Positions 1-64,000 of a DNA stretch of 64,000 bases are shown here, piece after piece (within the stretch, counting starts at the first letter, position 1; each line of letters begins with the position of its first letter). Source of the DNA: a bacterium (GTDB lineage: Bacteria > Planctomycetota > B15-G4); assembly GCA_030428785.1 (NCBI GenBank), contig JAUIEF010000004.1, positions 6,074 through 70,073 of the forward strand. Direction: 5' to 3'. A model generated the notes under the pieces. It made no database searches. It was given only the letters and a program-made list of their open reading frames with translations, and was not told the DNA's origin. A program made the position numbers and the translations under genes.

Positions 1-2153
1 GCTTCATCGCGCGCTGGGACGGCACCTCGTGGTCGCCGCTCGGCAGCGGAGTCGACGATTCCGTCTGGGCGCTCGAGACCTACGACGACGGCAACGGACC
101 GGGCCTCTACGCGAGCGGGGCGTTCGTCAACGCCGGCGGGGTGTCGGCACGCAAGGTCGCGCGCTGGGACGGCAGCGCATGGTCGCCGCTCGGATCGGGC
201 GTGGGGACGACGTCCTCGGTCAGGTCTCTGGAGGTCTTCGACGACGGGTCCGGCGAGAAGCTCTACGTCGGCGGCGCCTTCTTCCTGGCGGGCGGCGTGC
301 TCTGCAACAACATCGCCGCGTGGGACGGGACGAGCTGGTCCGCCCTCGGCGACGGGACCGACCAAGCCGTCACCGCGCTCGCGGCCCTGGACGACGGGAC
401 GGGACCGCGGCTGTTCGCGGCCACGTCGCTCGACGACGCAGGCGGCGTGCCTGCGGCGTTCATGGCCGCCTGGGACGGCTCCGACTGGTCCGCGCTCGGG
501 AGCGGAGTCCTGAGCACGGTGTTGTCGCTCACGAGCTTCGACGACGGCGGCTGCGGGGGCCCCGCGCTCTACGTCGGCGGCTCGTTCCTGAGCGCCGTCG
601 ACTCGGGCGACAGCTACCTCGCACGCTGGGGCTGCGACGACATGGCCCCCGTCCTGACGTGCGCGGAGGACATCACGGTCGAGTGCGCGGGGAGCGCCGG
701 GACGGTCGTCGACTACGACGTCTCGGCGGTCGACCTCTGCGACCCGGGGCCCGTCGTCGTCGCCGTCCCGCCGTCGGGCAGTGCCTTCCCGCACGGGACC
801 ACCTCCGTGACCGTGACCGCGACGGATGCCGCCGGCAACGCCTCCCGCTGCTCGTTCGACGTGATCGTCGTGGACACGATCGCGCCCGACCTCACCTGCC
901 CGGCGGACGTCGTCACGGAGGGCACGAGCCCCGCGGGCGCCGTCGTGACGTTCACCCCGGCCGTCTCGGACCTCTGCGATCCTGCGCCCGCGGTCGTCGC
1001 CGCGCCGCCGTCGGGCAGCACGTTCCCGCTCGGAGACACGGCCGTGACGGTCTTCGCATCGGACGCGGCGGGGAACACGACTCCGTGCACGTTCACCGTC
1101 ACGGTCGAGGACACGACGGCGCCCGTCATCGACTGCCCGTCCGACATGACCGTCGAGTGCACCGGCTCCGGAGGCACCGCCGTGACGTTCTCACCGTCGG
1201 TCACGGACGTCTGCGATCCGTCTCCCGCGGTCGTCTGCACGCCGCCCTCGGGAAGTGCCTTCCCCGTGGGCACGACGACCGTCACGTGCACGGCGAGCGA
1301 TGCTTCCGGGAATACGTCGATGTGCACGTTCGACGTCACTGTCGAGGACACGACCCCGCCCGTCCTCACCTGCCCCGGCTCGCAGGTGGTCGACTGCGCG
1401 GGGAGCGGCGGCACGGTCGTGGACTACTCGCCTTCGGTCTTCGAGGTCTGCGACGCGGGCGTGTCGGTCGTCTGCATCCCGCCGTCGGGGAGCCTCTTCC
1501 CGGTCGGCACGACCGTGGTCACCTGCGTCGCCACCGACGCTTCGGGCAACACCGACATGTGCACCTTTCCGGTGACCGTGACGACGTCCGACCTCTCGCC
1601 TCCCGAGCTCACCTGCCCCGACGACATCACGGTGGAGTGCACGTCCCCCGCCGGTGACATCGTCACGTTCGTCGTCACGGCCACGGACCCGTGCGACCCG
1701 TCACCCGTCGTGGACTGCTCCCCGCCGTCGGGGAGCGTGTTCCCACCCGGCACGACCCGCGTCACCTGCACCGCCACCGATGCGGGCGGCAATTCGAGTC
1801 AGTGCTCGTTCACCGTCCAGGTCGTCGATACGACAGCCCCGGTCATCACCTGCCCGCAGGACGTCGCCGAGGTGGCGACGGGTCCGGTGCCCGTCTCCTT
1901 CTCACCGAGCGTGACGGATGCGTGCGACCCCTCGCCGTCCATCGTCTGCATCCCGCCGTCGGGCTCGGTGTTCCCGCTGGGCGACACCGTCGTGACGTGC
2001 ACGGCGACGGATGACTCGGGCAATGCGTCGCAGTGCACGTTCACCGTGCGCGTCATCGAGGCCGCGGTCCCGATCATGGACGACTGGCGGTTGCTCTCCT
2101 TGACCGCGGTGCTCATGGCGGCCGTGGCCGCGGCCATGCTCCGACGTGCCTGA
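1..2153 (+). CDS. Cell-surface protein, 5'-partial: WDGxxWSxLG propeller-like repeats, six HYR (hyalin repeat) domains, IPTL-CTERM-like C-terminal anchor
   Basis: Track ORF 141..2153 stays open in the same frame back to nt 3 (FIARWDGTSWSPLGSG...), so the gene starts upstream of the window. It has six units of about 80 aa with the pattern CPxD...CD(x6)PPSGSxFPxGxTxVTCxAxDxxGNxxxCxFxV. The tail is VPIMDDWRLLSLTAVLMAAVAAAMLRRA. Confidence 0.85.
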   Translation, partial: FIARWDGTSWSPLGSGVDDSVWALETYDDGNGPGLYASGAFVNAGGVSARKVARWDGSAWSPLGSGVGTTSSVRSLEVFDDGSGEKLYVGGAFFLAGGVLCNNIAAWDGTSWSALGDGTDQAVTALAALDDGTGPRLFAATSLDDAGGVPAAFMAAWDGSDWSALGSGVLSTVLSLTSFDDGGCGGPALYVGGSFLSAVDSGDSYLARWGCDDMAPVLTCAEDITVECAGSAGTVVDYDVSAVDLCDPGPVVVAVPPSGSAFPHGTTSVTVTATDAAGNASRCSFDVIVVDTIAPDLTCPADVVTEGTSPAGAVVTFTPAVSDLCDPAPAVVAAPPSGSTFPLGDTAVTVFASDAAGNTTPCTFTVTVEDTTAPVIDCPSDMTVECTGSGGTAVTFSPSVTDVCDPSPAVVCTPPSGSAFPVGTTTVTCTASDASGNTSMCTFDVTVEDTTPPVLTCPGSQVVDCAGSGGTVVDYSPSVFEVCDAGVSVVCIPPSGSLFPVGTTVVTCVATDASGNTDMCTFPVTVTTSDLSPPELTCPDDITVECTSPAGDIVTFVVTATDPCDPSPVVDCSPPSGSVFPPGTTRVTCTATDAGGNSSQCSFTVQVVDTTAPVITCPQDVAEVATGPVPVSFSPSVTDACDPSPSIVCIPPSGSVFPLGDTVVTCTATDDSGNASQCTFTVRVIEAAVPIMDDWRLLSLTAVLMAAVAAAMLRRA
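640..2060 (+). repeat. Six tandem coding repeats of about 240 bp (HYR domains)
   Basis: Repeat boundaries were read from the translation; each unit starts with T/DxxxP-x-(L/I)-x-CP and ends with C-x-F-x-V-x-V. Confidence 0.8.
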
Positions 2154-2173
2154 CCCGCCCGACCCGCCCGGCG

Positions 2174-3763
2174 TCAGTCCCCGCCGACGCGCGCGCCCGC
2201 GACGACCTCGTCGTAGGGCACGCCGAGCACCGCGCGGTAGGTCGTGAGCGCGACGAAGTGCTCGGCGAGCACGTCGACGAGGCCCGCCTCCGCGATCGCG
2301 GTCTGCTGCTCACGGACGTTCACGCGGAAGAGGTCGCTCTCGCCGAGCTCGAGCTGCAGTCGCTCGGCCTCCTCGAGCTCGTGCGCGAGCCGCACGTTCG
2401 TGCGCGCCTGCTCGAGCCGCGCGAGCGTCTGCTCGAGCACCGCCACCGCGTCGCGCACCTCGGCGACGACGAGGCTCGCCGCGTAGCGCAGCTCCTGTTC
2501 CATCTTCGCGAGCTTGCCGTCGACGACGCTCTGCTGCCCGCGCGCCTTGCGCCGCTGGAGCGGCACGTCGAAGCTCACGACCGCCTTGAGCTCGAAGGGG
2601 TCCTTGTCGTCGGGCGAGTTCACCGCGCCGCCGTAGTCCTGCGAGCCGAACACGCCGAAGTCGAGCTTGGGGAGCAGGTCGTTGCCGGCGAGCTCGAGCT
2701 CGAGCCGCATCGCCTCGATCTCCAGCTCGAGACGCCGCAGCTCCGGGCGCTGCGCGAGCGCGAGGTACTCGTCGCCCTCCACGAGCACGGCGTCGAGCGC
2801 TCGCGGGTCCGGCAGCGTCGCGGGGCGCTCGTCGTCCGTGGGCACGACGGGTTCGCCGGTGTCGTCGCGCCAGTAGAGCGAGAGCTCGATCGCGGCCTGC
2901 CGCAGCACCTGCTCGGCGGCCTCGAGCTTGGAGCGCCGGTCGACGATGAGGCGCTCGTTGTCCACGAGGTTGATCTCGGCGAGCTGCCCCTCGGTGACCG
3001 CCGTCTGCACCTGACCCTGCCGGTCCTCCGCGAGCTGCAGCAGCGACGCGGCGATGCGGCGCTTCTCGCCCGCCGCGATCCACTTCCAGTAGGAGGCCGC
3101 CGCCTTGCGCGTCGCGGCGAGGCGCTTCTCCTGCACGAGGGGCGACGCGCGGTCGCGTTCGATGCCGCCCTGGAGGAGCTTCACGCGCTCGGGGTCGAGC
3201 GTCCGGCCCTGGAGCAGCGGCACCGTGAGGCCCGCGCGCAGCTCGCCGTCGCGGTTCGTCTTCGCCTTGCCGTCGTACACGGCGAAGTCACCGTCGCCGC
3301 GCCGCCAACCGGCCTCGAAGCGCGTGCCCCACCACGTCGTGGGCTGCTCCACGGCGACGTCGATGCGGTCGTTCTCGTAGTAGCCGTCGACCTCGAAGGC
3401 GCCCTTCGACGTGAGCCGCGTGTCGAACGCGCCGGCCGCGGCCTCCGCCTTGCCCGCGGCGATGCCGATCTCCTCGTACGCGGCGAGCACGAGCGGGAAG
3501 TGCGTCTCCACGGAGCGCAGCACGTCCTCGAGCGTGACGACGTCACCGCCGGCGCGCGCCGCGTCCGGCGTGCCGAGCACGTGCGGGCCGCCCGTCGCGG
3601 CGGCGTCGTCGGCCGGCGCACGCTCGATCCGGAAGTGCGTGAGCAGCTCGGGTCCGACCGGCGGCGGCGCGGCGCGCGTGGGCACCGGCGTCGCCACGCA
3701 GCCCGCGGCGGCGAGTCCGAGCACGGCGAGGAGGAGGCGGCGTCCCACGGACGTCGCGGTCAC
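2174..3763 (-). CDS. TolC-family outer-membrane efflux/secretion protein
   Basis: This is the C-terminal 529 aa of track ORF 2174..4978. An in-frame GTG at 3763 is followed by a lipoprotein-like signal (VTATSVGRRLLLAVLGLAAAGC). The body has two TolC-like coiled-coil/barrel repeats. The GTG overlaps the HlyD stop (GTGA). Confidence 0.85.
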   Translation of the reverse strand: MTATSVGRRLLLAVLGLAAAGCVATPVPTRAAPPPVGPELLTHFRIERAPADDAAATGGPHVLGTPDAARAGGDVVTLEDVLRSVETHFPLVLAAYEEIGIAAGKAEAAAGAFDTRLTSKGAFEVDGYYENDRIDVAVEQPTTWWGTRFEAGWRRGDGDFAVYDGKAKTNRDGELRAGLTVPLLQGRTLDPERVKLLQGGIERDRASPLVQEKRLAATRKAAASYWKWIAAGEKRRIAASLLQLAEDRQGQVQTAVTEGQLAEINLVDNERLIVDRRSKLEAAEQVLRQAAIELSLYWRDDTGEPVVPTDDERPATLPDPRALDAVLVEGDEYLALAQRPELRRLELEIEAMRLELELAGNDLLPKLDFGVFGSQDYGGAVNSPDDKDPFELKAVVSFDVPLQRRKARGQQSVVDGKLAKMEQELRYAASLVVAEVRDAVAVLEQTLARLEQARTNVRLAHELEEAERLQLELGESDLFRVNVREQQTAIAEAGLVDVLAEHFVALTTYRAVLGVPYDEVVAGARVGGD

Positions 3764-5100
3764 GACTTGTCCCCGCTCTTCTTCTTGCCGCCGGAGGGCT
3801 TCGCGGGCTCCGAGCCGTCCATGTCCGCGGGTGCGCCGCGCACGCTCGGCGGGAAGGCGTTGAGCTGGCGCCAGATCTCGTAGCCGAGGCTCACGTCCTC
3901 GAGCAGCAGCCAGCCGTTCGCGCGGCCGCCCTGGCGCAGGTACGGCATGTCCGGCCACGGCTCGTCGTCGGGGTCGGGCACGACGAGCACGCGCGTGCGG
4001 CCGTCGGACGCGGCGAGCGCGTCGACCACCGCCACGACGCCGCCGAAGGTGCCGACCGCCACGGACGGCCAGCCCGCGAACTGCACGGCCGGCCAGCCCT
4101 CGAACTGGAGGCGCGCCTTCCGCCCCGGCGTCACGAGCGGCGCGTCGTTGCCGCGCACCCAGAGCTCGACCGCGAGCGCGTCCGTGTCGGGGATGAGCTC
4201 GATGAGCGGGTCGCCCTGCGACAGGAGGTCCGCGGAGTTCGCGGCGTGCACGCGGAGGATCGTGCCGTCCCGGGGCGCCTTGACCGTCTGGGTCTTCTGA
4301 CGCTCCAGCTTCGTCATCGCCTCGGTGAGCTCCTTCTCGGCGAGCGCCACCTTCGCACGCGCCTCCTCCCGCGCCGACTTCGTCGACTCGATCTTCGCGG
4401 CGAGGTCCGAGCCCGTCTTGCCCATGCTGGCCATCTTGGCCTTCTCGTCGTTGCGCGCCCGCTCGACCTCCGCCTTGGCCGCCTCGACCTTGGCCTTCGC
4501 CGACCGGGACTCCGCCTCCGCCTTCTGGAAGTCGAGCTCGCTCGCGACGCGCTCCTGGAACAGCCGCCACTTGCGTTCGCGGTCCGCGAGCTTCTGCTCG
4601 TACTCGGCCTCCGCGGCCTCGAGCTTCTGCTCCTCGGCCCGCACCTTCTCGATGGCGCCGTTGAGCTCGAAGCGCGCGCCCTCGAGCGCCTGCTCGCGCG
4701 CGTCCTGGAGGAACCCGAGCTGCTGCTCGTAGAAGTCCACCTGGTCCTTGGCCGCCTGCACCTTGTTCGTGGCGAACTGGTACTGCTGCTCGAGCCGCTG
4801 GGCGTACTGCGGGTCCTGGTCCGCCATGACGGCGAGCACGTCCCCGAGCGACACGCGGGAGCCCTCGCGGACGTTCAGCTCGACGAGCCGGCCCGAGACG
4901 GGCGCGGGCAGGATCTGCGTGCGGTCGATGGGGTCGAGGGCGGTCACGCGGCCGGCGCCCGAGACGGTCTGCGTCCACGGCACGACGAGCAGCGCGACGG
5001 GCAGCACGACGATCATGAGGATCACGGCGCGCGCCAGCCAGCGGGACGCGCGCGGGGCGGGCACCCGGTCGAGCGCGGTGATGCGGGGCGCGGGCGTCAC
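3760..5100 (-). CDS. HlyD-family membrane fusion protein (type I secretion adaptor)
   Basis: N-terminal TM segment, lipoyl-like motif (APVSGRLVELNVREGSRVSLGDVLAV), a long Ala/Glu/Lys coiled coil and a beta-barrel C-terminus. The GTG start overlaps the ABC stop (GTGA). Confidence 0.9.
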   Translation of the reverse strand: MTPAPRITALDRVPAPRASRWLARAVILMIVVLPVALLVVPWTQTVSGAGRVTALDPIDRTQILPAPVSGRLVELNVREGSRVSLGDVLAVMADQDPQYAQRLEQQYQFATNKVQAAKDQVDFYEQQLGFLQDAREQALEGARFELNGAIEKVRAEEQKLEAAEAEYEQKLADRERKWRLFQERVASELDFQKAEAESRSAKAKVEAAKAEVERARNDEKAKMASMGKTGSDLAAKIESTKSAREEARAKVALAEKELTEAMTKLERQKTQTVKAPRDGTILRVHAANSADLLSQGDPLIELIPDTDALAVELWVRGNDAPLVTPGRKARLQFEGWPAVQFAGWPSVAVGTFGGVVAVVDALAASDGRTRVLVVPDPDDEPWPDMPYLRQGGRANGWLLLEDVSLGYEIWRQLNAFPPSVRGAPADMDGSEPAKPSGGKKKSGDKS

Positions 5101-6839
5101 GACGCGGCCTCCACGAAGGAGGCGGTGGGATCCGCCGACGGCGGCCCGAGGTCGAGCACGCGGTCGCAGCGCTCGTGGATGTCCGGCGCGTTCGAGACGA
5201 CGATCACGGTGCGGCCGTCCTCGCGCATGACGTCGAGCAGGCGGCGGCGTTCGTCGGCCTCCATGTGGTCCAGGAGGTCCTGCACCAGGATGATCCGCGG
5301 CCGGTCAGCGAGGGCGCGCGCGAGGAGCAGGCGTCGCGTCTCCCCGCCCGAGAGCGGCTGGCCGATGGGCCGCAGCGGCGTGTCGAGCCCCTCGGGGAGG
5401 AGGCTCACGCGCTCGCGCAGGCCCACGCGGTCGAGCGCGTCGCGGACGTCGGCGTCGGTGACGCCCTCGCGTCCCAGCGTGACGTTCTCGCGCAGCGTGC
5501 CGACGACCACGTCGGGGTTCGCGCCCACGAGCGCGGCGATGCGGCGCAGCGCGGTCGGCGAGTAGTCGCGCAGGTCGACGCCGTCGACGCGGACGGCGCC
5601 GTGCGTCGGCCGCCGCGCGCGCCACAGCACCTGCAGCAGGACGCTCTTGCCCGCGCCGACGGGCCCGGACACCGCGACGCACTCGCCGGCCGCGACGTCG
5701 AGGTCGAGCCCCGAGAAGAGCACGGCGCCCGTCGGGTGCGCCCACGCGAGCGACTGCACCTGCACGGCGGCGCCGCGCGCGCCCGCCTCGTCGGCGTCCC
5801 GTCCGTCGACCGTCCCCTCGTCCTCGACCTCGAGCTCGAGGAGCTGCCACACCTTGTCGGTGGCGGCCATGAGGTCGTACCAGCTCTCGAGGTGCTTGCC
5901 GAGCTTGGCCACCGAGCTCACGGCGAGCGTGACGATGACCTCCGCGGCGACGAGCTGGCCGAGCGTGAGCGCGCCGTTGATGACGAGCAGTCCGCCGATG
6001 CCGAGCAGCGCGACGCTCGACACGACCTGCAGGCCCAGCGCCGCGACGACCTGTCGGAAGAGCACCTTGAAGTGCGCGGCGCGCTTGTCGAGGTAGTCGT
6101 TGGCGAGGCGGTCCGCCTCGCGGTGCACCCACTGCTCCGACCCGCCCGACTTGAACACGTGCGGGTTGCGCGCGACCTCCTCGAACCAGCCGACGACCGC
6201 GTACTTGGCCTTGCTCTCCGCGATCGCCGTGGTCGTGCCGCGGCGCAGCGGCCCGAGCACGATCGTCGCGATGATCGCCAGCAGCACGACGTCGAACGCG
6301 AAGAGCAGCGGGTGGTAGAACGCGAGCACGACGAGCGCGACGAGCACGCTGAGCAGGATCGACAGGCCGTCGAGCAGCAGGAACGCGCTCGACTTCTGGA
6401 TCGTGATGATGTCGAAGAAGCGGTTGACGACCTCGGGCCCGTAGCGCGTGTCGTAGATGCTGAAGCGCACGCGCGGGAGGCGGGCGGCGACGTCGGCGAC
6501 CATGCGCACGAAGATCCGCCGCTGGACGAGCTCCACCGTCCAGGTCTGGAGCGCCGAGAGCACGGCGGCCAGCGTGAGGCCGAGGAGGAGCAGCCCGGCG
6601 ACGACGATGAGCGGCTGGAGCGCGCCGCCCATCGCGACGAAGTTCACGAGCGCCTGGACGGAGATGGGCGTCGCGAGCAGGAGGACCCCGACCGCCACCG
6701 CGAAGGCCGCGACGGCGATGAGGTCGCCCTTGTCGGGCCGGAGCAGGGCCAGGAGCCGCCGGAGGGGCGTGGCGGGCCCGCTCAGGGCGGGCGTGGCGCC
6801 GGGTTGGTGGCCGGCGTGGGAGGGTACCGCGTCGGTCAT
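5097..6839 (-). CDS. ABC transporter, fused permease/ATPase (type I secretion type, no C39 peptidase domain)
   Basis: In-frame ATG at 6839 (MTDAVPSHAG...). Six-TM exporter domain, Walker A GPVGAGKS, signature LSGGETRR, Walker B IILVQD. The 281-aa N-terminal extension in track ORF 5097..7682 is Arg/Ser-rich junk. Confidence 0.9.
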   Translation of the reverse strand: MTDAVPSHAGHQPGATPALSGPATPLRRLLALLRPDKGDLIAVAAFAVAVGVLLLATPISVQALVNFVAMGGALQPLIVVAGLLLLGLTLAAVLSALQTWTVELVQRRIFVRMVADVAARLPRVRFSIYDTRYGPEVVNRFFDIITIQKSSAFLLLDGLSILLSVLVALVVLAFYHPLLFAFDVVLLAIIATIVLGPLRRGTTTAIAESKAKYAVVGWFEEVARNPHVFKSGGSEQWVHREADRLANDYLDKRAAHFKVLFRQVVAALGLQVVSSVALLGIGGLLVINGALTLGQLVAAEVIVTLAVSSVAKLGKHLESWYDLMAATDKVWQLLELEVEDEGTVDGRDADEAGARGAAVQVQSLAWAHPTGAVLFSGLDLDVAAGECVAVSGPVGAGKSVLLQVLWRARRPTHGAVRVDGVDLRDYSPTALRRIAALVGANPDVVVGTLRENVTLGREGVTDADVRDALDRVGLRERVSLLPEGLDTPLRPIGQPLSGGETRRLLLARALADRPRIILVQDLLDHMEADERRRLLDVMREDGRTVIVVSNAPDIHERCDRVLDLGPPSADPTASFVEAAS

Positions 6840-6936
6840 CGGAGGGAGGCGGGAAGGGGGTGTGGCACTCACCGGGAGGCGGCGACCTCGCGCTGCCTGC
6901 GAGCGTCGTCGCGGGCCCTTCGCCCGGGACCCGCGT

Positions 6937-6975
6937 CCGGTTGCGTCGGGCCCGGTTGCGTCGGGCCGGTCGGTC
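6937..6975. repeat. 15-bp direct repeat, about 2.5 copies (ccggttgcgtcgggc)
   Basis: Copies at 6937-6951 and 6952-6966 are identical, with a partial third copy following. The repeat lies about 100 bp upstream of the ABC start, in the divergent intergenic region. Confidence 0.7.
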
Positions 6976-7236
6976 CGCCGCGCGAGGCGTCGTCCGGCGT
7001 CTCCCGGACCGCGGCCCCCCGTGACGAGACGCGGATGGTAGCGCTCGGGGTCTCCCGCACCACGGCAATTCGTTTCAGGCGAGGCCGGCCCGGAGCCAGG
7101 AGGCCGGCGCCCCTCGGCCGCGGGCGCGCCTCGCCTGTTACCCGCGCGTGACGCCCCGCGCGCCGCGGACGGGCGATCATCCCGTCGTCGCGCCGACCGT
7201 CGCGCGCGTCGTCCCGGCACCCGATCGAGCCCGCCC

Positions 7237-7722
7237 ATGTCCCGTCTCGCCGTCCTCGTCGCGCTTGCTGCCGCGCTCGTCGCCTTCGTGGCGCTCCCCT
7301 CCCGCTCCGACGACGGGCCCGCCGGGGACCGCCGCCGCCTCGCCCAGGACGCCGGCGCGACCGCCGCGGGCGGCGACCGGCCCGGGTCGCTCGCCGTCTT
7401 CGAGACCGTGGCGCCCGTCGAGAGCCTCATGACCGGCCTCGCCGGGAGCTTCTCGCGGGTGCGCGAGGCCCTCGAGGACGTCGAGGAGCGGAACCGCCTG
7501 CGCCGGGTCGAGAGCTGGTCGGAGGTCGTCGCGGAGCTCGCCAACGTCGTCGTGCTCCACGGGCCCGACCAGGCGTGGCGCGACCTGGCCGCCGACACGC
7601 GCGAGACGGCCCTCGAGCTCGCGTCCGCGTCCCGCGCCGAGGCGGTCGACGAGCTGCTGCTCGTGACGCTCGTGGACCGCATCGACGCGTCCTGCGCCGC
7701 CTGCCACGACGCCGACTACTGA
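7237..7722 (+). CDS. Class II (cytochrome c'-like) c-type cytochrome, secreted
   Basis: Signal peptide MSRLAVLVALAAALVAFVALPS, helical Ala/Glu/Leu-rich body, and a single CxxCH (CAACH) five residues from the C-terminus. This layout is typical of four-helix-bundle class II cytochromes c. Confidence 0.65.
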   Translation: MSRLAVLVALAAALVAFVALPSRSDDGPAGDRRRLAQDAGATAAGGDRPGSLAVFETVAPVESLMTGLAGSFSRVREALEDVEERNRLRRVESWSEVVAELANVVVLHGPDQAWRDLAADTRETALELASASRAEAVDELLLVTLVDRIDASCAACHDADY

Positions 7723-9476
7723 GCGGGCGCGGCAACCCGCAGCGGCAGGCGGAGCTCGAAGCGCCCGCCGTCGGCGCACGACCCGTCGAGCGAGAGCTCG
7801 CCGCCGAGCTCGCGCGCCAACGCGCGGGACAGCGCGAGGCCGAGACCGACGCCGGGCGCGACCTCGGGCGCGCGCCGCTCGAACGCGTCGAAGATCGTGC
7901 GACGGGCGCGCGGGTCCACGCCCGGGCCGTGGTCGCGCACGGAGAGCACGAGCTCGTCGGCGCGGACGGCGGCCCCCACCTCGATGCGCCGGTCGTCCGC
8001 GCCGGCGGCGTACTTGGCGGCGTTGTCCACGAGGTTGAAGAGCACCTGCCCCACTGCGGTCCGGTCGGTCTCGAGCGACCGCCCGGCGGCGCCGTCCACG
8101 TCGACCGCGAGCTCCATGCCCGCGTCGGCGGCGCGCCGCTCGAGCGTCGGGCGCACGCCGTCGAGCAACTCGTCGACCGTGCACCGTTCGACCTTCGTGC
8201 GCGAGCGGCCGTCCTCGAGCTGCGCGTAGGACAGCACGTTCTCGACGAGCCGCGCGAGCCGGTCCGACTCGTCGCGCAGCGTGTCGAGGTACTCCTGCCG
8301 GCGCGCGGCGTCGGTGACCATGCCCTCGGCGAGCATCTCGCTGTACATGCGGAAGGTCGTGAGCGGCGTGCGCAGCTCGTGCGTCACGGCGGAGGCGAAC
8401 CGGCTGCGGCGCTCGCCGAGCGCGAGGCTGGCGCGCACGGTGTGCCCGGCGGCGCCGACGGCCATGCCCGCGGCGACCCACACGAGCAGCAGCGCCCAGC
8501 GGACCGGCGTCATGCCCTCCGGCGCGTCGGCGACGGGGAACGACGGCTGCAGCACGGCCGGCACGGCGGCGAGCTCGAGCCCCCCGTCGTCCGGCGACGG
8601 ACCGTCCACCGGGAGGAGCCGCGCGTCGGGGAGCAGGTCGCGCACCTCGCCGAGGAGCTGCTCGCGGAGCACGGGCCAGTCGACCTCGAAGCCCTGGACG
8701 AGCCGCTCGCCGCCCACGTCCACGCGCCGCACGTAGAGCAGGTCCTCCCCGGTCTCCATCCACACGGGGACGAGCGGACCGACGTCCACGACGGGCAGCC
8801 CGGCGAACGGGTCGGGCAGGCCCTCCGGCACGAGCACCTGCGCGTCGTCGAGCACGTTCGACGCGGCCTGCTTCGCCTGCTGCGCGCGCTTGCCGAGCTC
8901 GAGCGTGTCGCGCGCGGGCTCGGGCTCCACGAAGTCCATGCACTCGAGGCGCGCCTCCGAGCGCTCGAGCGCGTCCGAGAGCGTCGCGTGCCCCGTGTGC
9001 CGCGCGAGCTCCTGCAACCGCGCGCCGTGCGTCTCCGCCGTCTCCGGGCCGATGCACGTCTGGAGCGCGAGCACGGCCTGGCTCCCGCGCGGCACCTGCG
9101 GCGAGCGGAACGTCCCGTCGGGCGAGACCTGGAAGTGCAGCGGGAAGACGTCCGACGCGAAGGTGAGCAGCGGCGACGCCGTGAGCACCTCGCGGCTGTC
9201 GAGCGGCTGGAGCATGCGCGTGTACGCGCGCTCCTGCGGGTAGTACGACGAGTACTCGAAGTAGGGCCGCGCCGCCTCGCGCGCGAGGAGCGGCGTGAGC
9301 CGCGAGTCCATGCGCCACAGCGCGAGGCGCAGCTGCTCCTGGCGCGCGGTCTCGGTGCGCGCGTCGAGCTCCGCGCCCTCGAGCCGCAGCACGACGACCG
9401 TCACCCACACGAGCACGACGGTGAGCAGCGCGACGCCCGCGCCGAACCAGCCCTGGAGGCTCCGCGTGCTCCTCAC
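7716..9476 (-). CDS. Sensor histidine kinase (two TM segments, large periplasmic domain, HisKA + HATPase_c)
   Basis: H-box HELRTPLTTF, N-box LFNLVDNAAKY, G-boxes DHGPGV and GVGLGLALS. The GTG start overlaps the regulator stop (GTGA). Confidence 0.9.
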   Translation of the reverse strand: MRSTRSLQGWFGAGVALLTVVLVWVTVVVLRLEGAELDARTETARQEQLRLALWRMDSRLTPLLAREAARPYFEYSSYYPQERAYTRMLQPLDSREVLTASPLLTFASDVFPLHFQVSPDGTFRSPQVPRGSQAVLALQTCIGPETAETHGARLQELARHTGHATLSDALERSEARLECMDFVEPEPARDTLELGKRAQQAKQAASNVLDDAQVLVPEGLPDPFAGLPVVDVGPLVPVWMETGEDLLYVRRVDVGGERLVQGFEVDWPVLREQLLGEVRDLLPDARLLPVDGPSPDDGGLELAAVPAVLQPSFPVADAPEGMTPVRWALLLVWVAAGMAVGAAGHTVRASLALGERRSRFASAVTHELRTPLTTFRMYSEMLAEGMVTDAARRQEYLDTLRDESDRLARLVENVLSYAQLEDGRSRTKVERCTVDELLDGVRPTLERRAADAGMELAVDVDGAAGRSLETDRTAVGQVLFNLVDNAAKYAAGADDRRIEVGAAVRADELVLSVRDHGPGVDPRARRTIFDAFERRAPEVAPGVGLGLALSRALARELGGELSLDGSCADGGRFELRLPLRVAAPAQ

Positions 9477-10177
9477 GTCGACGGCACCTCGACGGCGCCC
9501 AGGCGGTAGCCGGCGCCGCGCACCGTGACGATGAGCGCGGGCTCGTCACGGTCGTCGGCGAGCTTCTCGCGCAGCCGCGCGACGAGCATGTCGACGGTGC
9601 GCGTGTGGAGCCCGCGCGGGTCGAGCCCCCAGACGCGCTCGAGCAGCTCGTCGCGCCCCACCGGCCGGTCGCCGGTGCCCGAGAGGTACGCGAGGAGCTC
9701 CGTCTCCCGCTCCGAGAGGCCGACGGTCGCGCCGTCGGGCAGCGTCGCCCGGCGCGCCGCGAGCTCGACGAGCCGCCCGCCGAGCCGGAACGAGCGCAGG
9801 CCCTTGGGACGCTCCGGCGCGCGACGCAGCACCGCGGCGACGCGGGCCAGGAGCTCCTTGGCGCTGAACGGCTTGACCACGTAGTCGTCGGCACCGTTCG
9901 TCAGGCCGGTCACGCGGTCCTCCTCCGCGCCGCGCGCCGTGACCATGATGATCGGCAGGCCGGGCAGCGTGCGTCGCAGACGGGCGAGCACCTCGAAGCC
10001 GTCGGCGCCGGGGAGCATGACGTCGAGCAGCACGAGGTCGGGCACGGCCTCCTCGACGAGGCGCAGGGCGAGCAGCCCGTCGTCCGCCTCGCGCACCGCG
10101 TGCCCGGCGAAGCCCAGCGCGTCCACGAGCCCGCGCCGGATGGCGGGGTCGTCCTCGACGACGAGCACGTCGGTCAC
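9473..10177 (-). CDS. OmpR/PhoB-family response regulator
   Basis: Receiver domain (VLVVEDD ... LLDVMLPGADG ... KPF) plus a winged-helix C-terminus (VRGAGYRL). GTG start with GGAG about 10 nt upstream. Confidence 0.92.
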   Translation of the reverse strand: MTDVLVVEDDPAIRRGLVDALGFAGHAVREADDGLLALRLVEEAVPDLVLLDVMLPGADGFEVLARLRRTLPGLPIIMVTARGAEEDRVTGLTNGADDYVVKPFSAKELLARVAAVLRRAPERPKGLRSFRLGGRLVELAARRATLPDGATVGLSERETELLAYLSGTGDRPVGRDELLERVWGLDPRGLHTRTVDMLVARLREKLADDRDEPALIVTVRGAGYRLGAVEVPST

Positions 10178-10257
10178 GGTCGGGGCTCCGGGGGCGCGCG
10201 GACGGACGACCGCGCGCGGAGTCGCGCACGGCCGCCCGGATCACGCCGCATCGTACG

Positions 10258-10280
10258 CGGCCGGTCGCGGGGACCGGCCG
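10258..10280 (-). terminator. Stem-loop downstream of the VWA gene
   Basis: Perfect 9-bp stem cggccggtc/gaccggccg with a 5-nt loop, 13 nt past the VWA stop codon. There is no U tract. Confidence 0.35.
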
Positions 10281-10292
10281 TCGGGATCGGGA

Positions 10293-11564
10293 TCAGCACC
10301 CGTCCTCCGCGTCGGCCGCCGCGAGCACGCCGCCCTCGGCGGGCGCGGGCGCGCCGGTCGACGGCACCGCGCCCGGGTCCACGGGCGTCGCGTCGACCGC
10401 CTCGAGCGCCGCCCGCGCGGGGAACACGAAACCGCGCGCCTCGGCCTGCGCGCGGACCGCGTCGCGCAGCACCGTGTCGAAGGCGCGGCCGTCGTCGAGC
10501 GACCGCTCCGCGACGACGCGCGCGATGTGCGCCCGGCGCTTCGCAGAGAGCGCGGCGATGTCCGCCTGCACCGCCGTGCGCGCGGCGGCCTTGCCCGCCA
10601 CGTAGGCCTCGCGCTCCGCCGTCGGCATGCCCTGCATGACCTCGGGCAGGTCGTCGGCCGCGACGTCCGCGAGCACCACGCCCTCCGAGGTGCAGGCGTC
10701 CACGAGGTCCCACGCGCACTGATAGAGCTTGCCGGCCTTCGCGACGGCCCGGTCGGCGAGCGCGGCCGAGTTCATCGACAGGGAGTTGCTGTCCTGGAGC
10801 AGCTGGTTGCTCGCGCCGGCCGCGCCCCCGGCGCCGAACGGGACGTAGGTGTCGTTGAGCGCCGCGTTGAGCCGCGCGAGGTCCGCGTCGAACGGCGTCG
10901 CGACGGCGAGCGTGCCGTGGTCCTTGTCGATCGTCGCGAAGTAGCCGCTCCCCAGCACGGCGACGTCGCGCCACGCGGGCGCCAGCCCGTCCTCCGGGTT
11001 CCCGCAGTAGATCGCGTTCACGTGGAAGCCGTCGGCCTCGGCGCGCCGGCACACGTCGCGGAACGGCCGCTCGGCGTCCTGGTCGGCGGACTCGTTGCCC
11101 GCGACGACGACGATCTTGAGCGCGTCGTCCGCGGACCACTCGAGCTGCCCGGTCGCGTAGTCGACGACGCGGCCGACGTACTCCGTCCCGCCGTTCGTCG
11201 TGAGCGAGAAGAGCTGCGCGGAGATCGCGTCGAGGTCCGACGTGAACGGCACGTCGAGCCGGACCCAGCCGTCCTCGGGGTTGTGGCCGTCGTTGCCGAA
11301 GGTCAGCAGCCCGACGCGCAGGTCGGGCACGGGCTCGGCCCGACCGAGCTCGTTCACGATGGCCCAGAGCTTCTCCTTGGCCGAGTCGATGAGCCCGCTC
11401 ATGGAGCCGCTCGTGTCGAGGCACAGCGCGAGGTCGATGGCGCGCGGCGCGGGGGCGAGGCCGCAGCGGTCGCCGCCGCCGGGCGAGCCGGCGAGCGCGG
11501 GGGTCGGGGGCAGGACGAGGGCGGCGGCGACGAGCGCCGCGCCGAGGATGCGGGGGGTGGTCAT
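10293..11564 (-). CDS. Secreted von Willebrand factor A (VWA) domain protein
   Basis: In-frame ATG at 11564 gives the signal peptide MTTPRILGAALVAAALVLPPTPALA. MIDAS motif DTSGSM with downstream TNGGTE, followed by a helical C-terminal region. Confidence 0.85.
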   Translation of the reverse strand: MTTPRILGAALVAAALVLPPTPALAGSPGGGDRCGLAPAPRAIDLALCLDTSGSMSGLIDSAKEKLWAIVNELGRAEPVPDLRVGLLTFGNDGHNPEDGWVRLDVPFTSDLDAISAQLFSLTTNGGTEYVGRVVDYATGQLEWSADDALKIVVVAGNESADQDAERPFRDVCRRAEADGFHVNAIYCGNPEDGLAPAWRDVAVLGSGYFATIDKDHGTLAVATPFDADLARLNAALNDTYVPFGAGGAAGASNQLLQDSNSLSMNSAALADRAVAKAGKLYQCAWDLVDACTSEGVVLADVAADDLPEVMQGMPTAEREAYVAGKAAARTAVQADIAALSAKRRAHIARVVAERSLDDGRAFDTVLRDAVRAQAEARGFVFPARAALEAVDATPVDPGAVPSTGAPAPAEGGVLAAADAEDGC

Positions 11565-11694
11565 GGTCGGACTCCGTGGGACGGGAGCGCGTTCGCTCCC
11601 ACGCCCCATGAGACGCGAGCGCCGGCTCCACGGCTGTAACGGGCGTGTCACGAGCGCCCGCGGCGCGGCCGCCCGCGTGGCGTAGGATGGCCGC

Positions 11695-12156
11695 GTGAGC
11701 CGCGCGTTCATCAAGGAGCCCGAGACGACCGGACCGCGGTGCCCGACGCCGGCGGGCTGCGGCGGCGCCGGCGTCCCCGTCTCGCGCGTCACCCTGCGGG
11801 CGCGCCTGCTCCCCGAGGCCGCGGCGCGCTTCGCCGACGGCGGCTTCCTGTGCCCCGACCCCGCCTGCGCCGTCGTCTACTTCGACGCGGGACAGGAGCG
11901 CGCCCTGCGCGACGAGCTGCGGGAGCCCGTCCGGCCCAAGCACGTCGGCGCGCCGCTCTGCGCGTGCTTCTCCGTGCCGGAGGAGACCTTCGACGACCTC
12001 GGGACGCGCGGCGACAAGGCGGGCATGCGCGCGTTCCTCGAGCGCGCCGCGTCGCCCGAGGCCCGCTGCGAGACGTGCGCCGCCGACGGCCGGAGCTGCG
12101 TCACCGAGGCACGGCGCGTCTTCCTCCGGGCGCTCGAGCGCGCCGAAGGCGCCTGA
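11695..12156 (+). CDS. Cys-rich hypothetical protein, possible metal/Fe-S binding (CxC...CxxC...C pattern)
   Basis: The ORF has a coding-like composition. Cysteine clusters are CPTPAGC, CPDPAC, CAC and CETCAADGRSC. The functional assignment is tentative. Confidence 0.6.
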   Translation: MSRAFIKEPETTGPRCPTPAGCGGAGVPVSRVTLRARLLPEAAARFADGGFLCPDPACAVVYFDAGQERALRDELREPVRPKHVGAPLCACFSVPEETFDDLGTRGDKAGMRAFLERAASPEARCETCAADGRSCVTEARRVFLRALERAEGA

Positions 12157-12215
12157 TCATGAGGGGCGCCTGATCATCAGGGGCGCCCTGCCGTCAGAGG
12201 CGCCTTGCCGTCGGG
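12148..12215. repeat. Four degenerate 17-bp tandem units, each starting GGCGCC, in a convergent intergenic spacer
   Basis: GGCGCC occurs at 12148, 12165, 12182 and 12199. Units 1 and 2 are ggcgcctgatcat(g/c)agg; units 3 and 4 are ggcgcc(c/t)tgccgtc. The spacer contains the palindrome cctgatcatcagg (12169-12181). Confidence 0.6.
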
Positions 12216-12228
12216 GGCCCCGTCCTCG

Positions 12229-12747
12229 TCAGTTCCGCGACGGGTAGGTGCCCACGAGCGCGATGCAGTAGTTCAGGACGAGGCACGGCTGCATGTTGTC
12301 GTGCGCCGCCCCGCCGCCCGCGCCCTCGATCATCCCGGCGTTCATCGTGCCGTCCGAGTCGTTCTTGTAGTTGTCGGTGGGGTTCGTGCGCGACCGGGCC
12401 GGGAAGCGGTCGCGCGGGTCGTTGCTGTCGCCGCGCTCGTCGCTGCACTTCACGGTGTGCGAGTGCTTGGGCATCTGGTCGGTGGTGAGGGACACGGTCT
12501 CCGCGCCGGCCTTCGCCCCGAGCTTGCGGTCGGTCAGGCCGGGGCCCTTGCCGAAGTGCACCGGCGCGCGGCCGCGCAGGTCCGGCAGCGCGAAGGTCTT
12601 CTTGCCGTCGCCTCCGTACGTCGCCCCGATGAGCGAGAACAGCGCCGAGTTGGTCTGGATCTCGAGCAGCTGCCCGTTGCAGAAGGCCCAACCGCGGGGC
12701 GCGAAGTTGCCGGCGAAGAGCATGATCTGACCGATGAACGGATCCAT
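12229..12747 (-). CDS. Phage tail collar domain protein (MdpB / microcystin-dependent-protein family)
   Basis: In-frame ATG at 12747. The N-terminus MDPFIGQIMLFAGNFAPRGWAFCNGQLLEIQTNSALFSLIGATYGGDGKKTFALPDLRGR is the canonical collar motif. Confidence 0.88.
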   Translation of the reverse strand: MDPFIGQIMLFAGNFAPRGWAFCNGQLLEIQTNSALFSLIGATYGGDGKKTFALPDLRGRAPVHFGKGPGLTDRKLGAKAGAETVSLTTDQMPKHSHTVKCSDERGDSNDPRDRFPARSRTNPTDNYKNDSDGTMNAGMIEGAGGGAAHDNMQPCLVLNYCIALVGTYPSRN

Positions 12748-12800
12748 GGGGACTCCGGGGACTGGAGGGAGCGGCCGCGCGCGCGACCGTGGACTGAGGA

Positions 12801-13721
12801 TCAGGTCGCGGGGACGACGCTCCGCGGCGACGGGTGGCGTCCGGCGAGGACGGAGAGCGTGCCGTCCGGCATGCGGTCGACGCGCACGGGCGAGACGGGC
12901 GCCCCGCCCGCGTCCACCGGGCGGAAGCGACCGACGAAGCGCCCGCCCTCGTCGAACACGTGCACGCGGTCGGCCGTCGCGTCGGCGATGAACATCCGGC
13001 CGCGACCGCCCGCGGAGATCGAACCGGGCCGGAGCATGCGACCGCGCTTCGTGCCGAAGCCGCCGTAGCGGAACGCGGGCGCGCCGTCGGCGGCGAACAC
13101 CTGCACCGACGCGTCCCCGGTCTCGAGCACGTGGAGCCGCCCCTCGCGGTCGAAGGCCAGCCCGCTCGGCGCGTTGAGCACGCCGCGCCCGTCGCCCTTG
13201 CCGTCGGCGCCGTCGCCGAACACCTGCACGAGCCGACCCTCGAGGTCGAAGGCCACGACGCGGTGGTGCAGCGTGTCGCACACGAGGAGCCGCCCGTCGT
13301 GCAGGACGAGGTCGCGCGGCAGGAAGAGCCCGCCGGCGAGCACGGTGCGGTGCGCCCCGTCCGGCTCGAAGGCCTGGATGCGGCCGTTGCCGCGGTCGAG
13401 GACGTAGAGCGTCCCGTCCGTGCCCACCGCGGCGTCGACCGGGTGGTTGAGCTCGTCGGTCTCCTCGCCCAGCTCGGCGAAGGCGCCCGCCGGACGCTCG
13501 CGGTCGTCGAGGCGGATCACCCGGTGGCGCTCCGCGTCGAGCACCCAGGTCGCGCCCTCCTCGTCGAGCACGAGGTGCTCGCGCACGACGACGTAGGGAC
13601 CGGGATCGAAGTCCTCCTCCCCGCGCCGATCCCCGCCGAGGGCCGAGCACCCGGGCAGCGGCGTGAGCCACGTGAGCGCGGCCGCGCCGCTCGTCACCTC
13701 GAGGAACCTGCGTCGATCCAT
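12801..13721 (-). CDS. NHL-repeat beta-propeller protein with twin-arginine signal
   Basis: In-frame ATG at 13721 gives MDRRRFLEVTSGAAAL. It has repeated NHL-like units (LNHPVDAAVGTDGTLYVLDRGNGRIQAF, PRDLVLHDGRLLVCDTLHHRVVAF, LNAPSGLAFDREGRLHVLETG). Confidence 0.85.
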   Translation of the reverse strand: MDRRRFLEVTSGAAALTWLTPLPGCSALGGDRRGEEDFDPGPYVVVREHLVLDEEGATWVLDAERHRVIRLDDRERPAGAFAELGEETDELNHPVDAAVGTDGTLYVLDRGNGRIQAFEPDGAHRTVLAGGLFLPRDLVLHDGRLLVCDTLHHRVVAFDLEGRLVQVFGDGADGKGDGRGVLNAPSGLAFDREGRLHVLETGDASVQVFAADGAPAFRYGGFGTKRGRMLRPGSISAGGRGRMFIADATADRVHVFDEGGRFVGRFRPVDAGGAPVSPVRVDRMPDGTLSVLAGRHPSPRSVVPAT

Positions 13722-13909
13722 GGGAGCGTCTCCGTCGTCTGGGCCTCGTTCGCGACCTCCAGCAGGAGCGCGCGCCGGGGCGAACAGGAGTCCCGGAGAG
13801 CGAGGTCGCGCGGCGTCGGATCGACGCGCGGCGGCGTCGGGATCGTCACTCGGATCGCGCGCACCCATCCGTAGGATCGCGCCGAACCGTCCCCCTCCGG
13901 AAACGATCC

Positions 13910-16318
13910 GTGCGCGCACTCCGACTCGCCCGATTCGCCTGCCTCCTTTTCCTCACGCCCGCCCTGCTCGCCGACGTCGACGTCGAGCTCCCGGACCGCG
14001 CGACCGTGAAGGGCACGCTCATGCCCGACGGCGAGGTCGACGTGTTCCGGTTCCGCGCCGTCGCCGGCAGCGAGCTGACCCTCACCGTCTCGTCGAAGAA
14101 GAAGGCGCCGCTCGACCTCGCGCCGGTCGTCACGGACCCGGGACGCGTGCCGCTGGACCTCGCGGACGCGAAGGTGTTCGTCGACCAGGACCGCAAGGTG
14201 CGCGTCACGGCGCTCCCGCTGCCGACCACCGGCGAGTACACGCTGGCGGTCGCCGCGACCGGCATCGGCGAGTACACGCTCAAGCTCAAGGTGCGCCCGC
14301 CGCGCAGCGCGTCGGCGAGCGAGAGCGTCCCGGCCGACGGCTCCGTCCTGGTGCCGTTCGCCGCGCCCGCGAACGCGACGCTCACGCTCAAGGCGCGCGC
14401 GTCGAAGGGCAGCGACGCGGTGCCGCGCTTCGGCGCGTTCGGCGAGGACGACCTCTCGACGGAGGGCAAGCTCAAGCCGACCTCCCACGTCGTCAAGACG
14501 ACGGCCGGCGAGGGCGGCGACCTCGAGGTCGAGGTGACGAACGACGGCACGGACGCCGACACGATCGAGGTCTCCGTGAAGATCAAGGCCGCGAAGTCGA
14601 AGCCCGCCAAGCTCGACGTGCGCGGCGCGACGCTCGGCGAGCCGGGCGGCGGCGAGACCTTCGTCGGCGCGTTCGTCGACGGCGCCGCGGGCGGCACGGT
14701 GACCGTCGACGACGAGGAGAGCGGCGTGGAGGGCGCCGCGGCGACGGTGCCGGCCGGCGCCTTCGACGGCACGGTGCTCCTCGCGCTGGGGTCGGCGCCC
14801 GCCGAGACCGTCGCGACGACGGGCCTGCAGGCGGCGGGCCCGACGCTCTCCGTCGGCCCCGCGGGCGCGTCGTTCTCGGCGCCCGTGACGGTCACCGTCC
14901 CCTTCGACGCATCCCGGCTCCCGGTCGGCGCCGACGCCGACGACGTCGTCGTCCAGCACACGAGCGGCGCGACGGGCACCGAGACCCTCACGCCGGTCGC
15001 CGTCGACGCCGTGTCGAACACGGTCTCCGTGCAGGTCACGGGCTTCTCGACGTTCACGCCCGTCGTCCCCGAGGGCTCGCCCTCGCTCGACGGCCGCAGC
15101 TACTGGTTCTTCGGACACGACGTCGACGTCATCCGCGAGATGTCCGGGCCCTCGACGTACCGCGAGTTCTTCCGGGACTCGGGGAGCGTGTCCTTCACCG
15201 GCGTCGGCGCGGGGACGTTCTCGTTCTCGGGCACGGAGCTCACGGCCTTCTTCGGTCACGACCCGGACACGGGGCTCGGCGTCGTGTCGACCGAGACGGG
15301 CCCGCTCACGGAGGGCGGCGGCGGCGGGACGTGGGCGTACGAGCCCGACGGGCGCCGGATCACGATCGAGGTCGGGCCGGGTGACACGGAGACCTACTTC
15401 GTCGCGGCCGACGGCTCGATGCTCGTGCCCGAGGTCGTTCGCGGCGACGAGACGACGACGCGGTCCGCGCTCTTCGTGGAGAAGGCCGACACGGCGCCGT
15501 CCCCCGCGGCGCTCGCCGGCACGTACCACGTCTTCGACCACCGCTTCGAGGCCGTCCAGACCGGCAGCACCCTCGAGATGGCCGGCGCCAACTCCGTCGG
15601 CACCTTCACCGTGAAGGCCGACGGCTCGTGCTCCGTCTCCCTCACCGAGCGCGAGTCGCGCTTCGAGCCCGGCGGGAGCGGCGCCTTCGACCGCTCCGTC
15701 GGCAAGGGCAACATCCCGGGCACCTGGAGCGTGCAGGGCGACGGCAGCCTGCTCGTGAGCCTCGACGGCGAGACGGAGCGCTTCTTCCCGAGCGCCGACG
15801 GGACGGTGATCCTCGGGGCGACGGCCGACACCGCGCCGCGCCCGGGCGAGGGGCTCTTCTCGCAGGTCGTGCTCGTGCGTCGCGGGTCGGGCATGGGGCC
15901 GGGCTCGCTGGGCGGCGACTACGCGTTCGTCGGGCACGAGCTCGAGTACCTGCCGTGGCTCGACGGCGGGCCGGTCGTGCCGGACTTCGAGACGGTGAAC
16001 ATCGAGGACGTCGTGGCCCTCGACGGGTCGACGTCGCTGACCTCCACCGCGCCCTACGAGCGCATCGTGCGCCGGGACGACCAGGCGCTCGGCGGCGTCG
16101 ACGTCGAGCAGCTCGGGGAGGACTTCCTCCCCCCGACCTTCTCCCTGAGCAAGAACGGCCGCTTCACGGTCTCCGCGCCGGGCGAGCCCGGCGGTCTCGA
16201 CGGCGCCGCGCACCCGGCGGGCACCTTCGTGCTCGGCGTGCAGAGCCCCAAGACGCCCGAGGACTTCTTCGCGACCTACATGCTCCTGCGGCTCCCGCCG
16301 GACGCGACGCGGCCGTAG
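13910..16318 (+). CDS. Secreted hypothetical protein with two N-terminal PPC (pre-peptidase C-terminal)-like domains
   Basis: GTG start and signal peptide MRALRLARFACLLFLTPALLA. It has DVFRF...GEYTLAV...GEYTLKLKV-type beta-sandwich signatures. The remaining roughly 550 aa are not recognised. Confidence 0.75.
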   Translation: MRALRLARFACLLFLTPALLADVDVELPDRATVKGTLMPDGEVDVFRFRAVAGSELTLTVSSKKKAPLDLAPVVTDPGRVPLDLADAKVFVDQDRKVRVTALPLPTTGEYTLAVAATGIGEYTLKLKVRPPRSASASESVPADGSVLVPFAAPANATLTLKARASKGSDAVPRFGAFGEDDLSTEGKLKPTSHVVKTTAGEGGDLEVEVTNDGTDADTIEVSVKIKAAKSKPAKLDVRGATLGEPGGGETFVGAFVDGAAGGTVTVDDEESGVEGAAATVPAGAFDGTVLLALGSAPAETVATTGLQAAGPTLSVGPAGASFSAPVTVTVPFDASRLPVGADADDVVVQHTSGATGTETLTPVAVDAVSNTVSVQVTGFSTFTPVVPEGSPSLDGRSYWFFGHDVDVIREMSGPSTYREFFRDSGSVSFTGVGAGTFSFSGTELTAFFGHDPDTGLGVVSTETGPLTEGGGGGTWAYEPDGRRITIEVGPGDTETYFVAADGSMLVPEVVRGDETTTRSALFVEKADTAPSPAALAGTYHVFDHRFEAVQTGSTLEMAGANSVGTFTVKADGSCSVSLTERESRFEPGGSGAFDRSVGKGNIPGTWSVQGDGSLLVSLDGETERFFPSADGTVILGATADTAPRPGEGLFSQVVLVRRGSGMGPGSLGGDYAFVGHELEYLPWLDGGPVVPDFETVNIEDVVALDGSTSLTSTAPYERIVRRDDQALGGVDVEQLGEDFLPPTFSLSKNGRFTVSAPGEPGGLDGAAHPAGTFVLGVQSPKTPEDFFATYMLLRLPPDATRP

Positions 16319-16435
16319 CGGGCGACGTCACGCCCGCGCCCCGACCCGCGCGGCCCCGTGGACGGTAGGCTGGACGCTCGTCGCGCGGCGGTCGCCCCCG
16401 CGCGCCCACCGCCGCCACCCGACGGAGCTCCCCCG

Positions 16436-17161
16436 ATGCCGCGCCTCCACGCCCTGCTCGTCGCCGTCCTCGCCGCGTCCCTCGCCGGCTGCTTCATGTC
16501 GGTCTCGCTCGAGGGCTCCGGCTTCCTCGTCACGCAGGAGGAGCCGCTCGCCGGCTTCGACCGCGTCGAGGCGAGCCACGCCTTCGACGTGGACGTCGTG
16601 CAGGGCGCCGCGTTCTCGGTGATCGTCGAGACGGACGACAACGTCGTCGAGCACCTCGACGTGCGTGTCGAGGGCGACACGCTCGTGCTCGGGCTGAAGC
16701 GCGGCTCGTACAGCCTGCGCGACGTGACGCTGCGCGCGGACGTCACGCTGCCGGCGCTCACGGGCATCGAGCTGAGCGGCGCGAGCCGCGCGCACCTCAC
16801 GGACATCGACACGCCGGATCGCTTCCGCGCGTCGTGCTCGGGCGCGAGCTCGCTCGACGGGCGGCTCCGCGCGGGCGACGCGGAGTTCGGGCTCTCCGGC
16901 GCGAGCCGCGTCGAGCTCACCGGCGGCTGCGACACGCTCGACCTCGGCCTGTCCGGCGCGAGCAACGCGCAGCTCCTCGGCTTCACGGCGCGCGAGGCGG
17001 ACGTCTCGGCGAGCGGCGCGAGCCAGGTGCGCCTCCACGCGACGGACGGCCTCACCGTGAACGCGAGCGGCGCCTCGCACGTGACCTACGCCGGCGACCC
17101 GAAGCTCCGCGGCGTGCAGACCTCGGGCGTGTCCTCGCTGAGCTCCACGTCGGTCAGGTAG
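16436..17161 (+). CDS. DUF2807 (GIN / putative adhesin head) family lipoprotein
   Basis: ATG at 16436 with GGAG 9 nt upstream. Lipobox LAGC. Repeated xSGASxxxL units, ending in the family-typical GASHVTYAGDP. Confidence 0.85.
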   Translation: MPRLHALLVAVLAASLAGCFMSVSLEGSGFLVTQEEPLAGFDRVEASHAFDVDVVQGAAFSVIVETDDNVVEHLDVRVEGDTLVLGLKRGSYSLRDVTLRADVTLPALTGIELSGASRAHLTDIDTPDRFRASCSGASSLDGRLRAGDAEFGLSGASRVELTGGCDTLDLGLSGASNAQLLGFTAREADVSASGASQVRLHATDGLTVNASGASHVTYAGDPKLRGVQTSGVSSLSSTSVR

Positions 17162-17206
17162 GCGAAGGGACGCCGCGCCGGGGTCGCCGCGCGACGGACG
17201 CGACGG

Positions 17207-17605
17207 CTACTGCCAGGTGATCGGCGGCGGCGCCTCGCCGCCGAGCCAGCGGCACACGAAGCTGCGGAAGGTCGTGATGCGGCCGCCCTTCATGGTGAAG
17301 ACGTTCACCCAGCGGTGCTTGAAGGGCTCGCCCGTCTCCTTGAGCTTGCCCTCGGCCTCGCCGAGCACGACGACCTTGTCGCCGGCGTCGATGAACTCGC
17401 GCGGCGCGTGGAAGTGCAGGCTCACGAGCTCGTTCGTGCGCGCGAGCATCTCGCGCACGCCGTCGACGCCCTGATAGGCGCCCGAGCGTCCGGCCGCGCC
17501 CTGGACGACCCACGTGACCTCGTCGTCGCAGAGCGCGAGGAGGGCCTCCATGTCGCCGCTGCCGACCTCCTGGTAGGCCTTCCTGATCACGTCGAGGTTC
17601 GTCAC
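17207..17605 (-). CDS. SnoaL-like / NTF2-fold protein
   Basis: 132 aa. N-terminus NLDVIRKAYQEVGSGDMEALLALCDDEVTW and C-terminus VNVFTMKGGRITTFRSF are typical of the ketosteroid-isomerase-like fold. Confidence 0.8.
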   Translation of the reverse strand: MTNLDVIRKAYQEVGSGDMEALLALCDDEVTWVVQGAAGRSGAYQGVDGVREMLARTNELVSLHFHAPREFIDAGDKVVVLGEAEGKLKETGEPFKHRWVNVFTMKGGRITTFRSFVCRWLGGEAPPPITWQ

Positions 17606-17716
17606 GAGGTCGCTCCCGCGTCCTGGGGTCCGGTGCCGCGGGCCGCGCGCCCACGGGCGGCCCCACGGGCGGCCATGGTGTCCGGCGAACGGACCGGGAG
17701 CAAGGGCGGACGGGGA

Positions 17717-18292
17717 CTACCCGTCCTCGAGCTTCCCGCTCACGATCCGTCGGTTCTTCTCGGCCGGCGGGAACCCCGGGCGGATCGCGAGCGCCCGGTC
17801 GTAGCTCTCGACGGCCTCCCGATACCGGCCGAGCTCGTGGAGCGCGTTGCCCCGGTCGTAGTGGACGGCGACGAGGTCGACGCGGACGACGTTCCCCTGG
17901 GCATCCGTCGCGGAGACGTCGGCGTGCTCGATCGCCGCGTCGTACGCCTGCACCGCCCGCTCGTAGTCCTCCTGCTTCGCGAAGACGTGCCCGCGGTAGT
18001 AGAGCGCCGTCGCCAGGTCCGGGACGAGCGCCAGGACGCCGTCGTAGTCGGCGAGCGCCTCGTCGAGACGGCCCGTCTGCTCGTACGCGACGCCGCGGTT
18101 GAGGAGCGCGCCGAAGTGCGCGGGGTCCGCGGCGAGCACCGCGTCGAACCGGCGGATCGCGCCGGCGTAGTCACCGCGCTCGAGGCGCGCGTTGCCGTCG
18201 AAGTAGGCGTGGCCGGCGCACGCGGCGAGCGCAGCGACGAGGAGTCCGGCGAGGGCGCGGCCGAGCCGCCGCGGCGTGGGGTCAGGGGTCAT
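17717..18292 (-). CDS. TPR-repeat lipoprotein
   Basis: In-frame ATG at 18292, lipobox LAAC, and four or five TPR units (YDxAI/YDRAL). The ATG overlaps the upstream stop (ATGA). The rest of track ORF 17717..20446 is artefactual. Confidence 0.85.
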   Translation of the reverse strand: MTPDPTPRRLGRALAGLLVAALAACAGHAYFDGNARLERGDYAGAIRRFDAVLAADPAHFGALLNRGVAYEQTGRLDEALADYDGVLALVPDLATALYYRGHVFAKQEDYERAVQAYDAAIEHADVSATDAQGNVVRVDLVAVHYDRGNALHELGRYREAVESYDRALAIRPGFPPAEKNRRIVSGKLEDG

Positions 18293-18657
18293 CGTCCGTC
18301 CTCCGTCGTGGGTGGTTCGTCGCCGGGCGGCGACGGCGGTCCCGGGTGCGCGCCCACGGGTCCGGTCTCCGGCTCCTCGGGGTTGCGCCGGCCGGTGATC
18401 TGCTCGTAGATCGTCAGCGGGAGCAGCAGCGTGTCGGCGACCAGGCTGAACGGCACGTCGAAGATGAGGAGCGCCGCGATGCTGCCCTCGCCTCCCTCCG
18501 AGGCGCCGCCGAACACCGCGGCGACGTCCATGACGGTACCGCTGTAGATCCACGGGCCGTCGTAGCCGGGCATCGTCCGCGAGGCGATCGTGCCGCAGCC
18601 CGTGTGGGCCAGCACGGCGATCACGAGCGCGACGCAGGTCGCCGGGATCCGCTTCAC
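18289..18657 (-). CDS. YceK/YidQ-like small lipoprotein
   Basis: In-frame GTG at 18657 preceded by AGGAGGAGG. Lipobox-like HTGCGTI, with PGYDGPWIYSGT and DVPFSLVADTLLLP motifs. Confidence 0.7.
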   Translation of the reverse strand: MKRIPATCVALVIAVLAHTGCGTIASRTMPGYDGPWIYSGTVMDVAAVFGGASEGGEGSIAALLIFDVPFSLVADTLLLPLTIYEQITGRRNPEEPETGPVGAHPGPPSPPGDEPPTTEDGR

Positions 18658-18859
18658 CGGGCCTCCTCCTTCCGTCCGTGCGTCGCCGGGCGCGGCGGAC
18701 GCGGGCGGGGCAGCATACCAGCCACGCCCGGACGGTCCCGACGCGCTGCCGGAGGCGACGAGGCGCGGCGCGCGATCGGGGATAGACTCTCCGCGGTCGC
18801 ACCCCTTGAGGCGGACTCCCGCGACGGCCGGTCGCCCGGCGCGTCGCCCCCGGCGTGTC

Positions 18860-21034
18860 TTGTCGTCGCTCCCCGTCCTCGCTCCCCGCTCGTCCGCGCG
18901 CTCCGCCCGCCTCGCCACGCTGCTCGCGACGCTGCCCGCCCTCGTGACCTGCGCCGCGCCGCCGCGCGCCGGGCCCGAACCGCGACCGGACATCGTGCTC
19001 GTCGTCGCGGACGACCTCGGGTTCTCGGACCTCGGCTGCACAGGCGGCGAGATCGCGACGCCCGTGCTCGACGCGCTCGCGCGGGAGGGCGTGCTCTTCA
19101 CGCGCTTCGCGACGCAGCCGCGCTGCTGCCCGTCGCGCGCGAGCCTGCTCACCGGGCGTCACCCGCACGCGGTGGACATGGGCTGGATGGCGCACGACGT
19201 CGGCGTCGACGGCTACCGCGGCACGCTCGACCCCGCGGTGCCCACGATCGCGGAGCGGCTGCGCGACGCCGGCTACGGCACGGCGATGGTCGGCAAGTGG
19301 CACCTCGGCGCGTCGCCGACGGACGGTGGCGCGCCCCTCGGCCGACCGCGCGAGCGCGGCTTCGACCGCTTCTTCGGCATGCTCGGCGGCGCGGGCAGCC
19401 ACCACGACCCGCCGTACCTCCTGCTCGACGACACGCCCGTCGCGCCGACGACCGGCTTCCACGCGACGACGGCCTACGTCGACCGCGCGCTCGCGTTCGT
19501 CGACGGGCACCTCGCGCGACGCCCCGACGACCCGCTCTTCCTCTACGTGTCGCTGTCCGCGCCGCACTGGCCCATGCATGCGTCCGACGAGGACATCGCG
19601 CGCTACCGCGGGCGCTACGACGCCGGGTGGGACGTGCTCCGTGAGGCGCGCCGCGTCCGCCAGGTCGACGCGGGCGTCGTCGACCCGGCGTGGGGCCTCG
19701 CGCCGCGCCCGCCCGACGTGCCGGCGTGGGACGACGTCCCCGACCCGCGCTGGCAGGCGTCGCGCATGGAGGTCTACGCCGCGATGGTCGACCGCATGGA
19801 CCGCGAGCTCGGCCGCCTCGTCGAGCACCTCCGAGCGCGCGGTCGGCTCGAGCGCACGCTCTTCGTGTTCCTCTCCGACAACGGCCCGTCCGCGGAGGAG
19901 AATTCGAGTCTCGGTCCCGTGCGTCCGGCACGCCCGCCGCCCACGCCGCTGCGCCTCGCGGACGCGCGCGCGCCGCAGACGCGCATCCGGCCCGCGCTCA
20001 CGCGCGCCGGCGAGCCCGTGCGCACGGGCTACGGCGTCCCGCCCGGTCCGGAGTCGAGCTTCGTCGCCGTGGGTCGCGGCTGGGCGTCGCTCTCCGCGAC
20101 GCCGTTCCGCGGCAGCAAGAGCCGCCTGTACGAGGGCGGCGTCGCGGTGCCGCTCGTCGTGCACTGGCCGGCGGGCACCGTGCGCGCCGGGTCCCTCGAC
20201 CGCACGCCGTGCGACCTGCTCGACCTCTTCGCGACGTTCGTCGACGCCGCGGACGCCGGCGCGCCCGACGACGAGGGCACGAGCCTCCTGCCCGCGCTGC
20301 GCGGCGAGCCCGTCGACGCCGGGCCGTCGTACTGGGAGCACGAGGGGCGGCGCGCGGTACGGCTCGGCGACCGCGTGCTCGTCGCGGACGGAGAGTCCGC
20401 GCCCTGGGAACTCTACGACCTCGCCGCCGACCGCACGCAGCGGCACGACCTCGCGGCGAGCCGGCCGGACGAGGTCGAGACGCTCGCCGCGGCCTGGCAG
20501 GCCTGGGCCGAGCGCAACGACGTCCTGCCGCTCACCCCCTACCGTCGCCTGCCGATGCCCGTGTTCTCGACGGCTCGACGGTTCCGGCTCGCGGAGGGCG
20601 CGACGCTCGGGCGCGAGGCGTCGCCGGACCTGCGCGGCGCCGCCTTCCGCGCGCGCGTGGAGGTCCTGTCGGGCGACGGCGACGGCGTGCTCGTCGCGCA
20701 GGGCGGCGACGCGAACGGCTGGTCGCTGTCCGTCGAGCGCGGACGGCCGGCGTTCGCCGTTCGTCGCGACGAGGAGCTCGTGCTCGTCCGGGCGACGTCA
20801 CCCGTCGCGGCGCCGTTCACCGTGGAGGCCTCGCTCGCGGCGGACGGCGCGGTCGTGCTGCGCGTCGTCGCCGCGCGCGTGCTCGAGGAGCTCGTCGACG
20901 AGGCGGGCGGCACGATCCCGGCCATGCCCGTCGAGGGGCTGCAGGTCGGCCGCGACGACGGCGTGCCCGTGCTCGGCGAGTCCGCGCCGCCGCCGTGGCC
21001 CGGGCGGCTGCGCGTCGAGGTCGAGCTCCGCTGA
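18860..21034 (+). CDS. Arylsulfatase (Cys-type, formylglycine-dependent) with C-terminal LamG/concanavalin-like domain
   Basis: DIVLVVADDLGFSDLGCTGG followed by the CCPSRASLLTGR sulfatase signature. The last roughly 240 aa look like a lectin/LamG fold. The start is uncertain: in-frame TTG at 18860 or at 18806, and the track start 18590 overlaps the divergent gene. Confidence 0.85.
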   Translation: MSSLPVLAPRSSARSARLATLLATLPALVTCAAPPRAGPEPRPDIVLVVADDLGFSDLGCTGGEIATPVLDALAREGVLFTRFATQPRCCPSRASLLTGRHPHAVDMGWMAHDVGVDGYRGTLDPAVPTIAERLRDAGYGTAMVGKWHLGASPTDGGAPLGRPRERGFDRFFGMLGGAGSHHDPPYLLLDDTPVAPTTGFHATTAYVDRALAFVDGHLARRPDDPLFLYVSLSAPHWPMHASDEDIARYRGRYDAGWDVLREARRVRQVDAGVVDPAWGLAPRPPDVPAWDDVPDPRWQASRMEVYAAMVDRMDRELGRLVEHLRARGRLERTLFVFLSDNGPSAEENSSLGPVRPARPPPTPLRLADARAPQTRIRPALTRAGEPVRTGYGVPPGPESSFVAVGRGWASLSATPFRGSKSRLYEGGVAVPLVVHWPAGTVRAGSLDRTPCDLLDLFATFVDAADAGAPDDEGTSLLPALRGEPVDAGPSYWEHEGRRAVRLGDRVLVADGESAPWELYDLAADRTQRHDLAASRPDEVETLAAAWQAWAERNDVLPLTPYRRLPMPVFSTARRFRLAEGATLGREASPDLRGAAFRARVEVLSGDGDGVLVAQGGDANGWSLSVERGRPAFAVRRDEELVLVRATSPVAAPFTVEASLAADGAVVLRVVAARVLEELVDEAGGTIPAMPVEGLQVGRDDGVPVLGESAPPPWPGRLRVEVELR

Positions 21035-21167
21035 CGCGCGCCGGCCGCGCGGCTCAGGACGCGTCGTCGAGCTCCGCTGTCGGACGCGCCGGCCGCGCGG
21101 CTCAGGACTCGTCGTCGAGCTCCGCTGTCGGGCACGCCGGTCGCGCGGCTCAGTACACGTCGTCGAG
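21014..21167. repeat. About 3.2 copies of a 46-48-bp tandem repeat spanning the convergent gene junction
   Basis: tcgagctccgctg recurs at 21021, 21067 and 21115. gtcgtcgag recurs at 21063, 21111 and 21159. Each unit carries the palindrome gccgcgcggc (variant in the third unit) and gctcag(g/t)ac. Confidence 0.85.
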
Positions 21168-22463
21168 GACCACCGTGAGCGCGCCGTCGGCGAGGCGCAG
21201 GGTCGCGCCGTTCAACACGGGCTGGATCATGGCGTGCACGACGTCGACGCCGGTGACCGGCGGCGCGCCGACGGAGAGCGCGAGCGCGCCGCTCGGCGGG
21301 ACGAGCCCGATGAAGCGCACGCCGACGAAGGGCTGCGCGACGAGCAGCGTGCCGGGCGACGCGCCGAGGTCGCCCCACGCGGGCTCGACGCCGAAGATCG
21401 CCCAGACCGCGTCGCCGGGCGCGCCCGTCACCGTCGCGGAGAGCGTGTCCGACTCGCGCGCGACCGCCGTCGACGCGAACGGCAGCGCCGGGCCGGGGAG
21501 CACGTCGACCGGCGTGCCGAGCGGCGAGATGTCGTCGCCGGCCGGCGGCGACGCGCCGCATGGGGACCCCGAGTAGACGCCGGGCGGCCCGCCCGCGACG
21601 GGCGTGTCGACGAGCCGGACGGTCGAGGGGGCGCCCGTCGCCACGAGCCCCTCGCCGCCGCGTCGCGCGGGGATGCACGGCACGAGGAAGCCCGTCGTGC
21701 CGTCGCCGCCCTGCCCGCCGGTGATCGACCCGCCGGTCGCGAGCAGCACCGCGTCGTCGACGACGACGCCCGCCGAGCCGACGGTCGACGGCATGAACTC
21801 GGTGAACGCGTCGAAGCCGTCGTAGCCGTCCGCGCCGCGCAGCGTGCACGCGTGCAGCGACACCGACGAGCGCTCGACCCGCAGCGCGGGCGACGTCTGC
21901 CCGGCGGTCTGCGAGGCGTAGTCGTCGACGAGCCGGCCGACGAGCGTGCTGCGCACGAGCGCGACGCCGGCGCTGTCGCGCACGACGACCTGCGGCTCGG
22001 GCGGGATGGACGAGAAGGCCGCGACGCCGCTGAGCCCCGTCCAGTCGACGACGGCGTCCTGGAGCAGCACCGTGCCCGCGCAGTCCGCGATCGTGAGCAT
22101 CGCGCGGTGGTCGGACGTCTCGCCGAAGAACGACGAGAGGTTCACGATGGAGACCGTGCCGCCGACGGGCAGGTTGCGCACCTCGAGACGCTCGACGTTC
22201 ACGGACGCGCCCTCGTCGAACACGAGGAACAGGCCCTTGCCGTCGATGACGGCCGAGCCGTAGAGGCCGTCGCGGACGTGGACCGTGTCGCCGTCCGCCG
22301 CGGCGTCGATGCCGGACTGGAGCGTCTGGTGCGAGTGCCCGGACGCCGGGTTCACGACGTGGACCGAGCCCTGCGCGGCGACGCTCGCCGCGGCGAGCAG
22401 CAGCGCGAGCGCGGGAAGGACGCGGCGGGACGGGCGCAGGGGACGGCGGAACGCGGGTCGCAT
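21150..22463 (-). CDS. Secreted right-handed beta-helix (pectate-lyase-fold-like) protein
   Basis: In-frame ATG at 22463 with signal peptide MRPAFRRPLRPSRRVLPALALLLAAASVAAQ. The N-terminus SGIDAAADGDTVHVRDGLY is typical of PbH1 proteins. The C-terminal roughly 110 aa weakly resemble the shared module described in the findings. Confidence 0.75.
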   Translation of the reverse strand: MRPAFRRPLRPSRRVLPALALLLAAASVAAQGSVHVVNPASGHSHQTLQSGIDAAADGDTVHVRDGLYGSAVIDGKGLFLVFDEGASVNVERLEVRNLPVGGTVSIVNLSSFFGETSDHRAMLTIADCAGTVLLQDAVVDWTGLSGVAAFSSIPPEPQVVVRDSAGVALVRSTLVGRLVDDYASQTAGQTSPALRVERSSVSLHACTLRGADGYDGFDAFTEFMPSTVGSAGVVVDDAVLLATGGSITGGQGGDGTTGFLVPCIPARRGGEGLVATGAPSTVRLVDTPVAGGPPGVYSGSPCGASPPAGDDISPLGTPVDVLPGPALPFASTAVARESDTLSATVTGAPGDAVWAIFGVEPAWGDLGASPGTLLVAQPFVGVRFIGLVPPSGALALSVGAPPVTGVDVVHAMIQPVLNGATLRLADGALTVVLDDVY

Positions 22464-22711
22464 GGCGGGCTCCGGGGCGGTGCGTCGGGTGTCGGCGACG
22501 GGCGGAGCCGATCGTACACCGGCCCGGGCGACGCGGGGCGCGGAGGTGCCGACGTGCTCCGCGTCGCGACGCTCGTGAGCGCCGGGTGAACGCCGCGTGA
22601 CCAGACACCGCGCGCGCCGGAGGGATGCTGGATCGCACCGGGCGGCGAACGCCCCGTAGAATGCGGGCTCTCCGCGACCCGCTGCGACCCCGGACCGAGG
22701 ACGAGACACCG

Positions 22712-24724
<2,013 letters not shown>

Positions 24725-24746
24725 TCGCGGCTAGCCGCGCGCGCCC

Positions 24747-26225
24747 TCACGGCGCGCGCGAGCGCAGGCCGTTCGTCGCCGCGTAGCCGTAGAAGGCCGC
24801 CGGGTCCGGCATCCACGCCTGCCAGAAGAGCGAGGCGCCCGACGGCAGACCCGGCGGGAAGCTCGTCCCGACGACGAGCCCGCCCGCCGCGTCGAGCGGG
24901 AAGGCGACGACGGCGTCCGGGCTCGGCACGAGCTTGCCGCCCAGGAACGGGATGCCGAGCGCGACCGTGCCCGCGATGACGTACGCCTGGCCCGACGGCG
25001 GGCCGTCCGTGATCGTCAACGAGATCGGGCTCCCGGGGATGAGCGAGCCGCAGCCCGTGAGCGTCGGGACGCCCTGCGTGCCGACGAGCCCCGTGGGGAT
25101 CGACGACCAGGGGTCGGGCAGCGCGGAGCCCGTGACGTCGAGCAGGAACTCCATCGCGTCGCACGCGACGGTCTCCGCGAGCGCCGCCGGCAGCACGACG
25201 TCCGCGAGGCCGCTCGGGTCCGACGCGGTGTCCTGCAGCACGAGCCGAGTCCCCGGCACCTGCGCCTTCCACGCGAAGCCGGACCACGCGCTGTGCGGGT
25301 CGGCCTCCGAGTCCGTGTCGTACGGCGGCGCGAGGTACGCGGACCCGACGCTCGACGTGTCGTACTCCAGCCACAGCGGGAGCGCCTGCGTCTGCGCGGC
25401 CACCGCCGGGTCGAGCCCGAACCCGAGCGGGCTCGCCTCGAGCAGCCAGGCCGGGTCCGTGTCGGAGAGCTCGATCGCGAGCTGGTCGTAGCCGCCGGGC
25501 TGCGCCACGGGGAAGTGCCAGGCGTTGAACATCGCGGGCGGCTTCGACTGCGCGAACACCGGCCACCACGTCGCGCAGTCCTCGAGCAGACCGCCCGCGA
25601 GGTGCGTGTCCATCGTCTCCTGGCCCTGCGGGTTCGCCCAGAGGCCCGAGCGATCCGGCCCGACGAGGCACCACATCCACACGAGCGCGCTCGCGCTCAC
25701 GCCGCGCGCGACGAGGCGGTCGGGATCGATGCCGAGCAACGACGCGTTCCACTTGAGGTGCTGCACGAGCATGACCGCGTCCTTCTGCGGCATGGGACGC
25801 AGCGGGTCGAGGTAGGGCGCGACGCTGCCGGAGTAGCCGGGCGGCACGCCGGCGCCGGGCGGGAGGAAGACGCCGTTGCCCGGGTAGGTCACCGGGTTGC
25901 CGGTGCCCGGTCCGCGCACGATCGTGCAGGTCGCGGACACGACGGCGATGCCCGCCTCGAGCGCGTCGTGGAGCACGCCGTCGTCGTCGGCGATGAACGG
26001 CAGCAGGTCGGAGCGGTTGAAGCCCTTGAGGCTCAGGTCGACGAGCACCGGGTAGCCGCCGGGCGGCGGCGATGTCTGCGGCAGGTAGAGCCGGTAGCGC
26101 TGGAGCGGGTGCGGCGCGGGGACGGACGGACCGGCGTAGCTGAACGGACCGGCGCTGGGCGTGTAGACGGTCTGCGCCCCGCAGACCCCCGCGAGGGTCA
26201 GCAGGACGGCGAGGCAGGCGCGCAT
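24747..26225 (-). CDS. Secreted alpha/beta-hydrolase-like protein with shared C-terminal module
   Basis: Signal peptide MRACLAVLLTLAGVCGAQ. The esterase-like core has YPVLVDL and RLVARGVSASALV (a GxSxS nucleophile-elbow-like motif). The hydrolase assignment is tentative. Confidence 0.7.
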   Translation of the reverse strand: MRACLAVLLTLAGVCGAQTVYTPSAGPFSYAGPSVPAPHPLQRYRLYLPQTSPPPGGYPVLVDLSLKGFNRSDLLPFIADDDGVLHDALEAGIAVVSATCTIVRGPGTGNPVTYPGNGVFLPPGAGVPPGYSGSVAPYLDPLRPMPQKDAVMLVQHLKWNASLLGIDPDRLVARGVSASALVWMWCLVGPDRSGLWANPQGQETMDTHLAGGLLEDCATWWPVFAQSKPPAMFNAWHFPVAQPGGYDQLAIELSDTDPAWLLEASPLGFGLDPAVAAQTQALPLWLEYDTSSVGSAYLAPPYDTDSEADPHSAWSGFAWKAQVPGTRLVLQDTASDPSGLADVVLPAALAETVACDAMEFLLDVTGSALPDPWSSIPTGLVGTQGVPTLTGCGSLIPGSPISLTITDGPPSGQAYVIAGTVALGIPFLGGKLVPSPDAVVAFPLDAAGGLVVGTSFPPGLPSGASLFWQAWMPDPAAFYGYAATNGLRSRAP

Positions 26226-26371
26226 GGGTGTCGGCTCGGTCGGGGTGGACCGTGCCCGGGCAGGGGCACCGTCGGGCGGCGGTGGAGGGGGTGCCCGCGG
26301 CGTCGGCGCGGCGACGCGCGCGGGGTGGGCAAGTCTCGCGCGGGACGCGCGCGGCGTGCAACCGGCGGCGG

Positions 26372-26396
26372 GCCGGGGAGTTGCGCGGTCCCCGGC
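26372..26396 (-). terminator. Stem-loop immediately downstream of the PqiA-family gene
   Basis: Stem gccgggga/tccccggc (8 bp) with a 9-nt loop, abutting the stop codon at 26397-26399. There is no U tract. Confidence 0.35.
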
Positions 26397-27374
26397 TCAG
26401 CCGTCGGCGCGGGCCTCGGCGCGCACCCCGTCCTCGCGCCCGCCCCGCGTGAGCAGCCAGCCGTCGAGCCACCCGAGCACCCCGGCCGCGAGCACGAGGT
26501 ACATCCCGGCCAGCGCGCGCGCCGTCGTGAGCTCGTCGAGCTTCACGAGCACGACGAGCAGCCCGAGCGCGAAGACGTCGAGCATCGCCCACGCGCCGAG
26601 CGCGAGCGCGAGCCGCGCGCCGCGGCAGGTCTCCCCCGGCAGCCAGCGGAAGCGCAGCAGCAGGAGCGCGCGCACCGCCGGGACGCCCAGCACGAAGACC
26701 GCGAGCGCGACCGCGAGGAGCGCCTCGCCGTCGGTGAGCAGCTGCCGCGTCGAGCCGACGAGCGCGAACTCGTTGTGGAACAGCATCGCCTTGCGCACGT
26801 CCAGCACGGGGAGCACGCACGCCGCCGCGAGCGTCGCCGCCGACGCGGTCGACAACCAGCGACCGCCCGCGCCGCCGCGCTCGAGGGTGCGCGCGCGGTG
26901 ACCGTCCGGCTCGTTCATGCGCACGACGAGGTGGCAGCACACCATGGAGAGCAGGACGGTCGCGCCGAACAGGTGGATGCCCGGCTCCGAATCCGCGTTC
27001 GCGATGAGCCCGAGGCGGATCGATCCGACGAAGGCCGTCACGATGAACACGTCGAGCATCGACCACTTGCCGTAGCGGTCGAGGAAGCGCGTCACGCGCG
27101 ACCTCGTCGCGGGCCGCCCGAGGTCCGTGAGCATGACGCCGAGCACGACGAGCTTGAGCGCGGGAAACACCGCCGAGAACAGGAGGATGAGCGGCGCGAG
27201 GATCCAGTTGCCGTCGTCCCACATGCTGCGGACGCCGGTGAGGATCGAGTAGACCTCCGGGTCCGATGCGACCCGACGGAAGGTCACCGTGGGCAGCGTC
27301 AGGCCGTACGCGAGGCCGACCGCGCAGGTCAGCAACAGCACGACGACGGCGGCTCGGGATCCGCGGGAGGACAT
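26397..27374 (-). CDS. Paraquat-inducible protein A (PqiA) family integral membrane protein, two PqiA repeats
   Basis: Motifs SMWDDGNWILAPLILLFSAVFPALKL and KWSMLDVFIVT, with a second half carrying WAMLDVFALGLLV. The internal ATG at 27374 is preferred over the TTG at 27386. Confidence 0.8.
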   Translation of the reverse strand: MSSRGSRAAVVVLLLTCAVGLAYGLTLPTVTFRRVASDPEVYSILTGVRSMWDDGNWILAPLILLFSAVFPALKLVVLGVMLTDLGRPATRSRVTRFLDRYGKWSMLDVFIVTAFVGSIRLGLIANADSEPGIHLFGATVLLSMVCCHLVVRMNEPDGHRARTLERGGAGGRWLSTASAATLAAACVLPVLDVRKAMLFHNEFALVGSTRQLLTDGEALLAVALAVFVLGVPAVRALLLLRFRWLPGETCRGARLALALGAWAMLDVFALGLLVVLVKLDELTTARALAGMYLVLAAGVLGWLDGWLLTRGGREDGVRAEARADG

Positions 27375-27482
27375 CTCCGGATTCAAGACGCCGCGCGCGG
27401 GGTCGTCAAGTCGCTAGACTCGTCGCGCGCGACCGGGCGTTCGGGACCCGGCGCGCACGCACCTCCCACGGGAAGAGAACCC

Positions 27483-28085
27483 ATGTCCATCGCTCGTCGT
27501 CCGTTCGCGCCCCTGGCGCTCGCGTTCGTGCTCCTCGCCGGCCTCGCGGCCGACACCTCCGCCCAGGTCCTCGACGGTCAGTGGTTCAAGCTGCGCGTCC
27601 AGGGGCGCGGCGTCGGCCTCACCGACGAGGTCTCCAAGGCCAAGCTCTCGTTCACCATGTACATGTTCCTCGAGGCCTCGCCCGGCGACGGCGGTCTCTC
27701 CGAGAACACCTACGACGTCACCTTCTTCTACGAGCAGAGCCCCGGCGAGTGGGCGCAGGTCGACGGCGGGATCGAGGGCGGCCCGGAGCAGCTGGACATC
27801 GAAGGCGACGAGTACATGCACATCACGCAGTCGCGCTTCCTCGACAACGACGCGGGCGTCCCCGACGCGGAGGGGAGCTTCCTCGTCGGCTTCGACGGCA
27901 TCTGGACCGCGCTCTTCAAGGTGAAGACCGACAAGGAGGGCGGCTTCAAGAAGGCCACCTTCAAGAGCCTCGGCGGCGCGATCGCCGACGGCGGCCTGTC
28001 GGACGGCGCGGGCTTCGGCGGCGGCTTCACGGTCAAGGGCAAGTCCGTGCCGCTGTCCAAGGTGCCGTTCGCCGACGAGCTCTGA
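27483..28085 (+). CDS. Secreted hypothetical protein (200 aa)
   Basis: ATG at 27483 inside track ORF 25293..28085. Purine-rich GGAAGAG upstream. Signal peptide MSIARRPFAPLALAFVLLAGLAADTSAQ. No family recognised. Confidence 0.7.
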   Translation: MSIARRPFAPLALAFVLLAGLAADTSAQVLDGQWFKLRVQGRGVGLTDEVSKAKLSFTMYMFLEASPGDGGLSENTYDVTFFYEQSPGEWAQVDGGIEGGPEQLDIEGDEYMHITQSRFLDNDAGVPDAEGSFLVGFDGIWTALFKVKTDKEGGFKKATFKSLGGAIADGGLSDGAGFGGGFTVKGKSVPLSKVPFADEL

Positions 28086-28110
28086 CCGCGCGACGCCGGA
28101 CGGGGCGCGT

Positions 28111-28737
28111 TCAGCCCGCGGGCCAGAGGTGGATGACGACGATCGCGAGGGCCGTCCAGGCCGCCGCGAGCGCCGCCTCGACGAGCCCCGTCCGGCGCAG
28201 CTCGGCACGCGACGCGACGCGTCGCGCGTCGAGCGCGCGCCTCAACCGCCAGGTGCGCCACACGAAGAACGGCGTGAGCAGCAGGCCGAGCAGCCAGCCC
28301 TCGCGCGCCGTGCCGCCGCCCGCGCACGCGGCGGACGGCGCCGCGACGGCGAGCGCGGCGACGGCGAAGCAGAGCGCGAGCGGCGACTGGAAGCCGCGTC
28401 GCACGCCGAACCACCCCGCGAGCGCGGCGGGGAACAGCGCGACGAGCGCGTAGGCCAGGAACGCCGGGTCCGCGCCCGCGGCGATCGCGGCCCACGGGGC
28501 GCCCGTCGCGAGAAGGAGCCCGGAGACGGCGCGTCGACGCCACGTCGGCCGGGGGACGAGCGCCGCCGCGCTCGTGAGCAGGAACACGCCCGCGTACCCG
28601 AGGCCCGCGAGCAGCGCCGGCACGAAGCCCTGCCCCGCCACGGCGAGCGCGCCCGCCAGGACGGACACGCCCAGGTAGACCCACGCGCCGTGCGCGCGGG
28701 CGGGATCGGGGATGCGTCGGGCGAGCAGCGCGGTCAT
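28111..28737 (-). CDS. Polytopic membrane protein (YwiC-like by eye)
   Basis: Six hydrophobic segments. The N-terminal HGAWVYLGV motif resembles the YwiC family. Confidence 0.6.
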   Translation of the reverse strand: MTALLARRIPDPARAHGAWVYLGVSVLAGALAVAGQGFVPALLAGLGYAGVFLLTSAAALVPRPTWRRRAVSGLLLATGAPWAAIAAGADPAFLAYALVALFPAALAGWFGVRRGFQSPLALCFAVAALAVAAPSAACAGGGTAREGWLLGLLLTPFFVWRTWRLRRALDARRVASRAELRRTGLVEAALAAAWTALAIVVIHLWPAG

Positions 28738-28817
28738 GGCGCCGACATCGTGCGGCCTGCGGGCCCGCGGAGCGAGCCCCGGTCCGCGCGCGGTTCCTCC
28801 GGGCCCGCCGCGCGGGC

Positions 28818-41258: not shown

Positions 41259-43679
41259 GTCGAGGAAGGTGCCGCCGCTGCCGCCGAGCACGAGCCGCAC
41301 GACGAGCGTCTCCGCCTCGCCGTCCCAGGTCCACGCCGTGGCCGCGGCGCCCTGCACCGCCGCCACCGAGGCGAGCGGCGGCGTCGTCGCGCCGTCCACC
41401 GTCACGAAGAGCGGCGCGGACCCGGCGTACGGGATCGCGACCGTCGTGGCGTCGCCCGGGAAGCCGAAGCGCAGCTCGAGCCGGAAGTCGCGCGTGGCAC
41501 CGACGGGGAAGGCGAAGGCGTAGTCGTCGGGCAGCAGGACGTTCATCGCGTACGCGCTGCTGTTCACGGAGATGCCGATGTCCTGGGTCGCGCCGCGCGA
41601 GAGCGACGCGAGCGACACGTGGGCCGGCGCGCTCCCGGACTCGTCGCGGAGGCGGAGGTTCGCGTAGCGGTTGCCGGCGAGGTCGCCGGGCACGAGGAGC
41701 GCGTTCGCCGACGCGTCGTAGACCGCGTTGCCCGGCCGCAGGAGCGGGGTCGCCGCGGCGACGAACCAGCCGGCGTTCCCGGTCAGCGAACCGTCGTCGT
41801 CGTGGAGCAGCAGGCTCGCGTTTCCGCTCGCGAGCGCGGGCGTCGGCTCGTACCAGGCGGGCTCGGCCTCCTGGAGCGTGATGCCGGACACCTTCAGGCG
41901 CGGGTCGATGGCCCAGCGGTTGTCCGTGCGCAGCTGGCCGAAGGCGGCGGCCTCGCGCACGGCGCCCTGGATCGTCGTCCAGCGGAAGCGCGCGTAGGTG
42001 GTGTCGACGACCTCGACGTGGCCCTCGTAGAGCTCGTGCCCGAGGAGCGGCGCGCCGGGGGTGTTCGGCGCGGGCAGGCTGCGGCCGTAGGCGAGCTCGG
42101 CGGCGGACGTCGGCGTCCCGACGTTGTCGCTCTCGCCGACGACGACGCTGTCCTCGAGCACCGTGAAGTTGTCGCCGTCGGACTGCAGGCCGTCCGACGC
42201 GAAGAACACGGCGGTGAGGTTGTCCGCGAGCATCGCCTCGCGCCAGGTCGCCTTGATGTCCGAGGCGCGGTACGAGATCCCGATGCCGCGGTTCTTGTAG
42301 GCCGTGAAGCGAAGGAACTCGCTCGGCGCGGCGGGCGCCGGCTGCGCGAGGTAGTCGTACTTGAAGAAGCCGTTCTTGCCGTTCGAGTGCGCCGTGTTGT
42401 CGACGAAGACCACGGGCTCCTTCAACGCGGCGGCCGTCGAGATGTCGTACCAGAAGCCGTGGTCGCGCGAGCCGGCGGCCACGTTCCCCACGAGCACGTT
42501 CTCCGTGTTCTTGATCCAGAAGGTCGACGGCGTCGCGTCGCTGGGGTCGAGCTGCGCGGCGAAGGGCGGCCGGCGCGTCGAGAGGCCGAGGTTGCCCACG
42601 AGCCGGTTCCGCGTCTCGGTGCCGTCCTCCATGTAGTAGGTGTGGCCGAGGACGTCGTGGCAGACGTTGTCCTGGAGCACGACGTCCTGCGTGCCGTGCA
42701 GCACGATGCCGCGGTTCCACGAGTGGTGGATGCTCGACGATCGGATGTACGAGCCGGGCACGGACCCCAGGAGGTGGAAGTGCACCGGGTAGCGCCCGAG
42801 GAGCCCGGCGTCGCCGAGCCCGTCGAACTCCACCCACGAGACGCGCACCCGCGTCGCGCCGACGGCGGAGAGGAAGCGCACGTGCCCTCCGCGGTCCTCC
42901 GCGACGCCGGGCGCCGTGAACGCGATGTCGCGGTCGAGCAGCGCGACCTCGGCGCGCTCGTCCACGCCGAGCAGCTCGACCTCGCCCCAGTGCGTGTAGG
43001 CGAGCGGCTGGTCCAGCCCGACGAGCGTCCCGCTCGCGTCGACGGAGGTGATGACGCGCTCCTCCGCCTGGGCGAAGTCGTAGTCCGTGGACGCGACGAC
43101 GAGCGTCTCGCCGGGGCGCCAGTCGACGGGGCTCTCGAGCTGGAGCGTCGTCGCGCCGGCGGGCGCGGTCGCCGCGAGCTGCAGCCAGCTGTGCGTGCGC
43201 GGCGCGCCGTGGAGGTCGAGCACGCCGCCCTCCTCCACCTCGAAGGTTCGCGAGAGCGGATCCGTCGGCGGGTAGAAGCGCTCGCCGAGCCGGAGCTCGA
43301 GCGCGTGCGGGTACGGGAGCTGCTCCGTGCCGGCGCGGAACGTCCCGCGCACGGCGACGTGGTCGGCGGTGAGCTCGAGCGACGGGGCGCAGCCGACGAC
43401 GAGCGCGCCCTCGACGATGAGGTCGCGCAGCGGCGGCGGCGAGACGTCGAGCACGACGGTCGCGCCGACGGGGATCGTGACGGTCGCGCCGAGCGCGGGG
43501 ACCGGCTCGCCGAGCGCGGCCCAGGTCGCGGGGTCGGACCAGCGCGCGGCGCCCGGCGGCAGGACGCAGGCGTGCTCGCGTTGCGCGCGGCCGACGGCCG
43601 CGGTCGGCGCGAGCTGCGCGGGGAGCGCGGCAGGGAACACGACGAGCACCACGAGGCCGAGCGTCCGGTGCAGCAGCAT
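41223..43679 (-). CDS. Secreted G8-domain protein with beta-helix region (CEMIP/TMEM2/PKHD1-like architecture)
   Basis: In-frame ATG at 43679 preceded by GGAGGAGG. Signal MLLHRTLGLVVLVVFPAALPAQ. The G8-like N-terminus is RWSDPATWAALGEPVPALGATVTIPVGATVVLDVSPPPLRDLIVEGALV. Downstream motifs are GRYPVHFH and HHSWNRGIVLHGT. Confidence 0.8.
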   Translation of the reverse strand: MLLHRTLGLVVLVVFPAALPAQLAPTAAVGRAQREHACVLPPGAARWSDPATWAALGEPVPALGATVTIPVGATVVLDVSPPPLRDLIVEGALVVGCAPSLELTADHVAVRGTFRAGTEQLPYPHALELRLGERFYPPTDPLSRTFEVEEGGVLDLHGAPRTHSWLQLAATAPAGATTLQLESPVDWRPGETLVVASTDYDFAQAEERVITSVDASGTLVGLDQPLAYTHWGEVELLGVDERAEVALLDRDIAFTAPGVAEDRGGHVRFLSAVGATRVRVSWVEFDGLGDAGLLGRYPVHFHLLGSVPGSYIRSSSIHHSWNRGIVLHGTQDVVLQDNVCHDVLGHTYYMEDGTETRNRLVGNLGLSTRRPPFAAQLDPSDATPSTFWIKNTENVLVGNVAAGSRDHGFWYDISTAAALKEPVVFVDNTAHSNGKNGFFKYDYLAQPAPAAPSEFLRFTAYKNRGIGISYRASDIKATWREAMLADNLTAVFFASDGLQSDGDNFTVLEDSVVVGESDNVGTPTSAAELAYGRSLPAPNTPGAPLLGHELYEGHVEVVDTTYARFRWTTIQGAVREAAAFGQLRTDNRWAIDPRLKVSGITLQEAEPAWYEPTPALASGNASLLLHDDDGSLTGNAGWFVAAATPLLRPGNAVYDASANALLVPGDLAGNRYANLRLRDESGSAPAHVSLASLSRGATQDIGISVNSSAYAMNVLLPDDYAFAFPVGATRDFRLELRFGFPGDATTVAIPYAGSAPLFVTVDGATTPPLASVAAVQGAAATAWTWDGEAETLVVRLVLGGSGGTFLDGTETRVRVVGD

Positions 43680-43816
43680 GCCGCCTCCTCCATCCGCGGA
43701 TCGGTGGACGGACGCGACGCGTCGCCGTCGCCCGGGCGCCGCCCCCCGGCGACGTCGGGGCCATGGTATCGGTCGCGGCCCGATCCGTGCGGTCCCGATC
43801 CCCGCGGTTAGAGTGA

Positions 43817-43843
43817 GCGCTCGGTCGAGCGCCCCCGCGGGGG
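43817..43843. promoter_or_regulatory. Two adjacent palindromes in the divergent intergenic region (candidate operator)
   Basis: gcgctcg-gt-cgagcgc (7-2-7, 43817-43832) overlaps by one base the perfect 12-bp palindrome cccccgcggggg (43832-43843). Both lie between the G8 gene and the gene starting at 43867. Confidence 0.25.
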
Positions 43844-43866
43844 CCCGGACCACGGGAGAAGACGAC

Positions 43867-46320
43867 GTGCCTCGGCGACGGACAGCGGCCACCGACCCTC
43901 GCGTGCTCGCGGCGACGCTCGTCGTCGTGCTGCTCGTGGTGACCCTCGCGGTGTGGATGCCGGACGCGGACGCCGACGGCGACCCGGTCGTGGACGGTCC
44001 CGCCGACGCGCCGCGCACGTCGATGTCCGTGCCGTCGGGTCGCGACGACGACGAGGCCGCGTCGCCGCCCGCATCCGGCGACGTCGTCCGCCCGCTCGCC
44101 CCTCCCGTCGGTCGACGCCTCGCCGTGGACGCGCTCGAGCCCGTGCGCGCCTACGACCGCCAGGTCCTCCTCGCGCCCGACGCGAACTACGTGTCGTCGC
44201 GCGTGCTCGACGCGGACGGCGCCCCCGTCCCCGACGCACGCGTCGTCCTCTTCCGCGTCTACTCCGGCAACCACGGCGAGCGCGGCGCCTACGTGATGGA
44301 CGAGACGGTCACCGACGCCGACGGCCGCTTCGAGGTGGGCCGCGACGAGTCGGACTGGTACGCCTCCCACTGGACCCGCGATTGGCGGCTCTCGGTGGAG
44401 GCCGCGGGCCGACCGCGCTGGCACGGCTACCCCGTGCCCTTCGGCGCGCCGCCCGACGTCGTCCTGCCGCGCGCCGTCCCGGTGGAGCTCGTGCTGCGCC
44501 TCGACGACGGGACGCCGCTGTCCGGCGCCGCGGTCCACGAGCACTTCATCCTCGTCTCGGAGCGCTTCGCGCGGGACGTCGCACCGCTCTGGGCGTGGGG
44601 CACGACGGACGCCGACGGCCGGCTCGCCGTGCTCCTCGCGGAGGACCACCTCGATCCGCTCGTGCGCATCGACCACCCGGACCACGCGTCCACGCGACGA
44701 CTCCCGCCGGCCGATCCGGAAGGCCGGGTCGAGCTCACGCTCGCCACGGACCGCGCGATCGACGTCGTCTGGACCGGCGACCGCGAGGGCTGGGAGGCGC
44801 GCGGGCTGCGAGGCGGCCACGCCTGGCTCGCCCACGTGAACCATCCGGAACGCGGCTGGGGCTTCGGCGTCGCGCCGGAGCGCTTCCGGGTCACCGAGCG
44901 CACCGAGGGCCACACGCAGCACTTCGAGCACCTCTCGGACGAGCCGGTCGTGCTCACGAACGGCTTCCGCGGCCCGGTGCTCCTCGACGGCTTCGTCCCC
45001 GTGCCGGGGCGCTCGCGCTTCGAGTTCCCGCTGCCGCCGCTCGAGCGCTTCGTCCCCGGCGAGTCCTCCTGGGGCGCGCGGCTGCGCGTCACCGAGACCG
45101 GCCCGCCCGTCCGCGCGCCGCGCACGCTCGTGCTCACCGGTGCCGACGGCACGGTGCAGGAGGTGTCCAACTGGACGTACCTCGTCGCCGGAGGCCGTCC
45201 CCTCCAGAGCACGCTCGCGCCGCCCGTCACGATGTCCTTCGCGGAGTGGGGCCCCGACGGTCCGCGCGTCACGGGCGTCGGGCCGGGCGACGAGGTCGAG
45301 CTGATCGTCGACGGCGCGCGCGCCCTCGACTGGTCCGCGGCCGTGCGCGTCGACACGCGCCTGCTCGACGAGGCGCGCGCCGCGAACGCGCGGCTCTTCC
45401 TGAAGCGCGCGTCCGTCAAGGGCTACCCCGCGGACCTCGGGCTCCACGTGCTCGGCCTCGCGCCCGGGCGCTGGGAGTACTCCCTGCGCGGCGACGGCAT
45501 CCTCCGGCTCGACGGCGAGCTGGACCTGGTCGTCGGGCAGGAGGCCGTCCTCGAGCCGGAGCCGGACGCCTGGCCGGGCGTCGACCCGAGGCCGCACGAT
45601 CTCCGCGACCCGCACGCGCGCGTCGAGGGTCGCGTCGTCGTGGAGGGCGACCCCTGGACGCACGCGAGCCGGGTGCTGCTCGTGCCGCTCGACGACGTCG
45701 AGGGCCGGTCGCAGGAGACGGCCGACGTCCGCGGCGGGTCGTTCCGGCTCGCCGTGCCGCCGGGGCGCTACCGCGTCGAGGTCCTGCTCGAGCGCAACCG
45801 CTACCCCGAGCTCTCGCTCGCGCAGGGCTTCGGCGTCGAGGACGACCACCGCGTGCAGCGCGGCGAGGCGGTCCTCGACCCGCCCGTGGAGCTCGTGCTC
45901 GCGGACGGCGAGCGGCGGACGCTCGAGCTCCCGGTGTCCGCGGGGCCGCCGCGCGGGCGGATCGTCGCGCGGGTGACGCTGGACGGCGGGCCGGCCCCGA
46001 CGACCGACGCGGACTGGGGCTCCGAGCTGTACTACACGGTGCAGTGGGAGGACGCCGAGGGTCGGCAGGCGGTCGACGGCTTCCACGCGCTCGACGAGGA
46101 GGGCCGCCTGCGCGTGAGCGTGCCGCCCGGCCCCGGGACGCTCCGGCTCCTGCCCCGACCCGAGACGGCGACGTCCTTCCCGCGCGGACTCCCCGATCCC
46201 GTGGTGCGGGAGCTCGACGCGCCGCCGCCGCGGGACGCGGACGGGAACCCGCAGGCGCTCGAGGTCGACCTCGACCTGCGCTCGCCGGAGCCGGCGGCGG
46301 ACGACGACGGGAGCCGCTGA
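43867..46320 (+). CDS. Membrane-anchored hypothetical protein with several carboxypeptidase-regulatory-like domains
   Basis: In-frame GTG at 43867 with GGGAGAAG upstream. N-terminal anchor VLAATLVVVLLVVTLAVW. Repeated motifs of the type RVLDADGAPVPDARVVLF...TDADGRF. The track start 43327 lies inside the G8 gene on the opposite strand. Confidence 0.75.
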   Translation: MPRRRTAATDPRVLAATLVVVLLVVTLAVWMPDADADGDPVVDGPADAPRTSMSVPSGRDDDEAASPPASGDVVRPLAPPVGRRLAVDALEPVRAYDRQVLLAPDANYVSSRVLDADGAPVPDARVVLFRVYSGNHGERGAYVMDETVTDADGRFEVGRDESDWYASHWTRDWRLSVEAAGRPRWHGYPVPFGAPPDVVLPRAVPVELVLRLDDGTPLSGAAVHEHFILVSERFARDVAPLWAWGTTDADGRLAVLLAEDHLDPLVRIDHPDHASTRRLPPADPEGRVELTLATDRAIDVVWTGDREGWEARGLRGGHAWLAHVNHPERGWGFGVAPERFRVTERTEGHTQHFEHLSDEPVVLTNGFRGPVLLDGFVPVPGRSRFEFPLPPLERFVPGESSWGARLRVTETGPPVRAPRTLVLTGADGTVQEVSNWTYLVAGGRPLQSTLAPPVTMSFAEWGPDGPRVTGVGPGDEVELIVDGARALDWSAAVRVDTRLLDEARAANARLFLKRASVKGYPADLGLHVLGLAPGRWEYSLRGDGILRLDGELDLVVGQEAVLEPEPDAWPGVDPRPHDLRDPHARVEGRVVVEGDPWTHASRVLLVPLDDVEGRSQETADVRGGSFRLAVPPGRYRVEVLLERNRYPELSLAQGFGVEDDHRVQRGEAVLDPPVELVLADGERRTLELPVSAGPPRGRIVARVTLDGGPAPTTDADWGSELYYTVQWEDAEGRQAVDGFHALDEEGRLRVSVPPGPGTLRLLPRPETATSFPRGLPDPVVRELDAPPPRDADGNPQALEVDLDLRSPEPAADDDGSR

Positions 46321-46344
46321 CGAGCGGGGCCGGGGACGCGCGCC

Positions 46345-47238
46345 CTACCCGAGCCGCCGCCGGAACAGCGCGACCGTCCGCTCCCACGCGAGCGCAGCGG
46401 CGTCCGGGTCGAAGCGCGGCGTCGAGTCGTTGTGGAAGCCGTGGCGCGTGCCGGGGTAGACGTGGGACGCGTGCTCGACGCCCGCCGCGGCGAGCGCCGC
46501 GTCGTAGGCGTCCTTGCTCCCCGTGATGCGCGCGTCGTCCTCGGCGTAGTGCACGAGCACCTCGGCGCGCATCTCCCCCACCCGGTCGAGGTCCGGCGGA
46601 CTCCCGTAGAAGGGCGCCGCCGCGTGCAGCGACTCGCCCATCTCCACGGCGAGGTGGTTGCTCACGCCGCCGCCGAAGCAGAAGCCCGTGACGCCGAGCC
46701 GTCCGTTGCACGACGGGTGCGCGCGCAGCCACTCCGCGCCGTTGAGCATGTCGACGTGGATCCTGTCGCGGTCGAGCGTCCGTTGCAGCGCCTTGCCGTC
46801 CTCGTCGTTGCCTGGGTAGCCGCCCACGGGCGACAGCGCGTCCGGCGCGAGCGCGAGGAAGCCGGCGACCGCGGCGCGCCGCGCGACGTCCCGGACGTAC
46901 GGGTTGAGGCCGCGGTTCTCGTGCACGACGAGCACCGCGCCGAACGGCCCCTCCGTCGTGGGCTGCACGAGGTAGCCGCGCATCGTCCCCGAGTTGCCGC
47001 CCGGCGAGTCGTAGTCGACCCAGGTCGCCTTGATGCGCTCGTCGGTGAAGGAGACCTGCTGCGTCCGCGAGTAGTCCGGCAGCATGTCGGCCGCCCGGCA
47101 GGCGGCGAGCCCGGCGAGCCCGAGCGCCGCGCCGATCGCCTTCGCGCGGTCGAGGAAGTCGCGCCGCGACATGGAGCCGTGGCAGTACTCGTCGTAGAGG
47201 TCGAACAGGTCGTCGTCGAGCGTCGCGGGCGTCGTCAT
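46345..47238 (-). CDS. Dienelactone hydrolase family protein with twin-arginine signal
   Basis: In-frame ATG at 47238. Motifs are SRRDFLDRAKAIGAAL, VVHENRGLNPYVRDVARR, the GFCFGG nucleophile motif and the C-terminal HGFHND. Confidence 0.88.
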   Translation of the reverse strand: MTTPATLDDDLFDLYDEYCHGSMSRRDFLDRAKAIGAALGLAGLAACRAADMLPDYSRTQQVSFTDERIKATWVDYDSPGGNSGTMRGYLVQPTTEGPFGAVLVVHENRGLNPYVRDVARRAAVAGFLALAPDALSPVGGYPGNDEDGKALQRTLDRDRIHVDMLNGAEWLRAHPSCNGRLGVTGFCFGGGVSNHLAVEMGESLHAAAPFYGSPPDLDRVGEMRAEVLVHYAEDDARITGSKDAYDAALAAAGVEHASHVYPGTRHGFHNDSTPRFDPDAAALAWERTVALFRRRLG

Positions 47239-47341
47239 GGTGGCATGGTACACGGCGACCCGCGGCGGCCCGGCCGCGAGCCCGCGGCGCGCCCCGCCCG
47301 CGGGCTCCCGCGCCCGTCGGCGGCCCTCCGCACCGCCGACC

Positions 47342-47357
47342 TCCGCACAAGTGCGGA
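47342..47357. promoter_or_regulatory. 7-2-7 inverted repeat tccgcac-aa-gtgcgga in the divergent promoter region
   Basis: The arms are perfect. It lies between the hydrolase start (47238, minus strand) and the reductase start (47456, plus strand). Confidence 0.25.
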
Positions 47358-47455
47358 CGGCCCGGGCGCCCGGCGACGTGCAGACTGGCTCCCCGGCCGT
47401 CCGCGGCGACCCCACACGCGCGGTCGGCCGGTGACCAGACCGTCCGGAGGACACC

Positions 47456-48832
47456 ATGTCGGATCGCGCCGTTCGCATCGCCGTCGTCGGGGCCGGGCCC
47501 TCGGCGTTCTACGCCGCCGCCGCGCTCGTCAAGCAGGAGGACGTCGCCGTGCGGGTCGACCTCTTCGACCGGCTGCCCGCGCCCTACGGCCTCGTCCGCT
47601 ACGGCGTCGCGCCGGACCACCAGAACATCAAGGCCGTGACGCGTGCCTACGCGCGGACGGCCGAGGACGAGCGCGTCCGCTTCTTCGGCGGCGTCGACTT
47701 CGGCGCGCAGATCGACCTCGCGACGCTGCGCCCCCACTACGACATGGTCGTGTTCGCGGTCGGCGCGCAGAGCGACCGCGCGCTCGGCGTCCCGGGCGAG
47801 GACCTCCGCGGCAGCCTCAGCGCGACGGAATTCGTCGCCTGGTACAACGGCCACCCTGACCGCCGCGACCTCGCGCCGGACCTCGACGTCGAGGGCGTCG
47901 CGGTGATCGGCGTCGGCAACGTCGCGATGGACGTCGCGCGCATCCTCGCGAAGTCCGTCGACGAGCTGCGCGGCACGGACATCGCGGACCACGCGCTCGA
48001 GGCGCTCGCGCGCAGCCGGGTCGAGCGCATCCACGTGCTCGGGCGGCGCGGCCCCGCGCAGGCGAAGTTCACGACGCCGGAGATCCGGGAGTTCGGCACG
48101 CTCGAGCACGCCGACGCGATCGTCGACCCGGCGGACCTCGAGCTCGACGCGCACAGCCGCGCGTCCATCGAGCACGACCGCGTGTCGCAGACGAACTACG
48201 AGATCCTGCAGTCGTACGCGGAGCGCGGCGCGACGGGCAAGCCGCGGCAGGTGCGGTTCGGGTTCCTGCGGAGCCCGGCGGAGATCCACGGGCGCGACGG
48301 CCGCGTGGCCGGCCTGCGCGTCGAGAAGAACCGGCTCGTGAGCTCGGCGGACGGGTACCTCAACGCGGAGGGCACGGGCGAGTTCGAGGAGCTCGACGTC
48401 GGCATGGTGCTGCGCAGCGTCGGCTACCGCGGCGTCCCGCTGCCCGGCGTGCCCTTCGACGAGCGCCGCGGCCGCATCCCCAACGACCACGGCCGCGTGC
48501 TCAACCCGGAGACGGGCGAGCCCGTGCCCGGCATGTACGTCGTGGGCTGGGCCAAGCGCGGCCCGTCGGGCGTCATCGGCACGAACAAGAAGGACGCCGA
48601 GGAGACCGTGGCGTGGATGCTCCGGGACCTGCGGCACCTGCGTCGCGCGGGCATCGACGACCGGCCGGGCCACCGCATCGAGGACGCGCTGCGCGAGGCG
48701 GGCTGCGACGCCGTGACCTTCGACGAGTGGCGGGCGATCGACGCCGCGGAGGTCGCGGCCGGCGAGGCCGAGGGCCGGCCGCGGCGCAAGTTCGTCGACG
48801 TCGCGGAGATGCGGGCGGCGGCGCGCGGGTAG
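47456..48832 (+). CDS. fprA: Ferredoxin/adrenodoxin-NADP+ reductase, FprA type
   Basis: Similar end to end to the mycobacterial FprA pattern: IAVVGAGPSAFYAA, GLVRYGVAPDH, VVFAVGAQSDR, VIGVGNVAMDVARIL, VGWAKRGPSGVIGTNKKDA. Confidence 0.88.
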   Translation: MSDRAVRIAVVGAGPSAFYAAAALVKQEDVAVRVDLFDRLPAPYGLVRYGVAPDHQNIKAVTRAYARTAEDERVRFFGGVDFGAQIDLATLRPHYDMVVFAVGAQSDRALGVPGEDLRGSLSATEFVAWYNGHPDRRDLAPDLDVEGVAVIGVGNVAMDVARILAKSVDELRGTDIADHALEALARSRVERIHVLGRRGPAQAKFTTPEIREFGTLEHADAIVDPADLELDAHSRASIEHDRVSQTNYEILQSYAERGATGKPRQVRFGFLRSPAEIHGRDGRVAGLRVEKNRLVSSADGYLNAEGTGEFEELDVGMVLRSVGYRGVPLPGVPFDERRGRIPNDHGRVLNPETGEPVPGMYVVGWAKRGPSGVIGTNKKDAEETVAWMLRDLRHLRRAGIDDRPGHRIEDALREAGCDAVTFDEWRAIDAAEVAAGEAEGRPRRKFVDVAEMRAAARG

Positions 48833-48914
48833 GCGCGGGAGCCGCGCGTCGGCGCGGGGCGCGAAATCCGGCGGCGGCGTGCGCCGCGGCGGGCGTCGGA
48901 CGTCGCGTCGCGCC

Positions 48915-49082
48915 TCAGCGTCCGCGGCGGTCCGGGTCCATGCCCTTGCGGATCATCTCCATGCGCTCGCGGTGGCGGTGGCTCGCCGTGACGACCCCCG
49001 CGACGGTGCCGCCGAGGATGGAGACCACGCCCAACCACCCGTACCAGGGCATGGACTGCACGATCTTCTCGAAGGCTTCCAT
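48915..49082 (-). CDS. Small single-TM membrane protein (55 aa), function unknown
   Basis: In-frame ATG at 49082 with GAGGA upstream. One TM segment (WYGWLGVVSILGGTVAGVV) followed by a basic tail. GC3-rich codons are consistent with coding. Confidence 0.5.
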   Translation of the reverse strand: MEAFEKIVQSMPWYGWLGVVSILGGTVAGVVTASHRHRERMEMIRKGMDPDRRGR

Positions 49083-49192
49083 GGCGCGTCGTCCTCGGGG
49101 CGCGGGGGGCTCGCGGGCGGCTCCCCGCGGAGCCGCATTGTGACCGACCATTCGCGCTCTCGCGACGATGTCCGTGAAGAGGTCAGGATAGG

Positions 49193-49801
49193 ATGACGGT
49201 CGAGATGCCTCGCCCCCCCGTCCCGCGCTGGCTGCCGAACGCACTCACGGTCCTGCGCGTCGCGCTCATCCCGGCCTTCGTCGTGCACGCGACGTGGTGC
49301 GCGGAGTCGGTGGCGGGCGGCGGCTCGGACCTGCCGCACCGGTTCTGGGCGGTCGCGGCGCTGCTCGGCATCGGCGCGTCGGACGTCGTCGACGGCTGGC
49401 TCGCGCGACGCTACGGCCTGGCGACGCCGGTCGGCGCCGTCCTCGACGCGCTGGCGGACAAGCTCGCGCAGGTGTGCATCCTCCTCTTCTTCGCGCTCGC
49501 CGACGGCGACGCCTTCGCACGCGTGCCGCCCTGGTTCGTGGGCCTCGTCTTCGGGCGCGATCTCCTCCTCGCGCTGGGGAGCCTCGCCGTGCGTCGGCGG
49601 CGCGGCCGCGTCGACGTCGTCCACGAGCCGCACGGCAAGGTCGCGAGCCTCCTGCTCTTCCTCCTGCTCGTCTGGCTGACCGTCGACCTGCCACGCGGGG
49701 TCGTGCTCCCCGCGATGGCCGTCATCGCGGGGATCGTCCTGCTCTCGACGGCCGTCTACGTGCGCGCGGGCTGGCGGCAGTGGACGGCCGGCGGGCCCTA
49801 G
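49193..49801 (+). CDS. CDP-alcohol phosphatidyltransferase family protein
   Basis: The signature D(x2)DG(x2)AR(x8)G(x3)D(x3)D is present as SDVVDGWLARRYGLATPVGAVLDALADK. The protein is polytopic. Confidence 0.88.
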   Translation: MTVEMPRPPVPRWLPNALTVLRVALIPAFVVHATWCAESVAGGGSDLPHRFWAVAALLGIGASDVVDGWLARRYGLATPVGAVLDALADKLAQVCILLFFALADGDAFARVPPWFVGLVFGRDLLLALGSLAVRRRRGRVDVVHEPHGKVASLLLFLLLVWLTVDLPRGVVLPAMAVIAGIVLLSTAVYVRAGWRQWTAGGP

Positions 49802-49876
49802 CGGACGCGGCGTCCGCGGGGGCTCACGTCCCCGCGCCCCCTTGCCCGCGCCCGATCCGCGTGGACGATCTCGCCC

Positions 49877-52609
49877 ATGAACGAACCCGTCCGCTTCGCC
49901 CCGAAGGACCGCCCGCTGCGCCGCGACGTCGGGCGGCTGGGCGCCCGGCTCGGCCGGCTTCTCCGCGAGCTCGCGCCCCCCGGCGTCTACGGTCGCGTCG
50001 AGGAGGCGCGGCTCACCGCGCGGCGTCGGCGGCGGGGCGACGCGTCCGCGGCCGGACGCCTCGACGCGCTGCTCGCGGACCTCGACCCGGCCACGGCCTT
50101 CGAGGTCGCGCGCGCGTTCAGCGCGTACTTCGGCGCGGTGAACACGGCCGAGCAGGTGCACCGCATGCGGCGACGCAGCGACTCCCTGCGCGAGGGCCGG
50201 GACCAGGTCGGCAGCCTGCGCGCCGCGGCGCGCGCGCTCGCGGAGCGCGGCACGAGCGCGGAGGACGCGGCGCGCGCGCTCGAGACGCTGCTCGTCGAGC
50301 CCGTCTTCACCGCGCACCCCACCGAGGCCGTGCGCCGCACGCTGCTCAAGAAGGACCAGCGGCTCGCGCAGGCGCTCGTCGACGCCTTCCACGAGGAGTC
50401 GATGGACCCGCTCGCGCGCGAGACGCTCGACGAACGCATCACGCTCGAGCTCGCGTCGGCCTGGCAGACGGACGAGCAGCTCCCCGACCGGCCGACCGTC
50501 GCCGACGAGGTCGAGCACGTGCTCTTCTTCCTCTCCGACGTGCTCTACCGCGTCGTGCCGGCGGTGCACGACGAGCTCGAACGCGCGCTCGAGCTCGCGT
50601 ACGGGCGGCCCGTGCCGGTGACGCGCCCGCTGCTGCGCTTCGGCTCCTGGGTGGGCGGCGACATGGACGGCCACCCGGGCGTGGGCGCCGACACGATCCG
50701 CTCGACGCTCGCGCGGCACGTCGAGCTCGCGCTGCGCCGCTACCGCGAGGAGCTGCGCGGGCTGCACGAGCACCTGTCGCAGTCGACGACGCGGGTCGCG
50801 GTGGACGAGGCCGTCGTCGAGCGGGCGGCGGACTACGCGGCGCGCTTCCCCGAGGCGGCGGCCGCGGTGCCGGTGCAGAACACGGACATGCCCTACCGCC
50901 GCCTCCTGTGGCTCATGGAGGAGCGCCTCGCGCGGATGGCGCGCGGCGAGGCCGGCGGCTACGGCGCGCCCGAGGAGTTCCGCGCGGACCTCGAGCTGCT
51001 CGCGGCGAGCCTCGAGCGCCACGGCGGCGCGCGCGCGGGCCTCGCGCTCGTGCGGCGCGCGCTGCGTCGCGTCGACGTGTTCGGCTTCCACCTCGCGACG
51101 CTCGACGTGCGTCAGGACGCCGCCGTGCACCGGCGCGTCGTCGGCGCGCTGCTCGGCGACCCGGGCTTCGCGGAGCGGCCCGCCGCCGAGCGCGCGGCGC
51201 GGCTGTCGGCGGCGCTCGCGCCCGGCGCCGCCGCGCCCGCCACGGACACGGGCGACGCCATCGAGGGCGGCGACGACGAGGTGCGCCGCACGCTCGACGT
51301 CTTCCGCGCGATCGCCGACGTCCGCGCGCGCTACGGGTCGCGGGCGGTCGGCCCGTACATCATCTCCATGGCGCAGGGTCCCGACGACGCGCTCGCGGTG
51401 CTCTGGCTCGCGCGCGTCGCCGGCTGCACGGACGCCGACGGGCACGTCCCGCTCGACGTCGCGCCGCTCTTCGAGACCGTCGACGACCTCGAGGCGGGGC
51501 CCGGCACGCTCCGCGCGCTCGTCGACGACGCGACCTACGCCGCGCACCTCGACGCGCGCGGCCGCCGGCAGACCGTCATGCTCGGCTACTCGGACAGCAG
51601 CAAGGACGGCGGCATCGCCGCGTCGCGCGTCGCGCTGCAGCGCGCGCAGGAGCGGCTGCTCGGGGTCGGGTCGGGCGCGGGGCTCGCGCTCACGTTCTTC
51701 CACGGGCGCGGCGGCTCGGTGGGCCGCGGCGGCTCGAAGCCGCGCGACGCCGTGCTCGCGCTGCCGCCGGGCGCGCTCGGCGGCCACGCGCGCGCGACGG
51801 AGCAGGGCGAGGTCATCGGCAGCAAGTTCGGCCTGCGCGGCATCGCCGCCCGCACGCTCGAGGTCATGCTCGGCGCGGTCCTCGAGCGCACGGCCGGCGG
51901 CGACCCGGCGCGCGCCCCCACCGACGAGCAGCGCGCCGTCGCGGACACGCTCGCGTCGGCCGGCCGCGCCGCCTACCGCGCGCTCGTGCACGACGACGCG
52001 GACTTCCCCGCCTTCTTCCAGGGCATGACGCCCATCGACGTCGTCGAGCGCCTGGACATCGGCTCCCGCCCGTCACGGCGTCGCGCGATGCGCGGCGTCG
52101 GCGACCTGCGCGCGATCCCGTGGGTCTTCGCGTGGACGCAGTGCCGCGCCGCGGTGCCCGGCTGGTTCGGCGTGGGCGCGGGGCTCGAGGCCGCCGTCGC
52201 CGAGCACGGCCTCGAGGTCGTGCGGCGCGCGGTGCGCGGGTGGCCGTTCCTCGGCGTGCTCGTCGCGGACGTCGAGATGGCGCTCGCGAAGAGCGACCTC
52301 GGGATCGCCGCGCGCTACGCCGAGCTGGCCGGCGACGTCGGCGCGCGCCTCTTCCCCGTCGTGCGCGACGAGCACGAGCGCGCCGCAGCCCGCGTGCTCG
52401 AGCTGCGCGAGGCGGACGAGCTCCTCGCGGGCGACCCCGTGCTCCAGCGCTCCATCCGCCTGCGCAACCCGTACGTCGACCCGATGAGCGTGCTCCAGGT
52501 GGACCTGCTCCGCCGCTGGCGCGCGGGCGGCCGCGAGGACCGCGAGCTGGAGCGCTGCCTCGTGCAGACCGTGCGCGGCATCGCGCGCGGCCTGCGCAAC
52601 ACGGGCTGA
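49877..52609 (+). CDS. ppc: Phosphoenolpyruvate carboxylase
   Basis: Motifs VFTAHPTEAVRRT, GYSDSSKDGG and FHGRGGSVGRGG, with the family-typical C-terminus LRNTG. 910 aa. Confidence 0.95.
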   Translation: MNEPVRFAPKDRPLRRDVGRLGARLGRLLRELAPPGVYGRVEEARLTARRRRRGDASAAGRLDALLADLDPATAFEVARAFSAYFGAVNTAEQVHRMRRRSDSLREGRDQVGSLRAAARALAERGTSAEDAARALETLLVEPVFTAHPTEAVRRTLLKKDQRLAQALVDAFHEESMDPLARETLDERITLELASAWQTDEQLPDRPTVADEVEHVLFFLSDVLYRVVPAVHDELERALELAYGRPVPVTRPLLRFGSWVGGDMDGHPGVGADTIRSTLARHVELALRRYREELRGLHEHLSQSTTRVAVDEAVVERAADYAARFPEAAAAVPVQNTDMPYRRLLWLMEERLARMARGEAGGYGAPEEFRADLELLAASLERHGGARAGLALVRRALRRVDVFGFHLATLDVRQDAAVHRRVVGALLGDPGFAERPAAERAARLSAALAPGAAAPATDTGDAIEGGDDEVRRTLDVFRAIADVRARYGSRAVGPYIISMAQGPDDALAVLWLARVAGCTDADGHVPLDVAPLFETVDDLEAGPGTLRALVDDATYAAHLDARGRRQTVMLGYSDSSKDGGIAASRVALQRAQERLLGVGSGAGLALTFFHGRGGSVGRGGSKPRDAVLALPPGALGGHARATEQGEVIGSKFGLRGIAARTLEVMLGAVLERTAGGDPARAPTDEQRAVADTLASAGRAAYRALVHDDADFPAFFQGMTPIDVVERLDIGSRPSRRRAMRGVGDLRAIPWVFAWTQCRAAVPGWFGVGAGLEAAVAEHGLEVVRRAVRGWPFLGVLVADVEMALAKSDLGIAARYAELAGDVGARLFPVVRDEHERAAARVLELREADELLAGDPVLQRSIRLRNPYVDPMSVLQVDLLRRWRAGGREDRELERCLVQTVRGIARGLRNTG

Positions 52610-52622
52610 GGGACCGCGCCGG

Positions 52623-53489
52623 TCAGGTCTCCGCCGCGACGGCGGACGCGGGTGCTCCCCGCGCGGCGCGCCCGACGACGCCGGCGCGCCCTCGACGGCC
52701 GCGACCCGACACGCACAGCAGCGCGAGGTCGCCGGCGAGCTGCTCCAGCCGCACGCGCGTCCGGTGGTCCGGCGTGTCGCGCGCGAGCTCGGTGACGCCG
52801 TTGATCAACCCCCACAGCGACGGGTCGCGCTCGCGGGCGAACCGCCGGTCGATCTCCTCCCGCGCGGCGCGGTGCTCCGCGTCGCCGCGCATCACCGCGC
52901 GCAGCCGCGCATCGAGCGTCTCGAGGAACGGCGTCGCGCTCTCCCGGGCGGTCGCCCGGAACACGGCCTCCGCCTCGTCGCACGCGCGCGCCGACAGGCA
53001 GCGGACGACGGCGTCGCCCGCGGACTCGTGCGCCTCGTCGACACGGCGCATCCCGGGCAGGCGCATCGCGGCGCCGTTGTGGCAGACGACGCGGTAGCTC
53101 CGCGCGAGCACCTGGACGGGACCGTCCCCGTCCCGCGTGAGCGTGAACCCGGCCTGGACGACGTCGCCGACCCGGACGCTCCCGTTCCTGCGCTGCGAGT
53201 GCGCCTCGAGCGCGAGGAAGCCGTCGGGGCCGGGCTCCCAGACGCCGGCGTCCAGGACGAGGTCGCTCGTCCCGCGCCGTCGGAGCGCCTCCGCGACCGA
53301 GTCGAGGTGCTCCGCCGCCGGGTCGGCGTCGGGCACTTCCTCGCGCAGGTCGCGGAACTCGTCGCGGAGGAGGCCGCGGAGACCGCCTCGAACGAGCGCG
53401 CGCAGGACGTGGGTGGCACGGCCGTGCCGACGCATGAGCGGCGCGAGGAAGCCGTGGCCGGGGCGGATGTCGAGGAAGGTGCAGAGCAT
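52623..53489 (-). CDS. Hypothetical protein, DUF932-like (phage/plasmid-associated family) by eye
   Basis: In-frame ATG at 53489 with AGGAG 6 nt upstream. Motifs YRVVCHNGAAM and SLWGLINGVTELARD resemble DUF932. The assignment is tentative. Confidence 0.55.
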   Translation of the reverse strand: MLCTFLDIRPGHGFLAPLMRRHGRATHVLRALVRGGLRGLLRDEFRDLREEVPDADPAAEHLDSVAEALRRRGTSDLVLDAGVWEPGPDGFLALEAHSQRRNGSVRVGDVVQAGFTLTRDGDGPVQVLARSYRVVCHNGAAMRLPGMRRVDEAHESAGDAVVRCLSARACDEAEAVFRATARESATPFLETLDARLRAVMRGDAEHRAAREEIDRRFARERDPSLWGLINGVTELARDTPDHRTRVRLEQLAGDLALLCVSGRGRRGRAGVVGRAARGAPASAVAAET

Positions 53490-53635
53490 GGTGCGCTCCT
53501 GGGCGGGGGCGGCGGTCGTGGACGCCCTCCAGCCTAGTGCCGTTCCCGGATCCGTGGGGTGACGCGCGTCGCACCGGACTCCGCGGTCGTCAGGCGTCGC
53601 GTCACGAAGCGTCAAGCCGCCCGGCCTCCCGCCCG

Positions 53636-54652
53636 ATGGAGAGGGACCCCTCCCTCCGGGCCTCCCCCATGCTCCTCCGCCCTGCTCCCGCAGGCGGTCG
53701 GCCGTCCGCGACCGTCCTCGCCCTGCTGCTCCTGCTGGTCGGCGCGGCTCCGTCCGCGGCCGCGCCCCACCCCGCGCCCGCGCCGTCCCCCGTGCACGGC
53801 GACGACGGCGGCCTCGACGACCTCAACGCGAAGAAGGTCGCGAGCACGCAGAAGTCGCTCGCCAAGAAGCAGGCCAAGGAAGCCAAGCTCCAGGCGAAGC
53901 TCGCCGCGCGCCAGGCGGTGCTCGACGCGCGCGAGGACGACCTGACGGACGCGCTCGACGCGCAGCCCGTGCTCGCGCAGACGCTCGCCGACGCGCAGGA
54001 CGACCTCGCCGCGGCGCTCGCGCTCCCGAAGGACACGCCCGAGGAGAAGGCCGCCGCGAAGGCGGCGATCAAGTCCGCGAAGAAGGCCGTCGGCGCGGCC
54101 ACCAAGGCGGTCAAGAAGAACACGAAGTCCGTGAACCGCCTGCAGAAGAAGGTGGGCAAGCTCCAGGGCAAGGTCGACGGGCTCGAGCAGAAGCTCGTCG
54201 TGCTCGGTGCGGAGATCGCCACGCTCCAGGGCGCGCTCGACAAGCTCGAGGGCGCGTTCACCTTCCAGACGCTCGACCCGCTCGTCGCGGCGATCACGGT
54301 GACGGACGACGTCGGCGACCCGGTGCCCTTCGTCCGCGTGTCGGTCACCGACGCCCTCCGGCTGCCGCGCACCAAGAAGGGCGCGCTCAAGCCGTACGTG
54401 CTCGAGGACCTCACGTCGCCCGCCGTCTACGGCCAGGGCTTCACCGACGCGCAGGGCGTGTTCACCTTCGACATGCGGCTGCCCGCGCACCTCGTCGAGT
54501 TCGACGTGGTCGTCCACAAGGCCGGGTACACCGGCGACTACACCGAGGAGCCGCTCCGCGACGAGTGGGGCGTCTTCGCGCCGTCCGCGCGCGTCACCGT
54601 GCCCACCGCGCAGCTCTCCTCGCTCGCCGTCACCCTGCAGTCGGACGTCTGA
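53636..54652 (+). CDS. Secreted coiled-coil protein with C-terminal beta-sandwich-like domain
   Basis: The signal peptide is ...SATVLALLLLLVGAAPSAAAP. The start is the ATG at 53636 or at 53669. About 150 aa of Lys/Ala/Gln heptad-like sequence (KKQAKEAKLQAKLAARQAVLDARED...) are followed by a CarboxypepD_reg-like C-terminus. Confidence 0.75.
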   Translation: MERDPSLRASPMLLRPAPAGGRPSATVLALLLLLVGAAPSAAAPHPAPAPSPVHGDDGGLDDLNAKKVASTQKSLAKKQAKEAKLQAKLAARQAVLDAREDDLTDALDAQPVLAQTLADAQDDLAAALALPKDTPEEKAAAKAAIKSAKKAVGAATKAVKKNTKSVNRLQKKVGKLQGKVDGLEQKLVVLGAEIATLQGALDKLEGAFTFQTLDPLVAAITVTDDVGDPVPFVRVSVTDALRLPRTKKGALKPYVLEDLTSPAVYGQGFTDAQGVFTFDMRLPAHLVEFDVVVHKAGYTGDYTEEPLRDEWGVFAPSARVTVPTAQLSSLAVTLQSDV

Positions 54653-54655
54653 TCC

Positions 54656-56377
54656 ATGCGCACCGCACGCACGCTCCCCGCCGTCGCCCTGCTCACCGCG
54701 CTCGTCGCGTCGCCGGCCGGCGCCCAGATCGGCGAGACGGAGTTCGTCGACGGCAACACGACCATCCCGACCGACGTCATGGACACGGTCGGCCAGCTGC
54801 TCCCCGAGCGCTCGAACTCGGGCGCCGCGTACATCTCGCAGGTGTACACGCCCAACCTGCTCGTGACCGAGACGTGCACGGTCTCCGTGCACTTCGTCTG
54901 GGAGGGCGCCGGGTACAAGAACTCGATCGGGTACTTCACGTACACGCAGGACCCGTTCGCGATCGTCGACCGCCAGCTCGTGTTCCCCAACCTGTCGATG
55001 AGCGGCAGCGGCGGGTTCCTCCAGGTGGGCGACAACTCGGTGCTGCGCGACGCCGGCGGCACGCCGCGCGTGTTCACAGCGGGCGAGCGCATCGGCTTCT
55101 TCCTGGTCGCCAACGGCTTCAGCGACGAGCCGCAGGTCGTGAACTGGGACGCGCTCACGGCGAGCCTGCCGTCGACCGACCCGGCCGTGAACGGCGCGAG
55201 CTCCGCGACGCGCGGCACGTTCACGACGATCGACGCCTTCAACCCGGAGAACGCCGTCGGGCAGCCCGAGATCGCGCGCCACGTGGCCATGATCCGGCAG
55301 GACCCGGTCCCCGGCTTCCTCGGCGGCGACCCCTTCGTGCTCGTCGGCCTCGAGGACCTCGACCGGCAGCGCGCGGACGACGACTTCAACGACGCCGTGT
55401 TCATCGTGAACGCGACGCCGGCGGACGCGCTCGACACGGGCGACCTGCCGAACGTCGACCCGGGCGACCCGGACGGCGACGGCGTGTCGGGCGTCGAGGA
55501 CCACTACCCGACGGACGCCGAGCGCGCCATCGTGAACACCTACCCGGCGTACGGCTGGAACGCGCTGGGCCTCGAGGACCTCTACCCGAACCTCGGCGAC
55601 GGCGACTACAACGACACGGTGCTCGCGTACCGCTTCACGACCGTGTCGGACTCCGCCGGCAACGTGAAGGACGTGCGCGGCACGTTCCACCTCCTCGCGC
55701 GCGGCGCGAGCCTCGACCACCGCCTGGGCATCCACTTCCCCGGCATCCCGGGCGACGCCACGGGCACGATCGAGGTCGAGCGCTGGCTCAGCGACGACGG
55801 CGACAGCCACATCGTCGAGGCCATGACGTCCGTCGAGGACCTCGTGGCGGCCGAGGGGCGGCGCCTCGAGTCGATCCTCCCGCACAGCAGCCTCGCCATG
55901 CCGAACGTGCCCGGCAAGTTCGTCGTGAACACGCAGGACGGCACGGTCATCGACCGCCTCGGCGCGTCGAGCCGCTTCGTCATGACCTTCGACACGGCCG
56001 TCGACCCCGCGGTGCTCGGCGCGCCGCCCTATGACATCTACTGGCTCGTGAACGACGGCTCGAACTGGGTCGACATCCACATGGCGGGCTTCGACTCCTT
56101 CCCCGACCACCCGCCGGGCTACCCCGTCGAGCAGGGCGAGACCGCGTACATCGACGAGGCCGGCTACCCGTGGCTCATCGACGTGCCCTTCGGCTGGCGC
56201 TTCCCGCTCGAGTCGACGTCCATCGCGGAGGCGTTCCCCGGCTTCCTCGACTGGGCCGCGTCGCCCGGCACGACCGACGGCGACTGGTACGACACGCCGA
56301 CCGAGGTCAAGACGGGCCGCCCGGCGTCGGACTACTTCAACGGTCGCGACTGGACGGTCGACCTGCCGGATCCGTAG
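54656..56377 (+). CDS. Secreted DUF4114 + LruC-domain protein
   Basis: Signal MRTARTLPAVALLTALVASPAGAQ. The DUF4114-like motifs are AGYKNSIGYF...GLEDL...DDDFNDAVFIV. The LruC-like motifs are LGLEDLYPNLGDGDYNDTVLAYRF...PYDIYW...GYPWLIDVP. It starts 4 nt after the upstream stop. Confidence 0.85.
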   Translation: MRTARTLPAVALLTALVASPAGAQIGETEFVDGNTTIPTDVMDTVGQLLPERSNSGAAYISQVYTPNLLVTETCTVSVHFVWEGAGYKNSIGYFTYTQDPFAIVDRQLVFPNLSMSGSGGFLQVGDNSVLRDAGGTPRVFTAGERIGFFLVANGFSDEPQVVNWDALTASLPSTDPAVNGASSATRGTFTTIDAFNPENAVGQPEIARHVAMIRQDPVPGFLGGDPFVLVGLEDLDRQRADDDFNDAVFIVNATPADALDTGDLPNVDPGDPDGDGVSGVEDHYPTDAERAIVNTYPAYGWNALGLEDLYPNLGDGDYNDTVLAYRFTTVSDSAGNVKDVRGTFHLLARGASLDHRLGIHFPGIPGDATGTIEVERWLSDDGDSHIVEAMTSVEDLVAAEGRRLESILPHSSLAMPNVPGKFVVNTQDGTVIDRLGASSRFVMTFDTAVDPAVLGAPPYDIYWLVNDGSNWVDIHMAGFDSFPDHPPGYPVEQGETAYIDEAGYPWLIDVPFGWRFPLESTSIAEAFPGFLDWAASPGTTDGDWYDTPTEVKTGRPASDYFNGRDWTVDLPDP

Positions 56378-56427
56378 GCCGGGCGCCGCGCGGTGGGACG
56401 CGGGTCGCCGCGGTGTATCCTGCCGCG

Positions 56428-56700
56428 ATGCTCCGCGAAGCCCCGTTCCAGTGCCCGTGCTGCGACTACTACACGCTCGCCGCGCGCGGGCGGCACGCCG
56501 TCTGTCCCGTCTGCTTCTGGGAGGACGACGGCATCGACCTCGACGACCTCGACGGGATCTCGTCGGCCAACCACATCCCGCTGCGGAAGGCGCGCGCCAA
56601 CTTCGCGCGCATGGGCGCCGCGGACGAGGCGGCGCGCTCGCTCGTCGCGCCGCGTGAGCAGCTGAGGGGCCTGCGCCGCGAGACGCGCGCGCCGGGGTAG
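56428..56700 (+). CDS. Cysteine-rich CPCC-domain small protein
   Basis: ATG at 56428. The sequence FQCPCCDYYTLAARGRHAVCPVCFWEDDG matches the CPCC family pattern. Confidence 0.75.
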   Translation: MLREAPFQCPCCDYYTLAARGRHAVCPVCFWEDDGIDLDDLDGISSANHIPLRKARANFARMGAADEAARSLVAPREQLRGLRRETRAPG

Positions 56701-56756
56701 GCGCGGGGCGGAGCCGGTCGCTTGCCTCGCGCGGCCCGCGCGGGCACCCTCGCGGC

Positions 56757-57551
56757 ATGGCCCTCCCCGAGCTCCGACGCGCGCGCCCGTCTCCCGCCCT
56801 CCTGCTCGCCCTCGCCGCGCTCGCGCTCGCGCCGCTCGCGTGCCGGACGCCGCGCCGCGTCGCGGCGCCGTGCGCGCACGCCCCCATCCCCGTGCTCGTC
56901 CCGGACGAGGCGCCCGCCCCGGCGACGCGCCCGCTCACCGTCGGCTTCGTCGTCGTCGACGGCGTCTACGACACCGAGCTCACCGCGCCCTGGGACATCT
57001 TCCACCACACGGTGTTCCACGCGGAGCCGGCGATGCGCGTGCTCACCGTGGCCCCGACGCGCGGGGCCGTGACGACCTTCGAGGGGCTGCGTCTGCTCCC
57101 CGACCACGGCTTCGACGACGCGCCCCCCATCGACGTGCTCGTGGTACCCAGCGCCGAGCACAGCATGGACACCGACCTCGAGGACGAGCGGCTCATGGCG
57201 TTCGTGCGCGAGCGCGGCGAGGCGGCGACCGTCGTGCTCTCGCTCTGCGACGGCGCGTTCGTGCTCGCCGCCGCGGGCCTCCTCGACGGGCTGCGCTGCA
57301 CGACCTTCCCGGGCGACGTCGACCGCTTCCGCGAGATGTTCCCGGCGCTGGACGTCGCCGAGGGGGTGAGCTTCGTCCACGACGGCAAGGCGATCACCTC
57401 GGCGGGCGGCGCGCGCTCCTTCGACGCCGCGCTCTACCTCGCCGAGCGCCTCTACGGCGAGACGGCCGCGCAGGGCCTCGCGCGGGGCATGGTCATCGAC
57501 TGGGACCTCGACGCGATCGACCACGTGCGCACGGCGGGCGCGCGGCCGTAG
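56757..57551 (+). CDS. DJ-1/PfpI (ThiJ) family protein, lipoprotein signal
   Basis: Lipobox LAPLAC. Motifs are VGFVVVDGVYDTELTAPWDIF and the nucleophile elbow LSLCDGAFVLAAAGLLDG. Confidence 0.85.
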   Translation: MALPELRRARPSPALLLALAALALAPLACRTPRRVAAPCAHAPIPVLVPDEAPAPATRPLTVGFVVVDGVYDTELTAPWDIFHHTVFHAEPAMRVLTVAPTRGAVTTFEGLRLLPDHGFDDAPPIDVLVVPSAEHSMDTDLEDERLMAFVRERGEAATVVLSLCDGAFVLAAAGLLDGLRCTTFPGDVDRFREMFPALDVAEGVSFVHDGKAITSAGGARSFDAALYLAERLYGETAAQGLARGMVIDWDLDAIDHVRTAGARP

Positions 57552-57558
57552 AGGCCGA

Positions 57559-64000: not shown

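Follow-up and report, generated by a model that had tools for sequence, protein, structure and literature searches.

A mostly C-terminal module with a predicted beta-sandwich fold on diverse exported proteins of Planctomycetota, possibly a docking or anchoring domain

To our knowledge, the way in which Planctomycetota move and display their very large secreted and surface protein complement is poorly understood. Short C-terminal sorting signals have about 25-35 residues and consist of a motif, a transmembrane helix and a basic tail; the autotransporter barrel (PF03797), also C-terminal, is a 12-strand outer-membrane structure of about 250-300 aa. As a rule, FN3, Ig and PKD domains occur in tandem and inside proteins. 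Dockerins occur in one copy, mostly at the C-terminus and sometimes at the N-terminus or internally, on diverse secreted passengers; they are lineage-expanded and dock to a common partner. T9SS CTDs are described as compact sandwiches of seven strands in a 3+4 arrangement (PMC11285876).

The window (the whole stretch of DNA analysed, 64 kb) encodes three carriers of the module considered here. They are listed below together with their module copies; the carrier boundaries are those of the ORF list, and the E values come from the HMM search described in the next paragraph.

22712..24724, plus strand: carrier B, PKD/FG-GAP protein; signal peptide, two PKD domains, FG-GAP repeats, terminal module
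24347..24721, plus strand: module copy in B; the last 125 residues, ending ...LSNGVTATTP and then the stop; E 7e-25, profile positions 2-126 aligned
24747..26225, minus strand: carrier C, hydrolase-like protein; signal peptide, cargo of about 350 aa, terminal module
24750..25118, minus strand: module copy in C; the last 123 residues, ending ...ATNGLRSRAP and then the stop; E 1e-37
61145..62926, plus strand: carrier D, FG-GAP repeat protein; signal peptide, FG-GAP repeats, terminal module
62552..62917, plus strand: module copy in D; 122 residues, ending ...ASNAVQATTP, then E, I and the stop; E 2e-40

The tails of B, C and D are mutually homologous, while their cargoes, all preceded by N-terminal signal peptides, are otherwise unrelated. 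By BLASTP, C and D align over 132 aa with 38% identity (E 5e-20), and B and C over 124 aa with 26% (E 2e-7); the alignment of B with D (E 3e-20) includes FG-GAP repeats. An HMM built from the modules of other organisms only, when run against the six-frame translation of the window, found exactly the three places listed, and its next match had E 1.7. The original prediction had described alignable common tails on these same three proteins; they are homologous by both BLASTP and the window-free HMM, and the coordinates proposed for them were essentially right, although the module has about 123-126 aa and not about 110. The motif pattern proposed at that time fits the consensus of the family, W-x-D-L-G...G-x-P-x-L-x-G-x-G-x-L...P-F-K-G-G-T-L-V-P-x-P-D...W-P-x-G-x-P-S-G...Q-x-W-x-x-D...A-S-N-[AG]-L-x-x-T-T-P. 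A family member is recognised by its match to the profile and by four motifs, PF-x-GG-x-L-V-P, W-P-x-G-x-P, Q-x-W-x-x-D and, close to the end, A-S-N; B, C and D are assigned to the family by their scores (E 7e-25 to 2e-40) with a profile built without them.

The signal peptide of B, read from the sequence, is MHARDTRRPLARLALLLALAAPAAA followed by Q (about 22712-22786), and the longest ORF begins at 22625; Pfam finds PKD_4 (1e-24) and FG-GAP_3 (4e-36) in this protein. Carrier D has a signal peptide ending ...LTATPLAA before QT (about 61145-61267) and a Pfam FG-GAP match (3e-24); it is divergent from a pair of genes for an ECF sigma factor and a Ser-Thr kinase (TIGR02999 1e-55; Pkinase 6.5e-37). 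Carrier C begins with MRACLAVLLTLAGVCGA followed by QT (about 26175-26225), and its cargo matches no Pfam or NCBIfam family. This cargo is lineage-specific: only three orthologues were found, the module is present in all three, and a G-x-S motif resembling a nucleophile elbow is invariant in C and the orthologues. Among them the module is slightly faster-evolving than the cargo (48-55% versus 56-63% identity). A full-length model of C from the 4-sequence alignment had pLDDT 30.6, which is too low for use.

A further protein, A (21150-22463), had been credited with a weaker version of the module. We rejected it as a fourth or distant member: the family HMM gives its tail -0.7 bits, the hhalign probability is 0.4%, and A has no match in the window HMM scans with three profiles. 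The word-indexed search detected no homologues of A, so there were none for building a profile. As to the cargo labels, Pfam bears out PKD and FG-GAP in B and FG-GAP in D; “hydrolase-like” for C and “beta-helix” for A find no such backing, as each of these proteins has zero Pfam families.

The module belongs to an undescribed and uncurated domain family, which according to the motif-seeded genome scan is found almost only in high-GC Planctomycetota. An exhaustive profile search returned 8,672 protein clusters (at 50% identity) at E ≤ 1e-3 and 1,756 at E ≤ 1e-30. The further C-terminal occurrences foreseen earlier are present in the thousands, several per genome and about 95% of them at the extreme C-terminus, and no Ig-like or adhesion domain of the any-position kind in Pfam or NCBIfam matches the tails. 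No Pfam-A or NCBIfam model matches any of the 51 family modules tested, even at E ≤ 5, in line with the original view that the module is not a PEP-CTERM, LPXTG, autotransporter or T9SS CTD. The loop motifs are strongly conserved over thousands of paralogues that are otherwise about 40% identical. The genome scan, seeded with a sub-alignment sharing the exact 9-residue motif GGTLVPSPD, yielded 77 loci, almost all from high-GC Planctomycetota (median GC 70%) and including the cultured Engelhardtia mirabilis; since this motif occurs in 21 of 165 modules, the scan is biased to about 13% of the family, and the taxonomic picture depends on it. With this same restrictive seed there are up to 6 loci per MAG, and 16 of the 77 loci (about 6 kb each) contain 2-3 carriers. 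In full-text literature searches we found no description of the module, nor of any lineage-specific protein-domain address tag in Planctomycetota; the Saltatorellota preprint mentions neither secretion nor C-terminal domains.

Each protein has one module: two copies were found in none of 173 proteins, and a tandem was never seen. In 167 of these 173, at most 3 aa separate the end of the module from the C-terminus, and among 94 genomic copies 89 (about 95%) end no more than 6 codons away from the stop; the last residue of the module is Pro, with the stop codon directly after, in 138 of 165 modules. The C-terminal restriction claimed for it nevertheless holds in the main rather than strictly, because conserved architectures of two other kinds exist. 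A signal peptide is followed by the module and then by a metallo-beta-lactamase (MBL fold) in Engelhardtia mirabilis and in protein P0143, and a metalloprotease, the module and a C-type lectin follow one another in another architecture; such non-terminal arrangements are conserved (L016/P0143, L003, L070/L071), also in the finished genome of the cultured organism. Of 129 full-length carriers, at least 92 have signal-peptide-like N-termini by a strict heuristic; lipoboxes are rare (10 of 129). The cargo comprises at least 43 Pfam families in 91 carriers, among them FG-GAP, PKD, SBBP, NHL, peptidases C25, S8 and M12, Exo_endo_phos, GSDH and the PA-IL lectin. FG-GAP/PKD/propeller proteins, proteases and phosphoesterases predominate, and glycoside hydrolases are not prominent. 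Carriers of at most 220 aa, barely more than a signal peptide and the module, account for 34 of 138, and the 20 residues upstream of the module have ordinary composition.

The AlphaFold2 model of the D copy (pLDDT 93.0, pTM 0.85) is an all-beta sandwich with 11 strands in 126 residues, in agreement with the common C-terminal beta-sandwich originally predicted. Foldseek found no match at E ≤ 1e-3 in PDB or BFVD; the best PDB match has E 5e-3, TMq is at most 0.47 in PDB, and the best viral match (BFVD) is a phage FN3-domain protein with TMq 0.54. There is weak likeness to the Wzt O-antigen-binding domain (E 5e-3, TMq 0.40), to CBP21/LPMO (about E 3-5e-2) and to galactose-binding-like and ConA-like viral proteins, while the Brr2 Sec63 Ig-like domain, macromomycin and MD-2/NPC2 give TMq 0.36-0.46. 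PDB sequence searches with the 3- and 51-sequence profiles returned chance matches only (E 0.59 and 0.84). The model, a confident one, points to an Ig/FN3-class sandwich with a new-looking fold that has no close neighbour in PDB or among viral structures.

Neither the window nor the scan loci contain a recognisable partner, receptor, processing enzyme or sorting machinery. No non-carrier gene recurs in the flanks of the 77 scan loci, where the only large cluster is made up of shadow ORFs lying antisense to the module, and the 10-20 kb contexts at two loci (L001 and L080) contain nothing suggestive. The type I secretion genes of the window (ABC exporter and HlyD adaptor, 3760-7682) were set aside as candidate machinery because T1SS substrates are not known to have N-terminal signal peptides and the carriers have them.

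We tentatively presume, with a probability of roughly 45%, that the module is a localisation (docking or anchoring) domain that holds diverse secreted passengers at a common place, likely the cell surface. The carriers would be exported by Sec through their N-terminal signal peptides, as the sequences suggest, and the module, judging by the model, would fold as an autonomous sandwich. One common partner in the envelope or the extracellular matrix would then recognise its conserved elements, presumably the PF-K-GG-TLVP-x-PD hairpin, the W-P-x-G-x-P-S-G loop, the Q-x-W-x-x-D strand and the A-S-N turn. In this way adhesin-like propellers, PKD proteins, proteases, nucleases/phosphatases and lectins would be held at the same place, most probably the cell surface. 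The logic may be that of a dockerin, SLH or T9SS CTD, i.e., many cargoes and one address, and on the same tentative footing we take the module for a docking domain and not for a signal of the free C-terminus. The family size, autonomous fold, single terminal copy, signal peptides, cargo diversity, abundance per genome and taxonomy support docking; it is weakened by the lack of a recurrent neighbour gene at the 77 loci and by the small carriers that are hardly more than a signal peptide and the module. Docking is preferred to a free-end signal or to substrate binding because of the conserved non-terminal architectures and because the lectin cargoes already supply ligand binding.

It is tempting to propose an export tag in the sense of the T9SS CTD, which a translocon specific to Planctomycetota would recognise in the periplasm and carry across the outer membrane and which would then be cleaved off, possibly with covalent attachment of the cargo. 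The cargo layout (signal peptide, varied passenger, one terminal beta-sandwich) is T9SS-like, a C25 (gingipain-family) peptidase and many adhesin-like propellers are among the cargoes, the carriers are many per genome and, in the motif-seeded scan, phylum-restricted, and the conserved terminal Pro with its adjoining stop suggests that the free end could matter. We nonetheless believe that such a tag is unlikely, and less likely than docking: the conserved N-terminal and internal architectures argue against a signal needing a free C-terminus, no Por_Secre_tail or NCBIfam sorting model matches, the 11 strands in about 125 aa depart from the seven-strand 3+4 plan described in PMC11285876, and the window and the loci offer no candidate machinery. 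The same doubt applies to a bolder version, in which the module tags the cargo of a pathway, as yet undescribed, for outer-membrane secretion or for covalent attachment to the surface, specific to high-GC, largely uncultured Planctomycetota (an Engelhardtia/Saltatorellus-type clade). The module would then be functionally analogous to the T9SS CTD, its translocon or sortase would await discovery, and the rare non-terminal copies would be secondary derivatives. Of the sorting, secretion or surface-attachment signal originally proposed, the shared sandwich on diverse exported cargo stands; dependence on a free C-terminus does not agree with the non-terminal architectures, and no machinery was found.

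A lectin- or CBM-like or adhesion module that sends its passengers to an external substrate (algal or biofilm polysaccharide) rather than to the cell's own envelope would explain the occasional other positions, the near-standalone small secreted proteins and the sulfatases and secreted enzymes abundant in the neighbourhood. The weak Wzt likeness of the modelled sandwich, with that to LPMO/CBP21 and the galactose-binding-like and ConA-like proteins, may leave room for a glycan-binding role. This explanation seems improbable to us all the same: the module is never tandem and overwhelmingly terminal, in which it departs from most modules of the CBM, Ig or PKD kind; glycoside hydrolases do not figure prominently in the cargo range; a dedicated lectin (PA-IL or C-type) is already present in some carriers; and the structural matches are all weak (TMq at most 0.54). 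More doubtful still is a generic structural domain (a stalk, spacer, oligomerisation domain or stabilising Ig-like sandwich) shuffled within one lineage and having no common targeting role. An Ig/FN3-class fold is indeed generic, no partner was found, and the module is slightly less conserved than the cargo in the C orthologues; spacers and stalks, however, are typically internal and repeated whereas the module is single and terminal, the loop motifs are conserved across thousands of divergent paralogues, and the signal peptides with dozens of unrelated cargo families point to a common function.

The exported adhesin-like proteins and hydrolases that the family marks form a coherent set, and the module is a ready predictor of the surface and secreted proteome in mostly uncultured Planctomycetota. 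It also provides a handle for finding the partner or machinery by pull-downs and phylogenetic profiling, and a cultured test organism, Engelhardtia mirabilis Pla133, is at hand. Even if the module is merely a binding domain, it is a new family worth curating.

Compared with known systems, the module shares with PEP-CTERM/exosortase, LPXTG/sortase and GlyGly-CTERM the many-to-one sorting logic on signal-peptide proteins. Unlike PEP-CTERM and LPXTG signals, it appears to be a folded domain of about 125 aa ending in T-T-P (tails ...SN[GA]xxxTTP) and has no hydrophobic helix; no NCBIfam sorting-signal model matches it. It differs from the autotransporter barrel in its smaller size, in being modelled as a soluble sandwich and in having no PF03797 match. 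PPC (PF04151) is likewise a small C-terminal beta-sandwich on secreted hydrolases, but there is no Pfam match and the cargoes of the module are far broader than proteases. FN3/Ig-like sandwiches show the best structural likeness (all matches at E ≥ 5e-3), while the module is single and terminal; no known CBM or lectin family in Pfam matches it, and its fold likeness to Wzt CBD and CBP21/LPMO is weak.

Dockerins (PF00404, cellulosomal and non-cellulosomal) resemble the module in architectural statistics. A dockerin is a Ca-binding helical duplicated loop-helix, whereas the module is predicted to be all-beta and has no PF00404 match; no cohesin-like partner was found for it. As regards T9SS, Por_Secre_tail (TIGR04183 / PF18962) gave no match at E ≤ 1 in the four window proteins and none at E ≤ 5 in the 51 modules, no T9SS CTD structure is among the best 50 Foldseek PDB matches, and no T9SS component (the machinery being PorK/L/M/N, SprA and PorU/V) is among the annotated genes of the window. 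The module, with about 125 aa and 11 predicted strands, also differs from the seven-strand sandwich described for these CTDs (PMC11285876), and about 5% of its copies are N-terminal or internal, whereas a T9SS CTD is expected always to be the last domain and to need the C-terminal position. The type A CTD of T9SS is nevertheless like the module in combining a Sec signal peptide with a single terminal beta-sandwich on many unrelated passengers (proteases, family C25 among them, adhesins, propellers), in having many carriers per genome and in being limited to one phylum-level lineage, Bacteroidota in the one case and Planctomycetota in the other.

The comparison concerns four proteins, A to D, and a C-terminal domain of about 125 residues (the module); proteins with the module are called carriers, and the rest of a carrier is its passenger, or cargo. 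The genes and module copies are as follows.

21150-22463, minus strand: ORF A, beta-helix protein; plausible Sec signal peptide; no Pfam family
22625/22712-24724, plus strand: ORF B, PKD/FG-GAP protein; two PKD domains and FG-GAP repeats (Pfam); signal peptide ...LALAAPAAA/Q
24347-24721, plus strand: module copy in B
24747-26225, minus strand: ORF C, hydrolase-like protein; no Pfam family; signal peptide ...LAGVCGA/QT
24750-25118, minus strand: module copy in C
61145-62926, plus strand: ORF D, FG-GAP protein; FG-GAP repeats (Pfam); signal peptide ...ATPLAA/QT
62552-62917, plus strand: module copy in D

A plausible Sec signal peptide can be read from the sequences of all four proteins, and profile scans found no Pfam or NCBIfam family covering their tails. 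In BLASTP alignments of the last 124-132 residues, C and D are 38% identical (E 5e-20), and B and C are related at E 2e-7. An independent HMM of 48 modules from other organisms, with zero window sequences, recovers all three (E 2e-40 for D, 1e-37 for C, 7e-25 for B), and the ORF ranking after them has E 1.7; the HMM of the three tails gave no further match in the six-frame translation of the window. The tails of B, C and D are thus homologous, as the original prediction stated for these three of the four proteins it named. The “weaker version” proposed for A is not supported: the family HMM gives the tail of A -0.7 bits, hhalign a probability of 0.4%, and the word-indexed search found zero homologues of A, hence none for a profile. 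The placements in B, C and D were located by profile; the length is about 123-126 residues, not the proposed 110 or so.

B and C are convergent and 22 bp apart (24725-24746 between the stop codons); in this gap CGCGGCTAGCCGCG is a perfect palindrome, which may be a hairpin terminator common to both genes, without a T-run. A PqiA-family membrane protein gene (26397-27386, minus strand) adjoins C; an identical protein C also occurs on a short Logan contig (run SRR24442552), again with the PqiA gene adjoining, and no PqiB/MCE partner is annotated beside the latter. The stretch 57559-61181 (minus strand) encodes an ECF sigma factor (TIGR02999, 1e-55) and a TPR-repeat Ser/Thr kinase, which may regulate D, since they are transcribed divergently from it. 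At 31481-35464 (minus strand) lies a second giant Ser/Thr kinase-WD40 protein.

The word-indexed search with the three tails returned 28 short proteins; in 27 the module reaches the last residue or ends at most 4 short of it, and in the exception (P0002) about 32 residues lie beyond. A split gene call accounts in part for the prevalence of short proteins: on a 5.29 Mb Planctomycetota MAG contig (9156-10267) a B homologue is divided between two called genes, one for an FG-GAP protein of 282 aa and one for P0012 of 88 aa. The frame with the module there runs upstream to 9815, overlapping the 3' end of the FG-GAP gene in a different frame; the probable cause of the split is a frameshift or an error in long-read assembly. 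An exhaustive HMMER search (22-sequence profile, 1.84 billion cluster representatives) matched 8,672 proteins at E<=1e-3, of which 5,147 remain at E<=1e-10 and 1,756 at E<=1e-30. Further C-terminal occurrences are abundant: of the 173 retrieved proteins, 167 have at most 3 residues after the module, and none has two copies. The final residue is Pro in 138 of 165 modules (“TTP” in 71), and a stop codon follows within six codons in 89/94 complete genomic copies from other organisms. Four of the five genomic exceptions have a real extra domain after the module, and the metallo-beta-lactamase (MBL) and lectin types each recur in more than one genome.

L016, Engelhardtia mirabilis Pla133, NZ_CP036287.1, locus 2827-4164 (independently, protein P0143): signal peptide, module, metallo-beta-lactamase fold; module N-terminal
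L003, 1564-3993: module, then a 213-residue domain
L070, 1414-3633, and L071 (E. mirabilis), 1345-3651: M12-like metalloprotease, module, C-type lectin; module internal

The module-MBL architecture is not an assembly artefact, being present in two distant genomes. By these counts and architectures, the module is autonomous and is overwhelmingly, not obligatorily, C-terminal.

The expectation that carriers have signal peptides is largely borne out: a signal-peptide-like hydrophobic N-terminus was found in at least 92 of 129 full-length carriers by a strict heuristic, many of the remainder being obvious signal peptides it missed or truncated gene calls. Only 10 of the 129 are lipoprotein-like. 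A Pfam scan of 91 carriers assigned 43 different families to the passenger regions and none to the module itself.

Among these families are FG-GAP (21 proteins), PKD (7), DUF7948/SBBP (6), SGL, NHL, ASPIC/UnbV;
Exo_endo_phos; peptidases C25, S8 and M12; GSDH; metallophosphoesterase;
PA-IL lectin, MG2, metallo-beta-lactamase and beta-helix.

Carriers are about 130 to 2,127 residues long, and 34 of 138 (<=220 residues) contain little beyond a signal peptide and the module. The cargo of C is lineage-specific: its homologues number just three, match C at 54-59% identity over the whole protein and all have the module, which in them is slightly less conserved than the cargo (48-55% against 56-63% identity). 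Not all of the predicted secretome is marked by the module, since other large exported proteins of the window lack it: a G8/CEMIP beta-helix protein (41223-44018, minus strand), a LruC/DUF4114/DUF4842 protein (54656-56377, plus strand) and a sulfatase with a long C-terminal extension (18590-21034, plus strand).

With each GTDB species represented by one genome, a scan seeded by the exact peptide GGTLVPSPD gave 77 confirmed loci, nearly all labelled Planctomycetota MAGs; the sources include the complete genome of the cultured E. mirabilis Pla133, and one locus is from a gammaproteobacterial MAG, probably mis-binned. NCBI places Engelhardtia under Planctomycetia incertae sedis. The G+C content of the loci (58-74%, median 70%) matches the 67-70.5% reported for the Saltatorellus/Engelhardtia/Rohdeia group (bioRxiv 10.1101/817700); that of the window is 74%. 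A MAG held at most six seed loci, which is a strong underestimate because the exact motif is present in just 21 of 165 modules and is missing from all three copies in the window. Two or three carriers stand together in 16 of the 77 loci (about 6 kb each), as B stands beside C. Long antisense ORFs opposite the module (about 2800-3450, minus strand) in 22 loci (L003, L005, L006, L009 and 18 others) cluster by BLAST; they were rejected as genes, being shadow ORFs that arise opposite conserved high-GC coding sequence.

The AlphaFold2 model of the module (51-sequence alignment; mean pLDDT 93.0, pTM 0.85) is a confident prediction of a beta-sandwich, as originally proposed, with 11 beta-strands and zero helices; the full-length model of C is unusable (pLDDT 30.6). 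No PDB chain matched in Foldseek at E<=1e-3; the best matches, all generic sandwiches (TMq <=0.47), were the Wzt O-antigen-binding domain, the Brr2 Sec63 Ig-like domain, macromomycin, PmoD, MD-2/NPC2 and LPMO10, and the best viral match was a phage FN3-domain protein (E 8e-3, TMq 0.54). PDB sequence searches with module profiles were empty, and a Pfam-A and NCBIfam scan of 51 modules (E<=5) gave scattered single chance matches only. It follows that the family is uncurated and lacks close structural relatives.

The analysis shows that the tails are homologous, how large their family is and where the module sits, that signal peptides and diverse cargo go with it, which fold is predicted and, within the motif-seeded scan, that its taxonomic range is restricted; its function is inferred. 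One terminal copy per protein, a signal peptide, unrelated passengers by the dozen, numerous paralogues in a genome and confinement to one lineage together form the signature of a shared address module. The proposed sorting or attachment signal is thus partly supported, and the C-terminal position is not obligatory. Tentatively, at a probability of about 0.45, we take the module to serve docking or anchoring. A cleaved T9SS-like export tag is unlikely: the conserved N-terminal and internal architectures, the near-standalone small secreted copies and the lectins (PA-IL, C-type lectin) among the passengers favour docking or anchoring over a tag that needs a free C-terminus. Binding of an external ligand or glycan is likewise doubtful, as some carriers already have these lectins; there the natural role of the module would be to hold the lectin on the cell, not to bind substrate. 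That the domain is merely structural we consider quite improbable.

No recurrent non-carrier gene is common to the flanks of the 77 loci, and the annotated window genes include no obvious partner or machinery. A T1SS-like ABC exporter (861 aa, long N-terminal extension) and an HlyD-family adaptor, followed by a histidine kinase/response regulator pair, lie at 3760-10177 (minus strand). The exporter pair was set aside as module machinery: T1SS substrates are not known to have N-terminal signal peptides, which the carriers have. The family is solid and sizeable, and it offers a credible way into the biology of surface display or secretion in a lineage that has been little studied, with a cultured carrier organism, E. 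mirabilis, for tests of the module.

The HYR-domain/Ig-like repeat protein at 141-2153 (plus strand) ends in a hydrophobic helix and ...MLRRA, which by eye looks like a CTERM-type (PEP-CTERM/IPTL-CTERM-like) membrane anchor; it matched no NCBIfam sorting model at E<=0.01. If this anchor is real, no fewer than two distinct C-terminal address systems operate in this organism.

Among known systems, the module fails each tested defining feature of the PEP-CTERM, LPXTG, autotransporter and T9SS signals, in agreement with the original prediction. It is without the motif-helix-basic tail of CTERM/LPXTG-type signals and fails the feature tested for the autotransporter barrel. It has no profile match to the T9SS CTD, for which PMC11285876 gives a seven-strand fold against the 11 predicted strands here, and whose terminal position is obligatory, whereas the module is also N-terminal or internal. 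The resemblance to CBMs and lectins is weak. The dockerin feature tested is absent and the fold is unrelated, although the architectural statistics are closer to dockerins than to T9SS CTDs. Full-text literature searches found no published description of the module. We rate it as a domain that would serve diverse secreted proteins as a modular address or anchor, known in kind and apparently uncurated as a family.
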